Source: Candidatus Dormiibacterota bacterium (GTDB lineage Bacteria; Chloroflexota; Dormibacteria; Aeolococcales; Aeolococcaceae). From it: a stretch of 64,000 nt of DNA. The stretch covers positions 131,642 through 195,641 of the forward strand of contig CAWGML010000001.1 in the NCBI GenBank assembly GCA_963823765.1, written 5' to 3'. The translations under genes and the position numbers were made by a program. Of this stretch, positions 1-64,000 are shown piece after piece. The stretch's first letter is position 1. Every line of letters begins with the position of its first letter. Below the pieces are notes generated by a model. It was not told the origin of the DNA, did not search any database, and was given only the letters and a program-made list of their open reading frames with translations.

Positions 1-88
1 TCTGCGAGCAACGGCGGGGCAGCGCAAATAATTCCTGGCGACGCGACGACGCTGCTCATCAAGCCCCCTCCCGAGGTAGTGTGCGACC

Positions 89-841
89 GTGTCGACACGC
101 CGGCAGCGACGCTCGAGGCCACTCTTCTCGCACGCGGAGGACGACCGCGTCCCGGGGGCGGGAAACCCGCTGATCGACGCCGTCACTCCGGGCTTCGCCG
201 TCCTCGGGATCCGTCCCTTCACCCGCCGGCGGCCGCGCCATCTCCGCGCCGGCAACGCCCGGCTGGTGGCGATCTCCGGCGCCGCGATCCTCCTGCTCCT
301 GCCGATTCCGTACGCGACCGCGCTGTTCCTGGACGCGCTCTGGCAAGTCCACTATTTCAGCGCGCTGCTGCTCATTCCGCTCATCATCGTCAAGCTGGGC
401 GCCACCGCCTGGCGTGCGCTCGGGTATTACCGCGGCGACGGAGGCTACCGCGGCGATGGGCCCCCGCACCCGATGCCGCGGCTGACGGCGCCGATCCTGG
501 TAGCTGCCACTGTCGTCCTGTTCGGCAGTGGCGTGGTGATGATGTTCGGGACCAGTCGCTTTGGACCGTGGAGCACCATCCACAACGGCGCCGCGATCGT
601 CTTCACCGGTGCACTGGGCCTCCACCTGCTTGCCCACCTCTGGGACACGCCCGCCGAGGCAGCGGCCGATGTTGCGCCCGCGCTGGTCGCCGCACCGGCG
701 CACGCGGTGCCGGGTGCGCGCCGTCGGGTCGCCGCGACGGTGGCGGCCTTCGCCATCGGCATCACCGTCGCCGCCGCCGCCATCCCTGTCGAGCGGTGGC
801 TCCCGTCAGAGCGAGTGGGTGCACATCACCGCGACGGGTGA
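89..841 (+). CDS. hypothetical integral membrane protein
   Basis: 250-aa ORF with a GTG start. It has about four hydrophobic helices (AISGAAILLLLPIPYATALF, YFSALLLIPLIIVKLGA, APILVAATVVLFGSGVVMMFG, AAIVFTGALGLHLLAHL). No family recognised. Confidence 0.45.
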   Translation: MSTRRQRRSRPLFSHAEDDRVPGAGNPLIDAVTPGFAVLGIRPFTRRRPRHLRAGNARLVAISGAAILLLLPIPYATALFLDALWQVHYFSALLLIPLIIVKLGATAWRALGYYRGDGGYRGDGPPHPMPRLTAPILVAATVVLFGSGVVMMFGTSRFGPWSTIHNGAAIVFTGALGLHLLAHLWDTPAEAAADVAPALVAAPAHAVPGARRRVAATVAAFAIGITVAAAAIPVERWLPSERVGAHHRDG

Positions 842-851
842 CGACGCACGA

Positions 852-1028
852 TCAGCTGCGCGTTGGTTGACGAGACCCGTACACCGCCAAGGCTGCGGCG
901 ATCACGCCGAGCACAACTGCGACCGCCAGTGTGCGCTCCCAGTGGATGGGGTGAGCCACCACGGCGACGACCGCGGCGACAACGCACGCCGCAACGACAA
1001 CCCACGCAGCCAGGACAAGTTTGCTCAT
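852..1028 (-). CDS. small hypothetical membrane protein (58 aa)
   Basis: ATG..TGA ORF below the track size cut-off. It reads MSKLVLAAWVVVAACVVAAVVAVVAHPIHWERTLAVAVVLGVIAAALAVYGSRQPTRS, with two predicted TM helices. Confidence 0.3.
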   Translation of the reverse strand: MSKLVLAAWVVVAACVVAAVVAVVAHPIHWERTLAVAVVLGVIAAALAVYGSRQPTRS

Positions 1029-1091
1029 GCGGGGCAGCCTAGCCGATCAGCTCGGCCACGCCGCGTCCCAGGTTCGGGCAGACTTCACCGC

Positions 1092-1826
1092 ATGCGCGCT
1101 GTCGCCGACGTCTTGGCGGGACTGCGCCGGTCGTATCTCTTCGAGGACCTGACGCTGGAGGAGATCGCTCCGCTCGCGGCCGTGTCGGGGGTCCGCACCC
1201 TGGTGCGCGGGGAAGCGCTGTGCCACCCCGGTGACCCTGCCGACGAGATCTGGGTGGTGCTCTCCGGCGAGGTGAAGGACGCGGTCGCGGATGCCGATGG
1301 CTATGAGGTGATCCACTTCATTCACGGCCCGGGCATGACGCTCGGCGAACCCGGCTACTTCGCCGTTGAACGCACCCGCATCCTCGAGATCATCGCCATC
1401 CAGCCGTCCACGCTGATCCGCCTCGAGCGCGACCACCTCACGCCCTTCATGGATCGCCATCCGCAGGTCAAGGACCGGGTGCTGGAGGCGTTGGCATCCA
1501 ACACTCGGTGGCAGACCACCATGATCACTTCGGCCGCCACGCGTCCGCTCACCGAACGCCTGATTCTCCGGCTGCTCGAACTCTCGGAATCGAGCCCTGC
1601 CGGCCGCGACGGTGCGGCGACCACCCCGAAGATCTCGCAGTCGACCCTCGCGTCGATGATCGGGGTGAGTCGAGAGAACGTGAATCGGGCCTTGGCGGCG
1701 CTCGCCGTCGATGGTGCGATCCGCCAGGAGGGTGGCCGGTACGTGCTCGTCGACGAGGCCCGGCTGCGCCGCCAGGTAGGCAGGGATTGGCCACTGGCCG
1801 GCCGGCGTGACCGGCGCGCCGAATGA
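1092..1826 (+). CDS. Crp/Fnr family transcriptional regulator
   Basis: Internal ATG of the 561..1826 ORF. The N-terminal cNMP-binding-like domain reads LFEDLTLEEIAPLAAVSGVRTLVRGEALCHPGDPADEIWVVLSGEV. The C-terminal HTH reads ISQSTLASMIGVSRENVNRALAALAVDGAI. Confidence 0.85.
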   Translation: MRAVADVLAGLRRSYLFEDLTLEEIAPLAAVSGVRTLVRGEALCHPGDPADEIWVVLSGEVKDAVADADGYEVIHFIHGPGMTLGEPGYFAVERTRILEIIAIQPSTLIRLERDHLTPFMDRHPQVKDRVLEALASNTRWQTTMITSAATRPLTERLILRLLELSESSPAGRDGAATTPKISQSTLASMIGVSRENVNRALAALAVDGAIRQEGGRYVLVDEARLRRQVGRDWPLAGRRDRRAE

Positions 1827-1839
1827 CCAGCGGATAGAT

Positions 1840-1860
1840 CCTGTGTCGCCGGATCACAGG
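1840..1860. promoter_or_regulatory. candidate Crp/Fnr-type operator (inverted repeat CCTGTG-N9-CACAGG)
   Basis: The sequence cctgtgtcgccggatcacagg lies 14 nt after the Crp/Fnr stop and about 100 nt upstream of the GT1 start. It contains TGTG..CACA half-sites. The spacing is one nt longer than the classical TGTGA-N6-TCACA. Confidence 0.2.
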
Positions 1861-1957
1861 CGATTGGTGATCCAGCGACATGGCGCGTTGGCACACCCGG
1901 CGTGATGCTCCTCGTCACGCGTTGCCGCGCGTGGGATGAGGAGGTCCAAGCGACCGG

Positions 1958-3073
1958 ATGACCGAGCCCGGCAAGTTCCTGATCGTGACCTGGGACGGGG
2001 GTGGCAACACCCCGCCGATGGTCAATCTGGGTGCCCGGCTGGTCGGTCAGGGACACCGCGTTCGGCTGCTGGGCTGGGAGACGATGAGGGCGCGTGCATC
2101 AATCGCCGGCCTCGAGTTCGGGACCTATCCGTCGGTGCCGCCCTGGCCGGCGCACCTCGCCTTCGAGGACGCATGGGAAGACCGGGTCGAACCAGCGCTG
2201 CACAGTGCCGCGACCCGCGACGACATCCTTGCCCACGCCACGGACTTCGGCCCCGATGTCGTGGTGGTGGACTGCATGATGAATGCGGCTTACGAGGCGG
2301 CGATCCTGCTCGGCATGCCGTCTGCCGTGCTCGTCCACCTGATCTACTCGCGGTTCGCTGACGCATGGGGAGACGACGCCGAGCGCGCGAAGCGAGGTGC
2401 CTTCCTGCGGGAGATGGATGCGGTGCTGGCGCTGGTGCCGCCTGGGTTCGATGAACCGTGCGCGATGCCGGTGAACACGGCGTACGTCGGTCCGATCAAC
2501 GACCCGAACCCGTGCGGCCGGCTCGACACGGCCGATGTCACGTTGCTCACCGAGCCGGGCGATCCATGGGTGCTGCTGAGCCTGGGCACGACCCAACAGA
2601 GACAGCTGGCTGCGCTGCCGATCATCCTCGACGCCGTCGCAGCACTTCCGGTCCGCGTGCTGCTCACCCTGGGCGGTGTCCTGCAGCCCACCAGCGTCGC
2701 GGCGCCATCCAACGTGGCGGTGCGCGGCTTCATCGCTCACGACCTGCTGCTCCCTCACATGTCCGCGGTGATCTCCCATGCCGGCCTCAGCACGATCAAC
2801 GCAGCGCTCACCGCCGGGGTGCCGCTGTTGTGCATCCCCCAAGGTCGTGACCAGTACGACAATGCTGAGCGGGTGGCGCGATCCGGTGTCGGACGTGCCC
2901 TCGGCACCGAGGCGAGCGCAACAGAGATTGCCGTGGAGCTCACCGACGTCCTGGGTGACCAGGGCGCGCAGCGCCAGGCCGGCCGATTCGCCGAGGTCAT
3001 CGCCGAGCTTGGTGGCGGTCAGTGCGCCACGCGCATGGTGACGGACCTCCTCGGAGACACGAAGCGCGCCTGA
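1958..3073 (+). CDS. glycosyltransferase, GT1 family (MGT/UDP-glycosyltransferase type)
   Basis: 371 aa. The N-terminus reads FLIVTWDGGGNTPPMVNLGARLVGQGHRV. The C-terminal nucleotide-sugar signature reads HAGLSTINAALTAGVPLLCIPQGRDQYDNA. Confidence 0.85.
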   Translation: MTEPGKFLIVTWDGGGNTPPMVNLGARLVGQGHRVRLLGWETMRARASIAGLEFGTYPSVPPWPAHLAFEDAWEDRVEPALHSAATRDDILAHATDFGPDVVVVDCMMNAAYEAAILLGMPSAVLVHLIYSRFADAWGDDAERAKRGAFLREMDAVLALVPPGFDEPCAMPVNTAYVGPINDPNPCGRLDTADVTLLTEPGDPWVLLSLGTTQQRQLAALPIILDAVAALPVRVLLTLGGVLQPTSVAAPSNVAVRGFIAHDLLLPHMSAVISHAGLSTINAALTAGVPLLCIPQGRDQYDNAERVARSGVGRALGTEASATEIAVELTDVLGDQGAQRQAGRFAEVIAELGGGQCATRMVTDLLGDTKRA

Positions 3074-3077
3074 CACG

Positions 3078-4337
3078 TCAGCGCGCCTGGTGCTGGAGCT
3101 CGCTCAGCTTGGCCATCAAGGGGGCTGAGGCCGGCTCGCTCCAATCCGGTGTGAGGATCCCGTACCAGTCCGGACGGCTCGGTTGGCCGGACACGCCGGC
3201 GGGCCGGTCACCGTTCAGCGGCCAGTATGCCCAGCTCACCTGCAACTCCTTCATGTAGTCGACCAGGTAGCTGAACCACCGCCCCTGGTTGTTCGGCGAG
3301 TCAGCGTCGGTGAACACGTGCGGCGCGGTGTCGTCGCCGGGACGAAACCCGTTGGGGGTACCGAATTCGCCGACGTAGACGGGAGCGAGGCCCTGCTTGA
3401 CGATGAAGCCCCAGGCCTGGTCCCAGACCGAGCGACAGGCGGCAGCTGTTTCAGCTGTGGTGTTCGGTTGGCACCAGGGCATCTGCGCGTGCATGTCGGG
3501 ACCGTAGTCGTGGACGGAGTACACCAGGCGCCCGGGGATCGACAGCGTGATGTGGCGCGGCGCGCGTCGTCGTCCGCCGCTGTGTGCAACCCCGCACAGG
3601 TTCCCGCCCGGCCAGTACAGGTGGCGCTCTCCGGCGAGGAAGGGACCACTCGGGTCACCGCGCACGCCCTCGACAAAGACCAGCAGGTTCGGGTTCACCT
3701 CGAGCACCTGGTTGCCGCCTCTCTCGGCGGCGGCAGCCCAGTCGCGCGGCCAGCGCGTCCAGGGCCGATCCGGTTGTCCCCATACAGCGCCACCGTTAGC
3801 GGGGAACTGGTTCGGGTCGATGGCAGGAGATCCGGGTTCGTTGCGCAGGTCGATGCCGATCACGGTGTCGTCGTCCTTGAAGCGGCCCGCCATGAACCGC
3901 AGGGAGCGCAGCCACTCCGCCTCGCCGAACGCGTCCGAGTACCAGAGCCCGTTCTCCTGCGCACTCCAGCCTGCGGTCGAGCGGTGGTTGTCGAGCACCA
4001 CACGCAGGCCGTGCCTTCCGACGGCGCTGATCACCCCGTCCAGGATGTCGAGCGCAGGCGCGCCGTTGAATTCAGGGTTCGCGGAGACCTCTTCGGTGAT
4101 CGGCGGATTCTCGAACACCAGCTGGTCGCAGAACGGCAGGCGGATGTGGTTGAAGCCAAGCGCCGCGACCATCTCGCAGAGGTCGTCGACGGTTCTCACG
4201 TCCAGTCCCCCCGCCACCATCGAGGCGGACTCGAAGCCGTACCAGTTGACGCCGGTCAGCCGGACGGTGGCTCCGTCGCGGTCGACGATCCTCGACCCCT
4301 CTGCGTGCAGGTATCCGGGGGTTAGGAGCGTTGTCAT
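3078..4337 (-). CDS. glycoside hydrolase family 5 (cellulase-like), no signal peptide
   Basis: Internal ATG (MTTLLTPGYLHAEG) of the 3078..4604 ORF. GH5 motifs present: VNWYGFES, FNHIRLPF, VVLDNHRS, IDLRNEP (acid/base Glu) and VYVGEFG (nucleophile Glu). Confidence 0.85.
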   Translation of the reverse strand: MTTLLTPGYLHAEGSRIVDRDGATVRLTGVNWYGFESASMVAGGLDVRTVDDLCEMVAALGFNHIRLPFCDQLVFENPPITEEVSANPEFNGAPALDILDGVISAVGRHGLRVVLDNHRSTAGWSAQENGLWYSDAFGEAEWLRSLRFMAGRFKDDDTVIGIDLRNEPGSPAIDPNQFPANGGAVWGQPDRPWTRWPRDWAAAAERGGNQVLEVNPNLLVFVEGVRGDPSGPFLAGERHLYWPGGNLCGVAHSGGRRRAPRHITLSIPGRLVYSVHDYGPDMHAQMPWCQPNTTAETAAACRSVWDQAWGFIVKQGLAPVYVGEFGTPNGFRPGDDTAPHVFTDADSPNNQGRWFSYLVDYMKELQVSWAYWPLNGDRPAGVSGQPSRPDWYGILTPDWSEPASAPLMAKLSELQHQAR

Positions 4338-4684
4338 CACGCGGAACTCAGCCGGCCACAGCCGAGCCACTGGCGAAGCGGCTACGCAGGCTCCGAGCGC
4401 TTGGGGCGATCCGCGCCGCCGCGCCGTCTCCGTGTGCGCTTGGGATCGGGTCCGCTGACCTCCGTCCAGGCGTAGCCGGTGGCCACCGCTGTGTCGCGCC
4501 ATACCCGACCGCACCCGGGACAGGTCCAATCGGGTTGCACCGGCCGAGGCCCGGCGACAGCCATCAGCGGGGGCCGGCATGCATGTGCGCTCACGGCGTC
4601 GCATCGTACAGGGATCCTCGGCCTCGGCCGGTACCGTTTCTCGTCACGCGCCATACTCGGCTCCTCTACAGGGGGAGATCCGTG

Positions 4685-6721
4685 ATGTGGCGCCCGTGGT
4701 CGCTGTTGCTCGTGCTACCCCTCGTGGCCCTGGGAGCAGCCGACGCTGCCCCTGCCAGGGCAATGAGCCAGGGTGCCGTCACGCAGTACCTCACTCACAC
4801 AGCGGCAACGCGCACGAGCTCGGCGCCGCCGCCCGCGCCGCCACGCCTGGTGCAGCCCTCGCAGGGGCACGAGTTCGCCGGGTTGGGATCCACCGAGCAG
4901 TACGGCTCGGTCTTCTACAGCTACACGCCCGGTGAACCTGTATTGGCGGTGGGGCCGTCCGATGTCGTCGAGACCGTGAACGAGGCTGCCGGGGTGTTCG
5001 ACAAGAATGGCAACAGGTTGACAGAGCTCGACTTCGGCACTTTCTGGGGCGGCACAATCGCAAACCCCACGCAATGCACCGATCCGCGCGCGCTGTACAT
5101 CGCCAGCGTTGATCGCTTTGCCATCAGTTGCTCCGACATCAGCGGTGGTGCGGCGGAGCCCATGCGCTTTGCGATCTCCGCCTCCGGTGACCCCACTGGC
5201 CCGTGGTTCCGGTACGCGGCGCCGAACACCGGGTTCCTCGACCAGGACAAGATCGAGGCCACCTCGGACAAGTTCGTCATCGCAGGGAACACCAGCTCGA
5301 CCGAGGTCATGTACGTCTACAACCTGGCTGATGTTGTCGGGCACGCGAGCTCACCGCACGTGGTCAAGGTCACGGCCAAGAGATCGAACGTGTACCAGGC
5401 CGCGGTCCAGGAGACAGCCGCCGCTCCCGCGTACTTCGTCAGCTCGTTCCCCAACAACCTCCTGTACCTGGCGACCATCACCGGGACCCCGGCGGCGGCG
5501 AACGTGCACCTCTCCGAGGTCCACGTGCCCGCGGCCGACTTCGCGGCCCCTCACGATCCGCAGGTTCCCGGCGGGACCTTCGACGGCGGCGACGGGCGCG
5601 TGCTCGATGCCGTGTACGAGGTGGAGACGTCGGACTCCAAGCCTGTGATCCAGTACTCGAGCACCCGGTCGTGCGGACCTCGTGACTGTGTGACCAGCGC
5701 CCGCATCGACCTGTCCGGCACCAAGCCTCTGCTCGTCGGCGATGTCCTGGTCGGCTCACCGGGATGGGACTACACATATGGAGCTGTTGGTCTCGACGCG
5801 GCCGGCAACGTCATCGAAGCGTACACGCGGTCGAACTCCGTGACTGGGGCGGGAGCCGCCGTGGTCGGACCGGGCTTCGACGTGGACCTCCAAGCGCCAA
5901 CCTCGGGGACGTCCGTCTGTGACTCGCACGGCACGCCACCCTGTTACGAGCGGTGGGGCGACTACCTCGGCACCGCGGTGGATCCGAGCGACCCCACCAG
6001 CGTGTGGGTCTCCGGCCTGTACCAGGCGTCGGGCGGTCCTTTCGGGTGGGAGACGGTCATCGCGCGTGTCTCGACGACCACGTACTCACTTGCCACGGCG
6101 AGCACGGGTGCAGCCGGCACGCTGAAGGCGACCTCGGCGAAGGTGAGTGGTTCGGTCAACCCAGGCGGCATGTCGACCACGTACCACTTCGACTACGGCC
6201 TGACCACGGGGTACGATGCTTCGACGCCGGAGGTCTCCGCGGGCTCGGGGACCGCGGGAGTGCCGGTGTCGGCGACGCTGACCGGCCTGCAGGCGGGGAC
6301 CCTGTACCACTACCGCCTGGTGGCGACCACCGCTGCCGGGCGCGCCATCGGGGCGGACCGCACCTTCACGACGAAGGGTCCAAAGATCACCTCGGTCGCC
6401 TTCACAGGCACTCCGTCGGCTCCCACCGTGACCGTCACGGGCAAGAACTTCGGCAGCGAGCCCGCCGGTTCGCCGGCCGGCTGCAACGACAGCGGCCAGG
6501 ACTTCGGCACCGCCCTGCTCTTCACCGAGACCACGCAGCAGTGGACGGCCGGCCAGTCCGGCGACTGCATCGGCCTGGTGGTCAGCTCGTACTCTGCGAC
6601 GCGGGTCGTCTTCACGTTCGGGTCCGACTACAGCAACTTCGGGCCCGTGACCTCGGGGGACGGCTATATGGTCTCCGTGGTCGGAGCCACCAAGAGTGGC
6701 ACGGTCGCGTACACATCCTGA
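4685..6721 (+). CDS. secreted protein: propeller/sialidase-like N-terminal region plus FN3-like and Ig-like C-terminal domains
   Basis: Signal peptide MWRPWSLLLVLPLVALGAADAAPARA. The N-terminal ~430 aa are paralogous to 17953..19813, sharing DPRALY..DRFAIS, DPTGPW and C..RWGDY. The C-terminus has the FN3-like segment STTYHFDYGLTTGYD...LQAGTLYHYRLVA. Confidence 0.7.
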   Translation: MWRPWSLLLVLPLVALGAADAAPARAMSQGAVTQYLTHTAATRTSSAPPPAPPRLVQPSQGHEFAGLGSTEQYGSVFYSYTPGEPVLAVGPSDVVETVNEAAGVFDKNGNRLTELDFGTFWGGTIANPTQCTDPRALYIASVDRFAISCSDISGGAAEPMRFAISASGDPTGPWFRYAAPNTGFLDQDKIEATSDKFVIAGNTSSTEVMYVYNLADVVGHASSPHVVKVTAKRSNVYQAAVQETAAAPAYFVSSFPNNLLYLATITGTPAAANVHLSEVHVPAADFAAPHDPQVPGGTFDGGDGRVLDAVYEVETSDSKPVIQYSSTRSCGPRDCVTSARIDLSGTKPLLVGDVLVGSPGWDYTYGAVGLDAAGNVIEAYTRSNSVTGAGAAVVGPGFDVDLQAPTSGTSVCDSHGTPPCYERWGDYLGTAVDPSDPTSVWVSGLYQASGGPFGWETVIARVSTTTYSLATASTGAAGTLKATSAKVSGSVNPGGMSTTYHFDYGLTTGYDASTPEVSAGSGTAGVPVSATLTGLQAGTLYHYRLVATTAAGRAIGADRTFTTKGPKITSVAFTGTPSAPTVTVTGKNFGSEPAGSPAGCNDSGQDFGTALLFTETTQQWTAGQSGDCIGLVVSSYSATRVVFTFGSDYSNFGPVTSGDGYMVSVVGATKSGTVAYTS

Positions 6722-6926
6722 GACGGACGCCACCGCGGCTCAACGACATCGGGCTCAACAACAACAACGACTGGCATGACCCTCACAGGTTCGGCAGCCT
6801 TCGCGGTCTTTACAAGTCTTGGTTGCCATCGCCTCCAGCTTCTCCGTACTCTGCGGCCGGCGCTGGTGCCGTGCCGGCCGCCATGCCGTCGCCGGGGGTC
6901 GTGATGAGGCGAGACCTGGATCCCAG

Positions 6927-7424
6927 ATGCGCCAGCGCTCCGGCGTAGGCGTCGTCCCCGAGGGACGCGCCACCGACGATGCGGACAGAACCGCATTCCG
7001 TCGACGGATATCGAGACGCGACCTCTTTGTCGGGGCTGCCACCGCCGCCGCCGCAGTGCCGCCGCTCTTCGCGATGCCGCTCGTCATCGCACACGCCAGC
7101 AGCTCGGCACCGACCATGACCAAGTCCGAGTTCGCGTCATTGGTCGGCACCGACTTCCGCTTCGCCGTGGGCGCAGGCCGCAGCGTCGCCTGCCGGCTGG
7201 AGAGCGTCACCGACCTGCCTGTCCCGCCTCGGTCGCCCGCCCCGGCGCCGGGGGGTGAGGCCTTCACGCTGGTCTTTGTCAGGGCGCAGCGACTTGGCTT
7301 CGGACAGGGCACGTACACGGTCTCCCATCACGGGTTGGGATCATTTCCACTTCTCGTCGTGCCGATCGGTTCGGCGTCGGCAGCGCACCGCTGCGAAGCG
7401 GTGGTGAACAGGCTGTGGTCATGA
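6927..7424 (+). CDS. Tat-signal small secreted protein, accessory protein A1 of the tail-collar operon
   Basis: Twin-arginine signal ISRRDLFVGAATAAAAVPPLFAMPLVIAHA followed by a ~105-aa domain. That domain is paralogous to 7933..8262 (FRFAV..ACRLESV..FTLVF..LLVVPI versus FTVRT..AAELVEV..FSLIF..LFLVPV). Confidence 0.6.
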   Translation: MRQRSGVGVVPEGRATDDADRTAFRRRISRRDLFVGAATAAAAVPPLFAMPLVIAHASSSAPTMTKSEFASLVGTDFRFAVGAGRSVACRLESVTDLPVPPRSPAPAPGGEAFTLVFVRAQRLGFGQGTYTVSHHGLGSFPLLVVPIGSASAAHRCEAVVNRLWS

Positions 7425-7936
7425 GCCAGGCGACGATCAGCCTGCGGCCGGTCGGGGGGCAGGACGACGCCTTCCTTCGCGATGTGTACGCCGCAACCCG
7501 TGCGGAGGAGATGGCGCTCGTCGATTGGCCCGCCACCACCAAGGAAGCATTCCTCGCCATGCAGTTCGACGCCCAGGCCCGCTCCTACCGCGCCAACCAT
7601 CCCGACGCCGACTACTGCCTCGTGCTCGTCGACGGGACACCGGCAGGCCGGCTGTACGTCGAGCGCCGCGCCCACGTGATCCTGCTCCTCGACATCGCGC
7701 TGCTGGCATCGCACCGCAACCGAGGCCTCGGCACGCGGTTGGTCGCGGCTCTGCTCGAGGAGGGCGCCGCGAGGCGCGTTCCGGTGCGACTCCACGTGGA
7801 CCGCCTCAACGAGCACGCACTGGCGATCTACCGCCGCCTGGGCTTTCGCACAGTCGGCGATGGCGACGTGCACCTCCTCATGGAGTGGGCGCCCGCGACC
7901 GCCGCACGGCGCCCGCTCGCGAGCGTCGTGGCATGA
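7421..7936 (+). CDS. GNAT family N-acetyltransferase
   Basis: The ATG overlaps the upstream stop (ATGA at 7421-7424). The acetyl-CoA binding core reads LLLDIALLASHRNRGLGTRLVAALLEEGAARRVPVRLHV...NEHALAIYRRLGF. Confidence 0.85.
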   Translation: MSQATISLRPVGGQDDAFLRDVYAATRAEEMALVDWPATTKEAFLAMQFDAQARSYRANHPDADYCLVLVDGTPAGRLYVERRAHVILLLDIALLASHRNRGLGTRLVAALLEEGAARRVPVRLHVDRLNEHALAIYRRLGFRTVGDGDVHLLMEWAPATAARRPLASVVA

Positions 7937-8262
7937 CACTCGAGACGCCGGTCGCCGCCGCCGGAAAAGGCGCGTTCACCGCCCATCTCCGCTCGATGTT
8001 CACTGTCCGAACCGGCCCGGAGACAACCGTGGCCGCGGAGTTGGTCGAGGTGCTGGACCGCCCCGCGGTGCGGGGGTACGAACAGTTCTCCTTGATCTTC
8101 CGTACACCGAGCGCGACAGCGCCGACGCAGCGCATCTACGAGGTTGCTCACCCGGAGCTGGGACGCCTCGCGCTCTTCCTGGTCCCCGTCCGGCGACACG
8201 TGGATGGCCTCTACTTCGAAGCCGCGTTCAGCCTCGCGACATCACCCACAGCCGAGGGTTGA
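7933..8262 (+). CDS. small protein, accessory protein A2 (signal-less paralogue of 6927..7424)
   Basis: The ATG overlaps the GNAT stop (ATGA at 7933-7936). It is 109 aa and aligns by eye with the mature part of the first gene of the operon. Confidence 0.6.
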   Translation: MTLETPVAAAGKGAFTAHLRSMFTVRTGPETTVAAELVEVLDRPAVRGYEQFSLIFRTPSATAPTQRIYEVAHPELGRLALFLVPVRRHVDGLYFEAAFSLATSPTAEG

Positions 8263-8266
8263 CGAC

Positions 8267-8764
8267 ATGGACCCATATATCGGTGAGATCCGCATGTTCG
8301 CCGGCAACTTCGCTCCGGCGGACTGGGCGTTGTGCGATGGATCACTGCTTCCGATCTCCCAATATGACGCGCTTTTCAGCCTCATCGGCACCACGTACGG
8401 CGGTGACGGGCAGACAACGTTCGCACTCCCCAATCTCCTCGGCCGCGTGCCCGTGCACCAGACCACCGGCTTCGCCCTCGGGCAGACGGCGGGCTCGGAG
8501 GAGGTGACGCTGACGCAGGCGCAGCTGCCGTCGCACTCGCACATTCCCCAGGCCGCCCGGACCAACCAGGGCGTCAACGCGCCCGGCGGGAAGGTCTGGG
8601 CGGCGAGTCCCACGTACAGTGAATACGGGCCGACGCCGGACAGCTCGATGGGCGCGCAGGCGCTGGCCTCGACGGGGGGCGGCCAGCCTCATGACAACAT
8701 GGTTCCCTTCCTGGCCGTCAACTTCATCATGGCGCTCTTCGGCATCTACCCGAGCCAGAATTGA
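8267..8764 (+). CDS. phage tail collar domain protein (MdpB-type), paralogue 1
   Basis: 165 aa reading MDPYIGEIRMFAGNFAPADWALCDGSLLPISQYDALFSLIGTTYGGDGQTTFALPNLLGR. It has HSH at 8534-8542 and the C-terminal segment GGGQPHDNMVPFLAVNFIMALFGIYPSQN. No signal peptide. Confidence 0.9.
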   Translation: MDPYIGEIRMFAGNFAPADWALCDGSLLPISQYDALFSLIGTTYGGDGQTTFALPNLLGRVPVHQTTGFALGQTAGSEEVTLTQAQLPSHSHIPQAARTNQGVNAPGGKVWAASPTYSEYGPTPDSSMGAQALASTGGGQPHDNMVPFLAVNFIMALFGIYPSQN

Positions 8765-8776
8765 TTGTGATGAGCA

Positions 8777-9274
8777 ATGTCTGAGCCCTTCATCGGCGAG
8801 GTGCGCATCTACAGCTTCGGATTCGCGCCAAGGGGCTGGGCGTCGTGCGCAGGGCAGCTGCTGCCGATCAACCAGAACCAGGCACTGTTCGCCATCCTGG
8901 GCACCACGTACGGCGGCAACGGGATCCAAACATTCGCGCTGCCGGACCTCCGGGGGCGCATCCCGGTCCACGTGGGCTCGGGCGTCGTCTTGGGCCAGAG
9001 GGGCGGCGAATCCGCTCATACCCTGTCACTGTCCGAGTTGCCCGGACACGGCCACGTGCCCGCGGCAAGCGTGGCAGCAGCCGACGTCGGCTCACCGGCG
9101 GGCAATATATGGGCACAGCAGGCGTACCCGGCATTCGCGGCGACGCCGGACACGGCGATGTCGCCCGCGGCCATCCTCGCGACGGGGGGAGGCCAACCCC
9201 ACGAGAACATGTCGCCGTACCTCGTGCTCAACATCTGCATCGCCTTGGTGGGCATCTTCCCGAGCCAGAATTGA
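8777..9274 (+). CDS. phage tail collar domain protein (MdpB-type), paralogue 2
   Basis: 165 aa reading PFIGEVRIYSFGFAPRGWASCAGQLLPINQNQALFAILGTTYGGNGIQTFALPDLRGR. It has HGH at 9047-9055 and GGGQPHENMSPYL. No signal peptide. Confidence 0.9.
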   Translation: MSEPFIGEVRIYSFGFAPRGWASCAGQLLPINQNQALFAILGTTYGGNGIQTFALPDLRGRIPVHVGSGVVLGQRGGESAHTLSLSELPGHGHVPAASVAAADVGSPAGNIWAQQAYPAFAATPDTAMSPAAILATGGGQPHENMSPYLVLNICIALVGIFPSQN

Positions 9275-9298
9275 GCAGACACTGAGGATCCACACGCC

Positions 9299-9826
9299 AT
9301 GGACCCCTTCCTCGCCGAGATCCGCATCTTCTCCGGCAACTTCGCGCCCAGGGGGTGGGCCAGGTGCGACGGGCAGATACTGCCCATCGCGCAGAACACT
9401 GCCCTGTTCTCGCTCCTGGGCACGACGTACGGCGGCGACGGCGTCAGCACCTTCGCGCTCCCCGACCTGCAAGGGAGTGCCCCTCTGCAGCAGGGCCAGG
9501 GCGCCGGGCTCACCCAGCGATTCCTCGGTGAGGTGGGCGGTGAGCAGGCAGTCTCCGTGATCCAGAGCGAGATGTCACCGCACTCTCACTCGGCACAGGC
9601 CGCAGCCAATGCCAACGGCGCGTCGACGGACCCGACCAACCAGGTGTGGTCCAAGAGCTCGTACATCCGCTCCCAGGTGCCGCTGTACAAGGCGAGCGGT
9701 GACTTCTCCATGAGCCCCAACGCGGTGTCCCAGGCAGGGGCCGGCCAACCGCACAACAACATGATGCCCTACCTCGCGATCACGTTCATCATCGCCCTCC
9801 AGGGCATCTACCCGACGCATCCATGA
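9299..9826 (+). CDS. phage tail collar domain protein (MdpB-type), paralogue 3
   Basis: 175 aa reading MDPFLAEIRIFSGNFAPRGWARCDGQILPIAQNTALFSLLGTTYGGDGVSTFALPDLQG. It has HSH at 9581-9589 and GAGQPHNNMMPYL. No signal peptide. Confidence 0.9.
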   Translation: MDPFLAEIRIFSGNFAPRGWARCDGQILPIAQNTALFSLLGTTYGGDGVSTFALPDLQGSAPLQQGQGAGLTQRFLGEVGGEQAVSVIQSEMSPHSHSAQAAANANGASTDPTNQVWSKSSYIRSQVPLYKASGDFSMSPNAVSQAGAGQPHNNMMPYLAITFIIALQGIYPTHP

Positions 9827-11799
9827 ACGGCGCGCGGAACACCGTCAAGGTCGATGTCCGCGGCGTGGGGGTGAGGACCGGAGGTCGGTCTGCGCGCCCG
9901 TGGACGCGCCCGCTGCGACTCGTCGCCACCGTGATGGCCGGGGCTGTGCTCGCAGCCAGCCTCTTCGGCGTGCTCTCGCCGATCATGCGAGTTGCCGCGT
10001 TCGGGTACGCGGTCGACGAGACCGCGGATGAAGGCCTGCTGGTGCCGGCCAGCGTGGTATGCGTCACCGCCAGCGCCCACTGCAGCCTTCGCGCCGCCGT
10101 CGAGGCCAGCAACAATCTCGGCGGAGCGAACACCATCAGCGTGCCGGCGGGGACGTACAACCTCTCCTCGGCCCTCGGTGAGCTGCAGGTCGGCCCCAAC
10201 GGCGGCATGAGCGTCAGCATCACTGGGGCGGGCGCGGCGGTCACGGTCATCAACGCCGTCCAACCCAGCTCGTGCACGGCGTCGACGACGAGCAGCTGCT
10301 TCCGGGTGTTCGACATCGACCCCAACGTCAATGGTGGCGTGGGGTTCACCGCCAGCGACGTCACCATCTCGGGAGGACGCACCGGGGAGGTCGGCGGCGC
10401 CGGGATCATCAACGGCACGGGCACGGCCGCGCAGACCGATGACACCACCACGTTGAACAACTGCGCCGTCAGCGACAACGTCACGTACTCGGGTTCCGGC
10501 GGTCCGGTTCCCGGCGGCGGCCTGGTCCAGACGTACGGAAGTGTCGGGATCACCAACTGCGTCTTCTCGAACAACACGTCCAGCCTCGTCGGCGGCGCCG
10601 TCGACATGGAAGCGCCCGCCGGCGGCGGAAGCCCCTCTCTGTCGATCAGCAACTCCAGCTTCACAGGCAACGCAGCCACCATCGGTGGCGGTGTCAACAT
10701 CGCCAACACCGTCACCGGGACGATCAGCGACTCCACCTTCACAGCCAACACGTCGACCGGAAATGGCGGCGGTGCGATCGGGGTCGACAGCGGTTCCATG
10801 ACCCTGACCGACGACACGTTCACGGCCAACCAGGCGCTGAACACAGCCAACGGTGGCGCGGTGTACACCGGCGGAGGGACGACCGCCATCAGTTACAGCC
10901 GGATCTACAACAACACGGCAGCCTCGGGGACCGCGCAGGTCTTCAACAACGTCTCCGGTGCGGCGACCACTGCCGAGAACGACTGGTGGGGGGTCAACAG
11001 CGGGCCGGGCAGCGGGATCAGCAACTTCATCGTGAGCGCATGGCAGGTGCTGACGAGCGTGGCATCGCCGAACCCGATCCTGGTCAACCAGAGCTCGACC
11101 ATCACGGCCAGCCTCGACACGACCAACCTCGGCGGCTCGATAGCGCCGGCGCACCACCTGCCTGACGGGATCCCTGTGGGCTTCGCCGACGGCGCTCTCG
11201 GAACTGTCTCTCCCCACGCCGCCAGCCTGACTGGTGGAGATGCCGCCACCACCTACACCGCCGGCGGCGCCGGAGGGATCGACAGCGTTCCGACAACGGT
11301 GGACGCGCAGACGGTGGGCGGGTCGATCACGATCACCTTCCCGAGCCAGATCACCGCCACGAACACCTCCTGCGGGGCGTTCGCCGGGGACGAGGCGAGC
11401 AGCCTTGCGCAGGTGCGCTACACGGTCCATCGGGGGGTGATCCAGCACGTCCTCAACGACGACTTCCGGTACTGGGCCGCGCTGCCCTCAGCCGGCGGCA
11501 CCCAGGCGTTCGACATCGTGCAGTCGACCAGTGAGGCGAGCAATCCATTCACCGCGCACGGCACTGCCTTCAACGGCGCCTGCAAGCGGCTTCCCACCAC
11601 GGTGAGCCAATCCGCGAACACGGTCACCATCACCGTCAAGGGACCCGTCGCGGGCGGCCCGGTGTACATCGTGCTCACGTTCTTCCCGTCGAGCGTCATC
11701 GGTGAGCCCCGTCCCACACCCGACACGACGGTCACGTACACGATCAGCACCTCGGGGCATCCGAGCTCGAGCAGCGCGATCGACCTCGTCAAGCGGTAA
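9823..11799 (+). CDS. secreted or membrane-anchored CSLREA-motif protein with right-handed parallel beta-helix repeats
   Basis: The ATG overlaps the upstream stop (ATGA at 9823-9826). The N-terminal hydrophobic anchor reads LRLVATVMAGAVLAASLFGVL. The CSLREA-type motif reads HCSLRAAVEASNNLGGANTI. Many G-G-A/N-x-T/S beta-helix rungs follow (VSDN, FSNN, FTGN, FTAN). Confidence 0.8.
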   Translation: MNGARNTVKVDVRGVGVRTGGRSARPWTRPLRLVATVMAGAVLAASLFGVLSPIMRVAAFGYAVDETADEGLLVPASVVCVTASAHCSLRAAVEASNNLGGANTISVPAGTYNLSSALGELQVGPNGGMSVSITGAGAAVTVINAVQPSSCTASTTSSCFRVFDIDPNVNGGVGFTASDVTISGGRTGEVGGAGIINGTGTAAQTDDTTTLNNCAVSDNVTYSGSGGPVPGGGLVQTYGSVGITNCVFSNNTSSLVGGAVDMEAPAGGGSPSLSISNSSFTGNAATIGGGVNIANTVTGTISDSTFTANTSTGNGGGAIGVDSGSMTLTDDTFTANQALNTANGGAVYTGGGTTAISYSRIYNNTAASGTAQVFNNVSGAATTAENDWWGVNSGPGSGISNFIVSAWQVLTSVASPNPILVNQSSTITASLDTTNLGGSIAPAHHLPDGIPVGFADGALGTVSPHAASLTGGDAATTYTAGGAGGIDSVPTTVDAQTVGGSITITFPSQITATNTSCGAFAGDEASSLAQVRYTVHRGVIQHVLNDDFRYWAALPSAGGTQAFDIVQSTSEASNPFTAHGTAFNGACKRLPTTVSQSANTVTITVKGPVAGGPVYIVLTFFPSSVIGEPRPTPDTTVTYTISTSGHPSSSSAIDLVKR

Positions 11800-11858
11800 C
11801 ACCGGGCCGACCGGCGCGGGCCTACGCCGACACGCGTGGCGACCGCTAGGATCGTGGC

Positions 11859-12416
11859 GTGCTCGCATGGATGGATCTTGAGATGACCGGGCTCGACCCG
11901 GCGCGTCACGCCATCGTCGAGATCGCCACGCTCATCACCGACGATGAGCTGAGGCTGGTCGCCGAGGGGCCCGACCTGGTGATCCACGCCTCGGCTGAGC
12001 AGTTGGGGGAGATGGATGGCGTGGTGCGGGCCATGCACGCACGCTCGGGGCTGCTCACCGCCATCCAGGCCTCGTCGATCTCCGTCACAGACGCCGGAGT
12101 GCGAACGCTCGACTTCCTGCGCGCACACATCGCTGAACCGCGGACAGTTCCGCTGTGCGGCAACTCGATAGGAACGGACCGCCGCTTCCTGGCAGCCCAG
12201 CTCCCCGCGATCGAGGGCTTCCTGCACTACCGGTCGATCGACGTGTCGACCGTCAAGGAGCTGTGCCGGAGGTGGTACCCCGACGTCCTCGCGCACGCAC
12301 CCGCCAAGGGAGAGGCGCATCGGGCCCTCGAGGACATCCGCGAATCCATCGCCGAGCTGGCGTACTATCGGTCGACGATCTTCTCCGCCACCGGCCAGCC
12401 CTCCATCGCCGGCTAG
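11859..12416 (+). CDS. orn: oligoribonuclease
   Basis: 185 aa with DEDDh exonuclease motifs: WMDLEMTGLDP, CGNSIGTDRRFL, HYRSIDVSTVKEL, HRALEDIRESIAEL. Confidence 0.9.
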   Translation: MLAWMDLEMTGLDPARHAIVEIATLITDDELRLVAEGPDLVIHASAEQLGEMDGVVRAMHARSGLLTAIQASSISVTDAGVRTLDFLRAHIAEPRTVPLCGNSIGTDRRFLAAQLPAIEGFLHYRSIDVSTVKELCRRWYPDVLAHAPAKGEAHRALEDIRESIAELAYYRSTIFSATGQPSIAG

Positions 12417-12438
12417 GCTGCCCCGACACGCACAGCGC

Positions 12439-13236
12439 TCAGGAGACGGGCGCGGTGAGCTCCTGGGACTCAGCCACGGACCATGCCACCCCCAGGCTCG
12501 CCGGCTCCGCGCACGGCGGCGGCGGCGGTCCGATCAGGCGGTCGAGCAGCTGGAATGCGCTCTCGCAGAGAACGTCGGACGTCTGCCACAGCCACGTGCG
12601 ACTGCCTGCGCTGTCGGGGGCCTCGTGTTCGGCAACCGACCAGGCGGCGGCGCGCGCCACGACACGAGCGGCGTCCCAACGTCGCCGGGCACGGGACCCC
12701 CTGGCACCGTCAGCCGCGTCCATTCCGGCGACGCAGGCCCCGGTGATGCCCGCGGCGGCAAGCGCGCCGGTCACCTCGGCGTTGGTCTGATCGTCGTCAG
12801 CGGGACGCACGCGCACGTGACCGTAGACGTCGAGCGCGACGATCGCAGCCTCGAGAGCGGCAGCGCGCTCGTTGAAGACGGCTGTGGCCAGGTCGAGGCG
12901 CTGCGCCGCCGCCAGCCACTCGGGAACGGCTGTCGCGATCATCCAGTCCCAGAGGGCTTCGCAGCGAGCCAGCTCGAGCTCTCGCGGGCCGCGTGTTCCG
13001 ATCATCCGCGGGCTCAGCAGCGCCAGCCGCTGCCGGCGTGCGGGTTCGAGCGCGTCATTGAACGAGCGACTGAACGCCGCGATGACAGGCGAGACCGACT
13101 GCGGGTGGTCACTGTGCTTCTCGCCGGCCATCCAGGCGACAAGCTCCATCGCGCACACGCCATCCTCGGGGCGTCGGTGTCGCCCCTTCTGCAGGCTGAC
13201 GATCTCGGCGAGCTCGCGGATGGTGGTCTTGGCCAT
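12439..13236 (-). CDS. hypothetical protein
   Basis: 265-aa ORF with G/C-rich third codon positions and no competing ORF. No family recognised; mostly predicted helical (MAKTTIRELAEIVSLQKGRHRRPEDGVCAMELVAW...). Confidence 0.55.
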   Translation of the reverse strand: MAKTTIRELAEIVSLQKGRHRRPEDGVCAMELVAWMAGEKHSDHPQSVSPVIAAFSRSFNDALEPARRQRLALLSPRMIGTRGPRELELARCEALWDWMIATAVPEWLAAAQRLDLATAVFNERAAALEAAIVALDVYGHVRVRPADDDQTNAEVTGALAAAGITGACVAGMDAADGARGSRARRRWDAARVVARAAAWSVAEHEAPDSAGSRTWLWQTSDVLCESAFQLLDRLIGPPPPPCAEPASLGVAWSVAESQELTAPVS

Positions 13237-13315
13237 CGGTGTCCTCAGCGTGTTCCCGAGCGGGCGTGCTTAAGCGTAGCGCCGCGGACGGCTGCCGTCG
13301 ACGATCGCCTGCTCC

Positions 13316-14225
13316 TCAACTCCAGTAGATGAGCAGGTTGAAGGCGGGTCCGTTGCCCATCGCGGTCCCGTCCTGCTGGGTGACCGCCCACTGGTCGGTG
13401 GGGCTGGCCAGGTAGCTGATTCCGCTCGGTGCGGTGTCGTACACACCCCCCAGGTACGCGGGATCGAAGTTGGGGGTGTCGAAGATGATCGCATTGGGAT
13501 TGCCGTTGGTCCGGGCGTTGCTGATGATCGAGTTGCTCCCGCTGCCGAAGCCGGTCTGCTGGATGACCGCCTTCCCACCATTGCTCTTCCCCGCGCCGAC
13601 CATGACGTTGAAGCGCGCGCCCACGGGCATCGCGGTCGTGTCCTCGTTGAAGATCGCAGCCCGGTTGTTCGCGAACGTGACGCCCACCGTGTGGTTGAGG
13701 ATCTGCAGGCCGCCAGTGGTGACAAAGGTGACCTGGAGCAGGGCGTTCGGCTTGCCATTCGTCTGCTTGGAGTCGATCGTCGGTGCTGTCGCCGCTCGTG
13801 TTTGCGGAGGTGGACGTCTGGATGAAGACGTCAGCGTTGGGATGCGGCACCACCAGGACGTTGAACTGCGCACCGATGGGGATGTTCGATTCGTCCTCGT
13901 TGACGATCGCCCATCTGTCACCTCCGAAGAGGCCGTAGATCACCCCGATGGGAGAGGTGTCCTCCACGCACCCGCACACGCCTCCAGGTGTGTCGTTCGA
14001 AGTCACGAACAACATCGCGTTCGGCAGGCCGTTGACAGCGCCGTTGTCGAGGCTGGTGACGAACGACGAGGTGTTCGACGAGGTCGCTGTCCAGATGAAA
14101 TGGGAGGTCACTGTCACGCTGGCCGATGCCGGGGGCGACCACAAGAGCGCCGGCCCCAGTGAGGCAGCCGTGATGAGCAGCGCCACCCCCAGGCGGATGC
14201 TTCGATGAGAGCTTCGACCGTCCAT
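13316..14225 (-). CDS. secreted protein with three tandem ~90-aa repeats (lectin-like); frame broken once near 13782
   Basis: Signal peptide MDGRSSHRSIRLGVALLITAASLGPALLWSPPASA. The repeats share NG.PNA..., WAI.NED...P.GA.FNV. The N-terminal part lies in the frame of ORF 13245..14981 and the C-terminal part in ORF 13316..13921. Confidence 0.65.
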
Positions 14226-14322
14226 CTCTGGCCTCCTTGCGCTTGCGTGCTCGCGGCCTGGGCAAGCCGCCGACGAAGCCTGGCGCCCCGATTCTGCGCC
14301 GCGTCGGGGCCGCTTGGAAGCC

Positions 14323-15051
14323 TCAGCCGAGGCGGCTGAGAAGGTACTCGCGGTGCACCGGCCAGGCCCACACCGCGTTGCCATGCGAAGCCGGCACCGG
14401 ACGTGTGAGAGGTATCCACCATCCGTGGTGGACGGCGCGCGCCGGTGGTCCCCCTCCCGTTCGCGCACCTCGCTTCCGCGCCCGGATGAGGGGACGGAGC
14501 GACGCGAGGATGAGCAGGAGCCCGACCGTCGCGAGCGGCCCGGACGGTGACCAGGCCACGTTGGCCGGCTGGGGTGCCTGCGTGGCCTCGTTCGTCTGCA
14601 CCACCGCACCGGTCGGCACCTGCGCGCACGTGGTGGCGTTGGCGTGCCGGTGGCGTTTCGTCGGCGGCGTTGGGGACCAGAGCGCAGGCGACACCACGGT
14701 GGCGGGTGGCACCGACGAGGCAGACCGTCCCGCGACGGATGTCTGCTTGCCGCCTCCCTGGCGGGCTCGCCCGCCGGCGTTGGCAGGCGAAGCGGCGTGG
14801 ACGCGTCGCAACCCGCCGGCGGCCGGCTGGGTCGCCGCGGAGCTGCCGCGGCCGGCTCCCCTCGGCGCGCCGCGCCGGGCTGTGTGCGCGGCAGCCGATG
14901 GAGCCGGTCTGGCGGGACCGGCGCAGACGGCGGCCCCGGCGGTTGCCGCAGGGACCGGCGTCGACGTCGAGGCTCCGACAACGCCGGCGCCGACGGCTCC
15001 GAGCGCGACAGCGATCAGAAGGCGGCGGCGGCGCGGACGGGACACCGCCAT
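14323..15051 (-). CDS. possible Ala/Pro/Gly-rich secreted protein with a C-terminal hydrophobic anchor
   Basis: Internal ATG of ORF 14323..15123. It starts with the signal-like MAVSRPRRRRLLIAVALGAVGAGVVGASTS and has a late hydrophobic stretch plus basic cluster, PLATVGLLLILASLRPLIRARKRG. Low complexity means it could be a GC-driven artefact. Confidence 0.3.
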   Translation of the reverse strand: MAVSRPRRRRLLIAVALGAVGAGVVGASTSTPVPAATAGAAVCAGPARPAPSAAAHTARRGAPRGAGRGSSAATQPAAGGLRRVHAASPANAGGRARQGGGKQTSVAGRSASSVPPATVVSPALWSPTPPTKRHRHANATTCAQVPTGAVVQTNEATQAPQPANVAWSPSGPLATVGLLLILASLRPLIRARKRGARTGGGPPARAVHHGWWIPLTRPVPASHGNAVWAWPVHREYLLSRLG

Positions 15052-15142
15052 GCTCGCTGACGACCCCTCCCTGGCTCTGAACGATTCGACGCGATCATGG
15101 CGTTCACCGCCCGGGGGAGTCAAGCGCGGCGGGCGCGGCGGC

Positions 15143-16378
15143 TCAGCCGCAGAGGTCGATCCCCTTCGCAGCCAGGATGTGCGTCACGGCGCTGACCAAC
15201 CGGGCTCGCTCGAGCATCCCAGCGTCGGTCGCGGCCACCAGCGCCGCCACCACCCGGTTGCTGACCCCGGCGACGGTCGCTGCCGTGGCGCTGTACAGCA
15301 CCATGTCGACACCAGCCCGAACCGCGGCGACCGCGGCGGTGGACAGCGAATAGCCGGCCGCCCTGAGCGCGGTCGCGGTGAGTGAATCGGTCATCACCAG
15401 GCCCTGGTATCCAAGCCGTTCGCGCAGGATCGTGGTGACAGCGACCGGCGAGACGCTCGCCGGCAGCGTCGTCAAACCAGGCACGAGGGCGTTGCTCACC
15501 ATCACTGCCTCCACGCCGCCGGCGACAGCCGCTTCGAAGGGAGGCAGGCCCGAGTGTTGGAGGGCGCTCCAAGGCCGGGTGGATGCGGCCATCATGTCGG
15601 TGTTGCCGGTGGCCCCGCCGAGCCCGGGGAAGTGTTTGACGACAGCCACCACGCCGCCGTCGCGGAGCCCCGCAGCGAACGCCAGGCCATCCCGTGTCGC
15701 GATCGCCGGGTCGGCGCTGAATGAACGGGTGCCGTCCGCGTCATGGCTGTTGGGCCCCACACCACCGTCGGCGTCGAGCACCGGAGCTAGGTCCATGGAT
15801 ACTCCCGCAGCTCGCATCCGGGTCGCCAACCGCGCGGCCATGGCGCGGATCTCGATCGCGCTCATGGTTGCGCCCATCACTCGAGCGGACGGCACCGACC
15901 CGACGAGGTTGGCCATGCGCTGCACGTCACCGCCTTCCTCATCCGTCATCACGAACGGAGGGATTCGATTCGGCGCCCGCGCGGCGAGGGTCGCGAGCTG
16001 GGGACCGAGCGTGACGGGGGCGTGTGACCCGAACAGGATGACCCCACCCGCGCCCGCGGCGACCTCGGCGGTGATCGAGCCCACGTGGCCCTCATCCACC
16101 GGGATGACCACGGTCTGCTCGGCCAGTTGCGTCGTGGTCCAGGTGGCCAGGACGAGCGGGTTCGAGCATGCGCTCGCCGGGGTTGGCGGCGGCGGAACGC
16201 CGGCAGGTGCGGGTGCCGGCGTCGACGAGGTTGTGATGACGATCGGCGCCGGGGAGGCCCTGAGAGGAGCGACGAGGTTCGGCGCCAGCCGCAATGAGGC
16301 GGCCGACGCGCATCCGGACAGCGCGATGAGCGACACCGCAAGCGCCATCCGCCTCCGCGCAACCCTGCTCACACCCAT
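15143..16378 (-). CDS. glycoside hydrolase family 3 lipoprotein (beta-N-acetylhexosaminidase, NagZ/LpqI-like)
   Basis: Lipobox in MGVSRVARRRMALAVSLIALSGC. GH3 motifs present: FVMTDEEGGDVQR, SMDLAPVLD, KHFPGLGGATGNTD, GLVMTDSL. Confidence 0.85.
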   Translation of the reverse strand: MGVSRVARRRMALAVSLIALSGCASAASLRLAPNLVAPLRASPAPIVITTSSTPAPAPAGVPPPPTPASACSNPLVLATWTTTQLAEQTVVIPVDEGHVGSITAEVAAGAGGVILFGSHAPVTLGPQLATLAARAPNRIPPFVMTDEEGGDVQRMANLVGSVPSARVMGATMSAIEIRAMAARLATRMRAAGVSMDLAPVLDADGGVGPNSHDADGTRSFSADPAIATRDGLAFAAGLRDGGVVAVVKHFPGLGGATGNTDMMAASTRPWSALQHSGLPPFEAAVAGGVEAVMVSNALVPGLTTLPASVSPVAVTTILRERLGYQGLVMTDSLTATALRAAGYSLSTAAVAAVRAGVDMVLYSATAATVAGVSNRVVAALVAATDAGMLERARLVSAVTHILAAKGIDLCG

Positions 16379-16427
16379 GAGAGGGCTGTGAGGCGGGGAT
16401 GTGTTACGGCTTGGCCCACCTGAGTGC

Positions 16428-17811
16428 TCAGGAGTCGAATCCGAGGCCGAGACGGTCGAGCAGTCGCAGCCAGAGGTTGCGCCGCCCGGCGTTCCGATCT
16501 GCCTGTGCCAGCGACCATCGGGTGGCCTGGATGCCCGCGAACGCCAGTGGCTCGGGCGGGAACGGTGGCGGCCGGTGCCGCACAATCTGAAGCTCGGTGC
16601 GCTCGGTTGCCTCCCCGGCGAGCAGGTCGAGCATGACGTTGGCGCCGAACCGGCTGGCGCCCACTCCGAGCCCCGTGTAACCGAGCGCATAGGCGGCGCG
16701 GCCGCTCAACGCTGTGCCGAAGAAGGCGAAGAATCGCGTGCAGGTGTCGATGGCCCCGCCCCAGCGGTGGGTGAACCGAAGCCCTTCCAACTGCGGAAAC
16801 GTGTCGAAGAAGTGGTGTGCCAGCTTCTCGAAGGTCGCCGGGCGCTGCTCGAACGCGGGCGACAGCCTGCGCCCGAAGTGGTAGATGGCGTCGTAGCCAC
16901 CCCACAGGATGCGGTGGTCCGCGGTCATGCGGTAGTAGTGGAACTGGTTGGTCATGTCGCTGACACCGGCGCCGTTGCGCCAGCCGATCGAACTCCAACT
17001 GGGCCGCCGAGAGTGGCTCGGTGACCAGCACGTAGTCGTAGACGGGCACCGTGAACAGCCGCAGGCGACGGAGGAGTGGCGGAAAGGCGCTGGTGGCGAG
17101 CGCCACCTGCCGGGCACGCACGATGGTGCCCCGGTCCGTGGTCAGCCGCAGGCGTAAGCCATCACGCGCCAGGTGGCGCACGCGCGTGCTCTCCGCGATC
17201 CGCACACCGGCAGCCTCGGCCGCGGCGGCCAGGGCCCACGCCAGCGCGGCGGGGTCCACCATCGCGGTGGTGTCGCGCTCCCATGAGCCGGCCACGAAGG
17301 TCGGCGAGTTGACCTGCGCGCGCATCGCCGCCTGGTCGAGGAACTCCCCGGGGCTCTCGCGCAGCCACTCGACGTGGTGCGGTGCGGTGGCCACGGTGAT
17401 CGCGCCTGTTCGCCTGAACGAGTCGCCAACTCCATGTGTCGCCACCCAGGAGTCGATCTCGTCGAGGTTCTGACGCCCGAGCCTCTCGAGCGTGCCGTAC
17501 TCCCGCGGGAATCGGAGCCGGCCGTTGGATTCGCCATGCGTGAGGCTCGCGGAGCAGAAGCCTCCGTTGCGCCCGGTTGCCGCGGCGCCGATGCGTTCAC
17601 CCTCGAGGAGCAGCACGTCGCGAGAGGGGTCGCGCTGCTTGGCGAGGACCGCGGTCCACAACCCGGAGAATCCGCCGCCCACGATCGCGAGATCGGTCGA
17701 GACACTGCCGAGGAGAGGTGGTCGTGGCGGCGGGCGCATCGCCGTGTCGAGCCAGAACACCCGCGGCTCGGCCGTCGCCAGGGCTCGAGCGACGCCCAGT
17801 GCCTGTGCCAC
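16428..17811 (-). CDS. FAD-dependent oxidoreductase (DAO family); frame broken at 16990-16995
   Basis: GTG start. The dinucleotide-binding motif reads DLAIVGGGFSGLWTAVLA. The N-terminal part is in ORF 16369..17811 up to ..TEPLSAAQLE. The C-terminal part is in ORF 16428..17117 from SIGWRNGAGVSDMTNQFHYY. Confidence 0.8.
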
Positions 17812-17952
17812 GCACCGAAGAGTACGGAGGTATGGGCACCACGGGAGCCGCTCGACGCTGACGAGGCCGGCGCGTCATAGTTCACCCCGGTGTGGGTGGA
17901 TAGGTTCCACGCCCGACGCTTCAGTCGTCAGCAACATGGGGAGGCAGCTTCA

Positions 17953-19813
17953 GTGCGCCATCGCAGCTATCGGCGGCGACATCTCGCCGCATTGACATCG
18001 GGGATCGCCATCCTGGGGGCGGTCGCCACGGGACTGACCAGCCAGCAACCGGCGCGTGCCAGCACCGCGCCGTCCAAGGTGACGTTCACCTCGCAGCGGG
18101 CCGATGCCGACGTCGTGGCGCACTACACCGTCACACCCGCGTCGCGCGCGGCCGTTCCTCCGGCCACCAGCTCGAGCAACAGCGGCAGCCAGGACCAGCT
18201 CCCTGACCGCAACCCGAAGGGCCCGGGCAGTGACAACGCAGCCCGGACATCGGGGTCCGCCGCCACCACCGCCATCTCGAAGGGCGCCGGTAGCACGGCG
18301 CGGCTCGCTGCCAGCTTCATGGGCCAGCAGGGGTCGAACACCACCTGTTCGTACTTTGCGCAGGGCTGCAACCCTCCCGACCAGGGCCTGGCCGCGTCCC
18401 CGAACTTCGTCCTCCAGGGGGTCAACACCCAGTGGGAGGTGCTCAGTCCCTCCGGGCAGGTGCAGTCGGGGTTCCCCGTCTCTGGACAGGCATTCTTCGG
18501 GGTGCCGAATGTGACCGGCGCCAACGGCCAGCCCTGTGATGTCAGCCACGGCAGCCAGCCTTTCCTCAGCGATCCGCGCGCCGTGTACGACACCCTCGAC
18601 CACCGCTTCATCGCGTCCATGCTCCAGGTGGAGAACGGCCTCGGCATCGCTCCGGACTGCGTCTTCAAGTCGGTGTACTACATCGCGGTGAGCCAGACGA
18701 ACGACCCGACGGGCTCGTGGAACGTCTACGAGTTCGACATGTCCGATGGCAGCACCTACGCCGCCGACTACACGCAGATCGGCTTCAACGGGCAGGCGGT
18801 GTTCTTCTCCGCGAACATGTTCAACTCAGCCGGTCCGGGCTTCTACGCCGAGGTGTTCGAGGCCAACCTCTCCCAGATGGAGAAGGGCACGGACAACTTC
18901 GTGGCCGACGGCTTCCGGCACATCCAGGGCACGGGCCCCGGCACCAACCAGAACACCGGTCCGTTCCTCGCTGACACGGTCCAGCCCGTCCAGACCATCC
19001 AGGGCACCGGTTCCTCGCCCGGCGGCATCTCCTCGACCGGCGTCTTCGTGTCCACCGACGACGGCCCGGACCTGCTCAACGGGCACTTCTGCAGCAGCGC
19101 GGCCGATGCCTGCCGGGGTCTGATCGTGTGGAACATGAGCAACCCAGCTGGCGCATGACAACGGTGGCCAGGCGCCCACCTTCACTGGGACGTATCTCGC
19201 GGACACGCAGCCGTTCTTCTTCCCGCCCGCGGCCGACGAGCCCACCTGCCGCGCCTGCGTGGACGCGTTCGACCTGCGCATCTCCGCAACCCCGGTCCTC
19301 AGGAACAACACCATCTACGCGGCTTGGGAGACAGGGCTCGACAACGGGACGCACGTGGTGCCCGCCATCGAGTGGGCGCAGACGCGCGCCTTCCCGGCCG
19401 ACGATGCGACGGTGACCAGCAACTACTTCGGCTTCTCGGGGGACACCGCGGCCAGCTACCCGGCGCTGATGCCCGACAACGAGGGCAACGTGGTCATGGT
19501 GTACGAGCGCATGGGCCACACCATCAACCCGGAGACGCGGTACACCGTGCGCGATGCCGGCAGCGCCAACTTCACCTCCGAGGGGCGGCTGCTGCACGCG
19601 GGACAGGCCTCCTACAGGCCCAGGCTGTGCGGCACGTCGACGCTTCCCGTGTGCCGCTGGGGCGACTTCGAGGCGACGTCGTTCGACGGGAGTGGACGCA
19701 TCTGGTTCGCAGGTGAGTACACCAACAGCCACACCGACCCCAACCGGGGGCCTTGGTTCGGCCGCAACTGGAGCACCTGGATCGGCGCGGTCGACGCCAA
19801 CGAGGCCAGCTGA
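17953..19813 (+). CDS. secreted propeller/sialidase-like protein (paralogue of 4685..6721); frame broken near 19139-19156
   Basis: GTG at 17953 follows a GGGGAGG Shine-Dalgarno. Signal region RRRHLAALTSGIAILGAVATGLTSQQPARA. The protein continues after ..VWNMSNP in the frame of ORF 19259..19813 (..LAHDNGGQAPTFTGTYL..CRWGDFEATSFDG). Confidence 0.7.
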
Positions 19814-20007
19814 CCGAGCCAGCTCTCTGACAAACGCGCAGAGGGCGGGGCGCCGCGTGCGCCCTGCCCTCGCTGTGCGCGCGAGGATGCAACGGGTCGT
19901 ACGACCAAGGTCGGCTACTCGCTGCGACGCAGCCCACCCATGATGCGGAGGTGACCGTCGGCGTCCCGGCGGATGCCCGGCGAATGGTTGTCAGGGGGAA
20001 CGTCGCG

Positions 20008-20433
20008 ATGAGAAGGGGTCGTTCAGCGGCTGCTGCGGTGGTCGCGGTCACCGGTCTCGCCATCCTGGCCGCCCAGTCGGCCGTGGCTGCCAGGCCCGCA
20101 GCCGCGGCCATGGCCAACAAGAGCGTCAGCATCGTGCCCAGCAGCAGCACTTGCTCGCACCTGTTCTGCTTTCAGCCGACGAGGGTGAAGGTCGCCGCCG
20201 GCAACAGCGTGACCTGGACGAACCACACCGGTGTCACCCACACCATCACCCGGTGCACGCCCTCCGCGTGCTCCGGCCATGGCGGTGGCACGGGGACGGA
20301 CACGGGATTCGGCGACCCGGGTCTGTCGCCCAACCAGCAGTACACGTTCACCTTCCATGGGCCCGGCAGCTACGTGTACTACTGCGCCATCCACGGCTAC
20401 GCGACGATGCACGGCAAGGTCACCGTCCCCTGA
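20008..20433 (+). CDS. secreted cupredoxin (plastocyanin/azurin-like type-1 copper protein)
   Basis: Signal peptide MRRGRSAAAAVVAVTGLAILAAQSAVAA. The ligand pattern is H (TWTNHTGVTH) followed by YYCAIHGYATMHG (Cys-x2-His-x4-Met). Confidence 0.8.
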   Translation: MRRGRSAAAAVVAVTGLAILAAQSAVAARPAAAAMANKSVSIVPSSSTCSHLFCFQPTRVKVAAGNSVTWTNHTGVTHTITRCTPSACSGHGGGTGTDTGFGDPGLSPNQQYTFTFHGPGSYVYYCAIHGYATMHGKVTVP

Positions 20434-20477
20434 GAGTCGACCGCGCGGGTCGCGTTCGTCGCCTTCGGCCCACCGAC

Positions 20478-20891
20478 GTGGAGCGGTGGCGAGAGCTGTG
20501 GCAGGGGTACATCTCGTTCTACCGTGCTGAGATACCCGACCCTGTCACCGAGGTGACCTTCGCGCGGCTCTGCGACGGTGGCGAGGGCATGCTCGGGCTC
20601 GTCGCCGTCGACCCTTCGGACACGCCGATCGGGCTTGCCCACCTCGTCTTCCACGGCTCGACGTGGAGCACCGCCGGGTACTGCTACCTCGAGGACCTGT
20701 ATGTCGACCCTGCCCAGCGGGGCGGTGGAGCGGCGCGAGCCCTGTTCGACGCGGTCTACGCCACCGCGCGCGAGCGCGGCGCGGAGCGCGTGTACTGGCA
20801 CACCCAGGCGTTCAACGGTGCGGCGAGGTCACTGTATGACACGGTCGGTCAGCTGACCTCGTTCATCGTGTACGAGCACGAGGTGAGCTGA
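20478..20891 (+). CDS. GNAT family N-acetyltransferase (start uncertain)
   Basis: Core sequence YCYLEDLYVDPAQRGGGAARALFDAVYATARERGAERVYWHTQAFNGAARSLYD. Conserved-looking residues (VRRLRPTDVERW) extend upstream of the first in-frame GTG at 20478. The true start is therefore unclear and may be CTG at 20430. Confidence 0.7.
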   Translation: MERWRELWQGYISFYRAEIPDPVTEVTFARLCDGGEGMLGLVAVDPSDTPIGLAHLVFHGSTWSTAGYCYLEDLYVDPAQRGGGAARALFDAVYATARERGAERVYWHTQAFNGAARSLYDTVGQLTSFIVYEHEVS

Positions 20892-20949
20892 CGGCGCGCT
20901 CCGCCGCGGAGCGCGCCGCCGGCAGCGACATAGGAGCAGCCGCGAGCGC

Positions 20950-22062
20950 TCAGACGGTCGGGTACCCAGCGGGTGGGACGGGCGCGGGACCGGTTCCCCG
21001 CTTGAACGCGCATCCACCCGTGCCGCCGTTGGCCTCGTTGCTCCACAACGGCTGGACGGCGAACATCTGGCTGCCGAATGGCAGGTCGGTGACGTTGAAA
21101 TACGCGCACTTGTCGCCGTTCTCCGACTGCGAGGCGTCGTTCCAGCCGTCCTGGTAGGGGAAGGTGTCCGGGTCGGTCACCGCCTCGGCGTACTCGTGGC
21201 CGGACGCCTCGCTGTACGGGTCCATGTAACCGTGGCCGAACGCGTCGTCCGTACGGTACCCGTAGTTGGCGCCACAGCCAGCTCCCTGTTCGGGGACGTA
21301 GGGCAGGAACGCGTACTTGAGACCGTTGCCGCCGACATTGGCGATCTCATTGTGGTAGGCGCAGTACACGGTGCCGTACGCGGTGGCCGTGGTGCCCGGA
21401 GGCGTGTACACGAACACGGTCGCGTCGGGGTCGATCGCCTTGGGGTTGAAATGAGTCGCGGCCTTCATCGCCTCCTGTGCGATGGGGTCCTGCGTGACCT
21501 GCTCGGCGAGACCGCTGGTGACGATGGCCGCCGGGACTGGGCTGGGGTCGATCCACACGCCCGCGAGGACCTTCCTCGTGTTGGTGACGTAGTGCGCGTA
21601 GGCGTTGCCTGCGCATGACGTGCTGCCGGAGCCGATGTTGTCGCAGTACTGGGTCTGCAGGCCGTTGTACTTGGTGCCGCCCATGCCCGCGAAGAAATCG
21701 TTGACATATGTCATCGCCTGCACATTGGTGTAGGTGAGCTGCGAGGTCGTGCTCGTCTGCGTGAAGCCGTTCTGCCAGGCGGCGCCCCAGTAGACGATGT
21801 ACACCTTGGGATGGTGCTCGACGGCGCCGGTGTGGAAGATCAGGTCGCTGGATGCCTCCTGCGGGGTGGGGGTGTTGGCGCGAGCCGCCGGGGGTGCGCC
21901 CGCGTTCGTCCAGAGGATGTGTGGCGCGCCCACCTGGGGCGTCGCCGCGCTTGCCGACACTGACAGCGCGCCCTGTGTGGCGCCGAGCACCAGCCCGGCA
22001 GTCACGGAGACCAGGGCGAGCCCGCGAAGTGCCCGTCGTTGGGCAGGGACGTGCGTGACCAC
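20950..22062 (-). CDS. secreted hypothetical protein
   Basis: 370 aa with a GTG start. Signal peptide LRGLALVSVTAGLVLGATQGALSVSASA. Distinctive motifs: KVYIVYWGAAWQ, YCAYHN, SGHEYAEAVTDP, WNDASQSENGDKC. No family recognised. Confidence 0.65.
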   Translation of the reverse strand: MVTHVPAQRRALRGLALVSVTAGLVLGATQGALSVSASAATPQVGAPHILWTNAGAPPAARANTPTPQEASSDLIFHTGAVEHHPKVYIVYWGAAWQNGFTQTSTTSQLTYTNVQAMTYVNDFFAGMGGTKYNGLQTQYCDNIGSGSTSCAGNAYAHYVTNTRKVLAGVWIDPSPVPAAIVTSGLAEQVTQDPIAQEAMKAATHFNPKAIDPDATVFVYTPPGTTATAYGTVYCAYHNEIANVGGNGLKYAFLPYVPEQGAGCGANYGYRTDDAFGHGYMDPYSEASGHEYAEAVTDPDTFPYQDGWNDASQSENGDKCAYFNVTDLPFGSQMFAVQPLWSNEANGGTGGCAFKRGTGPAPVPPAGYPTV

Positions 22063-22177
22063 AGTTCGGATGCCTCCATTCAGAGAGACGCGGACGTGGT
22101 GTCCACGTGCCTATCCGAACGTCTCCACGCCGAGAAACTTGCGGTGGGCCTCCGGGGCGCCCCCGATCGGCCTGGAG

Positions 22178-22387
22178 CTACCGCGGACCGCGCGCCTCGG
22201 TGATGGCTCGCACCACGTCCGGGGAGCTCGCCACCTCATCCTTGTGTCGCGTGCACAGGGGGATGAAGGCCGAGTGGACCCCGAGCTTGCTCAGGACGTA
22301 ATGCGTGGCTGGTTGGTCGCAGTTCCTCGCCTCGCCGCCGTGCTCGGCCACCATGCACTGTGCCACCCCTCGTCCTCCTGCGCTCAT
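22178..22387 (-). CDS. possible small Cys/His-containing protein (69 aa)
   Basis: This is the only ORF in the 424-nt gap between divergent genes. It contains C..H..C..H..C..H. There is no other support. Confidence 0.25.
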   Translation of the reverse strand: MSAGGRGVAQCMVAEHGGEARNCDQPATHYVLSKLGVHSAFIPLCTRHKDEVASSPDVVRAITEARGPR

Positions 22388-22486
22388 CGGGCCCTGCCGG
22401 GTGCATGGAAGGCTACTCCCCGGCGCCGTCGCACGCTAGGATTCCAGGTGCGCTGAGCGGCTGGACAGGGGTGCCGGGAGACCAAG

Positions 22487-24246
22487 ATGAGAGGCAAGCA
22501 CGTGCTGACCAACCCCGGCGCTGGGCCCGTTCGCCGCACCACCTCCATCGCAGCCCTGTCCGCGGTGCTGATGGCGGTGAGCCTCGCCGTCCCGGCGGGC
22601 GCGAGCGCGACTCCGCCGGCCACCATCGCTGTCCCGTCCCTCGACTCCGCCCCGGTCGGCATCGCGGCCGGCCCGGGTGGAACGATGTGGTTCGTCGAGA
22701 ACACCGGGTTCGCCGTGGGACGGGTGGATTCCGCCGGGCACCTGACCGAGTTCGCCGTGCCCGCGAACTCGGCGGGGTCCCATGGATCACTCAACTCGAT
22801 CACTGCCGGCCCGGACGGCGCGATGTGGTTCACCGATGAGTCGTCCGCAAACCCGCGGGTGGGACGCATCGACCCTGCGAGCGGCGCCATGACCATGTAC
22901 GAGCTGCCCACGGGCGCCGGGGCCTTTGCCGGGGCGCAACCCCTGCAGATCACGGCCGGGTCCGACGGAGCCCTCTGGTTCACCGGGTTCTTCGGTTCAG
23001 TCATCGGCCGTGTCGACGTCGCCGGTCACTTCACCGCGTACCCGCTGCGCAGGGGAGGTGACGTGCGCGGGATCACCGCCGGCCCGGACGGCGCCATCTG
23101 GTTCACCCAGGTGACCCCTGACGCCGTCGGCCGGCTTGACCCAACCACCGGAGCCGTCGTTCTGCACAAGGTCCACTCTCCGCTGGGGACGGCCGCCCCG
23201 ATCGGGATCGCCACCGGTCCGGACGGTGACCTGTGGTTCACCGAGTTCGGGCACCAGCGACATCGGCCGGCTCGACCCCGTCACCGGACACATCGCCACC
23301 ATCAAGACGCCCACCCCGGACGCCGTGCCGCTCGGGATCGTGAGCGGCCCGGACGGTGGCGTGTGGTTCACCGAGGGCGCGGCCGGGAACGTCGGCCGCA
23401 TCGATCCGGCCACGCGCAAGGTCCGGGAGTTTCCCCTGGGCAGCGCGCTCGCCGCGCCGATGCGCCTCGCCGTCGGCGCCGATCACGCGCTGTGGATCAG
23501 CGAGACCGGAGCCGACCTCATCGGCCGGGTCGACCCGGCGAACCCGCCAAGCGGGCCGGCGAACGTCCCCGTCGCTCCCGGTGTGGTCGCGCCCCCGTTT
23601 GCCGACCGGTGCCCGGCCGGCCGGCTGTGCATCACCCAGGTCACCACCGGCGGTTCGCTGACCATCAAGAGCTTCTCGCAGCAGCTGCCGCCGGGCGCCA
23701 TCCGGTTGACCGGGTATCCGTCCTTCCCACCCAACCCGGACGGGTCGCTGACCCTGCACCCGCCGGTGGTCGGCCAGGAGCTGGAGTTCGCAGCCGGTGC
23801 CGGTTTCGGGCGGGCTGCTGGGGACGATTCCTCTGCTCGGGCCCATCGTCGGGCCCGTTGTCGGACCCGCCAACGATCTCTCCGTGAGCCTCACCCTGGC
23901 CGGGCCGGTCCACCTGACTCTCACCCCCCTGGGCGCCACCGTCCCGGTGACGCTGCACCTCAACAACGTCCTGCTCGGGACCAATTGCACGATCGGGCCG
24001 GTGATCCAGCACCTCCTGATCAGCCCCACCGCCGCCGGCCAGGCCGATCCGCCGATGAGCTGGTCCCCGACCCCGGTGGAGGCACGCGACAACACCTTCA
24101 GCGTCCCGGGCGCCCAGGGGTGCGGTGCCATCCCGGCCGTCTTCGACCCGGTGATCGACCTGCAGCTCGGACTGCCGTCGAGCTCGGGCAACAACGCGGC
24201 CGACCTGCCCGCGGTGCTGAGCCAGGGGAGCGGGGTGCACCCCTGA
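22487..24246 (+). CDS. secreted Vgb-like (virginiamycin B lyase-type) beta-propeller repeat protein; two frame breaks (23243-23249, 23784-23790)
   Basis: Signal region IAALSAVLMAVSLAVPAGASA. Repeats read GI.AGPDG..WFTE....IGR.D seven or more times. The reading passes from ORF 22487..23887 to ORF 23136..24320 and then to ORF 23797..24246. Confidence 0.75.
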
Positions 24247-24372
24247 TCGTTGGCGGGAGCTCGCCGCGCAAGCAAATCCCGTTGGTGCTCGTTATAGGTG
24301 GTGCGGGGAAGCCAAAATAGCGCCCTCGCCATCGGGTGAACGACAGAAGCGGTACGGAAGGATGGGGTGGAG

Positions 24373-26090
24373 ATGAAGCTCCTGCATCGGCGCGAGATGG
24401 TGCTCGCGGGCGTCGCGATCGCAGCGTTCAGCCTCAGCGGATTGATGGCGGCCCCGCCGCAGGTCGCAGCCGCGGCCACGAGCGACGACCCCGGCTTCAC
24501 GCTGGCTGACGTCGGCCCGTTCGGCGGGGAGCCCTCCTTGGTCTCCGACAACAAGGGCGTCCTGTACGACAGCACCCCGAGCGGCGGGGTCCTCGTGTAC
24601 AAGTCGACGACCCACGGGAAGACGTGGACGCAGACCACCACGCCCGACCCCAACAGCGGTGACACGTGTCTCGCCACCGACCAGTCCAACGCGCTGTACG
24701 CGTGCAACCTGGCGGGGAGCGAGGGGTCGCTGCCGCTGCAGGCCGACGTCTGGAAGTCCACCGACCACGGCACCACCTGGACACACGGCACCAGCGCCGT
24801 CCCGCAGTGTGGCAGCACCAGCTGCAACCCCCTGGGCGTCGACCGGCAGTGGACGGACGCGTCGACCCCACGGGCGGCACGACCAGGAACGCCGAGGTCG
24901 TGCTCATGTACCACGACTTCTACGGGCCCAGCCAGATCTGGGTGAACATCTCCCACGACGGCGGGGCCACGTTCGGCGCTCCTCAGGAGGTGCTGGCAGG
25001 GCCGGCGATCACGCCGGGCGCCGTGACCGGGACCCTCGTCGCCCAGGGCTACACGTTCTGCAACACGGTCCCGGCCCAGGTGAAGATCGTGCGCCCCGGC
25101 CTGCCTCACGCCGGGCGCATCTACGTCGCGTGGATCGCCGCCGACCTGGCGCAGAACGCCACCGGGTGCAACATCAGCATGCTCCAGTCCTTCCACACCC
25201 TGTGGGTGTCGTACTCGGACGACGACGGCGTCACCTGGACACCGCAGCAGGCGTTCGACGCTGGTGTCGGTCACGACGCCTCGACCCCCTTCGTCGGGTT
25301 CACCCTCGACAACCAGGGCAACCCGTACTTCGGCTTCGCGAACAAAACCTCAACGCCAACCCGGCGACCTGCGCAGCAGAATCGACGGCTGGAACCGTCC
25401 AGTCAGACCCGTCGTGTGAGTACAACATGTACGTGGTCTGGTCGCACGACGGTGGCGCCACGTGGGACGGCGGCGGCGGCACCGTGCCGGGCAGTGCCAA
25501 GACGCCCCTACCTGGCAAGTCCCGTCAAGCAGACCGGCACGGACTTCTTCCCGGCCATCGCCGCGGGGGACCCGGGCAGCGTGGCCGTCTCGTACCTGCA
25601 CACGTCCGAGATCCTGCCCACCGACCCGTTCGGCAAGGCCGACCCGGGCGGCTGCGCCGGCCCCGGCCCGGGCAACGGCAACCCGCCCACCTATCCACCG
25701 ACCTGCCAGTGGTACCTCATCGCGTCGCAGACGCGCAGCCTGACACGTGGCCCGGTGAAGGCCGACTGGGAGACAGCCAGGGTCACCAAGACACCGATGC
25801 ACATCGGGGACATCTGCAACCTCGGGATCGCCTGCGTGGCGCCGACCTCCAACCGCAACCTCCTCGACTTCATCTCCGAGACCCTGGATCCACGCGGGTG
25901 CAGCCACATCGCCTACGCGGACGACAACACCATCAACAAGCTCCGCATCGCCAACCAGACGTCGGGCCCGTGCCTGGTCAAGGCGCCGCTCCCCGCGGTC
26001 CAGAGCGCCGGCTTCGAGCCGCTGCCCCTGGTCGGCGGCCTCGCCCTCTGCGCCATCGGCTTCGGCCGCCGGCGCCGCAGGCCGACTTAG
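24373..26090 (+). pseudogene. BNR/sialidase-like secreted protein with a PEP-CTERM-like tail; three frame breaks (about 24855-24865, 25341-25348, 25505-25508)
   Basis: Signal peptide MKLLHRREMVLAGVAIAAFSLSGLMAAPPQVAAAA. BNR-like motifs STTHGKTW, STDHGTTW, SHDGGATF, SDDDGVTW and SHDGGATW are spread over three reading frames. Two of the breaks behave as deletions and none lies on the GAGTTC motif. It may therefore be a genuine pseudogene. Confidence 0.6.
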
Positions 26091-26695
26091 GAGTCCTGAC
26101 CGGGTCCCGGGAGCCAGGCCCCGAGCCGCCGCAGCCTTCGAAAGGTCGCGGGCGGCGGCTCGGGCACCGCTGTGACACCGCGCCGTCTGCGCAGCTCCAG
26201 CCTGAGGCTCTCCTCACCGCGGGCCATCGCCCAGCGGTGGTTGGCGGCAAAGGCCGGTCGGAGCAGCCAGGTGAGGCGCCGCAGCAGCGGCTTCTGGGCG
26301 CGGATCCGCCAGTCGTACGTGACCCGCACCTCAGGGCCCTCCTGCTCGAAGGTCCATCGACCGCTCCCGACGAAGTCGCCCGAGGCTCCGATCGCGAACC
26401 CCTCGTCCGTCACCGGCTCGATGCTGGTGATCCGCCAGCGCAGCGTGTAGGGCAACCAGCCTTTGGTCAGCAGCTCGACGACGCGGCCCGTCCCGTCAGG
26501 TCCGCCGGGGCGTACCTCGGCGACGTCGAGGTAGACCGAGGGCCACCACCGCGGCAGGGTGTCCGCGTCGCGGAGCACATCGGCGACCTCATGCGCTGAA
26601 CCCGCCACGTGCCAGACGGTGATGAAGTGGTAGTCGATGCTCACCTGCAGACGGTCCGAGCTGCGCTGATCGTTCGACGAGACATGAGAATGCAT
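26087..26695 (-). CDS. SRPBCC (START/polyketide cyclase-like) family protein
   Basis: Internal ATG of ORF 26087..27124. Sequence: HFITVWHVAGSAHEVADVLRDADTLPRWWPSVYLDVAEV...GWLPYTLRWRITSIEPVTDEGFAIGASGDFVGSGRWTFEQ. Confidence 0.75.
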   Translation of the reverse strand: MHSHVSSNDQRSSDRLQVSIDYHFITVWHVAGSAHEVADVLRDADTLPRWWPSVYLDVAEVRPGGPDGTGRVVELLTKGWLPYTLRWRITSIEPVTDEGFAIGASGDFVGSGRWTFEQEGPEVRVTYDWRIRAQKPLLRRLTWLLRPAFAANHRWAMARGEESLRLELRRRRGVTAVPEPPPATFRRLRRLGAWLPGPGQDS

Positions 26696-26900
26696 TCGAC
26701 CACGGCCGGGTGAGTTTTTCCAAGCCACCGCGGCGTCGCTCCTTTCTGCGCCTGACGTGTGACATGGACGATCACATGTTCCTGGCGTGTATCGCTGCAA
26801 CGCTTCTTGCCATCGGAAACCGCTTGGCGTACAAGGGCGTACACTGTCGTCAACTGTGCTGCGTCGATTGCACGCGGCCTCCGTTGGGAAGGGGATCCTC

Positions 26901-27977
26901 ATGCGACGTCTTGTCTTGCTTGCCGCGCCGATCGCGGTACTCGGGGGGTTGGCCGCCGGCGCCGGGCACGCCTTTGCCTCGACAACCGTGGGAACCACGA
27001 ACGTTTTTGTCTCGACGACCGGGAGCGATTCCAATCCGTGCACCAAACAGGCTCCCTGCGCGACGCTCCAGTACGCCGTCGACGCCGCGCCGGTCGGGGC
27101 CATCGTCCACGTCCTCGCGGGCACCTACCACCAGACCGTCAACCTCACCAAGCCCATTACCCTCGAGGGCGCGGGTGCCGCCAACACCATCATCGACGGA
27201 AGCCAGACCGATGAGATCAGCCTGGGCTACTACGCCGTCATCCAGGTCAGTAACAACGCGAGCGGCACCAACGGCAAGACCGACATCCACGGCCTGACTG
27301 TTCAGGGAGCATTCATCACGCCGGACGAGAGCAGCACCGATGGCGTCTCTCCAATGGACATCGCCGTGTACGAGGACGCGGCGAGCGCGGATACCGTCAA
27401 TGTCCACAACGTGACGCTCGGCCCGGTGGCTGACAACAGCTACTTCGGCATCGGCTTCTACACGCTTGGCGCGGCCGCCACGGTGGCGTTCACCGACAGC
27501 ACCGTGACCGGGAACTTCCAGGGAGCCCTTCTCGAAGGCAGCAGCGGCCCGGCGACGGTCAAGGCCGACCACTTCAGCGCCCTGGCCGGCACCGGCGGAT
27601 ACGCGGCCGAGGGTGTCTTCGTTCTCAGTGACACCTCCGGGACGAGCAATGCAACAGTCAACGGCAACACCTTCAGCGGCTACGCGGGAGACGGACTCGA
27701 CGCGGAGGCCGGGTACAGTGGAGGCAACTGCGGCGCGCCCAATCCACCATGCGGTGGCGATGTCAGCCTCACAGCAAACCATAACCAGTTCGCTCTGGGG
27801 GGGGCGTCGGGCTCGGCGGCGATCTACCTGATTGCCAACTCCGGCAACACGCTGACCGCGACCTTGACCTCCAACGGCGGCACGGTCACCGCGCCCACCG
27901 AAGGGATCGTGATCGACTCGCGCAGCGGGATCACGCACGTCACAGAGCACAGCAACCACATCACGCAGCACCCGTAA
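26901..27977 (+). CDS. secreted right-handed beta-helix (pectin-lyase-fold) protein
   Basis: Signal peptide MRRLVLLAAPIAVLGGLAAGAGHAFA. The N-terminal cap reads VFVSTTGSDSNPCTKQAPCATLQYAVDAAPVGAIVHVLAGTY and is followed by repetitive rungs. Confidence 0.75.
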   Translation: MRRLVLLAAPIAVLGGLAAGAGHAFASTTVGTTNVFVSTTGSDSNPCTKQAPCATLQYAVDAAPVGAIVHVLAGTYHQTVNLTKPITLEGAGAANTIIDGSQTDEISLGYYAVIQVSNNASGTNGKTDIHGLTVQGAFITPDESSTDGVSPMDIAVYEDAASADTVNVHNVTLGPVADNSYFGIGFYTLGAAATVAFTDSTVTGNFQGALLEGSSGPATVKADHFSALAGTGGYAAEGVFVLSDTSGTSNATVNGNTFSGYAGDGLDAEAGYSGGNCGAPNPPCGGDVSLTANHNQFALGGASGSAAIYLIANSGNTLTATLTSNGGTVTAPTEGIVIDSRSGITHVTEHSNHITQHP

Positions 27978-28096
27978 TCGAATCGAGACGCGCAGGGGGA
28001 CCGGGCCCGGCTCGGTCCCTCGCGTCGTCTCCGCCGGACGGTTTCCGTTCCCGGCCACGCCACGTCGGGCCGCGTGCCGGTAGCATCGGCAGGGCC

Positions 28097-29174
28097 GTGA
28101 TTCGTGCCCGCCTCAATGGCCACCTGCTGGACGCCGTTCATGGGGTCGCCGACCTCGAGGCTGTCCACCCCACGCCCGGCGAGGTGCTCTGGGTCCACTG
28201 CGAGATGCCCGACGATGCCGAGATCGACGCTATCGCGGCCCAGTTCCACGTGCATCCCCTGGCGGTGGAGGACCTGCGCAACAGCAACCAGCGACCCAAG
28301 CTCGACGACTACGGCGACCAGCTCTTCGTCGTCCTCTTCGGTGCCATCCGTGTCGAGGATGGCAGCATCGGGCTCGCGGAGGTGCACTTCCTGATCGGGG
28401 ACAACTACCTCGTCACCGTGACCACCGAACGCATGCCGGCCATCGTGGCGCTCGAGAAGCAGCTGGAGCTGAGACCCGAGCTGTGCGCGGCTCCGCCGGA
28501 CATGGTGTTCTACCGCATCTGCGACAGCCTGGTGGACTCGGTCTTCCCGCTGCTCGACCACATCGGAGCCAAGATCGACAACGTCGAAGACGCGGTGCTC
28601 GAGAATCCCGACCGCGACACACTGCGGACCATCTTCGGCCTGAAGCGTGACCTGTTGACGATGCGGCGGGTCACCGGGCCGCAGCGTGACCTGCTGCAGT
28701 CGCTCACCTCGCCGCGCACGCCGCGCATCGGCAACGAGACGCAGTTGTTCCTCCGCGACGTCTACGACCACACCGTGCGCATCGCCGAAGAGGTCGAACT
28801 CATTCCGCGACCTGGTGAGCAGCTCGCTCGACGCCTACCTCACCTCGATCTCGAACCGGCTCGGTGAGCAGACTTGCCGGTTGACGGTGGTCGCCACCAT
28901 CTTCCTCCCGCTCACCTTCCTGACCGGGTTCTTCGGGATGAACTTCGCGTTCCTGGTGGGGCACATCGCCACACCTCTGGCGTTCTTCACCGGACTCGGC
29001 GTGATGGCGATCTCGGTTCCGTCGTTGGTGCTGGTGGTGACGCGGTTGAACCGGCGCGCCGCGCCGCTGCCCACCGAGCGTCGCACCCGGCGCGTCAGCA
29101 TGATGTCGAGCCGTGCCCGCGCGGCAGCGGCCACAGCGTCGCAGGGGGCGGGCTCGAACCTCAGCGACGCCTGA
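28097..29174 (+). CDS. corA: magnesium/cobalt transporter CorA; frame broken at 28796-28801
   Basis: GTG start. The N-terminal cytoplasmic domain is in ORF 28097..28867. The C-terminal part is in ORF 28686..29174, with YLTSISNRLGEQTCRLTVVATIFLPLTFLTGFFGMNF (GMN motif) and two TM helices. Confidence 0.85.
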
Positions 29175-29187
29175 GATCTCGGCCCGG

Positions 29188-29461
29188 CTACGCCTCCTCG
29201 AGCCTGAAGTTGCGCATCGCGGCGACCCAGGCGTCGAAATCGTCACCCTTCACCGCCGCGTGCAGAGCCGGCGTTGCCGCCTGCGCTGCTTCCGGCGATT
29301 CCCACACCGCCAGCCCGACGAGGTCGCCCGACGCGCTGTCGCGCAACGTGGTGACGAATCTGAGACCCGCGTGGGATCGCGCCGCCTCGCCGTAGCGGCG
29401 CATGGAACTCGACGACCTCCGCATCGTGCCCCGGGTTGGGGGTCATGATCGAGAGGCTCAC
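29188..29461 (-). CDS. antibiotic-biosynthesis-monooxygenase (ABM)-like small protein; frame broken at 29404-29410
   Basis: VHVSLSIMTPNPGHDAEVVE in ORF 29243..29548 joins MRRYGEAARSHAGLRFVTTLRDSASGDLVGLAVWESPEAA in ORF 29188..29424. The GTG start overlaps the upstream stop (GTGA). Confidence 0.55.
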
Positions 29462-29910
29462 GTGCACGGCGTCTCCCTCCGGTCTTTGACGGACTCTGTG
29501 AACCAGCCGAGCAGCTCGGCCCAACCGGCGCGGTAGCCGACGTCGCATCCGACGCCGCTGCTGATCGCATCGAACCCAGAATGGCGCAGGCGCACGCGCG
29601 TCCCATCGCCACTCTCGACAAAGGTCACCTCGACCTCGGTGACCTCGTGCGGCAGCCAGTTGCTCTGGCGCCAGCTGAAGGCGAGCCGGGTCGGCGGCGA
29701 CCAGGCGGTGACCCGGCCGCGCTCCTGCTCGCCGCCGGCGAGCTCTTCAACGAACCGACCACCGACCCACGGCTCAAAGCGGCGACCGACGACCTCGCTG
29801 CCGCCATACCGCTCTCCGCGATGCCACCACATCTCGACGTCACGAGTGAACAGCTCGAAGGCGCGCGCTCGGTCGAGCGGGACATAGACCTCAGCGGACA
29901 CCTCGTTCAT
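29458..29910 (-). CDS. SRPBCC family protein (AHSA1/activator of Hsp90 ATPase homologue-like)
   Basis: 150 aa reading VYVPLDRARAFELFTRDVEMWWHR...RVTAWSPPTRLAFSW...EVEVTFVESGDGTRVRLRHSGF. The ATG overlaps the ArsR stop (ATGA). Confidence 0.8.
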   Translation of the reverse strand: MNEVSAEVYVPLDRARAFELFTRDVEMWWHRGERYGGSEVVGRRFEPWVGGRFVEELAGGEQERGRVTAWSPPTRLAFSWRQSNWLPHEVTEVEVTFVESGDGTRVRLRHSGFDAISSGVGCDVGYRAGWAELLGWFTESVKDRRETPCT

Positions 29911-30209
29911 GACTGCTGGCGCGCGTACTCGGCGAATGCGTCGAGCTGTCCCTGCCAGAACCTGCCCAGCCAGCGCTGCAGCTCCCGCAGAGGAGCGGGT
30001 CGGACGCTGTAGAGGCGAACCCGGCCGTCTCCCGCCACTGCGTGGCTCTCGACGAGCCCGGCCTCCCTGAGGACGCGGAGATGCTTCGAGATTCCCGGCT
30101 GGCTCAGCTTGAAGGAATCCACCAGCTCGTGCGCCGGCTTGGGCCCGTCGGCGAGGGCGTCGAGGAGACCCCGCCGGGTCGGGTCGCCCAGCACCGCGTA
30201 GATGTCCAT
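29907..30209 (-). CDS. ArsR/SmtB family transcriptional regulator
   Basis: Sequence MDIYAVLGDPTRRGLLDALADGPKPAHELVDSFKLSQPGISKHLRVLREAGLV. An alternative GTG start exists at 30227. Confidence 0.9.
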   Translation of the reverse strand: MDIYAVLGDPTRRGLLDALADGPKPAHELVDSFKLSQPGISKHLRVLREAGLVESHAVAGDGRVRLYSVRPAPLRELQRWLGRFWQGQLDAFAEYARQQS

Positions 30210-30262
30210 AGCTGTGTGGTTATACACCTACCCGCGCTCGGCGTGCGCGGTAGGCTCGGGGC

Positions 30263-31474
30263 ATGACGGCCGGCGGCACGTCTTCGGCGCGTGGACTGCT
30301 CGCATATGGAGCCGCCGTGGTGGCCCCGGTGGTTGCCACCCTCGGTCTCCTCCCGCTCAGCGGCGCCGTCACCCGCGACTACATCTTCATCTACCTCGCC
30401 GTCGTGGCCATCCTCGCGGTGGTCAGCGGCCTCGCCCCCGCGCTGCTCGCGGCCGCGGTCAGCTTCGTGCTCGTCGACTGGTTCTTCGTCCCGCCCTTCC
30501 ACACCCTCTCCATCGCGGACCAGACGGATGTCGTCAACCTGCTCGTGTTCGTCGGCACCGCCGGGCTCGTCGGCGGCCTCGGGTCGCGACGCCGCCGCAC
30601 CCAGATCAGGGCTGAGGCCCTGACGGTGCAGCTGCGGCGCGCCAACCTCGACCTCGAGCGCCTCAACCGTGAGCAGGCGGAGGTTGCCGCCATTGCCCTG
30701 CGGCTGGCGCGCACCGAGCAGCAGGTGCATGCATTGGAGGAGACCGATCGGATCCGCGCCGAGCTGCTCGCCAACGTCTCGCACGAGCTGCGAACCCCGC
30801 TCGCCACCATTCTCACCGGCACAACGGGGTTGCTCGACGAACCGTTGCTCCCGCAGGCCCGCCGGGGCGAGGTGCAGAGCATCGTTGGGGAGACGGAGCG
30901 CCTGGCGCGGCTGGTCTCAGACATGCTCGACGTGGCTCGCATCGAGGGAGACGCCCTGCGCCTCCATCTTGGTGAGGTCGACCTCAGCGAGGCGGTCGAG
31001 GCAGCTGTCGCGCGTCTGCACCGTGCCTCCCCAACACGCGAGGTGATCGCCGAGGTGGATGGTGGAGTCGAGGTCGTCGCCGACTGGGCCCGCCTCGGCC
31101 AGGTGCTCGACAATCTCCTCAGCAACGCGGATCGCCACGCTCCACCGGACACGCCCATCCACATCAACGCTGCCCCGGGGAAGCGCTCGATGGTGGTGGT
31201 GCGGGTCATCGACCAGGGACCCGGCGTGCCGCCGGACCAGCGTGAGCGGATCTTCGAGCGCTTCGTGCGATCCGACGTCGCCGCTGAGACCGGCGCGGGC
31301 ACCAGCACCGGTCTCGGCCTGGCGATCGTCCGCGGCATCGTCGAGGCGCACGCCGGGCGGGTCTGGGTGGAGGAGCCCCGCGACGGCGGTCGCAGCCGGT
31401 TCGCCTTCGCGCTTCCCGCCGTCGATCAGTCAGCCGTCGCTGGCGAGGATGTGGACGTCCACGTCGACCAGTAG
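30263..31474 (+). CDS. kdpD: sensor histidine kinase corresponding to the C-terminal half of KdpD (DUF4118-type membrane domain, HisKA, HATPase_c)
   Basis: 403 aa. The membrane region reads YIFIYLAVVAILAVVSGLAPALLAAAVSFVLVDWFFVPPFHTL. The H-box is LLANVSHELRTPLATI. The N and G boxes are LSNADRHAP and GLGLAIVRGIVEAHAGRVWV. Confidence 0.9.
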   Translation: MTAGGTSSARGLLAYGAAVVAPVVATLGLLPLSGAVTRDYIFIYLAVVAILAVVSGLAPALLAAAVSFVLVDWFFVPPFHTLSIADQTDVVNLLVFVGTAGLVGGLGSRRRRTQIRAEALTVQLRRANLDLERLNREQAEVAAIALRLARTEQQVHALEETDRIRAELLANVSHELRTPLATILTGTTGLLDEPLLPQARRGEVQSIVGETERLARLVSDMLDVARIEGDALRLHLGEVDLSEAVEAAVARLHRASPTREVIAEVDGGVEVVADWARLGQVLDNLLSNADRHAPPDTPIHINAAPGKRSMVVVRVIDQGPGVPPDQRERIFERFVRSDVAAETGAGTSTGLGLAIVRGIVEAHAGRVWVEEPRDGGRSRFAFALPAVDQSAVAGEDVDVHVDQ

Positions 31475-33622
31475 CCGGACCAGCCGTCGCAGGGTGCGCG
31501 ACTGGCGGCGACCGGGTGTGCGCATCAACACGATCTCGGTGATCCGATGGTCGCGCGCGTACCGGGCGATGGTCGCGGCGACGTCCTTGCCGTCGACGGT
31601 CACGAACTCGCCACCCAGTTGGTGCGTCAGCGCCGCGTAGCCACCGAGCAATCGCTTCTCGGGGTCGGTGCGGTGGTCGCGACGCACCGAGATCGCGGTC
31701 AGCGCGTCGTCGCGACGGGCCGCGAAACGAGCCGCGGACGTGATCAGCTGCTCCTGGCCGGGGAGAGGCGGGATGCAGACCAGGACGCGTGGCCGCGCCT
31801 CCCATGGTGCTGCGATGCCATTGGAAGCCATGTACGTGAGCAGGCGGCGGTCCGTGTGCTGCGCCACGCGGCGGAAGGTGAGCTCGCGGAGCATGCCAAG
31901 CACCGTGGGGCGGAACGGTCCCTGCAACGCGTGCGCGGCCTCCCGCGGACTCATGATCAGACCGTCGCGCAGGCGCTCCTCCAGCTCCGACGGCACGATG
32001 TCGACAAGCTCCACCTCATCCGCCGCGTCGACGGCGGAGTCATCCACGACAGGCCGGCCCGGATCGCGGTCGAGCAGCTCGGCCATCCCCGCCACCGTGC
32101 TGCGCAGGTCTGCGACCTGGACCGTGCCGATCACGGTGATGCCCGCGGCACGAAGCTGGGGCACGACGTCGGCGACGACCTCCCCGTTGGTGGCGCGCGC
32201 CGCGAGGTCGTCGACGGCGGCCACGTCGGGGTTGCGCGCCAGGAGAGCAGCGACGTCGAGCGCACCGTGGGCTGCCGAGGAGCGGCCACCGACGAGTGGC
32301 AACCGGGCAAGCCCGTCCTGCCTGTCCGGCGGGAGGGCGGCCACGACGACGTCCGTCCCCCGCGCGGCACGACGCCGGGCCTCGTCGAGCATCGCGGTGG
32401 TCGTCCCCACCCCGGGCGCATAACCCAGGTAGATGCGTAGACCACCGATGCCGTGTGTGTCGCCGTTGAGGCGGCTGAGCAGGTTGTCTGGATCGGGCCG
32501 GTCGGTGTCCGCCCCCGGGGTGATTCCGTGGCGGGCGATCACGTGCACGTCGACGTCGGGCAGGCCCTCGACGACCCGGTCGACGATGTTGGGGCGCAGT
32601 GAGCGCAGCAAGCCGGCCGTCCTCGGTTCGCCGATGACCAGGTGACGCGCGCTGCGCTCACGCGCGGCGGCGATCACCGTGTCGGCGATGTCGACACCAT
32701 CGCGCTCGACGATCACGCACTGCAGCTCAGCCGCCAGTCGACGGTACACGAAGTCATCCGCGTCCGGCGAGGTGGCGTGCTCGTGGACGTGGACGATCGT
32801 GCACATGCCGTGACGGCGTCGCGCCAGCCGAACGGCGCGGCGGATCAGCTGCTCGGCGGTGGCCCGCCCGGACACGGCCACGACCACGTCCTCCGGGGGC
32901 GCCTGGACACCACCGCGCTCGGTGCCGACGCGCTCAGCCACGAACCTCAGGCCGATCTCGCGCAGCGCCGCGAGGTTGCCCGGCCGGAAGAAGTTCTCCA
33001 AGGCGGTGTCGATGCGGTCGGCCGTGTAGACGTTGCCGTGCTTCATCCGCTTGCGCAGTGCCTCGGGGGTGATGTCGATGAACTGCACCTCGTCGGCGGC
33101 ATCGACCACCGTGTCCGGCACGGTCTCGTGGATCCGCACCCCGGTGATCTGCTCGACCAGGTCCTTGACCAACTCGAGGTGCTGGATGTTCATGGTGCTG
33201 ACCACGTCGATGCCCGCAGCGCGGATCTCCTCGATGTCCTTCCACCGCTTGCTGTTGCGCAGGCCCGGGGCGTTGGTGTGGGCCAGCTCGTCGACGAGCG
33301 CGACGTGGGGGTGTCGGGCGATGACCGCCTCGACGTCCATGTCGGACAGCGGCGCCCCCTTGTACGTCACGGTGATGCGGGGAACGACCTCGAGCGTCCC
33401 GATCGCCTCAGCGGTGCGTGGCCTGCCGTGGGTCTCGACGAGGCCGACGACCACGTCTTCGCCATCCTCACGACGGTCACGACCCTCGCGCAGCATGGCG
33501 AAGGTCTTGCCGGACCCGGGCGTGGCGCCGAGGTACACCTTGAGGAGACCACGCCGCCGCGGTCGGTCCTTCACCACGGTGGTCTCGGCGGACGAGGCCC
33601 GCTCAGGAAGCGGCACCGGCAT
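31430..33622 (-). CDS. tandem-duplicated KdpD N-terminal sensor domain plus Usp protein (no TM region, no kinase)
   Basis: 730 aa. Copy 1 reads LKVYLGATPGSGKTFAML...VDELAHTN...TMNIQHLE...ITPEALRKRMKHGNVY plus a Usp-like region. Copy 2 reads LRIYLGYAPGVGTTTAML...VDDLAARATNG...IVPSELEERLRDGLI plus a Usp-like region. Confidence 0.85.
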   Translation of the reverse strand: MPVPLPERASSAETTVVKDRPRRRGLLKVYLGATPGSGKTFAMLREGRDRREDGEDVVVGLVETHGRPRTAEAIGTLEVVPRITVTYKGAPLSDMDVEAVIARHPHVALVDELAHTNAPGLRNSKRWKDIEEIRAAGIDVVSTMNIQHLELVKDLVEQITGVRIHETVPDTVVDAADEVQFIDITPEALRKRMKHGNVYTADRIDTALENFFRPGNLAALREIGLRFVAERVGTERGGVQAPPEDVVVAVSGRATAEQLIRRAVRLARRRHGMCTIVHVHEHATSPDADDFVYRRLAAELQCVIVERDGVDIADTVIAAARERSARHLVIGEPRTAGLLRSLRPNIVDRVVEGLPDVDVHVIARHGITPGADTDRPDPDNLLSRLNGDTHGIGGLRIYLGYAPGVGTTTAMLDEARRRAARGTDVVVAALPPDRQDGLARLPLVGGRSSAAHGALDVAALLARNPDVAAVDDLAARATNGEVVADVVPQLRAAGITVIGTVQVADLRSTVAGMAELLDRDPGRPVVDDSAVDAADEVELVDIVPSELEERLRDGLIMSPREAAHALQGPFRPTVLGMLRELTFRRVAQHTDRRLLTYMASNGIAAPWEARPRVLVCIPPLPGQEQLITSAARFAARRDDALTAISVRRDHRTDPEKRLLGGYAALTHQLGGEFVTVDGKDVAATIARYARDHRITEIVLMRTPGRRQSRTLRRLVRLLVDVDVHILASDG

Positions 33623-34337
33623 CCAGCGCCATGTTGAGCGTCAGGACGGTGACGTGCGGCGAGCCGAAGATGCCCAGTGAGCGGCCGCCGACGTGGGCCT
33701 CGACCAGCGCGGTCAGCTTGGCCGCGTCGAGGTGACGAGCCGCCGCGACCATGTCGACCTGGGCCAGTGCGGCTGCCTCGCTGATGTCCGGGTCGAAGCC
33801 GGTGAAGTCGCCGGTGACCAGGTCGACCGGCATGGGCGCGTCCGAGCCGTCCGCGTTCCTGGCGACGCCGAGGCTGTGCAGGTACGCGGTGTACTCCTTC
33901 ACGTGCGTGATCAGGACCGCGTTGCCCGGCCCCAGGTTGCTGCCCAGCGAGCTGGCCGCGTTGCACGCCGGCTGCAGCAGGCTGGTCGTCGTCGTCCCGT
34001 TGGGGTTGGCCGTCGAGGTGAAGGCCCACAGAGGGCGGCTCTGGAAGTAGCGCGGATCGACCACGAAGTACATGTCGTTGCCGGCCCTGTCTTTGACCGT
34101 CTGGTAAATGACGGTACCGCTTCGGTCCTTGGTGGACTTGTAGAAGCACTGGCCGATGAGGCTGGAGCCGACGATGTTGCCCTTCGAGTCCTTGACCAGG
34201 CTCCCGTTGGCCTGGCTGTTGAACGCGACTTGGGAGACGCCGGTCATGACCAGCGGGTAGGCGATGCCACACACGATCGTGATCACCAAGGTGATCTTGG
34301 TGCCCACCCAGAGCTCATGGAGGATCTTGCGCAACAT
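33603..34337 (-). CDS. kdpC: potassium-transporting ATPase subunit KdpC
   Basis: 244 aa. The N-terminal TM reads LWVGTKITLVITIVCGIAYPLVMTGVSQVAF. KdpC motifs: GSSLIGQ, SNLGPGN, VPVDLVTGDFTGFDPDIS. An AGGAG Shine-Dalgarno lies upstream. Confidence 0.9.
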   Translation of the reverse strand: MLRKILHELWVGTKITLVITIVCGIAYPLVMTGVSQVAFNSQANGSLVKDSKGNIVGSSLIGQCFYKSTKDRSGTVIYQTVKDRAGNDMYFVVDPRYFQSRPLWAFTSTANPNGTTTTSLLQPACNAASSLGSNLGPGNAVLITHVKEYTAYLHSLGVARNADGSDAPMPVDLVTGDFTGFDPDISEAAALAQVDMVAAARHLDAAKLTALVEAHVGGRSLGIFGSPHVTVLTLNMALDAGAAS

Positions 34338-34347
34338 GTGAGGGCTC

Positions 34348-36430
34348 CTACGCCAGGTGAATTGCTGTGATCACGATGTCGATCACCTTGATCCCGATGA
34401 ACGGCGCGATGATCCCGCCGAGGCCGTAGATGAGAAGGTTGCGACGCAGCAGGGCTGCGGCTCCGACCGCCCGGTATGCGACGCCGCGCAGGGCCAGCGG
34501 GATCAGGGCGACGATGATGAGGGCGTTGAAGATCACCGCGGACAGGATGGCGCTGTGCGGGGAGCGCAGGCGCATGATGTTCAGCGCGCCGAGGTCCGCC
34601 AGCGCCGGCGTGGCGATGAACAGCGCGGGGATGATGGCGAAGTACTTGGCGACGTCGTTGGCGATGGAGAACGTCGTCAGCGCGCCGCGTGTCATGAGCA
34701 GTTGCTTGCCGGTCTCGACGATCTCGATGAGCTTGGTCGGGTTGGAGTCGAGGTCGACGAGGTTGCCCGCCTCCTTCGCCGCCTGCGTCCCGCTCTGCAT
34801 CGCCACGCCGACGTCTGCCTGGGCCAGCGCCGGCGCATCATTGGTGCCGTCGCCGGTCATGGCGACGAGCTTGCCCTCGGACTGCTCGCGCCTGATCAGC
34901 GTGAGCTTGTCCTCCGGGGTCGCCTCCGCGAGGAAGTCGTCGACACCGGCTTCGTTGGCGATGGCCGCCGCGGTGAGCGGGTTGTCCCCGGTGATCATCA
35001 CCGTGCGCAGGCCCATCCGCCGCATCTCTTCGAAACGGTCCCTGATCCCCGGCTTGACGATGTCCTTGAGGTGGATGGTGCCCAGCACCTTGCGGTTCTC
35101 GGCGACGACCAGCGGTGTCCCGCCCCCGCGCGCGATCTTCTCGACATCGACCGCGACGGATTCGGGGAGGCTCGCGGAGCCGCCGTCAGAGCACCAGCGC
35201 GCCACCGAGTCCGCCGCGCCCTTGCGGATCGCGGTTCCCGGCCGGTCCACGCCACTCATGCGCGTGGTCGCCGAGAAGGGCACGAAATCCCAGCCGTCCT
35301 CTGATTCCGCCGACGCACCCAGGCGCCTGGCGAGCGCGACGATGCTGCGCCCCTCAGGTGTCTCGTCGGCGAGAGAGGCGAGGCTGGCAGCCTGCACCAG
35401 CCGCTGCATCGGCACGCCGCCCGCGGGAAGGAACTCCGACGCCTGCCTGTTGCCCAGAGTGATGGTGCCGGTCTTGTCGAGGAGCAACGTGTCCACGTCA
35501 CCGGCGGCCTCGACGGCACGGCCGGACATCGCCAGCACGTTCTTCTGCATCAGGCGATCGATGCCGGCGATGCCGATCGCCGACAGGAGGGCGCCGATGG
35601 TCGTCGGGATGAGACAGACCAGCAGCGCGATGAGCACCGTGATGCTGATCGACGTGCCCGCGAAGACGGCGAAGGGCTGCAGCGAGACGACGGCGAACAA
35701 GAAGATGATCGTGAGTCCCGCCAGCAGGATGTTCAGGGCGATCTCGTTGGGGGTCTTCTGCCGTGACGCCGACTCCACCAGGCCGATGATCTTGTCGAGG
35801 AAGGTCTCACCGGGGTTCTGGGTGATCTCCACCACGATGCGGTCGGAGAGCACACGTGTCCCCCCCGTGACCGCGCTCCGGTCACCACCCGCCTCGCGGA
35901 TCACCGGCGCCGACTCCCCGGTGATGGCCGAACTCGTCGACGGACGCGATGCCCTCGATGATGGTGCCGTCGCTGGGGATGACGTCGCCCGCCTCGCAGA
36001 CCACGATGTCTCCCTTGCGCAGCTCGGGCGCCGGCACGGCGAACTCGACCCCGTCGACCAGGCGCCGTGCGATGGTGTCAGTGCGTGTCTTGCGCAGCGC
36101 CGCGGCCTGCGCCTTGCCACGTCCCTCCGCCACGGCCTCGGCGAAGTTCGCGAACAGCACGGTGAACCAGAGCCAGAGCGCGATCTGGAAGACGAACCAC
36201 ACGCTCGGGTCGTGGTTGAACAGCCCGGTGATGAACGCATAGGTGGTCATCACGGCGCCGATGCCCACCACGAACATGACCGGGTTGCGCGCCTGCCAGC
36301 GCGGGTTGAGCTTCCTGAACGAATCAGCGAGCGCAGGCACGAGGATGGCTCGGTCCATCAGGCTCTGGATGCGCCGTCCGCCGCGTGGGGGAGCGGCCTG
36401 GGGGGCTTGGCCGGGCGCGATGACAGTCAT
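34348..36430 (-). CDS. kdpB: potassium-transporting ATPase subunit KdpB (P-type ATPase); frame broken at 35930-35935
   Basis: The N-terminus in ORF 35882..36667 ends at ..GIASVDE. The rest is in ORF 34348..36240 from [13 protein letters not shown], with DKTGTIT (phosphorylation site), [10 protein letters not shown] and [16 protein letters not shown]. Confidence 0.9.
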
Positions 36431-36438
36431 TCCTGCTC

Positions 36439-38175
36439 TCAGTGAAGGTGGCCGGCCGCGATCTGGAAATGCTCGAGCAGTGGTCCGAGCGCCAGGGCGG
36501 GGAAGAAGGTGAGCGCCCCGACGACGAGGACCACACCGACGAGCAACGCGGAGAAGAGCGGGGTGCTGGTGGGGAAGGTGCCCGAGCTCGCCGGGATCAC
36601 CTTCTTCTTCACCATCGACCCGGCGAGCGCCAGGATGGGGATGACGAACAGATAGCGTCCCAGCCACATGCCGATCTGCAGCGTGGTGTTGTAGTACACC
36701 GTGTTCCCGGTGAGGCCCGCGAAGGCGCTGCCGTTGTTCCCGGTCACTGAGCTGAAGGCATAGAGGATCTCGCTGAAGCCATGCGGACCCGGGTTCAGCG
36801 GAGCCACCTGGCCGGCCGGCACCAAGACGGAGATCGCCGTCAGGCCGAGGATCGACAGAGGCAGGATCAGGATGGCCAGCGCGGCCAGCTTGACCTCCCG
36901 GGACTCGATCTTCTTGCCCAGGTACTCCGGTGTGCGGCCGACCATCAGCCCGGCGATGAAGACCGCGAGGATGACGAACATCAGCATCCCGTACAGCCCG
37001 GCGCCGATGCCGCCCGGTGTGATCTCGCCGAGCTCGATGGAGAGGAGCGGGACCAAACCACCGATGGGCGTGAGACTGTCGTGCGACGCGTCGACCGACC
37101 CGGTGCTCGTCCCGGTGGTGGAGGCAACGAACTGACCGGTCTGGGGGATGCCGAAACGGACCTCTTTCCCCTCCATGTTCCCGCCCGATTGCGAGGAGGT
37201 CAGGGCCTGCGTCACGCCCGCTCCGACGAGGGCGGGATTGCCGGTCTGCTCAGCGGCGATGGCGATGCCGGTCATGCCCACGAGGATCACGCCCATGGCG
37301 GCGAGCACCGCCAGGCCCTGTTTGATGCTGCCCACCATCTTCCCGAAGGTGAAGGTCAGGGAGACGGTGATGAGCAGCAGGATGAAGATCGTGAAGGCAT
37401 TGGTGAACCCGTTGGGGTTCTCATAGGGATGTGCCGAGTTGGCATTGAAGAATCCACCGCCGTTGTTACCGAGGTCCTTGATGATCTCCTGTGACGCCAC
37501 CGGGCCCTGAGCGATCGTCTGGGTGACGCCGCTCAGCGTGTGCGCCGAGGTGTACGGGGAGAAGTTCTGGATGGCTCCCTGGGAGACGAAGACGACGGTG
37601 CCGATGACCGCCATGGGCAGCAGCACGTAGAGGATCCCGCGGGTGACGTCGACGTAGAAGTTGCCCAGGGTCCTGCCCGAGCGCCGCGCCAGGCCGCGGA
37701 TCAGCGCGATCGCCAGTGCCAACCCGGTGGCCGCGGAAAGGAAGTTGTGCATGACCAGGGCGACCATCTGCGAGAAGTACGTCATGGTGGTCTCGCCGGC
37801 GTAGTTCTGCCAGTTCGTGTTGGTCGCGAAGCTGATCGACGTGTTCATGGCCAGGTCGGGCGCGACGCCCGGCAGTCCCTGCGGGTTGATCACGCTCTGC
37901 AGGGGCAGCCTGTCCTGGAACCGCAGCAGGAGGAAGGTGACCACGATGCTCACCACCGTGACCACGAGCGTCGCCATCAGGTAGCGGACCCACGTCTGCT
38001 CGCCGTCCTCCTTCACCCCGATGAGCCGGTACACACCGCGTTCGACGGGGCGCAGCACCCGGCTGAGGAAGACCCGCTCGCCGCTGAAGACCTTGGCCAT
38101 GTAGCTGCCCAGCGGACGCGCGCACAGCAACACCGCCGCAAAGATGACCAGGACGCCAAGGATCTCCCACGCCAT
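36439..38175 (-). CDS. kdpA: potassium-transporting ATPase subunit KdpA
   Basis: 578 aa, polytopic, with typical KdpA sequence (NTNWQNYAGETTMTYFSQM, GNNGGGFFNANSAHPYENP, TGTSTGSV, GNNGSAFAGL). Confidence 0.95.
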   Translation of the reverse strand: MAWEILGVLVIFAAVLLCARPLGSYMAKVFSGERVFLSRVLRPVERGVYRLIGVKEDGEQTWVRYLMATLVVTVVSIVVTFLLLRFQDRLPLQSVINPQGLPGVAPDLAMNTSISFATNTNWQNYAGETTMTYFSQMVALVMHNFLSAATGLALAIALIRGLARRSGRTLGNFYVDVTRGILYVLLPMAVIGTVVFVSQGAIQNFSPYTSAHTLSGVTQTIAQGPVASQEIIKDLGNNGGGFFNANSAHPYENPNGFTNAFTIFILLLITVSLTFTFGKMVGSIKQGLAVLAAMGVILVGMTGIAIAAEQTGNPALVGAGVTQALTSSQSGGNMEGKEVRFGIPQTGQFVASTTGTSTGSVDASHDSLTPIGGLVPLLSIELGEITPGGIGAGLYGMLMFVILAVFIAGLMVGRTPEYLGKKIESREVKLAALAILILPLSILGLTAISVLVPAGQVAPLNPGPHGFSEILYAFSSVTGNNGSAFAGLTGNTVYYNTTLQIGMWLGRYLFVIPILALAGSMVKKKVIPASSGTFPTSTPLFSALLVGVVLVVGALTFFPALALGPLLEHFQIAAGHLH

Positions 38176-38270
38176 CAGAACTTCTCCGGGAACAGCATCG
38201 CGATGACGAGGTACGCGGTGGCGACGAACGCGATGATGCCGGCGACGACGAAGCCGGTCAGGTCGTTCAC
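38175..38270 (-). CDS. kdpF: potassium-transporting ATPase subunit KdpF (31 aa)
   Basis: GTG-start peptide VNDLTGFVVAGIIAFVATAYLVIAMLFPEKF with the typical YL..A...PE+F ending. Its stop shares one base with the kdpA ATG. Confidence 0.7.
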   Translation of the reverse strand: MNDLTGFVVAGIIAFVATAYLVIAMLFPEKF

Positions 38271-38353
38271 AGCTTGGTCAAGCCGAGCACGTAGGCCACG
38301 CTGGCGGCCGTGAGCCCGGCCAGCACGATGAGCATCAGAAGGTCGACGTTCAT
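38267..38353 (-). CDS. additional small hydrophobic peptide (28 aa) upstream of kdpF
   Basis: MNVDLLMLIVLAGLTAASVAYVLGLTKL. Its ATG overlaps the upstream stop (ATGA) and its stop overlaps the kdpF GTG (GTGA). It is below the ORF-track size cut-off. Confidence 0.4.
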   Translation of the reverse strand: MNVDLLMLIVLAGLTAASVAYVLGLTKL

Positions 38354-38691
38354 GCTGCATCTCCTCTCTCGCGGCCGGCCGAACTCCGCGCCCGCACCAC
38401 GTCGAACCTGGCCGAAACCGTGGACGCCGGGGGGTGGAAGACCAGCACCTGGTCACCGACCTCGACCGCCGCGCCCTGGAGGCGCATGAAGCGGGACCGA
38501 TGGAACAGGCGGCGTCGGCGCACCAGCAGGTCGACGGTGGTGCCGCTGACGATCCTGCCCACCACGACGCCGAGCTTCACGCCGTTGGGGTCGATCACCC
38601 CACGGCCGATCACATGCGCCAGGCACTGCTGGGGAGCGCTGTCCACCCTGTCCTCCATGCCGGCAGGATCGCGCACCAAGCGTGAACGCAT
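38350..38691 (-). CDS. hypothetical protein, PRC-barrel-like
   Basis: 113 aa with strongly G/C-biased third positions. VIGRGVIDPNGVKLGVVVGRIVSGTTVDLLV resembles PRC-barrel sequences. It is translationally coupled to the kdp peptides. Confidence 0.5.
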   Translation of the reverse strand: MRSRLVRDPAGMEDRVDSAPQQCLAHVIGRGVIDPNGVKLGVVVGRIVSGTTVDLLVRRRRLFHRSRFMRLQGAAVEVGDQVLVFHPPASTVSARFDVVRARSSAGRERGDAA

Positions 38692-38718
38692 GGTGGACGT
38701 CTTCTAAGTCGTCCGGCT

Positions 38719-39435
38719 TCAGCCTCCAGGGTGGAGCGGGCTGAGGGCGCCGAACCGGTACCCCTGCCGTCCGACGGTCACGATGACCCGCGGCGCCGCC
38801 GGTTCGGCCTCCAACTTCCGCCGCAGACGCTTGATGAAAGTGCGCAGGTAGCCGCGGTCACCGGCGTACATCGGGCCCCAGACACGCGAGAGCAGCATCC
38901 GCTGATCCATGACGTGCCCGGCGTTGCGGGCCAGCTCGGCGAGCAGCACGTACTCGGTGGGCGAGAGCCGCACCTCCTCACCGCCCTTGGTGACGACCCG
39001 GGTGCCCAGGTCGACGACGATGTCGTCGAACGTGATGAGCCGCTGTCTCTCGCCCGTGGGTCGCACGCGCCGCAGCACCGCACGAACCCGCGCCAGCAGC
39101 TCCTCCGCGCCGAACGGTTTGGTGAGGTAGTCATCCGCCCCGAGGTCGAGCGCGCGCACCTTGTCCTCCTCCTCTCCGCGCGCCGAGATGACGATGACCG
39201 ACGGCTGCCGTCGACCGTCGAGTGTTTCCAGGACCCGCCAGCCGTTGACGAACGGCAGGCCGATGTCGAGCAGGACGATGTCGAGGCCGGGGGTGCCCAA
39301 CTGCTCCAGGCCGGCGATGCCGTCGGCGGCCACGAGCACCTCGTGCCCGGCTCTTTCGAGGTTGCCCGTGAGGATGCCGCGCAGCGCCGCGTCGTCCTCG
39401 ATGACCAGGATCCGGCCGCTGTCCTCGTCCGTCAT
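38719..39435 (-). CDS. kdpE: OmpR-family response regulator KdpE
   Basis: Internal ATG (MTDEDSGRILVIEDD) of ORF 38719..39645. The receiver domain includes DIVLLDIGLP and the phospho-acceptor Asp. The winged helix reads RLSPTEYVLLAELARNAGHVMDQRMLLSRVWG...YLRTFIKRLRRKLE. Confidence 0.9.
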   Translation of the reverse strand: MTDEDSGRILVIEDDAALRGILTGNLERAGHEVLVAADGIAGLEQLGTPGLDIVLLDIGLPFVNGWRVLETLDGRRQPSVIVISARGEEEDKVRALDLGADDYLTKPFGAEELLARVRAVLRRVRPTGERQRLITFDDIVVDLGTRVVTKGGEEVRLSPTEYVLLAELARNAGHVMDQRMLLSRVWGPMYAGDRGYLRTFIKRLRRKLEAEPAAPRVIVTVGRQGYRFGALSPLHPGG

Positions 39436-39772
39436 GACCCCGCAGTGTGGGGCTGCACCCGGTCGGTCGGAGTGCCACTGACCTCCTGTCAGGGCCTGGC
39501 TAGGAGCGCGACGCGGTCTGCTGTGGTCGGCGGCCCAACAGCCGGGCCACGCGGCCTGGCGTTCGGGTCGCGCGCGAAGTCCTCCGGCTCCGCACCCGCC
39601 AGCAACCAGGGAAGACGGCGCGTCTGCCCGGGAGCGCGCTCCCACTCGATTCCTGCCTGCGGGGTGGCGTCCACGCCTGTGTGTCTCATGGTTTCACCTT
39701 ACGGTCGACCCACCGCAGCGCTGTGACAGCCGGGCTACCGATGCCAACATCGCCATGACGGCGATGGTCGGC

Positions 39773-40069
39773 TCAGGGGTGCGAGGGTGCGGGAGGCGCG
39801 TCCTCGAGCTCGAACATCAGGTCATCCGGGTAGCAGTAGTACCAATCCTCGCCCGGCTCGAAGGAGCGGATCAACGGGTCGCCGACAGCCCGGTAGTGCG
39901 CCGTGGCGTGCTTGCCGGGTGAGTAGTCGCAGCAGCCGACGTGGCCGCACCCCTGGCAGACGCGCAGGTGCATCCAGTCGTCGCGCCCCGCGGCGAGGCA
40001 TTCGACGCAGCCCGTCCCCGACGGCTCGACATCCCTGATCTGGTCGAGGTGCCTGCAGGCATCAGCCAT
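39773..40069 (-). CDS. UBP-type zinc-finger domain protein
   Basis: 98 aa reading CRHLDQI...GCVECLAAGRDDWMHLRVCQGCGHVGCCDYSPGKHATAHY. Confidence 0.8.
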   Translation of the reverse strand: MADACRHLDQIRDVEPSGTGCVECLAAGRDDWMHLRVCQGCGHVGCCDYSPGKHATAHYRAVGDPLIRSFEPGEDWYYCYPDDLMFELEDAPPAPSHP

Positions 40070-40088
40070 CTCTCACTCTCCGAGCGGC

Positions 40089-40991
40089 TCAGCGGCCCGC
40101 TGAGGTGGGCGCCTCGACGTGGGTCAGCTCGCTGTCCCACCCCAGGAGGCTGGCTGCTCCAGCATAGGTGCTGCCCAGGAAGTCGAGGATCGCGCGGCGG
40201 GGATCGTCCGCCTGCCGCGCGGTCTCGTAGGGCAGCAGGAACTCCCCGATGGGGTTCCACGCTGCGCCGCTCGGCTGGACAGGGATCTTCTCGATGCCGT
40301 CCGGGGCGGGGTACGCATACGCGTAGGACGCGGGGTACGGCACACGCTCGTCTCCCGGCCACCACCCGGCGCAGATCTGCTCTGCGTCCGCGCCCAGCCG
40401 GGCGATGACCCCCGAGCCCGGCGCCGGCTCGGCCGGACGGCCCGAGAAGCGACTGAGCGCGAGGTCGAAGCTTCCCCAGAAGAAGTGCACCGGCGTCGAC
40501 CTGCCACGGAAGTGCGCGCGGTGCTCGTTCATGACGGCCGCGACCTTGGAGAGCACGTCGAAGAACCGCGCCGCGTGCTGTGAATCGTAGGTGTCGTGGG
40601 TGTGATCGTCAGGGAACGGGATGGGGTTGGACACCTCGGACGGTGTCGTGGAGATGCTCACGTCCACGTCCATCCGCCGGAGCGCCGCCATCACGTCCCG
40701 GTAGAACTCGGCGACGCTGCCTCCGAGCGGGCGCTGCTCGATGCGGCCGTCACTGCCGCGCAGGAGCAGCACGTGTCCGAGCAGGTCGAGCTCCGCATCG
40801 AAGGTGCGCAGTCCGACCGGGATGGGCGAGGTGGTCAGCCCCCGGGCGGTGACATAGAGCGCCACGTTGCCCCATTCCGGCTCGAACGGGCTGAGGGCGA
40901 GACGCAGCTTGCCGAGCACCTGGCTGTACATGTGGAGCGTGTCACGGGTGGCCCGCCACTCCGGGTACGGCAGTGCCGGCCACTCGTTCAC
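40089..40991 (-). CDS. conserved hypothetical protein (DUF5996-like)
   Basis: 300 aa reading WPALPYPEWRATRDTLHMYSQVLGKLRLALSPFEPEWGNVALYVTARGLTT...HFFWGSFDLALSRFSG. The family name is from memory only. Confidence 0.65.
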   Translation of the reverse strand: MNEWPALPYPEWRATRDTLHMYSQVLGKLRLALSPFEPEWGNVALYVTARGLTTSPIPVGLRTFDAELDLLGHVLLLRGSDGRIEQRPLGGSVAEFYRDVMAALRRMDVDVSISTTPSEVSNPIPFPDDHTHDTYDSQHAARFFDVLSKVAAVMNEHRAHFRGRSTPVHFFWGSFDLALSRFSGRPAEPAPGSGVIARLGADAEQICAGWWPGDERVPYPASYAYAYPAPDGIEKIPVQPSGAAWNPIGEFLLPYETARQADDPRRAILDFLGSTYAGAASLLGWDSELTHVEAPTSAGR

Positions 40992-41137
40992 GCGCCGCGG
41001 GCCATGGCGGTCATCGGCGGATTATCCCTCGGCCGGCCTGGCAGCGATCGCTCGATGCGAAGCGTCCCGCACGTGTCGCGCGTCCCGCCGAGCCAGAATG
41101 TTCCCGTCGAGCAGCAGACCGGTGCGGAGGAGGAGAC

Positions 41138-41464
41138 ATGCCAGTCAAGGCTTGGTCGGCGAAGCGCGAGCGCCAGTACGAGCACATCAAGGAGGGCCTG
41201 GAGGAGCGCGGCACGCCCGAGGAGACGGCCGAGGAGATCGCCGCCCGCACGGTCAACAAGGAGCGCGCCCGTGCGGGCGAGGCCAAGCAGGCCAGCCGGA
41301 CGTCGATCGAGGACATCTCATCAGGTCGGCGCGGCGGTCTGCGCTCGCACAGCGGCGCCGGCGGTCGCACCTACGCGCAGCTCCGCAATGAGGCTCGGGA
41401 CCGCGGCGTCAAAGGCCGTTCCACGATGACCAAGGCGCAGCTGGAGCGGGCTCTGGCGAGGTAG
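41138..41464 (+). CDS. small basic protein with a C-terminal Rho-N/SAP-like helix-hairpin
   Basis: Internal ATG preceded by GGAGGAGGAG. Sequence MPVKAWSAKRERQYEHIKEGLEERG...TYAQLRNEARDRGVKGRSTMTKAQLERALAR. Confidence 0.65.
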   Translation: MPVKAWSAKRERQYEHIKEGLEERGTPEETAEEIAARTVNKERARAGEAKQASRTSIEDISSGRRGGLRSHSGAGGRTYAQLRNEARDRGVKGRSTMTKAQLERALAR

Positions 41465-41485
41465 GGTGGCCCACAATGCCGGGTC

Positions 41486-42331
41486 ATGAGGCTGAGAGTC
41501 GCGTGTGCCCTGGTGTTGGCCGCCGCTGTGCTGGTTCTTGCCGGTTGTGGTCAACCGGCTCCGACGGCCACGCCCACACTTCCACAGGCGGTCTCGATCA
41601 CATGTGATGGGAGGTCCGACACGACCGCGGCCCTTCAGACGGCGGTCAACGCGGGGGGGACGGTGTCCATCCCGGCCGGCAAGTGCCTCCTGACCAACCG
41701 CGTTTCGGTGCGCAAGCCGGTCACCATCGACGGTGCGGGGCCGCAGCAGACATTCCTCATCCAGCACGGGCGTCACAACATCTTCGAGATCACCGCAGCG
41801 GGTGTCACGGTCGAGAACCTGAACCTCGACACGGCGACGTTCAACACCAGCGCGATCCCGGTCCTGCACAAGCCCGACCCCGGTGTGCTCTTCAGCAACG
41901 TCAGCGACACGCACGTCATCAACGTCACTGGTGAGACGGGCAGCGGGTACGGAATGCGCTTCGTCGGTCCGTCGCCATGCGTCAGCGACGTGAACGGGGG
42001 CCAGGTGATCACCGATGTCACCATGACCACCACCGGCACCGGCGGCTTCGCCGCCGTCGATGTCTCCTGCCAGCACCAGGCCACGCTCACCAACATCACC
42101 ATCCATGGCGGGATACTCGCGTTCTTCCACGACCAGAACATCACCTTGAACGGTGAGATGTTCGCAGGCGGCCCGCGGGCGATTCACTGCGCCCATCCCT
42201 GGTACATCACCGGTCCAGCCACCAACATCACGATCGAGAACGTGGTGAGCAGCTCTGGGCACGGCGTTGTCAAGCAACCGGCTTCGGGCATCACCGTCAC
42301 CAACCAGACGGTCACGGGCAGCGGCTGCTGA
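41486..42331 (+). CDS. lipoprotein with right-handed beta-helix (pectin-lyase-fold) repeats
   Basis: Lipobox in MRLRVACALVLAAAVLVLAGC. The cap reads TTAALQTAVNAGGTVSIPAGKCLLTNRVSVRKPVTIDGAG and is followed by repetitive rungs (VTVENL, HVINVTG, LTNITIHG, ITIENV). Confidence 0.7.
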   Translation: MRLRVACALVLAAAVLVLAGCGQPAPTATPTLPQAVSITCDGRSDTTAALQTAVNAGGTVSIPAGKCLLTNRVSVRKPVTIDGAGPQQTFLIQHGRHNIFEITAAGVTVENLNLDTATFNTSAIPVLHKPDPGVLFSNVSDTHVINVTGETGSGYGMRFVGPSPCVSDVNGGQVITDVTMTTTGTGGFAAVDVSCQHQATLTNITIHGGILAFFHDQNITLNGEMFAGGPRAIHCAHPWYITGPATNITIENVVSSSGHGVVKQPASGITVTNQTVTGSGC

Positions 42332-42342
42332 GGGCGTTCGGC

Positions 42343-43503
42343 GTGTCGCGATTCAGCGCGAAGACCGCGACCGTCGCGGTCGTCGCACTCCTCGCATCGG
42401 CATGCAGCGGCGACGTGCCGCTCCAGGCCGGTTCCTCATCGCCATCGACTGACAATGTGTGTGGCGCTGCCAAGCCGGGCACGCAGGCCGTCGTCTACAG
42501 CGCTCCCGGGCTGGAGTACTGGTACTCGGATGTGCTGACCACCTTCCAACAGGACTGCGGCGTCTCCATCTACTACGGCAGCTTCTCGGGCCCCGAGGTT
42601 CTCCAGAGGCTCGGCGACGAGCGCTCAGCGCCTCTGTCGGACATCGTCATCGCGCAGCCCCCGTACATCACCCAGGCAGCGGACCAGGGACTGCTCGACA
42701 GCGGCGCAGTCCCGGGAGCGGACAGCGTTCCCGCCGACAGGTGCGACGCGCAGCGTCGCTGGTGCACCATGGTCGAGAGCTACACGTCCTGGGTCTACCG
42801 GAAGACCCGCGCTCCCGCCCCCGTCACCTGGACCGACATCCTGGCGCGGGCCTACGCGGGCAAGATCCTCACCTCGCGGCCCGACCAGACCGTCGATGGC
42901 TTTGCCGCACTCGAGCTGCTGACCCAGACCCAGGGTGCAGGCGCCGCGATCGCCTACCTCGAGCAGCTGGAGGCGTCGGTGTCCGCCCACTACACCAACA
43001 CCGACACGATCAGCCGCCTCGTCTCGACGGGCGTGGCCCTGGTGGGCAACGGGAACCTGCAGGAGAACCTCAACGACCTCGACCAGTTCCACAACATCGG
43101 TGTCTGGTTCCCGAGAGCCACCGATCAGGCGCCGTCGACGCTCGCTGTCCCGTACGGCGCAGCTCTCGTCAAGGGCGGCCCCAACCGGGCCACGGCCACG
43201 GCGCTGCTCACCTACATGTGGTCACGCGCCGGCCAGCTGGCGGTGGGAGGGGCGAACGTGGCGCCTGGTCGGCCCGACGTCACGCCGTCCGACAGCCGCA
43301 GCCGGCGTCTGCGCTCGACGCTGGGAACGATCCACGTCATCCGGGTCGACTGGGAACAGGTGGTCGTGCAGCAGCCGCAGCTGCTGGCCCGATGGACGGC
43401 CATCGCCCGGGCCCCCGATGGCACCGCAGCGCCCTCCTCGCCGACGCCCTCGGCCGCTCTGCCGCCACCCCCGCCCGCTTCGTCGGCAAGCCCCTCGCAC
43501 TGA
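42343..43503 (+). CDS. lipoprotein, ABC-type periplasmic solute-binding-protein fold (iron/thiamine/phosphonate-type)
   Basis: GTG start with lipobox VVALLASAC. SBP-like segments: AVVYSAPGLEYWYSDVLTTFQQDCGVSIYY and PYGAALVKGGPNRATATALLTYMWS. The C-terminus has a Pro/Ser-rich tail. Confidence 0.65.
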   Translation: MSRFSAKTATVAVVALLASACSGDVPLQAGSSSPSTDNVCGAAKPGTQAVVYSAPGLEYWYSDVLTTFQQDCGVSIYYGSFSGPEVLQRLGDERSAPLSDIVIAQPPYITQAADQGLLDSGAVPGADSVPADRCDAQRRWCTMVESYTSWVYRKTRAPAPVTWTDILARAYAGKILTSRPDQTVDGFAALELLTQTQGAGAAIAYLEQLEASVSAHYTNTDTISRLVSTGVALVGNGNLQENLNDLDQFHNIGVWFPRATDQAPSTLAVPYGAALVKGGPNRATATALLTYMWSRAGQLAVGGANVAPGRPDVTPSDSRSRRLRSTLGTIHVIRVDWEQVVVQQPQLLARWTAIARAPDGTAAPSSPTPSAALPPPPPASSASPSH

Positions 43504-43534
43504 CGGCACCGGCAGGGGTTCGTTTGGTCCTGGG

Positions 43535-46075
43535 CTAGTACCGTCGTGACACGGCCTCGAGCACGCCGAGTCGCGCGGCGCGCCGCGCCGGCAGTGCGGT
43601 GGCGAGGAGCGCGCTGGCAATCACCGCGCAGCCGACGATGAGCAGCGTCACCCAGGGCACGACGATGTCGTCGATGCCCTGGACGCTGAGCGCGGCGACG
43701 ATGGTGACGCCGATCGCCAGCCCCGCGACCAGCCCGGCCACAACTCCGAGCACGGCTGCCATCGCCGCCTCGAGATACACGGAACGTGCGATGCCCGCGC
43801 GGTCCATGCCCACCACCCGAAGGAGGCCGAGCTCACCGGTTCGCTCGAGCACCGACAGGCCAACGGTGTTCATGACCCCGAGGATGGCGACGACGATCGA
43901 GAGCCCGACCAGCGCCTCGATGAGCCCGACCGGTCCCTCGACGGCCTGTGCCTGTGCCTTGGCGAAGGCATCGGTGTTGTCCACCTCGACGCCGGGGAAA
44001 CCGGCGACTCCGAAGTCCACCTGCGTGCGCAGCTCACGCGCGCTCACAGCGGGGCGGGCACGAACGAAGGCGGCGCGGATGGTGGCGTTGTGGTAGCCAC
44101 GGCCGTATGTGTTCCACGAGATCACCCAGTCCCGCGTGATCCCGTTGTCGGCGATGACCGCCACGATCCGCAGGCTGTAGACCTGTGGTTCTGCGAACCT
44201 GGCTGAGACGACGTCGCCGACGTGGTACCCGTACCGCAGCGCTGCGCTGCGCGTGACGGCGACATCCGCGAGGTCGAGATGCTGCAGGCTGCCGCCGACG
44301 ACCGGGAGCGCCAGCACCGCGGCCGCGGTCTCCGGCTCGATCGCGGTGACAAGGTCCGATCGTCCGTCCAGCGTGAAGCTCTCGGCGCCCATCTCCGACA
44401 CTACGGCGATGCCGGGCGCTTCGCGAAGCTTGGCCACGGCCTCCGGGTCCAGGCCGGGGGCGGCGTCGCTGACCACCACGAGGTCGGCACGATCGGCGCG
44501 GCGCACCAAGTCGGTGACCGACGTCTCGGTGGATGCGGCGAGCACCGAGACAGCGGTCACCAGCCCCAGCCCCACCACCAGCGCGGCTGCGGGCGCGGCG
44601 GTGCGCCGCGGGTTGTGCAGGACGTTGGCTCGCGCCACCATCCCGGGCGTGCCGGTCCGAGCCGCCGCGGCGCCGAGCATGCGAAGAGCGGGCAACGCGA
44701 GCACCGGCAGAGCACTGGTGGCGGCGACGCCGACGGCGACGCCTCCAGCGATCACCAGCGGCAGTCGAGACGCGACCGGTCCCAGCATCCCCGCGAGGGC
44801 AGCCGCGACGCCGGCGGTGGCAACCACGCCGGCGACCACGGCGAGCGCACGCGATCGGTGCGCAGGTGGAGGAGGCACGAGTGCCTCACGCACGGCTGCG
44901 AGCGGTGCTACGCGGGTCGCGCGAGAGGCCGGCACGAAGGCGATGAGCGTGGTCACGGCAGTGCCGATGACGACGGTCGCCACCAGCGTCACCGGCTCGA
45001 CGTCCAACGGCGTTGACGCGCTGCCCTGTCCGGCGAGAGCCAGCATGCCGCGCAGCAGGTATGCGAGGGGGATGCCGGCAAGGGCTCCCGCGCACGACGC
45101 TGCCAACCCCACCACCGCCGCCTCGGCGAGGATGAGCTCGAAGACTTGCCGCGAGCTCGCTCCGAGCATGCGCAGCAGCGCCAGCTCGCGGGTTCGTTGC
45201 GCGACGACCACCTGGTGGGTGTTGAAGATCACCGCGCTCCCGACCACCAGGGCGAGGACGGACAGGGCGAGGAGGGTCGTGGTGATGCTGTCCGACTGCC
45301 GGCTGAGGTTCTGGACCTCGGCATCCGCGTATTCACGGCTGGTGATCGCGGAGGTGCCATCGTCGGGGATGACGGCCGCGACCCGGGCGCGCAGCGTGTC
45401 GGGGCTGACGCCGGGCGCCGCCGTCAGCTCGAGGAGGTCCCACTGGCCGGGGATGCCACTCAGCTGCTGCGCCCAGGGAGCGAACACGAAGACGGATGTC
45501 GCGCCGGTCAGGTCTGTGCCGCCCCGAGCCTCGAGGAGCCCCACCACCACGGCCGGCGCCGGGGACGCGACGTCGATGGAGACGCGCACGTGTGCGCCAA
45601 GGCCGAGGCCATCGCTGACGGCGCTCTCCCGGTCGATGACGACCTCCCCGGGCGTGGCGGGCGCACGTCCGGCCACCAGCACGAAAGGCGAACGGTCGGC
45701 GTGGGCCGGCCAGCTGTAGCCGTAGGTGGGGTGGTCGGTGCCGAGGAACCTGCCCGCAGGGCTGACCAGGGCCGCAAGCCGCACCACCTGGCCCTGCCCG
45801 GCCGCCACGCCCGGCACCGCGGTGACCGTGGCGAGCACGTTGTTCGGCACCGCTGCGAAGTCGCTGATCCCCAGCTTGCGATCGGTCTCGGGGCCCCGGA
45901 CGTACACGTCCACCCCCGACGTCGCCTGCCTCAGCAGCTGGTCGTAGGAGTGGCGCACGCTCTGGGCCAGCACCAGCGTGCCCGACACGAAGCCCACGCC
46001 GAGGACGATCGCCAGCGCGCCGAGCGCGAACCGGCGACGGCGCAGCCTGACGCCGGAGAGGATGAGCTTGAGCAC
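43535..46075 (-). CDS. ABC transporter permease, FtsX/MacB-type with duplicated FtsX domains
   Basis: 846 aa. The N-terminus reads RRRFALGALAIVLGVGFVSGTLVLAQSV. There are two 4-TM FtsX modules, each containing RELALLRMLGAS or ELGLLRVVGMD. Confidence 0.85.
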   Translation of the reverse strand: MLKLILSGVRLRRRRFALGALAIVLGVGFVSGTLVLAQSVRHSYDQLLRQATSGVDVYVRGPETDRKLGISDFAAVPNNVLATVTAVPGVAAGQGQVVRLAALVSPAGRFLGTDHPTYGYSWPAHADRSPFVLVAGRAPATPGEVVIDRESAVSDGLGLGAHVRVSIDVASPAPAVVVGLLEARGGTDLTGATSVFVFAPWAQQLSGIPGQWDLLELTAAPGVSPDTLRARVAAVIPDDGTSAITSREYADAEVQNLSRQSDSITTTLLALSVLALVVGSAVIFNTHQVVVAQRTRELALLRMLGASSRQVFELILAEAAVVGLAASCAGALAGIPLAYLLRGMLALAGQGSASTPLDVEPVTLVATVVIGTAVTTLIAFVPASRATRVAPLAAVREALVPPPPAHRSRALAVVAGVVATAGVAAALAGMLGPVASRLPLVIAGGVAVGVAATSALPVLALPALRMLGAAAARTGTPGMVARANVLHNPRRTAAPAAALVVGLGLVTAVSVLAASTETSVTDLVRRADRADLVVVSDAAPGLDPEAVAKLREAPGIAVVSEMGAESFTLDGRSDLVTAIEPETAAAVLALPVVGGSLQHLDLADVAVTRSAALRYGYHVGDVVSARFAEPQVYSLRIVAVIADNGITRDWVISWNTYGRGYHNATIRAAFVRARPAVSARELRTQVDFGVAGFPGVEVDNTDAFAKAQAQAVEGPVGLIEALVGLSIVVAILGVMNTVGLSVLERTGELGLLRVVGMDRAGIARSVYLEAAMAAVLGVVAGLVAGLAIGVTIVAALSVQGIDDIVVPWVTLLIVGCAVIASALLATALPARRAARLGVLEAVSRRY

Positions 46076-46167
46076 GGGCCGAATCGGATATTAAGGTGAG
46101 TCATCCGTCCGGACCGCGCCGGAAGCGCAGTTCGCCGTCCCGTCCAACTCCCAGGAGGGCTCGACCC

Positions 46168-46578
46168 ATGCGGCACCCGTCTCCTCCCTCCCGTGCCCTC
46201 GGGGCGCTCGCGGTGATCGCTGCCGCCGGGGGCCTCAGCGCCGGGTGCGGGTCGTCAGGTTCGGGCCCCGCCGCCACCTCCGGGCCAGCCACACCCACGA
46301 GCACGGCGCCCGTGATCGCGGTCACGCTCAGCGACCAGGGCTGTACCCCGGACAGCTTCTCGCTCCACCCGGGGACGACCATCTTCTCGGTGACCAACTC
46401 CGGGTCGACAGACGTGGAGGAGATGGAGATCCGTGACCAGCAGGGCCACGTGCGCGGCGACGTCGAGGGCGTGCAGCCGGGGCAGACGCGGTCGTTCGTC
46501 GTGGACCTCCCGGTGGGGTCGTACCTCGTGCGCTGTCCCCAGGAAGCCACGTCGGGTGGCACCATCACGGTGGCTTGA
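46168..46578 (+). CDS. lipoprotein with a cupredoxin-like (EfeO N-terminal type) domain
   Basis: Internal ATG with lipobox LAVIAAAGGLSAGC. Sequence IAVTLSDQGCTPDSFSLHPGTTIFSVTNSGSTDVEEMEI...SFVVDLPVGSYLVRCP. Confidence 0.7.
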   Translation: MRHPSPPSRALGALAVIAAAGGLSAGCGSSGSGPAATSGPATPTSTAPVIAVTLSDQGCTPDSFSLHPGTTIFSVTNSGSTDVEEMEIRDQQGHVRGDVEGVQPGQTRSFVVDLPVGSYLVRCPQEATSGGTITVA

Positions 46579-46592
46579 GGGCGCGCGGAGGC

Positions 46593-47195
46593 TCAGCCGT
46601 TGGCCTTCCACTGCGGATCACGGCCGAACCACCCCGCGAGCCTGTCGTAGCTCGGTGCGTCAGCCGGCACCGCCACTTCGGGGCCGAATGCCTTGCCCTC
46701 GTCCTCCGGCCCGCGGAACTGGGGCTTGAGGTTCTCCATGGCCCAGCGCAGCCCGTGCTCCGCCACAGCCGGGTCGAAGTCCTCGCGCTGGTGCGTGGCG
46801 CGGGCCAGGTCCCACCCGTGCACGGCGAGCTCGGCGATCTGCTGGCCGGCCCGGGACAGCAGAGGAGCCTCACCGCCGGTCAGGGTCGGGACCGCCGCCT
46901 GGACGTCGGCGTGGCTCCAGGCGGAGTCGAGTTCGCCACGGCCGGCGGCGTACGCCGCCGCCCAGTCAGTGCCAAGGTCGCTCGGCGGCCTGCTCCAGTC
47001 CGGCTTCTCGCCGCGCACCGCTGCTGCGAAGTTGTCGAGGTCGGTGACCAGGTGACCGATCAGCTGGCGCACCGTCCACGACCGGCACGGCGTGGGCAGG
47101 TCGGCCTGCCCAGCCGCCGTTCCCCTGATCAGTCTTGAAACCTGGTCGAGGGCACGGCCCAGGAGAACCAGGGGCTCATCGTCGTGTGCCATCAC
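46593..47195 (-). CDS. DinB/mycothiol-maleylpyruvate-isomerase-N-terminal-like metal-binding protein (TIGR03086-type)
   Basis: 200 aa reading LPTPCRSWTVRQLIGHLVTDLDNFA...ELAVHGWDLARAT...YDRLAGWFGRDP. Confidence 0.75.
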   Translation of the reverse strand: MMAHDDEPLVLLGRALDQVSRLIRGTAAGQADLPTPCRSWTVRQLIGHLVTDLDNFAAAVRGEKPDWSRPPSDLGTDWAAAYAAGRGELDSAWSHADVQAAVPTLTGGEAPLLSRAGQQIAELAVHGWDLARATHQREDFDPAVAEHGLRWAMENLKPQFRGPEDEGKAFGPEVAVPADAPSYDRLAGWFGRDPQWKANG

Positions 47196-47272
47196 ATCCT
47201 CCGGCAGCGAAAGCGATGGTCTCGCGTGGCGTATTGTCGGCCCCGGGGGACGGCGCCAGCGAGGAGAGGCGG

Positions 47273-49033
47273 ATGAGCACCGACATGCGCGACACGGCGG
47301 CGGCGGTCGAGGAGCGGGCCGACTGGAGGCCCGGCATCGACGCCGACGTTGCGGAGCTCACGAAGCACAAGGACGATTGGGCGCGCCTGCCGATCCCGGC
47401 CAAGGTCAACCACCTGCGCGCGGTGGCCCGTAAGACGGCGGCGCAGGCACCGAGGTGGGTGCGCGCGGCCTGCCGAGCCAAGGGGCTGGACCCCGATTCA
47501 CCGCTGGCCGGCGAGGAGTGGAGCTCCGGGCCCTGGGCGCTCCTGTTCGGCGTCAACCGGCTCATCGAGACCCTGGAGGACGTCGCGCGGACGGGCAGCC
47601 CGAAGCTGCGCAAAGGCAGCGTGCACACCAGGCCGGACGGCCAGGTCGTCGTCGACGTCTTCCCGCAGAGCGCTTGGGACCGGCTCCTGCTCAGCGGCGT
47701 CAGCGCGCAGGTGTGGATGCAGCCCGGCGTCACCGAGGCCAACCTCGCGGAGACGATGGCCGTCTTCTACCGGCAGGCCGACCCGGCCGGGGCGGTCGCT
47801 CTGGTCCTCGGCGCGGGCAACATCGCCAGCATTGCGCCGCTCGACGTCCTCTACAAGCTGTACGCCGAAGGCCGGGTCTGCCTGCTCAAGATGAACCCGG
47901 TCAACGACTACCTCGGCCCGGTGTTCGAGGACATCTTCGCCGACCTCGCCCGCTTCGGCTTCGTCCGTTTCGCCTACGGTGGCTCGGAGGTCGGCGAGTA
48001 CCTCACCAGGCACGACGGCATCGACGAGATCCACATCACGGGCAGCAGCCGCACCCACGACGCGATCGTGTTCGGTGGCGGCGAGGACGGTGCCGCCCGC
48101 AAGGCTGCACGGCAGCCGGTCAGCACCAAGCGGATGTCGAGCGAGCTCGGCAACGTCAGCCCGACCATCGTCGTGCCGGGCCCGTGGTCGGCACGCGACC
48201 TCGCCTTCCAGGCCGAGCATATCGCCACCCAGAAGCTGCACAACGCCGGTTTCAACTGCATCGCCTCCCAGGTGCTGATCACGGACGAGCGCTGGGCGCT
48301 GAACGATCGCCTGCTGCGCGGCGTCGCCCGGGTGCTCGCGAGCGCGAGGCAGCGCCCCGCCTACTATCCCGGCGCCGGCCGGCGGCAGGGTGACATCGCC
48401 GCCTCGCATCGCACCGCGCAGACGCTTGGCGGTGATGCCGCGGCGCCGACAACCCTGGTGACCGGACTCGACAGCGGCGACCCCGGTGAGACCTGTTTTC
48501 GCGACGAGGCGTTCGCACCGGTGCTCACCGCGACGACGATCACCGCCGCCACCATTGAGGAGTTCCTGGAGCGCGCCGTCGACTTCTGCAACGAGCGTCT
48601 CTGGGGGACGCTGGGCGCCAACATCATCATCGACCCGGCCACGGCACGACGGCACGCCGCAGCGCTTGATCGCGCGATCGCGCGTCTGCGCTACGGCTGC
48701 GTCGGCGTCAACGCTTGGACGGGGGTCGGCTTCCTGATCCCGCAGGTGAGCTGGGGTGCTTTCCCGGGGCACACGCTGGAGGACATCCAGAGCGGCGTCG
48801 GCGTGGTGCACAACAGCCTCCTCTTCGACAAGCCGCAGAAGAGCGTTGTGCGCGCGCCGTTCCGCCCGTACCCGCGCAGCCTCGCGCACCGCAACCCGAC
48901 ACTCCTGCCGAAGCCTCCCTGGTTCGTCTCCCACCGCCGCGCCAACCAGGTGACCGAGGCGCTGACGCGCTTCGAGGCCGACCACTCGGCCAGGCATGTC
49001 CCCGGTATCTTCATCGCCGCCTTGCGCGGCTGA
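47273..49033 (+). CDS. aldehyde dehydrogenase family protein (long form)
   Basis: Internal ATG. Sequence VLGAGNIASIAPLDVLYKLYAEGRVCLLKMNP, ELGNVSP, and the catalytic-Cys region NAGFNCIASQVL. There is a C-terminal extension of about 100 aa. Confidence 0.85.
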   Translation: MSTDMRDTAAAVEERADWRPGIDADVAELTKHKDDWARLPIPAKVNHLRAVARKTAAQAPRWVRAACRAKGLDPDSPLAGEEWSSGPWALLFGVNRLIETLEDVARTGSPKLRKGSVHTRPDGQVVVDVFPQSAWDRLLLSGVSAQVWMQPGVTEANLAETMAVFYRQADPAGAVALVLGAGNIASIAPLDVLYKLYAEGRVCLLKMNPVNDYLGPVFEDIFADLARFGFVRFAYGGSEVGEYLTRHDGIDEIHITGSSRTHDAIVFGGGEDGAARKAARQPVSTKRMSSELGNVSPTIVVPGPWSARDLAFQAEHIATQKLHNAGFNCIASQVLITDERWALNDRLLRGVARVLASARQRPAYYPGAGRRQGDIAASHRTAQTLGGDAAAPTTLVTGLDSGDPGETCFRDEAFAPVLTATTITAATIEEFLERAVDFCNERLWGTLGANIIIDPATARRHAAALDRAIARLRYGCVGVNAWTGVGFLIPQVSWGAFPGHTLEDIQSGVGVVHNSLLFDKPQKSVVRAPFRPYPRSLAHRNPTLLPKPPWFVSHRRANQVTEALTRFEADHSARHVPGIFIAALRG

Positions 49034-49069
49034 CCACGCCGCCCGCCGCGCAGGTGCGATGCTCGCTCC

Positions 49070-49582
49070 GTGACCGAGCGGATAGTGCCGGGCGAGCGCT
49101 TCGACGATCCTCGTGCGTGGGAGGCCGACGCTGTCGCCGGTCCACACATCTGGCGGACGCTGGGATATCGGCGCACCGACTGGCGCCCCGGGGCGACCTC
49201 GATCGAGTGGACGGCCACGCCGGAGTACTGCTTTCCCACCGCCGAAGGTCCGGTGGTGCAGGGTGGCTTGGTCACCGCTCTCCTCGACGCCGCGATGGGG
49301 GGCGCGTGCTGGACCGTCCTCAACCATGACCAGGTGTTCCTCACGGCCGACCTTCGCGTCGAGTTCCTGCGCGTGTCGCGCCCCGGCCTGTTGAGCGCGA
49401 GCGGGAGCGTCGTGCGCCGCACGCGAAGGGTGGTGTTCTGCGCCGCCGAGATGCACGACGCCGGCGGCGCGCTGCTCGCGTCCAGCCGCTGCACCCAGGT
49501 GGTGCTGCCCAACGCCGGGCCGTTCGGCCGCCATGCCGCCGCTGATGAGAGCGGAGCGCCCCCGGAGGACGCCCGTGGCTGA
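49070..49582 (+). CDS. PaaI-type hotdog-fold thioesterase
   Basis: 170 aa with a GTG start. Sequence GPVVQGGLVTALLDAAMGGACWT...LTADLRVEFLRVSRPG.LSASGSVVRRTRRVVFCAAEM. Confidence 0.8.
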   Translation: MTERIVPGERFDDPRAWEADAVAGPHIWRTLGYRRTDWRPGATSIEWTATPEYCFPTAEGPVVQGGLVTALLDAAMGGACWTVLNHDQVFLTADLRVEFLRVSRPGLLSASGSVVRRTRRVVFCAAEMHDAGGALLASSRCTQVVLPNAGPFGRHAAADESGAPPEDARG

Positions 49583-51132
49583 GTCCCTCAACCTGGCGCG
49601 CCTGGCCGAGGACGCGCTGGCACGCCTCGGGGACCACGACGCGCTCATCTTCGAGGGAGAGACCCTGCGGTCGGCCACCCTGCATGAGCGCTCTCGTCGC
49701 CTCGCCGGCGGTCTCGCCGACCTCGGGGTGTGCCCCGGCGACCGCGTCGTGGTGCTGATGGCCAACTGTCCTGAGGTGCTGATCGCCTACAACGCGATCT
49801 GGCGTGCCGGCGCGGTGGTCACCCCGGTGGTGTTCCTCGTGACCGTGTCGGAGCTCGCCCACATCCTCGTCGACTCGGCGGCGGTGGCCATCATCACCAC
49901 GCCGGAGCTGATCACCACCGCGGTCGGCGCCGCGGCCACCGCGCCGGGGCTGCGGCACATCATCATCGCCGGCGACCACGGCGCCGGCGCAGACGGCGAC
50001 GCGCGGGTCGTCGATTTCAGCCAGGTCGAGCTGGCGGAGGTCGCGCCCGTTGGTGGCGCGTGCGGACGAGGGCCTCGCAGCCCTGATGTACACCGGCGGA
50101 ACGACGGGCAGGGCCAAGGGTGTTGCCCTCAGCCATCGCAACCTGTGGAAGACGGGACGGAGCGCGTGGGAGACCTCGCACGTGCCCGGTCTCACCCGGG
50201 TGATCACCCCGCTGCCCCTCTCACACGCATACGGCATGATCGTCACGATCATCGGGATGCACGTCGACGAGCCGGGACTCGCCGTCATCCAGCGCTGGTT
50301 CAACGCTGCTGAATGGATCTCCTTGTGCGAGCGTCACCGCTGCGAACGGTCCGCTCTGGTGCCGGCGATGGCGCAGATGCTGCTCGCGGAACCGCTCGAG
50401 GACGCGGCGCTGGACTCCCTGCGCTACGTCACCAGCGGCGCCGCGCCGCTGGCCCTCGACGTCCTCCGTGAGTTCGAGCGCAGGATCCCGTCGGCGGAGA
50501 TCCTCGAGGGCTATGGCTGCACCGAGACCTCTGCGGTGATCTCGTCGAACCCGCCGGGGAAACGCCGGGTCGGCAGCGTCGGCGTGCCGATACGCGGTTG
50601 CGCGGTGAGCATCGTCGATGAGCACGACCGCGTGCTGCAGAGCGGAGAGGACGGCGAGATCTGCGTCGAGAGCCCGGGCGTCATGACCGGCTACTGGAAC
50701 GCCCCCGAGGAGACGGCGGACGCGCTGCGCGGCGGATGGCTGCACACCGGAGACATCGGCCACCTCGACCCGGACGGCTACCTCCACGTCGTGGACCGCA
50801 AGAAGGACCTCATCCTCCGCGGTGGCTTCAACGTCTTTCCACGCGACGTGGAGGACGTGCTCCTGGCCCACGGCGACGTGGCCATGGCAGGCGTGGTCGG
50901 CCGGCCCGACCCGCGCCTCGGCGAGGAGGTGGTCGCGTTCGTCAGCCTCCGCGCCGGGGCGTCGGTGACGTCCGATGAGCTCATCGCTCACGCCCGCGCC
51001 CGGCTGTCCGCCACCAAGTCGCCACGGGAGATCGTCCTGGTGGACAGCATCCCGCTGACGAGCGTCGGCAAGCTGGATCGCAAGGCGCTGCGTGCCCTGC
51101 TGGCGGCCCGCCCGTCCGCCGGCGACCGGTGA
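49575..51132 (+). CDS. acyl-CoA synthetase (AMP-binding family); frame broken near 50045-50050
   Basis: The GTG start overlaps the upstream stop. The N-terminus is in ORF 49533..50312 up to ..VELAEVAP. The rest is in ORF 50050..51132 with LMYTGGTTGRAKGV, GYGCTETS, TGDIGHLDPDGYLHVVDRKKD and GKLDRKALR. Confidence 0.85.
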
Positions 51133-51148
51133 GGTAGGCTGCGCTCCC

Positions 51149-52282
51149 GTGGACCTGAGCCTCACGCCCTCGGAGCTGCGATTCCGCGACGAGGTGCGCG
51201 CGTGGCTGGCCGAGCATCCCCCGGGTCCGGAACCCGAGGGGGCCGAGAACATCGTCGACTTCAGGCTGCGCTGGCAGCGCACTCTCTACGACGCCGGGTA
51301 CGTGGGCATCTCGTGGCCGCGCGAGCACGGCGGTCGCGGCGCCACGCTCATGGAACAGGCCATCTTCAACGAGGAGATGGTGCGCGCCAAGGCCCCGCCG
51401 CCGGCGAACATCCTCGGACTGGTCATGGGCGGGCCGGTCATCATCACGCACGGCAGTGACCAGCAGAGGGCCCGTTTCCTCGCTCCGATCCTCAACGGTG
51501 ACGAGGTGTGGTGCCAGGGGTTCAGCGAGCCCAACGCCGGCAGTGACCTTGCCGCGCTGACCACGTCCGCGGTCCACCACGACGGTGTTTGGAAGGTCAA
51601 CGGCCAGAAGGTCTGGACGTCGTTCGCGCACCGCGCCAAGTGGTGCATGTTGCTCGCCAGGAGCGGCGGCGATGAGCGTCACCACAACCTCACGTACTTC
51701 ATCTGTGACATGAAGCAGCCGGGGGTGGAGGTGCGCCCGCTGCGCCAGGCGACCGGTGACTTGGAGTTCAACGAGATCTTCTTCAACGACGCCGTCGTTC
51801 CCGACGAGAACGTCGTGGGAGCCGTCGGTGACGGCTGGAAGGTTGCCATCACCACCCTGATGTTCGAGCGTGCCGGTCTCAGCGCGGCATCGGCGCTGGC
51901 CATCCAGCTGCAGCTCGAGGAGCTGGCCACGCTGATCCGCGATCGCGGCCGCCAGGACGACGCGGTGATCCGCCGCCGCCTCAGCCAGCTGGTTGTCGAC
52001 ACCGAGACCATGCGCCTCAACGGGTTCCGTGGCCTGTCGCGCACGATCGAGCGGGGCGTACCCGGGCCGGAGGGCTCCATCGCCAAGGTCCAGTGGGCCG
52101 ACATCAACCAACGGCTCGGTGAGCTGGCTCTCGACGTGCTCGGGGCTGACGGGATCGCGGTGGACCCGGTGTGGACGCGACGCATGCTGCGAGCGCGCGC
52201 CAACTCGATCGAGGGCGGCACCAGCGAGATCCAGCGCAACATACTCGCGGAGCGGGTCCTCCAGCTTCCGCGGATGCGCTGA
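51149..52282 (+). CDS. acyl-CoA dehydrogenase (catalytic-type subunit)
   Basis: GTG start. Sequence WCQGFSEPNAGSDLAALTTSAV, GQKVWTSFA, and the C-terminal SIEGGTSEIQRNILAERVL, where the Glu-Gly-Thr catalytic-base region is present. Confidence 0.9.
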   Translation: MDLSLTPSELRFRDEVRAWLAEHPPGPEPEGAENIVDFRLRWQRTLYDAGYVGISWPREHGGRGATLMEQAIFNEEMVRAKAPPPANILGLVMGGPVIITHGSDQQRARFLAPILNGDEVWCQGFSEPNAGSDLAALTTSAVHHDGVWKVNGQKVWTSFAHRAKWCMLLARSGGDERHHNLTYFICDMKQPGVEVRPLRQATGDLEFNEIFFNDAVVPDENVVGAVGDGWKVAITTLMFERAGLSAASALAIQLQLEELATLIRDRGRQDDAVIRRRLSQLVVDTETMRLNGFRGLSRTIERGVPGPEGSIAKVQWADINQRLGELALDVLGADGIAVDPVWTRRMLRARANSIEGGTSEIQRNILAERVLQLPRMR

Positions 52283-52291
52283 GAGCACGCG

Positions 52292-53305
52292 GTGCGCTTC
52301 GACCTCACCGACGACCAGCGCGCGGTGCGCGACGCCATCGACGAGCTGTGCCGCGCCCGTTGGGACTCCGCCGCGCTGCGCCGCCACCTCGACGGCCAGG
52401 ACGACGGCGCATCGCTCTGGCGTGAGCTGACCGCCGCCGGGTGGACCGGCGCGACGGTCCCCGAGGAGTACGGCGGCCAGGGACTGGGCAGCATCGAGCT
52501 GTCGCTGGTGAGCGAGGGCCTGGGTCGCGCGCTGGCGCCGTCGAGGTTCTTCGGCAACGCGGCCGCCGGGCTGCTCGTCGAGGCCGCCGGGAGCGAGGAG
52601 CAGCGTCGCCAATGGCTGCCGGGGTTCGCCAGCGGGGAGGCGCGAGGCGCCGTCGGGGCGCTGCACCCGGATGGCACCGCGTTGGCGTACGACGTCGAGG
52701 ATGCCGCTGCGGTCGTCCTGGTGGGAGACGGCCGCGCGATGATCGCGAGCACCGCCGACTGCCGCACGGAGGCCGTCGAGGGCCTGGACATCACCCGGCG
52801 TCTGTCACGCGTGACGGCCAGCGAGTCCGACGAGCTCGGTGGCGACGTCGCCACCGCCGTCGACCGGGTGGAGGTCGCCCTCAGCGCCGAGCTCGTCGGC
52901 GTGGCGAGCCGCGCCATGGACCTGTCGGTGGAGCACGCGCGCACCAGGCAGCAGTTCGGACGTCCCATCGGCGCCTACCAGGCGGTGTCGCATCGTTGCG
53001 CGGACATGCTGATCGACGTGGAGAGTGCGCGGAGCGCGGTTCTCTGCGCGGCGTGGACCGCGGACAACGACCCCGCGGCGCTCCCCTTCGCCGCGTCGGT
53101 CGCCAAGGTGGCTGCCGCGCAGGGCGCCTGGCGGGTGACCACGTCGGCGCTGCAGGTGCATGGCGGCATCGGGTTCACGTGGGAGCACGATTGCCACCTG
53201 CTGCTGCGGCGTGCCGCCGCCTCAGGTCGCCTGCTCGGCAGCGTCGACTTCCACCTCGACCGGGTGTCGAGGTTGCGGGGATTGAACACCGAGAAGGCAG
53301 GCTGA
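52292..53305 (+). CDS. acyl-CoA dehydrogenase family protein (shorter partner subunit)
   Basis: 337 aa with a GTG start 10 nt after the previous stop. ACAD fold sequence: RQQFGRPIGAYQAVSHRCADMLIDVESARSAV, ALQVHGGIGFTWEHDCHLLLRRA. It ends before the usual catalytic-base segment. Confidence 0.85.
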   Translation: MRFDLTDDQRAVRDAIDELCRARWDSAALRRHLDGQDDGASLWRELTAAGWTGATVPEEYGGQGLGSIELSLVSEGLGRALAPSRFFGNAAAGLLVEAAGSEEQRRQWLPGFASGEARGAVGALHPDGTALAYDVEDAAAVVLVGDGRAMIASTADCRTEAVEGLDITRRLSRVTASESDELGGDVATAVDRVEVALSAELVGVASRAMDLSVEHARTRQQFGRPIGAYQAVSHRCADMLIDVESARSAVLCAAWTADNDPAALPFAASVAKVAAAQGAWRVTTSALQVHGGIGFTWEHDCHLLLRRAAASGRLLGSVDFHLDRVSRLRGLNTEKAG

Positions 53306-53308
53306 ACC

Positions 53309-53713
53309 GTGCTGCTGGGACAGGAGCACGTCGCGCGCTACCTCGCCACCGACGGCGCTGAGGGCCACGACTGGCGCAATGGCGCCTCCATTCTGATCCT
53401 CACCACGACAGGTCGCCGCTCGGGCCTGTCACGCAGCACGCCACTCATCTATGGGCGTGACGGCGATGCGTACCTCGTGGTGGGCTCCCAGGGCGGCGCG
53501 CCGAAGGCACCGGCGTGGTACCACAACCTCCAGGCAGACCCGGAGGTCACCGTGCAGGTGCGCGGTGACCGCTTCAGAGCCCGCGCGCGCACCGCCGACG
53601 GCGACGAGAAGGTGCGCCTGTGGAAGACGATGACGTCGATCTGGCCCGACTACGACAAGTACCAGGCCAAGACCGAACGAACCATTCCCGTGGTGGTGTT
53701 GGAGCGCGTCTGA
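53309..53713 (+). CDS. deazaflavin (F420)-dependent nitroreductase family protein (DDN-type)
   Basis: 134 aa reading ILILTTTGRRSGLSRSTPLIYGRDGDAYLVVGSQGGAPKAPAWYHNLQADPEVTVQV...IWPDYDKYQAKTERTIPVVVLE. Confidence 0.85.
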   Translation: MLLGQEHVARYLATDGAEGHDWRNGASILILTTTGRRSGLSRSTPLIYGRDGDAYLVVGSQGGAPKAPAWYHNLQADPEVTVQVRGDRFRARARTADGDEKVRLWKTMTSIWPDYDKYQAKTERTIPVVVLERV

Positions 53714-53770
53714 CCGGCCGGCACCAGGGCGCGCAACCGCGACGCCACCCCTCGCAGCCGCGCCTCCCGG

Positions 53771-54679
53771 CTACTGCTGTTGCTGCTGCTGCTGCCAGTG
53801 CACCGCGGCGCCGCGCTGCACGGTCTCCACCTGCTGCTGTGAGATCCGTGTGATGCGCACCAGCACCTCTGGCGGTGCGCCCTCCGAGGTGCCGTAGAAG
53901 AGGCCGCGGTGCGGCGCCACGTCGCCGTAGTCGCGGCCGGCCGCGAGGCGCAGGTGGTGGGCCCCGGTGTACCCGCCATGGGTCGGGTCCAGGCCCACCC
54001 ACCGTCCATCCGCGCCGCACACCTCGGTCCAGGCGTGGGACTGGCCCTCCACGAACAGCTGGTCACCGGCAGGCCCGAGGTACCCGCTCACGTACCGCGC
54101 CGGCCACCCCGCGCCACGGACCAAGGCGAGGAAGAGATGGCTGAAGTCCTGGCAGACACCGGCTCCGCCGGCGAGGAGATCGTCGATGCTCGACTCCACG
54201 GTCGTGGCACCGCTGACGTAGCGCAGCTCCCTGGGGATGCGTTCCGCGGTCGCCAGCACGGCGTCGAAGCTGCGGTCCTCGCCGTTCCACTCGCGCCACA
54301 GCCTTCGCGTCGCCTCCGCGAGCGGCACACGCGGGCTGGGCAGCACGTACTCCAGGCGCGGGTCGCCCGCGAGAAGCTCCTCGGACCATTCCGTGAGGCG
54401 CCTGCGGCGCGGCTCGCTGTTCTCGACGACAGCGTCGACCACGAACTCGAGGACGTCGTGCGCAGAGGTCACGTCGACTCGGTGCACGTAGTTGCCGAAG
54501 TAGTCGATCCGGCTGCGCGGGACCGCCGCTGGGTTGCTGAGCAGCGAGAAGGCGAGCGTGCGCTGTGAGCCACGGTCGCGCGGCCGCATGCGCACCTCGT
54601 TGAAGGACAGCCCGACGGGTTCGGTGTAGCGCAGGGTGGTGTGGTGCCACACCGCGTACGTCAGCGACTCAGAACCCAT
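53771..54679 (-). CDS. transglutaminase-fold family protein with a C-terminal Gln7 tail
   Basis: 302 aa. The N-terminal Bact_transglu_N-like region reads YAVWHHTTLRYTEPV. The core contains GVCQDFSHLFLALVRGAGWPARYVSGY, SHAWTEV and DPTHG. The protein ends VHWQQQQQQQ. Confidence 0.85.
   Translation of the reverse strand: MGSESLTYAVWHHTTLRYTEPVGLSFNEVRMRPRDRGSQRTLAFSLLSNPAAVPRSRIDYFGNYVHRVDVTSAHDVLEFVVDAVVENSEPRRRRLTEWSEELLAGDPRLEYVLPSPRVPLAEATRRLWREWNGEDRSFDAVLATAERIPRELRYVSGATTVESSIDDLLAGGAGVCQDFSHLFLALVRGAGWPARYVSGYLGPAGDQLFVEGQSHAWTEVCGADGRWVGLDPTHGGYTGAHHLRLAAGRDYGDVAPHRGLFYGTSEGAPPEVLVRITRISQQQVETVQRGAAVHWQQQQQQQ
53774..53794 (-). repeat. (CAG/CAA)7 trinucleotide tract encoding the terminal Gln7
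   Basis: The plus strand reads ctgctgttgctgctgctgctg immediately after the stop complement cta at 53771-53773. Confidence 0.9.
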
Positions 54680-56091
54680 GTGTCCTTGCTGCCTCCGCCC
54701 TGCGAGGAGTTGACCACCAGGGTCTGAGAGTTGGGAGCGACGCGGGTGAGGCCGCCGGGCGTGATCCAGGGCCGTTCGTCGAGCAGCACGAAGGGACGGA
54801 GGTCAACGGCGCGCGGCTCCAGCCCCCCGTCGGCACGCAGACAGATCGCCCTGCTCAGCTCCACCTCCTCCTGGGCGAGCCACTGACGCGGCGACGCCTC
54901 GATCCTGGCGATCAGCGTGGCGCGCTCGGCGGTCCCGACGAGGCGGCCGAAGTGGATGTCGTAGCCGCCGCTCGCATCCACAGGCTTGAGAACCATGGTG
55001 TCGAAGTGGGCGATGACGTGCGCGAGCTGCACGCGGTCGGCGAGGTCGAACGTCGGCACGTTGTCGATGAGCGGCTCCTCGCCCAGGTAGTAGCGAATCA
55101 TGGCCGGGACGTACGGGTAGATGGCCTTGTCATCGGCGACACCGGTGCCCGGCGCGTTGGCGATGGCCACGTTGCCGCGACGCCATGCCTCGATGATGCC
55201 CGGTGCGCCGAGCATCGACTCACTGCGGAACACGAGCGGGTCGAGCCATTCGCTGTTGACGCGCGAGTAGATGACGTCCACCCGCTGGATGTTGCCGTCG
55301 TCGTCGCGGCGGTACACCTCGTCCTCGGAGACGATCAGGTCGTGGCCCTCGACCAGGGTCGCGCCCATCTCCTCGGCGAGCAGCTTGTGCTCGTAGTAGG
55401 CGGCGTTGTAGGGGCCCGGCGTGAGCACCGCGATGGACGCCTCCCAGGGGCGCGGCGCGATCCGCTGCAGGATGCGGCACAGTCGCTTGGTGTACTCGTC
55501 GATGCGCCGCACCGCGTTGGTGGCGAACCATTCCGGCGCCACCTTCTCCATGGCTCGGCGAGCCTCGAGCGCGTAGGCGACGCCGCTCGGCACCCTGACG
55601 TTGTCCTCGAGCACGCGGAAGGTGCCGTGCACGCGCACCACGTCGATGCCGGCGACGTGGCACCAGGTGGACCGCGGTGGCCGGACACCGACGATGTCTC
55701 GCAGGTAGCCCGTGCTGCTGTAGACCAACCTACCCGGCACCACCCCGTGCCTGAGCGCGCGCTGTGCCCCGTAACAGTCGGAGACGAAATGGTCGAGCGC
55801 CATCGCCCGCTGCGACAGTGCGCGGTGCACGTTGCGCCATTCCGACGCGCCGATGACGCGGGGGATCGGGTCGAAGGGAAAGATCGGCGCCGTCCCGTCG
55901 GCGGGGATCCCGAAGGTGACGTCGCGCTCCGCGAACCACCGCTGCGCGCCCTTGCGGATCCTGGGAAGCTCACCCGGCGCGCGGATCACGGCGCCGAGCA
56001 GCTCGACGTACGGTCTGCGCGCAGTCCCATCAGCGGCCACGCATTCGTCGGCGCCGATCGGAAGGGTCGCCGGCGACTGCATCTGCGCCAT
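54661..56091 (-). CDS. circularly permuted type-2 ATP-grasp protein (amidoligase-like)
   Basis: 476 aa. Family-typical segments: RPYVELL, VTFGIPADG.APIFPFDPIPRVI, RVDVIYSRVN, GNVAIANAPGTGVADDKAIYPYVPAMIRYYLGEEP. Its 3' end overlaps the downstream transglutaminase start by 19 nt. Confidence 0.85.
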   Translation of the reverse strand: MAQMQSPATLPIGADECVAADGTARRPYVELLGAVIRAPGELPRIRKGAQRWFAERDVTFGIPADGTAPIFPFDPIPRVIGASEWRNVHRALSQRAMALDHFVSDCYGAQRALRHGVVPGRLVYSSTGYLRDIVGVRPPRSTWCHVAGIDVVRVHGTFRVLEDNVRVPSGVAYALEARRAMEKVAPEWFATNAVRRIDEYTKRLCRILQRIAPRPWEASIAVLTPGPYNAAYYEHKLLAEEMGATLVEGHDLIVSEDEVYRRDDDGNIQRVDVIYSRVNSEWLDPLVFRSESMLGAPGIIEAWRRGNVAIANAPGTGVADDKAIYPYVPAMIRYYLGEEPLIDNVPTFDLADRVQLAHVIAHFDTMVLKPVDASGGYDIHFGRLVGTAERATLIARIEASPRQWLAQEEVELSRAICLRADGGLEPRAVDLRPFVLLDERPWITPGGLTRVAPNSQTLVVNSSQGGGSKDTWVLSR

Positions 56092-56128
56092 AGCGGTGCA
56101 GACTACTCTCTGGCGCTAGACTGCCAGC

Positions 56129-57010
56129 GTGTCGGAGGATTCCCGCCGCCGGGTGCGTGTCGGCTGCGAGTTCGTCCACGAGCTCAGGTGGCCGGTCGCG
56201 TTCGTCCTGCAGGTGGAGCCGCGCGCCGATGCTGTCGTGGCGGTCGCGCAGTCGCATCTCGAGACGTATCCCGCCGTGCCCATGCACGGCTACACCGACC
56301 TCTACGGCAACGTCTGCAGGCGCCTGACGCTGGGGCCGGGCCGCACCCGCATCCGCTACGAGGCCGAGGTGGAGGTGGACGGGGCGATCGACGACGCCGA
56401 CCCCGCCGCGTCCCAGGGCTCGGTCGCCGACCTGCCCGACGACGTCCTGCATTTCACGCTGGCCAGCCGGTACTGCGATTCCGATCGCCTCTCCAACACC
56501 GCGTGGGCGCTCTTCGGCGGCGTGCCCGAGGGCTGGAGTCGCGTGCAGGCGGTCATCGACTGGGTGCACGGCAACGTCACCTTCGCCACAGGCAGCAGCG
56601 ATACGGGCACCGGCGCCACCGACGTCTACGTCGAGCGCCGCGGCGTGTGCCGCGACTTCACGCAGCTGGCCATCGCCTTCCTGCGTGGGCTCAACGTGCC
56701 GGCGCGGTACTGCTTCGGCTACCTGCCCGACATCGACGCGCCTGTGGTGCCGGAGCCGATGGACTTCGCTGCCTGGTTGGAGGCATACGTGGGTGGACGC
56801 TGGTACACGTTCGACCCGCGCAACAACCAGCGCAGGACGGGACGCGTGGTCATCGGGCGTGGACGCGATGCCCTGGACGTCGCCATGCTGACAAGCTACG
56901 GGCGCGCCCCCCTCGAGGCGATGCGCGTGGTCGCCGAGCCCGTGAGCGCCTCACCGTGGTCGAGCGCGTACCCGCCGGTGCGGGGCGAGTTCGACGAGGC
57001 TGCGTCGTGA
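56129..57010 (+). CDS. transglutaminase-fold family protein
   Basis: 293 aa with a GTG start. The core contains GVCRDFTQLAIAFLRGLNVPARYCFGY, FAAWLEAYVGGRWYTFDPRN and GRVVIGRGRDALDVA. Confidence 0.85.
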   Translation: MSEDSRRRVRVGCEFVHELRWPVAFVLQVEPRADAVVAVAQSHLETYPAVPMHGYTDLYGNVCRRLTLGPGRTRIRYEAEVEVDGAIDDADPAASQGSVADLPDDVLHFTLASRYCDSDRLSNTAWALFGGVPEGWSRVQAVIDWVHGNVTFATGSSDTGTGATDVYVERRGVCRDFTQLAIAFLRGLNVPARYCFGYLPDIDAPVVPEPMDFAAWLEAYVGGRWYTFDPRNNQRRTGRVVIGRGRDALDVAMLTSYGRAPLEAMRVVAEPVSASPWSSAYPPVRGEFDEAAS

Positions 57011-57948
57011 GGCTGCCGCTCGGTGACGAGCTCGCCGGCGGCGGCGACCCTGTGGACCTGACCGTCATCGACATGGCGGCGGTCGACTGGACCAGGGTGC
57101 GCCGCAGCGCCTACGTCATCGAGCTGCGCATCACCTACCGCTACGAGGGCCCGGTGCGGCGGCTGCGGCAGCGCCTCGTGGTGCAGCCGCGCGAGCAGCA
57201 CGGTGACCAGCGGCGCATCTCACGCCGTGTCGAGGTGGTCGACGCCACCCCGAGGCGGGTGCGCACCACCCCGGACGACTTCGGCAACCACGTCGTCGAC
57301 ATCGATGTCCCCTATGTCGCGGAGCAGGTCACGTTCCTCTCCTCGAGCGTGGTCGAGCGCAGCACCAGGTCCACGCACCTCGCCTCCCTGCGACTGCTGC
57401 GCGATCCCCGTCTCCTCGAGCCCACGCCGCTGACCGCCCCGGACGCCGATCTCGACGGGCTCATCGGGGAGTTGCGCGCCACCGGCTTCGAAGGCGCGGA
57501 GCTCGCCACCGCAGCATGCCTGCGCGTCCACGAGCTGATGCACTACGCGCACGACGTCACCACGGTGCGGACGACCGCCGCGGAGGCGTTCGCCAAACGA
57601 ACCGGCGTCTGCCAGGACTTCGCCCACGTGCTGCTCGCGCTGACCCGTGGTCTCGAGCTCCCCTCGCGCTACATCTCCGGGCAGCTGCTGGGGTCGGGCG
57701 GCTCCCACGCCTGGGTGGAGGTGCTCGTGCCGGACGGCTCTGGGCACGCGCGTGTGCTGGCTCTCGACCCCACCCACGGATGCAACGCGGGGATGACCTA
57801 CCTCACCATCGCGGTCGGTCGCGACTATGCCGACATCGCCCCCGTGTCAGGCACGTATGTGGCCCCGCACGCGGGGATCCTCACGATGAGCAAGCGGGTC
57901 TCGCTGATGCGCATCGACCACCACGACGACGAGCGCGTGGCCGTCTGA
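57007..57948 (+). CDS. transglutaminase-fold family protein
   Basis: The GTG overlaps the upstream stop (GTGA at 57007-57010). Only the C-terminal 313 codons of ORF 54952..57948 are credible. The core contains GVCQDFAHVLLALTRGLELPSRYISGQ, SHAWVEV and DPTHG. Confidence 0.8.
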   Translation: MRLPLGDELAGGGDPVDLTVIDMAAVDWTRVRRSAYVIELRITYRYEGPVRRLRQRLVVQPREQHGDQRRISRRVEVVDATPRRVRTTPDDFGNHVVDIDVPYVAEQVTFLSSSVVERSTRSTHLASLRLLRDPRLLEPTPLTAPDADLDGLIGELRATGFEGAELATAACLRVHELMHYAHDVTTVRTTAAEAFAKRTGVCQDFAHVLLALTRGLELPSRYISGQLLGSGGSHAWVEVLVPDGSGHARVLALDPTHGCNAGMTYLTIAVGRDYADIAPVSGTYVAPHAGILTMSKRVSLMRIDHHDDERVAV

Positions 57949-57958
57949 CACCCCCTGC

Positions 57959-59291
57959 TCAGCCGAGCAGGTCGCCGGCAACCGCGGTGTACAGCTCGAC
58001 CGTGAGACGCAGCGACTCCTGGTCGACACGCTCGTCGTTGGCGTGGAACATCTCGCTGAACTGTTGCTGGGACATCGCCCTGCTGTACAGGGCCATCCCG
58101 TACGCCGGCACTCCCATCGCGCGGAAGAAGCGCGCGTCGGTGCCGCCCGCGGTGAGCGTGGGGATGCAGCGTGCTTCCGGGTACACGGAGGTCGCCGCGC
58201 GCGCGATCGCGTGCCACAGCGGCGTGTCGACCGGCGACTCGGACGGGTCGTCCCGCTGGATGACCTCGATGTCCACCTCGCTGCGCAGCGCTCCGAGCGC
58301 CGTGTCGAAGAACTCGAGCACGTCCTCGTCGGTCTGGCCGGGCACCTTCCGGATGTCCACCTCGATGTCGACGCGCCCGGGGATGACGTTGGTCTTCTCA
58401 CCGCCGCGGATGACATTGGGGCTGGCGGTGAGGTGGGTGAGCGCGTGGGCCATGCCGGCCAGTCCACGCGGCAGCTGGCCCAGTCCTTCCCAGATCCGTG
58501 CCGGGTCTACGAGAGCGTCGGCGACCGCCGGCTCGAAGCCCATCCCGGCCACCCACCGCCGCCAGGCCTCGGTGATGTGCGCCGCGGTCGGGTACGCGGC
58601 CAGGCGGGTCACGACCTCGGCGGCCTTGACCAGCGCGTTGTCGGCGTGCAGCGGCCGTGAGCCGTGTCCCGGCGTGCCGTGCACGCGCACGCGGCACCAG
58701 CAGATCCCTTTCTCCCCGACGGTGACGCCGATGCGCTCCCCGGCTGCCGTGTGCTGCAGGACGCCGCCGTTCTCGGTGACCACGTAGTCGCAGCGGATCG
58801 CGTCGCGCGCGTGCTCGGCAAGCCATCCCGCCCCGAGCGCGCCGCCGGCCTCCTCGTCTGCCACGGCCAGGAACAGCAGCGTGCCGCGTGGCCGCCGTCC
58901 CGAACTCGGCCAGTCGCCGGGTGGTCACCGCCATCGACGCGGTGAGGTTGAGCATGTCGATGGCGCCGCGTCCCCACACCACCCCGTCGACGAGCTCGCC
59001 GCCGAGCGGGTCGCGCTGCCACCCCTCAGGGTCGACGGGCACGACGTCGGTGTGGCCCATGAGCATCAGCGTCGGTGCGCTGGGGTCGGTGCCCTCGAGC
59101 CTGGCGACCAGCGAGGCGCGCCCGGGCAGTGACTCGAAGGTCTCCATCTCGACACCGCAGTCGTGGAGGTGCTCAGCGAGGAGCTCTGTGCTGCGGATCT
59201 CCTGGCCCGAGTCGGGGGTGCCGTCGTTGATGCAGCCGTTGCGGATCAGCCGCTGCAGCAGGTCGGTGACCTCGGCGGCGATCTCACTCAT
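57959..59291 (-). CDS. M20/M25/M40 family metallopeptidase (ArgE/DapE-like); frame broken at 58902-58907
   Basis: The N-terminus is in ORF 58398..59291, with LMGHTDVVPV and WGRGAIDM. The rest is in ORF 57959..58864 from ..RGTLLFLAVADEEAGG, with NVIPGRVDIEVDIR and TAGGTDARF. Confidence 0.85.
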
Positions 59292-59361
59292 CCGAGCTCG
59301 ATGCTAGCGAACCAGGGCGCCGCCAGGACGCTGCAGGCGCCGAGTGGGCGAGGATAGGCGC

Positions 59362-61222
59362 ATGCCCGTCGACGAGAAAGCCATGCCACGCCGTGCAGAT
59401 CTGCGCAATGTCGCCATCGTTGCTCATGTCGACCACGGCAAGACCACGCTGGTGGACGCTCTCCTCAAGCAGGCCCGCGTGTTCGCCGCCCATGAGCAGG
59501 TGGGCGAGCTGATCATGGACAGCAGTGACCTCGAGCGCGAGAAGGGCATCACCATCCTCGCCAAGACCACCTCGATTCGCTACAGGGGAGTCAAGCTCAA
59601 CATCATCGACACGCCCGGGCACGCCGACTTCGGCGGTGAGGTGGAACGAGTTCTCGGCATGGCCGACGGTTGTCTCCTCCTCGTCGACGCCGCCGAGGGG
59701 CCGATGCCACAGACCCGCGTGGTGCTGCGCCAGGCGCTGGCGCTCGGTCTGCGCCCGATCATCGTGGTCAACAAGATCGACAGGACCAACGCCCGCCCGG
59801 CGGAGACTGTCGAGCTGACCCACGACCTCCTCCTCGAGCTGGCCACCGACCCCGCCCAGCTCGACGCTCCCGTCGTGTACACGAACGGTCGCGCCGGCAC
59901 CGCCACGCTGGACCTCGAGCACGACGGCGTCACGCTCGAGCCGCTCCTCGACACCATCCTCGAGCACGTCCCGGCCCCGCCCGCCGACCCCGATGGGCCC
60001 TTTCAGATGCTGGTCAGCAACCTCGACCACGACAACTACAGCGGGCGGCTGGCGCTGGGACGCATCAGCACGGGAGTCCTCCGCGTCGGCCAGGCCGTCG
60101 TGGTCTGCACCGCCGACGGGGTCGGGCCGCGCCAGCGCATCGGCACAGTCATGACCGTCGAGGCGCTGCAGCGCATACCGGTGGAAGAGGTCGCCGCAGG
60201 CGAGATCGTCTACATCACCGGACTTGCCGACGTCGCCATCGGTGACACCGTGGCGGACGCCGACGATCCTGTGCCCCTGCCGCGTCCCGAGGTGGGTGAG
60301 CCGACCCTGCGCATGCAGTTCTCGGTGAACCAGTCACCGCTGGCGGGCCGCGAGGCCACCCTGAGCAGCACCTCGCGGCAGCTGCGCGCGCGAACTCGAG
60401 CGCGAGCTGCTCACCAACGTGGCGCTGCGCGTCGCCGACGGTCCCACAGCAGACATCTTCGAGGTGAGCGGCCGGGGCGAGCTCCACCTTGCCATCCTCA
60501 TCGAGACCATGCGTCGCGAGGGCTACGAGTTCGAGGTGTCCCGGCCGGCGGTGATCACCCGCGAGATCGACGGTCACCGCAACGAGCCCGTCGAGGAGTG
60601 CATCATCGACTGCAACTCGGATGCGGTGGGCGCGATCACGGAGACACTGGGCACGCGCGGTGGCCAGCTCCAGTCGATGCGTACCGACGCCGCCGGCAGG
60701 GCGCGTCTCATCCACCACGCGCCGACGCGCGCCCTGATCGGCCTGCGCAGCCAGATCCTCACGCTCACGCGAGGGACCGGCGTGATGTCGACGCGCCTGC
60801 TCGGCTGGGAGCGCTGGCGGAACCTTCCGCCCACCACGCGAAACGGGGTGCTGACCGCCAGCCAGCCTGGCACCGCAGTGGCCTACGGGCTCCTCGGCCT
60901 GCAGGAGCGCGGCCAGCCGTTCATCGGACCCGGCACCACCGTGTACGAGGGGATGATCGTCGGCCTCAACCGCCGCCCCGGCGACCTGCACCTCAACGTC
61001 ACCAAGCAGAAGCAGAAGACAAACATCCGCTCATCGACCGAGGACGCGACGGTGCGGCTGGTCCCGCCCCGCACCATGTCACTCGAGGAGAGCCTCGACT
61101 TCATCGAGGACGACGAGCTGGTCGAGGTGACGCCCCGGGGCATCCGGCTGCGCAAGCGGGTCCTCAATGCCGACCAGCGCAACAAGATCCGCAAGCGAGA
61201 CCAGGCAGCCGCAGTGTCGTGA
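59362..61222 (+). CDS. typA: translational GTPase TypA/BipA; frame broken at 60392-60397
   Basis: G domain motifs [27 protein letters not shown] and NKID are in ORF 59344..61524. After ..SRQLRAR the protein continues in ORF 60419..61222 ([34 protein letters not shown]). An alternative start exists at 59383. Confidence 0.9.
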
Positions 61223-61263
61223 CCCGGATCGGGGCACAGGCCGGCGGAGTGGAGCGGCCGCTC

Positions 61264-62127
61264 TCAGGCGGTGAGCAGCGCCTCGAGCATCGCCGCGAAG
61301 CCGTCGTCGGCATTGCTGTGCGTCCGTTCCGACACCGCTTCCAGCAGGGCGGGATGCGCGTTGTCCATCGCCACCCCGCGCCCGGCCCAGAGCAGCATCT
61401 CGATGTCGTTGTGGCCGTCACCGATGGCGACCACGTCCGCACGGTCGACGTGCGCGGCGGCGCAGATCTGCGCGAGGGCAGCCCCTTTGCTGACGCCGGG
61501 CGCATGGATCTCGGCGAACGGTAGGTGCGACCAGGTGACCATTGCGCGATCTCCCGCGGCCGCGACGGTGGCCGTGATCACGTCAGCCACCGGCCACGAC
61601 GGGTGGCGGACGACGATCCTGGTCACACCGTCGGCAAGGTGCGCATCGATGTCGTCGACCATGTCGACCAGGAAGCCGCGCGGGTCGGCGTCATCGCTCA
61701 CCGAGGACAACCGGCGGTGGGGTGGGATGGTCTCGAGGTAGCCGGCATCGCAACCACCCTCCAGGCCGCACGTCCAGGCGAAACAGGCTCCCGGCACCGC
61801 TGCCCGGACATCGTGGATCACAGCCTCGGCCAGCTCGGCTGACATGCGGACGTCCGTCACGGCCGACATGGTGTCGAGGTCACACGTCAGGGCGCCGTTG
61901 CAGCAGATGGCGACCCCGCTCAACCCGAGCGCCCTCGCCAGCGGCTTGAGCGTCTGCGGGCGGCGCCCGGTCGCCAGCAGCACGGTCACACCCAGGCGCT
62001 TCGCCTCCCTGATGGCGGCGACGGTGCGATCCGATATCCACGGCGCCTCGGGCCGCAGCAGGGTGCCATCCACGTCGGTCGCAACCAGCCGGACGCCACC
62101 GGGTGGACGCGCAGGTGGATCGATCAA
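61264..62127 (-). CDS. Cof-type HAD-IIB family hydrolase
   Basis: 287 aa with a TTG start in the track, so the start is uncertain. Motifs: LVATDVDGTLL, LLATGR, GVSKGAALAQICA, AIGDGHNDIEML. Confidence 0.85.
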   Translation of the reverse strand: MIDPPARPPGGVRLVATDVDGTLLRPEAPWISDRTVAAIREAKRLGVTVLLATGRRPQTLKPLARALGLSGVAICCNGALTCDLDTMSAVTDVRMSAELAEAVIHDVRAAVPGACFAWTCGLEGGCDAGYLETIPPHRRLSSVSDDADPRGFLVDMVDDIDAHLADGVTRIVVRHPSWPVADVITATVAAAGDRAMVTWSHLPFAEIHAPGVSKGAALAQICAAAHVDRADVVAIGDGHNDIEMLLWAGRGVAMDNAHPALLEAVSERTHSNADDGFAAMLEALLTA

Positions 62128-62149
62128 TTCCCTCGGCTCAGCGCGCTGA

Positions 62150-63391
62150 TCAGCGGCGCGGACGGCGGCGGTGGAAGTTGTTGGCGTTGGGTCCCCGCTG
62201 AGGTCGCCGTGGCGGCGTCGAGATCGGCACGCCCATCGCCGGGGTGGCGATCAATCGGATGTCGCCGGTGGTGAGCAGGTGCTCCGTGTCAGCGCCCGGC
62301 AGCTCGGGCGCGCCGAGCCGGCGGAGCTTGCGCCACTTCTCCGCGTCCTCGCGCGTGATGAAGGTGAACGCCCGTCCTGCGGCGCCGTTGCGGGCGGTGC
62401 GACCGATGCGGTGCGTCAGCCACTGTGGGGTCTCGGGGAGCTCGTAGTTCACCACCACAGCCACGTTGCTGATGTCCAGGCCGCGCGCCGCCACGTTGGT
62501 GGCGACGAGCACGTCGGCCTGGCCGTTGCGAAACGCCGCCACGGCACGGTCGCGGGCATTCTGCGAGAGGTTTCCCTGCAGCTCCGCGCTGCGGTGACCG
62601 CGCGCGTTGAGGTCGCGGGCCAATCCCTTGGCGCCGTGCTTGGTGCGGTGGAACACCAGCGCCGATCCCTTGTGGCGGCGCAGCAGCCGCGAGAGGGTGT
62701 CCACCTTGTTGGCGCGTTCGACGTGCAGGATGGCGTGCTCCAGCGTGGGCTCGCCCTGCGCCGTCACTGTGATGACGGCAGGATCGACGAGGTGCCTGTC
62801 GATCATCCGCTGCACCCACGCGGGCATCGTCGCGGACGTGAGCACCGTCTGGCGGCGGTTGGGACCAGTGCCCGGGGTGAGGGCGATGATGCGCTCGACA
62901 TCAGGCGCGAATCCCTGGTCGAGCATCTCGTCTGCCTCGTCGAGCACCAGGTACTCGATGGCCGCGAGAATTGCCTTGCCCTGGCGGGCAAGGTCGAGGA
63001 TGCGCCCGGGGCACCCGATGACGACGTCGGGGCTGCTGCGCAGCGCGCTGAGCTGGGACCCGTAGCCGACGCCGCCGTAGAGCATGGCGATGCGCAGCCC
63101 GCGATCGACCGTGCGCAGCACAGCGCCAATCTGGTTGGCGAGCTCGCGCGAGGGGGCGACGATCAGCGCCCGGGGACCGGCGTGCGGCCGATGTCCGGCG
63201 AGCCGCTCGACCATGGGGACCAGGAATGCCAGGGTCTTCCCCGAGCCTGTCGGGGCTTCTGCGACCGCGTCGCGTCCGGTCAGGAGCACGGGGATGGCCT
63301 GTTCCTGGACTGCCAGTGGTGTGGTGATCCTGGCCTGTTCCAGGGTTTGCAGGGTGCGCGGGCGCACACCGAGATCAGCGAACGATGTCAT
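62150..63391 (-). CDS. DEAD-box ATP-dependent RNA helicase
   Basis: Internal ATG (MTSFADLGV). Q-motif region TPLAVQEQAIP. Other motifs: AEAPTGSGKTLAF, DEADEMLD (DEAD), SAT, ARGLDI, HRIGRTAR. The C-terminal tail is basic. Confidence 0.9.
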   Translation of the reverse strand: MTSFADLGVRPRTLQTLEQARITTPLAVQEQAIPVLLTGRDAVAEAPTGSGKTLAFLVPMVERLAGHRPHAGPRALIVAPSRELANQIGAVLRTVDRGLRIAMLYGGVGYGSQLSALRSSPDVVIGCPGRILDLARQGKAILAAIEYLVLDEADEMLDQGFAPDVERIIALTPGTGPNRRQTVLTSATMPAWVQRMIDRHLVDPAVITVTAQGEPTLEHAILHVERANKVDTLSRLLRRHKGSALVFHRTKHGAKGLARDLNARGHRSAELQGNLSQNARDRAVAAFRNGQADVLVATNVAARGLDISNVAVVVNYELPETPQWLTHRIGRTARNGAAGRAFTFITREDAEKWRKLRRLGAPELPGADTEHLLTTGDIRLIATPAMGVPISTPPRRPQRGPNANNFHRRRPRR

Positions 63392-63608
63392 GTCTCTCCG
63401 AAGCCGAAAGGCTCTGCGCTTCCCCTCGAAGCTCTGGTCACATGCCTGGCTTGGGGAACCCGTGTGTGCACGGGGAGAGGAACCGCAAGAAGGGCAGTGG
63501 CACCTCACGATGGCGCCACGTCTGGGAGCAGCCTAACACGTCCGCGCGCAGCGATCGTCTTTCGTGGCCGGATTGTGAAGAGCCAGACGGCAATCGCGAG
63601 GCCGCGGC

Positions 63609-64000
63609 TCAGTTGGCGCGTGGCCCCTCGACCGCAGTCAGCGGTTCAGGTGGAGCCGGCGTCCCGCGTGACGGATTCTCGATCGACAGCATGGGCACGA
63701 AGACCTGGGCGAGGGGACCGATCCCCAGAGCGTAGACAACCGTGCCCAGGCCGACGGTGCCGCCCAGCAACCAGCCGCACGCAAGCACCACGAGCTCGAT
63801 GGCCGTGCGAACCAGTCGAATCGAGCGTCCTCGCGCTGCCAGGCCGGTCATCAGACCGTCGCGTGGACCGGGCCCGAGCCCGGCGCCGATGTACGCGCCT
63901 GTCGCGATCCCGTTGAGCCCGACGCCAGCGAGCATGGTCACCAGCTGCAGGGGCAGCCCGTGCGGCGGTGGCACGGTCGCGAGGACGACGTTGATGACGA
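63609..64000 (-). CDS. integral membrane protein (YczE/YitT-like), 5'-truncated by the window edge
   Basis: The ORF is open to the window end. Sequence GIATGAYIGAGLGPGPRDGLMTGLAARGRSIRLVRTAIELVVLACGWLLGGTVGLGTVVYALGIGPLAQ. The family assignment is tentative. Confidence 0.5.
   Translation of the reverse strand, partial: VINVVLATVPPPHGLPLQLVTMLAGVGLNGIATGAYIGAGLGPGPRDGLMTGLAARGRSIRLVRTAIELVVLACGWLLGGTVGLGTVVYALGIGPLAQVFVPMLSIENPSRGTPAPPEPLTAVEGPRAN

Follow-up and report, generated by a model that had tools for sequence, protein, structure and literature searches.

The window analysed here, a stretch of 64,000 nucleotides from a soil bacterium of the Candidatus Dormiibacterota, contains an instance of a hitherto unexplained gene set, which has a giant surface protein as its neighbour and is distributed over at least eight bacterial phyla. 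The conserved unit consists of three collar proteins and a dedicated GNAT, usually together with one or two DUF6916 genes. We tentatively read the locus as one representative of a widespread non-viral cassette, which may produce a small heterotrimeric binding module of phage-fibre-tip descent that would be assembled in the cytoplasm, exported by Tat hitch-hiking and act together with a surface adhesin.

An ORF check reproduced the architecture that the first-pass annotation had described, namely seven tightly packed genes, all located on the forward strand and starting with ATG, which are connected by ATGA start/stop overlaps at 7421-7424, 7933-7936 and 9823-9826 and by gaps of 4, 12 and 24 nt at the remaining junctions. 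All seven ORFs are intact, the overlaps coupling part of them, their GC3 values of 0.82-0.87 are consistent with coding sequence, and no terminator-like site was found on the forward strand inside the block (6927-11799). The block and the gene preceding it comprise the following features:

4331-6721, forward strand: probable secreted protein, 796 aa, 205 nt upstream of D1, membership in the cassette uncertain
6927-7424, forward strand: D1, DUF6916 protein (PF21880), 165 aa, with an N-terminal twin-arginine (Tat) signal peptide
7421-7936, forward strand: dedicated GNAT N-acetyltransferase (PF00583), 171 aa; its start overlaps the D1 stop (ATGA)
7933-8262, forward strand: D2, DUF6916 protein (PF21880) without signal, 109 aa, paralogue of D1
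8267-8764, forward strand: C1, collar-type fibre-tip protein (PF07484), orthologue line 1, 165 aa, without signal peptide
8777-9274, forward strand: C2, collar-type fibre-tip protein (PF07484), orthologue line 2, 165 aa
9299-9826, forward strand: C3, collar-type fibre-tip protein (PF07484), orthologue line 3, 175 aa
9823-11799, forward strand: variable partner, a signal-anchored right-handed beta-helix/Ig-like protein (AF2 model), 658 aa; its start overlaps the C3 stop

The identities that had been proposed for the first six genes, i.e. a Tat-signal small protein, a GNAT, a signal-less paralogue and three collars, likewise held in the Pfam searches, with E values of 5e-18 for D1 (residues 64-159), 8e-14 for the GNAT, 3.5e-22 for D2, and 5e-30, 2.7e-26 and 1e-27 for C1, C2 and C3, respectively, which exclude chance by a wide margin. 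Of the two flanking genes named before, orn was confirmed downstream of the block (NF003765, E 9e-74), whereas the propeller fold attributed to the upstream 796-aa protein was not recovered, its single Pfam match being weak and FN3-like. The same upstream position in the closely related locus L001 is taken by a 678-aa gene without Pfam match, the correspondence being positional only, and no counterpart of the 796-aa protein was seen in the other cassette loci. No phage family was found in Pfam scans of about 40 larger ORFs across the window, in agreement with the previous claim that it holds no other phage-like genes; about seven of these ORFs had no Pfam match at all, and the matched ones include a GH5 cellulase, a glycosyltransferase, kdpABC, kdpD with a response regulator, acyl-CoA dehydrogenases, BipA, a DEAD helicase and similar genes.

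The cassette was found in about 25 loci, and the three collars plus GNAT, with or without DUF6916, recur in nearly all loci with sufficient DNA. These include L001, a close relative of the window that is probably also a member of Ca. Dormiibacterota and in which the cassette adjoins orn as it does in the window, MAGs of Acidobacteriota, Phycisphaerae and Rhodothermales, replicons of Paenibacillus, Deinococcus, Ruegeria TM1040 and Aminobacter, and three further metagenomic contigs. Our analysis likewise places the host of the window probably in Ca. Dormiibacterota and not in Actinomycetota, the group that the first-pass annotation had named for a conservation test. Lack of conservation in related genomes had been named as a ground for refutation; the collar, GNAT and DUF6916 part of the set is conserved, but the beta-helix protein is replaced elsewhere. 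Collar-only proteins had also been regarded as lacking an established function; the literature searched contains no characterisation of the whole cluster and no mention of DUF6916, but the collar triplet has a partial precedent in the virophage DSLV2 (PMC12724248).

An ORF of 640 to more than 4000 aa abuts the cassette in nearly all loci with sufficient flanking sequence. In the window this is the 658-aa protein, whose L001 orthologue is 81% identical and located at the same position; beta-helix relatives come after the cassette in L015 as well, and the slot is elsewhere occupied by FG-GAP/Ig, Big, cadherin, DUF7933, autotransporter, SLH-anchored and beta-helix giants. These giants share mosaic modules between phyla, and because they are heterogeneous no single docking domain is evident. 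From this we conclude that the beta-helix protein is one of several interchangeable neighbours. Its classification as a CSLREA/beta-helix protein survived in part: the protein carries a CSLRAAVEAS motif near its N-terminus and GGA...FxxN-type repeats, the AF2 model predicts a right-handed beta-helix at about residues 60-390 (pLDDT about 90), and its homologues, one of which is named 'CSLREA domain-containing protein', carry PF13229 and PF02415, but the protein itself matches no Pfam or NCBIfam model, the CSLREA model included. Past the beta-helix, the model contains one or more Ig-like domains at about 400-505, followed by a poorly modelled C-terminal part. What remains of the label "tailspike-like" is the generic right-handed beta-helix fold, since Foldseek matched the model, with weak scores throughout, to a mixture of tailspikes, pectin methylesterase, AlgE epimerases, rhombotarget A and invasin-type Ig domains.

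The description of the collars as T4 gp12-like was corroborated. They match the tail protein family phrog_9116 across their full length (E 1.8e-26, C1 residues 6-157), PDB matches of C1 include the long tail fibre 8kec (E 3.8e-7) and T4 gp12, and a profile alignment joins the collars to the gp12 fragment 1ocy, including an HxH motif which aligns with HKH of 1ocy and SHQH of 8kec. This motif reads SHSH in C1, GHGH in C2 and PHSH in C3; C2 and C3 also contain QPHEN and QPHNN, and P-H-x-H together with QPHxN is conserved across all three collar clades. The collars and phage fibre tips are thus genuinely related. In an NJ tree the collars form three clades, which span phyla and contain one member per locus, with C1, C2 and C3 belonging to clades 1, 2 and 3; as few exceptions, the triplets of L029, L038 and L039 group by locus. 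The three collars are related, as the first-pass annotation had stated, but rather than being mere paralogues they represent three orthologue lines of ancient origin, a pattern indicative of a heterotrimer. Mean pairwise identity amounts to 0.65 in the N-terminal collar and 0.59 at the C-terminus, but to 0.21 at residues 96-134, and the middle region is hypervariable.

The twin-arginine signal of D1 has a textbook form (RRRISRRDLFVGAATAAAAVPPLFAMPLVIAHA), in which RRRISRRDLF is followed by a hydrophobic stretch and AHA. Longer, D1-type DUF6916 proteins with a signal of the S/T-R-R-x-F-L type occur in 10 other loci, covering at least three phyla (Acidobacteriota, Planctomycetota and the close relative of the window), with one degenerate version among them (TRGEFL, L008), and Tat signals are also present on further representatives of the DUF6916 family, which comprises 9078 representative clusters at E ≤ 1e-3. 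The AF2 model of D2 is all-beta (pLDDT 84.5) and gave no significant match in PDB or BFVD, where no fold relative hinting at a chaperone or carrier role of DUF6916 was recognisable. The Ruegeria and Aminobacter cassettes contain signal-less DUF6916 only, plus an extra signal-less protein of 405-494 aa, the Deinococcus cassette has a Tat-signal SBP-like protein in place of DUF6916, and the surroundings of the Paenibacillus cassette yielded no DUF6916; therefore, piggy-backing on D1 through Tat cannot operate in every cassette. With regard to the GNAT, the window protein shows RNRGLGT, a motif of the acetyl-CoA type, and cassette GNATs of other phyla match this protein with E values of 1e-25 to 1e-39, the cassette GNATs forming a close subfamily. 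GNAT and DUF6916 also occur as fusion proteins (P0085, P0134, P0213 and L018:4275-5108), the fused DUF6916 being of the short type.

According to the mechanism that we propose, one copy each of C1, C2 and C3 would come together in the cytoplasm as an intertwined trimer of about 55 kDa, with a base formed by the conserved N-terminal collar and C-terminus, an axial metal gripped by six histidines from the three HxH motifs as in T4 gp12, and a distal ligand-binding tip formed by the hypervariable middle of each chain. By analogy with the virophage DSLV2 triplet, we infer a metal-stapled fibre tip of 1:1:1 composition, of which the heterotrimer is strongly indicated. D2, which is predicted to be cytoplasmic and is sometimes fused to the GNAT, would recruit the GNAT, which might acetylate the complex or a partner, and D1 would bind the folded signal-less trimer, which would then cross the membrane by Tat hitch-hiking. 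The exported module and the adjoining large surface protein, here the beta-helix/Ig protein and elsewhere an FG-GAP, cadherin or Ig giant, could recognise polysaccharides or cell surfaces in adhesion or aggregation. The acetylation target, the piggy-backing and the binding function are the more weakly indicated parts of this scheme. The cassette is also not uniform, an observation that counts against this model, as do the missing fold relatives of DUF6916, the few triplets that group by locus and the heterogeneity of the giant neighbours.

It appears unlikely that the collar trimer instead remains in the cytoplasm, e.g. as a protein that, like RhiA/RhiB or MrpA/MrpB, is abundant and responds to stress or signals, with the GNAT and D2 acting there and D1 and the surface protein being linked separately or only in a regulatory manner. 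Such an intracellular role would agree with the absence of signal peptides from all of about 60 collars inspected, with the proteobacterial and Paenibacillus cassettes, which are without signal-bearing DUF6916, and with the identification of MrpA when the proteomes of wild-type and mutant Microcystis were compared (PMC3328848); moreover, the GNAT requires acetyl-CoA, so that the system must be at least partly intracellular. However, the hypervariable tip and the diversifying selection for which Solibacter collar paralogues are positive (PMC3174227) better suit an exposed recognition surface, a paralogue of the GNAT-associated protein bears a Tat signal, exported giants consistently adjoin the cassette, and a PF07484 protein of Ruegeria pomeroyi is present in exoproteomes (PMC4949626).

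Improbable, in our view, is a function in envelope-polysaccharide remodelling, with the large protein as glycanase or epimerase, the GNAT N-acetylating a sugar precursor and the collar trimer as glycan-binding targeting subunit. Pectin methylesterase, AlgE mannuronan epimerases and depolymerase tailspikes among the fold matches, the GH5 cellulase and glycosyltransferase 2-5 kb upstream of the block, and the virophage collar heterotrimer, which bound Synechococcus cells and for which docking suggested an LPS receptor (PMC12724248), could all be accommodated in this way. Nevertheless, the partner in most loci is an FG-GAP, Ig or cadherin protein without enzyme-like domain, the GNAT is fused to DUF6916 and not to sugar-nucleotide enzymes, and no conserved set of polysaccharide genes lies beside the cassette in the loci examined.

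GNATs act as immunity proteins in certain toxin systems, and this, together with the receptor-binding-protein descent, the hypervariable tip and the contigs in which two or three triplets form an array (L032, L037), which recall polymorphic specificity loci, would be expected of a fibre-only bacteriocin, whose secreted trimer binds and harms the envelopes of competitors while the GNAT or D2 confers self-protection. We consider this very doubtful, since domain searches detected no toxin, pore-forming or lysis domain in any cassette member, a lone 165-aa collar plus tip has to our knowledge no killing activity, and the cassette is stably chromosomal, adjoining orn in two related genomes. A functionless, decayed prophage or tailocin remnant is effectively refuted: despite the homology of the collars to phage tail proteins and the prophage integrases located a few kb from the cassette in some IMG/VR contigs, the window ORFs scanned are free of phage families, the seven genes are intact and coupled, the same gene set with its three orthologue lines is retained across at least eight phyla, and housekeeping genes separate the cassette of L035 and L036 from the integrase, outside which it is located.

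Among known systems, CSLREA/Pmp-repeat beta-helix surface proteins resemble the 658-aa protein in its motif, repeats, modelled fold and the domains of its homologues, but it differs from them in the missing model match and the additional Ig-like domains; a phage tailspike N-terminal adaptor is not evident. T4 gp12 and gp37 (1ocy, 1pdi, 5iv5; fibres 8kec, 9qgo) share with the window proteins the collar domain, the HxH motif at the HKH of gp12, which we take from the published structure to be a Zn site on the threefold axis, and a C-terminal segment folding back to the collar. However, in these phage fibres three identical long chains form the trimer and are attached to the baseplate by an N-terminal shaft, whereas the window collars start at the collar, have 165-175 aa and are three distinct chains. 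RhiB (Rhizobium rhiABC) and MrpB (Microcystis), which belong to COG4675 'microcystin-dependent protein', are also stand-alone collars in non-phage operons, and the RhiB and MrpB operons are tied to cell-cell or host interaction, as rhi is quorum-regulated and implicated in nodulation and MrpC is an extracellular pilin in cell-cell contact. Nonetheless, RhiB matches the cassette profile only distantly (E 3e-12), neither RhiA nor RhiC is related to the collar or DUF6916 proteins or has a homologue in the window, and these systems are without triplet, GNAT and DUF6916. The source studies on the RhiB/MrpB relatives did not demonstrate export, which counts against an export model.

Hitch-hiking of signal-less partners through Tat is known from hydrogenase small/large subunits and DmsAB, where, as proposed for the cassette, one small subunit has the twin-arginine signal and the folded, cofactor- or metal-bearing oligomeric partners have none. 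The known cases are redox enzymes, and the likeness, including the putative binding of DUF6916 to the collars, is to be understood as analogy, not membership. In the virophage DSLV2, three consecutive PF07484 proteins were recovered together on purification in a 1:1:1 complex of about 55 kDa, which forms 16-nm fibres and binds Synechococcus cells (PMC12724248, J Virol 2025). DSLV2 and the Aquatic Virophage 1 lineage share with the window a row of three PF07484 genes on one strand that are comparable in size, the products of the virophage trio adding up to 58.3 kDa, and each gene encodes a collar at the N-terminus as well as a variable head region. The DSLV2 genes, however, adjoin capsid genes in a viral genome and their product decorates the capsid, whereas the window cassette is chromosomal, without virion genes, and, compared by published description, adds a GNAT, DUF6916 proteins, one of them Tat-targeted, and a large surface protein.

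The seven plus-strand ORFs that had been proposed for this block by the first-pass annotation are all present in the window, each with an ATG start, and Pfam searches assign six of them to a family:

6927-7424, plus strand: D1, DUF6916 protein of 165 aa (PF21880, E 5e-18)
7421-7936, plus strand: GNAT (PF00583, E 8e-14)
7933-8262, plus strand: D2, DUF6916 protein of 109 aa (PF21880, E 3.5e-22)
8267-8764, plus strand: C1, collar protein of 165 aa (PF07484, E 5e-30)
8777-9274, plus strand: C2, collar protein of 165 aa (PF07484, E 2.7e-26)
9299-9826, plus strand: C3, collar protein of 175 aa (PF07484, E 1e-27)
9823-11799, plus strand: gene 7, beta-helix/Ig protein of 658 aa

The proposed start/stop overlaps are likewise found, with ATGA at 7421-7424, 7933-7936 and 9823-9826 and gaps of 4, 12 and 24 nt elsewhere. 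A promoter/terminator scan, which was uninformative at this GC content, returned no plus-strand terminator-like site within the block. An exact-sequence look-up found neither the beta-helix protein nor C2 on record.

The setting of the block is chromosomal, consisting of orn, which indeed flanks the block 59 nt downstream, of kdp and of other housekeeping genes. In agreement with the first-pass annotation, Pfam scans of about 40 larger ORFs of the window revealed no phage family, and no integrase, capsid, terminase, sheath, tube, baseplate or lysis gene was detected among them. The ORFs with Pfam matches include a GH5 cellulase, a glycosyltransferase, kdpABC, kdpD with a response regulator, acyl-CoA dehydrogenases, transglutaminase/ATP-grasp genes, BipA and a DEAD helicase, while about seven have no Pfam match at all. 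The glycosyltransferase (EryCIII-like/UDPGT) and the GH5 cellulase are located at 1940-4604, which is 2-5 kb upstream of the cassette. Further features lie on the other side of the block:

13316-13921, minus strand: protein with two DUF7452 stretches (E 7e-33)
17881-19158, plus strand: Ser/Thr/Gly-rich, apparently secreted protein
19139-19813, plus strand: Ser/Thr/Gly-rich, apparently secreted protein
20950-22110, minus strand: Ser/Thr/Gly-rich, apparently secreted protein
23752-24246, plus strand: Ser/Thr/Gly-rich, apparently secreted protein
24340-24945, plus strand: Ser/Thr/Gly-rich, apparently secreted protein
24663-26090, plus strand: Ser/Thr/Gly-rich, apparently secreted protein

The region around the DUF7452 protein (13245-15385) contains several long ORFs that overlap one another on the two strands, and gene calls there are uncertain. 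The five ORFs of the Ser/Thr/Gly-rich run that were scanned (all except 24340-24945) gave no Pfam match, the overlapping pairs 17881/19139 and 24340/24663 resemble single genes broken by a frameshift, and the 19139-19813 protein is weakly similar (26%, E 8e-4) to a 796-aa protein upstream of the cassette.

An actinomycetotal host, as had been assumed, is not supported by KdpA (36439-38277, minus strand), which is 97% identical to its counterpart on L001, a metagenomic contig of 1.06 Mb, and 90% identical to MAG proteins labelled 'Candidatus Dormibacteraeota bacterium', the next named group being Ca. Dormibacteria with 74%. Judged from this single gene, the host is probably a member of Ca. Dormiibacterota.

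L001 comes from a close relative and carries the seven genes in identical order, orn being displaced downstream by one gene. When the seven proteins of the window were compared with the six-frame ORFs of 22 loci using phmmer, nearly all loci with sufficient DNA proved to have three collar genes and one or two genes each for GNAT and DUF6916. Their hosts comprise several Acidobacteriota families, among them the isolate Paracidobacterium acidisoli, as well as a Phycisphaerae MAG and a Rhodothermales MAG. A genome scan based on a 10-sequence DUF6916 alignment yielded 18 loci, which are biased towards Acidobacteriota because the scan used a single peptide pattern. A tblastn search against plasmids returned 81 records, most of them with exactly three adjacent matches, and three 'tail fiber protein' genes together with a GNAT are encoded on plasmids or secondary replicons of Paenibacillus, Deinococcus ficus, Ruegeria sp. 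TM1040 and Aminobacter; a 91-97-aa protein of the Ruegeria and Aminobacter cassettes proved to be DUF6916. The arrangement of three collar genes, GNAT and DUF6916 is repeated in three further metagenomic contigs, and three consecutive same-strand PF07484 genes, as at 8267-9826 in the window, occur in about 25 other loci. At least eight phyla harbour the cassette. Among themselves, the GNATs of the cassettes match with E values of 1e-25 to 1e-39, which indicates a dedicated subfamily. The gene set of the first-pass annotation is thus conserved as far as the collar triplet, the GNAT and usually DUF6916 are concerned, but not with respect to the beta-helix gene, a homologue of which is found behind the cassette in L001 and, with more distant similarity, in the locus L015 only. 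Since this core is kept while the rest varies, we conclude that the conserved unit is the collar triplet with its dedicated GNAT, usually accompanied by DUF6916.

The cassettes of Ruegeria and Aminobacter contain only a short DUF6916 and share a protein of 405-494 aa without signal, which is encoded between collars and GNAT (L025:8120-9337 in Ruegeria TM1040 and L027:9065-10549 in Aminobacter; 27% identity, E 9e-29). The Aminobacter copy displays a faint FG-GAP/tectonin similarity. In the cassette on plasmid pDFI2 of Deinococcus ficus, the place of DUF6916 is taken by a gene for a periplasmic-binding-protein-like protein with a Tat signal (L024:7081-8241, beginning TRRGLLKTLAALG), which could represent an alternative Tat-targeted partner, and no DUF6916 was seen near the Paenibacillus cassette.

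The collar proteins match phrog_9116 over their full length. Their collar domain begins at residues 2-6 of chains of 165-175 aa, which hence have no N-terminal shaft, and a signal peptide was found in none of about 60 collar proteins examined, the chains starting at the collar domain. An HxH motif follows the collar in the three proteins of the window (SHSH, GHGH and PHSH). A neighbour-joining tree of 66 collar sequences resolved three clades, each with one gene per locus across phyla, and the gene order by clade is mostly 1-2-3 and at times 2-1-3. P-H-x-H is kept in all three clades, which also have in common the N-terminal collar and a C-terminal GGxQPHxNMxPY...G(I/V)(F/Y)P block. The collar profile aligns both to the T4 gp12 fragment 1ocy, where HxH falls on the HKH of gp12, and to the fibre 8kec, where SHSH falls on SHQH. 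In the published structure of gp12, the equivalent histidine pairs from the three chains bind zinc on the threefold axis. That one member of each line has been kept everywhere points to an obligate hetero-oligomer of 1:1:1 composition, and on the basis of homology and of the three orthologue lines we consider it likely that C1-C3 form a heterotrimer.

Mean pairwise identity along the collar chain is 0.65 in the collar and 0.59 at the C-terminus, yet only 0.21 at residues 96-134, which is the pattern expected if both ends constitute the base and the middle an exposed tip. Positive selection has been reported on the collar paralogues of Solibacter usitatus (PMC3174227). We strongly infer that the putative heterotrimer would represent a metal-stapled fibre tip, the variable middle of which would be the ligand-binding end. 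The triplets of three IMG/VR loci (L029, L038 and L039) group by locus and not by clade, from which it follows that re-triplication or gene conversion also occurs. In addition, one IMG/VR contig of 5.4 kb (L037) carries three complete collar triplets in tandem, i.e. nine genes, and another locus carries two (L032:5633-8906); such arrays might be a source of alternative specificities.

Wherever the flank is long enough, the cassette almost always directly adjoins a large ORF, of 640 to more than 4000 aa. The architectures of these neighbours differ between loci and all of them are extracellular:

Ruegeria: autotransporter with DUF7933 and Ig repeats
Paenibacillus: Big_2 protein with SLH anchors
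Deinococcus, Phycisphaerae and L101: Big_9/cadherin proteins
Many Acidobacteriota, L100 and L102: FG-GAP and Big_3_5 giants
L011: protein with eleven DUF7933 repeats and DUF11
Window, L001 and L015: beta-helix proteins

In an all-against-all BLAST, the giant neighbours shared modules in a mosaic-like manner across phyla, and no docking domain common to them was found. For instance, an N-terminal Big_9/cadherin region is common to the Deinococcus, Phycisphaerae and L002-type loci, and residues 309-511 of gene 7 match segments inside the giants of L010 and L011. From this survey we conclude that the pairing of collars with a surface protein, which had been proposed for the window, is real, but that the beta-helix protein is one interchangeable occupant of the slot.

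Gene 7 had been described as a CSLREA/parallel beta-helix protein with tailspike-like character. It gave no match to Pfam or NCBIfam models even at E<=10, including the CSLREA N-terminal model (TIGR04214), Beta_helix and Chlam_PMP. However, it carries a CSLRAAVEAS motif, homologues match PF13229/PF02415, one homologue is named 'CSLREA domain-containing protein', and the AF2 model predicts a right-handed parallel beta-helix with short three-strand rungs at residues ~60-390 (pLDDT ~90), so that the label is supported by fold, motif and homologues but not by a model match of the protein itself. The beta-helix is followed by one or more predicted Ig-like domains (~400-505) and a poorly modelled C-terminal part, and the N-terminus is a signal or anchor sequence. 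Foldseek retrieved tailspikes with TM scores of 0.16-0.24 alongside non-phage beta-helices, and scores were equally weak for pectin methylesterase, AlgE epimerases, rhombotarget A and invasin/intimin Ig domains. Therefore, 'tailspike-like' would seem to hold for the generic fold and for no more specific likeness; a PHROG match of gene 7 was not obtained and a phage context is absent.

The DUF6916 family comprises 9078 representative clusters at E<=1e-3 among 1.84 billion representatives, and no paper in the searchable literature mentions it. The AF2 model (pLDDT 84.5) predicts a small all-beta domain. Fold relatives were not detected: a profile search against the PDB returned nothing below E 0.6, Foldseek against the PDB reached a best E of 0.16, with the highest TM among the top matches at ~0.47 (Psb28), and Foldseek against BFVD reached a best E of 0.011 with TM below 0.47. 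Weak matches to a phage '43 kDa tail protein' and to tail-tube-like domains recurred with insignificant scores. Short members of ~100 aa, such as D2, have no signal, and such a domain also occurs as a C-terminal fusion on the GNAT of the cassette, for example in P0085, P0134, P0213 and the Alloacidobacterium locus L018, which is classic evidence that the two proteins act together. The GNAT itself matches known acetyltransferases only weakly (RimI, AAC(3) and N-terminal acetyltransferases).

Long members of 140-165 aa, such as D1, carry a twin-arginine signal in the window and at 10 further loci, namely L001, L002, L007, L009, L010, L011, L013, L014 and L015, all but L001 being Acidobacteriota or closely resembling them, and the Phycisphaerae locus L008, where the signal is degenerate. 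These signals were judged solely by reading the sequence for an S/T-R-R-x-F-L-K-type motif, a hydrophobic h-region and an AxA cleavage site. The Tat signal noted for D1 in the first-pass annotation stands: ISRRDLFVGAATAAAAVPPLFAMPLVIAHA comprises RRRISRRDLF, a hydrophobic stretch and then AHA. Further DUF6916 representatives also have a Tat signal, and P0081 (237 aa) combines a Tat-like signal with two tandem DUF6916 domains; this tandem, together with the insignificant tail-tube-like matches, hints at a ring-forming adaptor.

As an overall model, we tentatively propose, at somewhat less than even probability, a heterotrimeric fibre tip that would be handled by GNAT and DUF6916, exported through Tat and act together with the surface giant. 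In this scheme the C1-C3 trimer would fold and intertwine in the cytoplasm. Given cytoplasmic folding, collars without signal and a Tat-targeted paralogue of the GNAT-linked protein in the operon, the simplest arrangement would be that D2 presents the collar complex (or D1) to the GNAT and that D1 escorts the folded collar complex through Tat, in the manner of the Tat hitch-hikers known among hydrogenase and DmsAB subunits. More weakly, we infer both this presentation and escort and the last step, in which module and giant adhesin-like neighbour would jointly bind polysaccharide or cell surfaces outside the cell. Taken on its own, the piggy-back export of the collars by D1 appears doubtful. 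RhiB and MrpB, which are distant collar relatives, belong to operons linked to interaction with a host or between cells, MrpC being an extracellular pilin; COG4675 proteins have been detected in soil metaproteomes, and a PF07484 protein of Ruegeria pomeroyi was found in exoproteomes during co-culture with Synechococcus (PMC4949626). Together with the cell-binding trimer of a virophage, these reports lend circumstantial support to an extracellular, interaction-related role.

A purely intracellular role of the collar module would agree with the collars having no signals and with the cassette variants that do without Tat, but it fits poorly with the hypervariable tip and the surface neighbours. 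The partners in most loci are non-enzymatic, which speaks against a glycan-remodelling complex, even though the fold matches of the gene 7 beta-helix and the nearby GH5 and glycosyltransferase genes would suit such a function. A bacteriocin consisting of fibres only is disfavoured by the absence of a toxin or lysis domain. A prophage or tailocin remnant is effectively excluded, given intact and coupled ORFs, a cassette kept across phyla and a housekeeping context. For the two long IMG/VR contigs that carry it, a phage-borne cassette was rejected, as an integrase and housekeeping genes intervene between phage part and cassette and thus place the latter in the host flank. A known anti-phage defence system was likewise dismissed, with 0 matches in PADLOC-DB for all seven proteins.

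Extending the fibre-tip model, the cassette might constitute an unrecognised, phylum-spanning surface system, in which a phage-derived tip would form an obligate A-B-C heterotrimer with three independently evolvable faces, be matured by the GNAT via a DUF6916 adaptor, be exported in folded form through Tat by a DUF6916 escort and arm giant adhesins with swappable specificity. We regard this full version as rather improbable. If it were true, DUF6916 would represent a novel type of escort or adaptor that serves non-redox cargo of Tat, and a function would be at hand for the numerous genomic MdpB-type 'tail fiber protein' triplets.

No description of the cellular cassette was found in the searchable literature, and for the stand-alone 'tail fiber protein'/MdpB triplets annotated in many genomes no function, partner set or localisation is described there; we therefore read the cassette as a fibre-tip module that has been domesticated and has a fixed set of partners not noticed before. 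This set of three collar lines, GNAT, Tat DUF6916 and adjoining adhesin-like giants makes a testable system out of what was a vague annotation, for which Ruegeria sp. TM1040, Deinococcus ficus, Paenibacillus, Aminobacter and Paracidobacterium acidisoli are tractable hosts. The evidence is of a contextual kind and the components are individually familiar, but the system is widespread, coherent, unexplained and easily testable. It suggests an unusual use of Tat for a non-redox complex and may bear on the attachment of uncultured soil phyla such as Dormiibacterota and Acidobacteriota to particles or neighbours.

Among known systems, rhiABC was rejected as the same system, since RhiA and RhiC show no relationship to collar or DUF6916 proteins; the cassette profile picks up RhiB at only 3e-12 and misses RhiA and RhiC, and no homologues of the latter two are found in the window. 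The gp12-type phage fibres share PF07484 with the collar proteins, which may work like gp12/gp37-type tips, but phage fibres have a shaft and are encoded among virion or baseplate genes, whereas the collars of the window have neither shaft nor virion genes. In the virophage DSLV2, three consecutive PF07484 proteins co-purify as a heterotrimer of ~55 kDa, which forms 16-nm fibres and binds Synechococcus cells (PMC12724248); the paper mentions neither cellular cassettes nor GNATs nor histidine motifs. Three consecutive same-strand PF07484 genes (~170-190 aa in the virophage) are also present in the window. The 1:1:1 composition has been shown for DSLV2 and probably holds for the cassette, which would extend the heterotrimer principle of collars from a virophage to cellular genomes. 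The two systems differ in their setting, the virophage trio adjoining a minor capsid gene whereas the triplet of the window is chromosomal.
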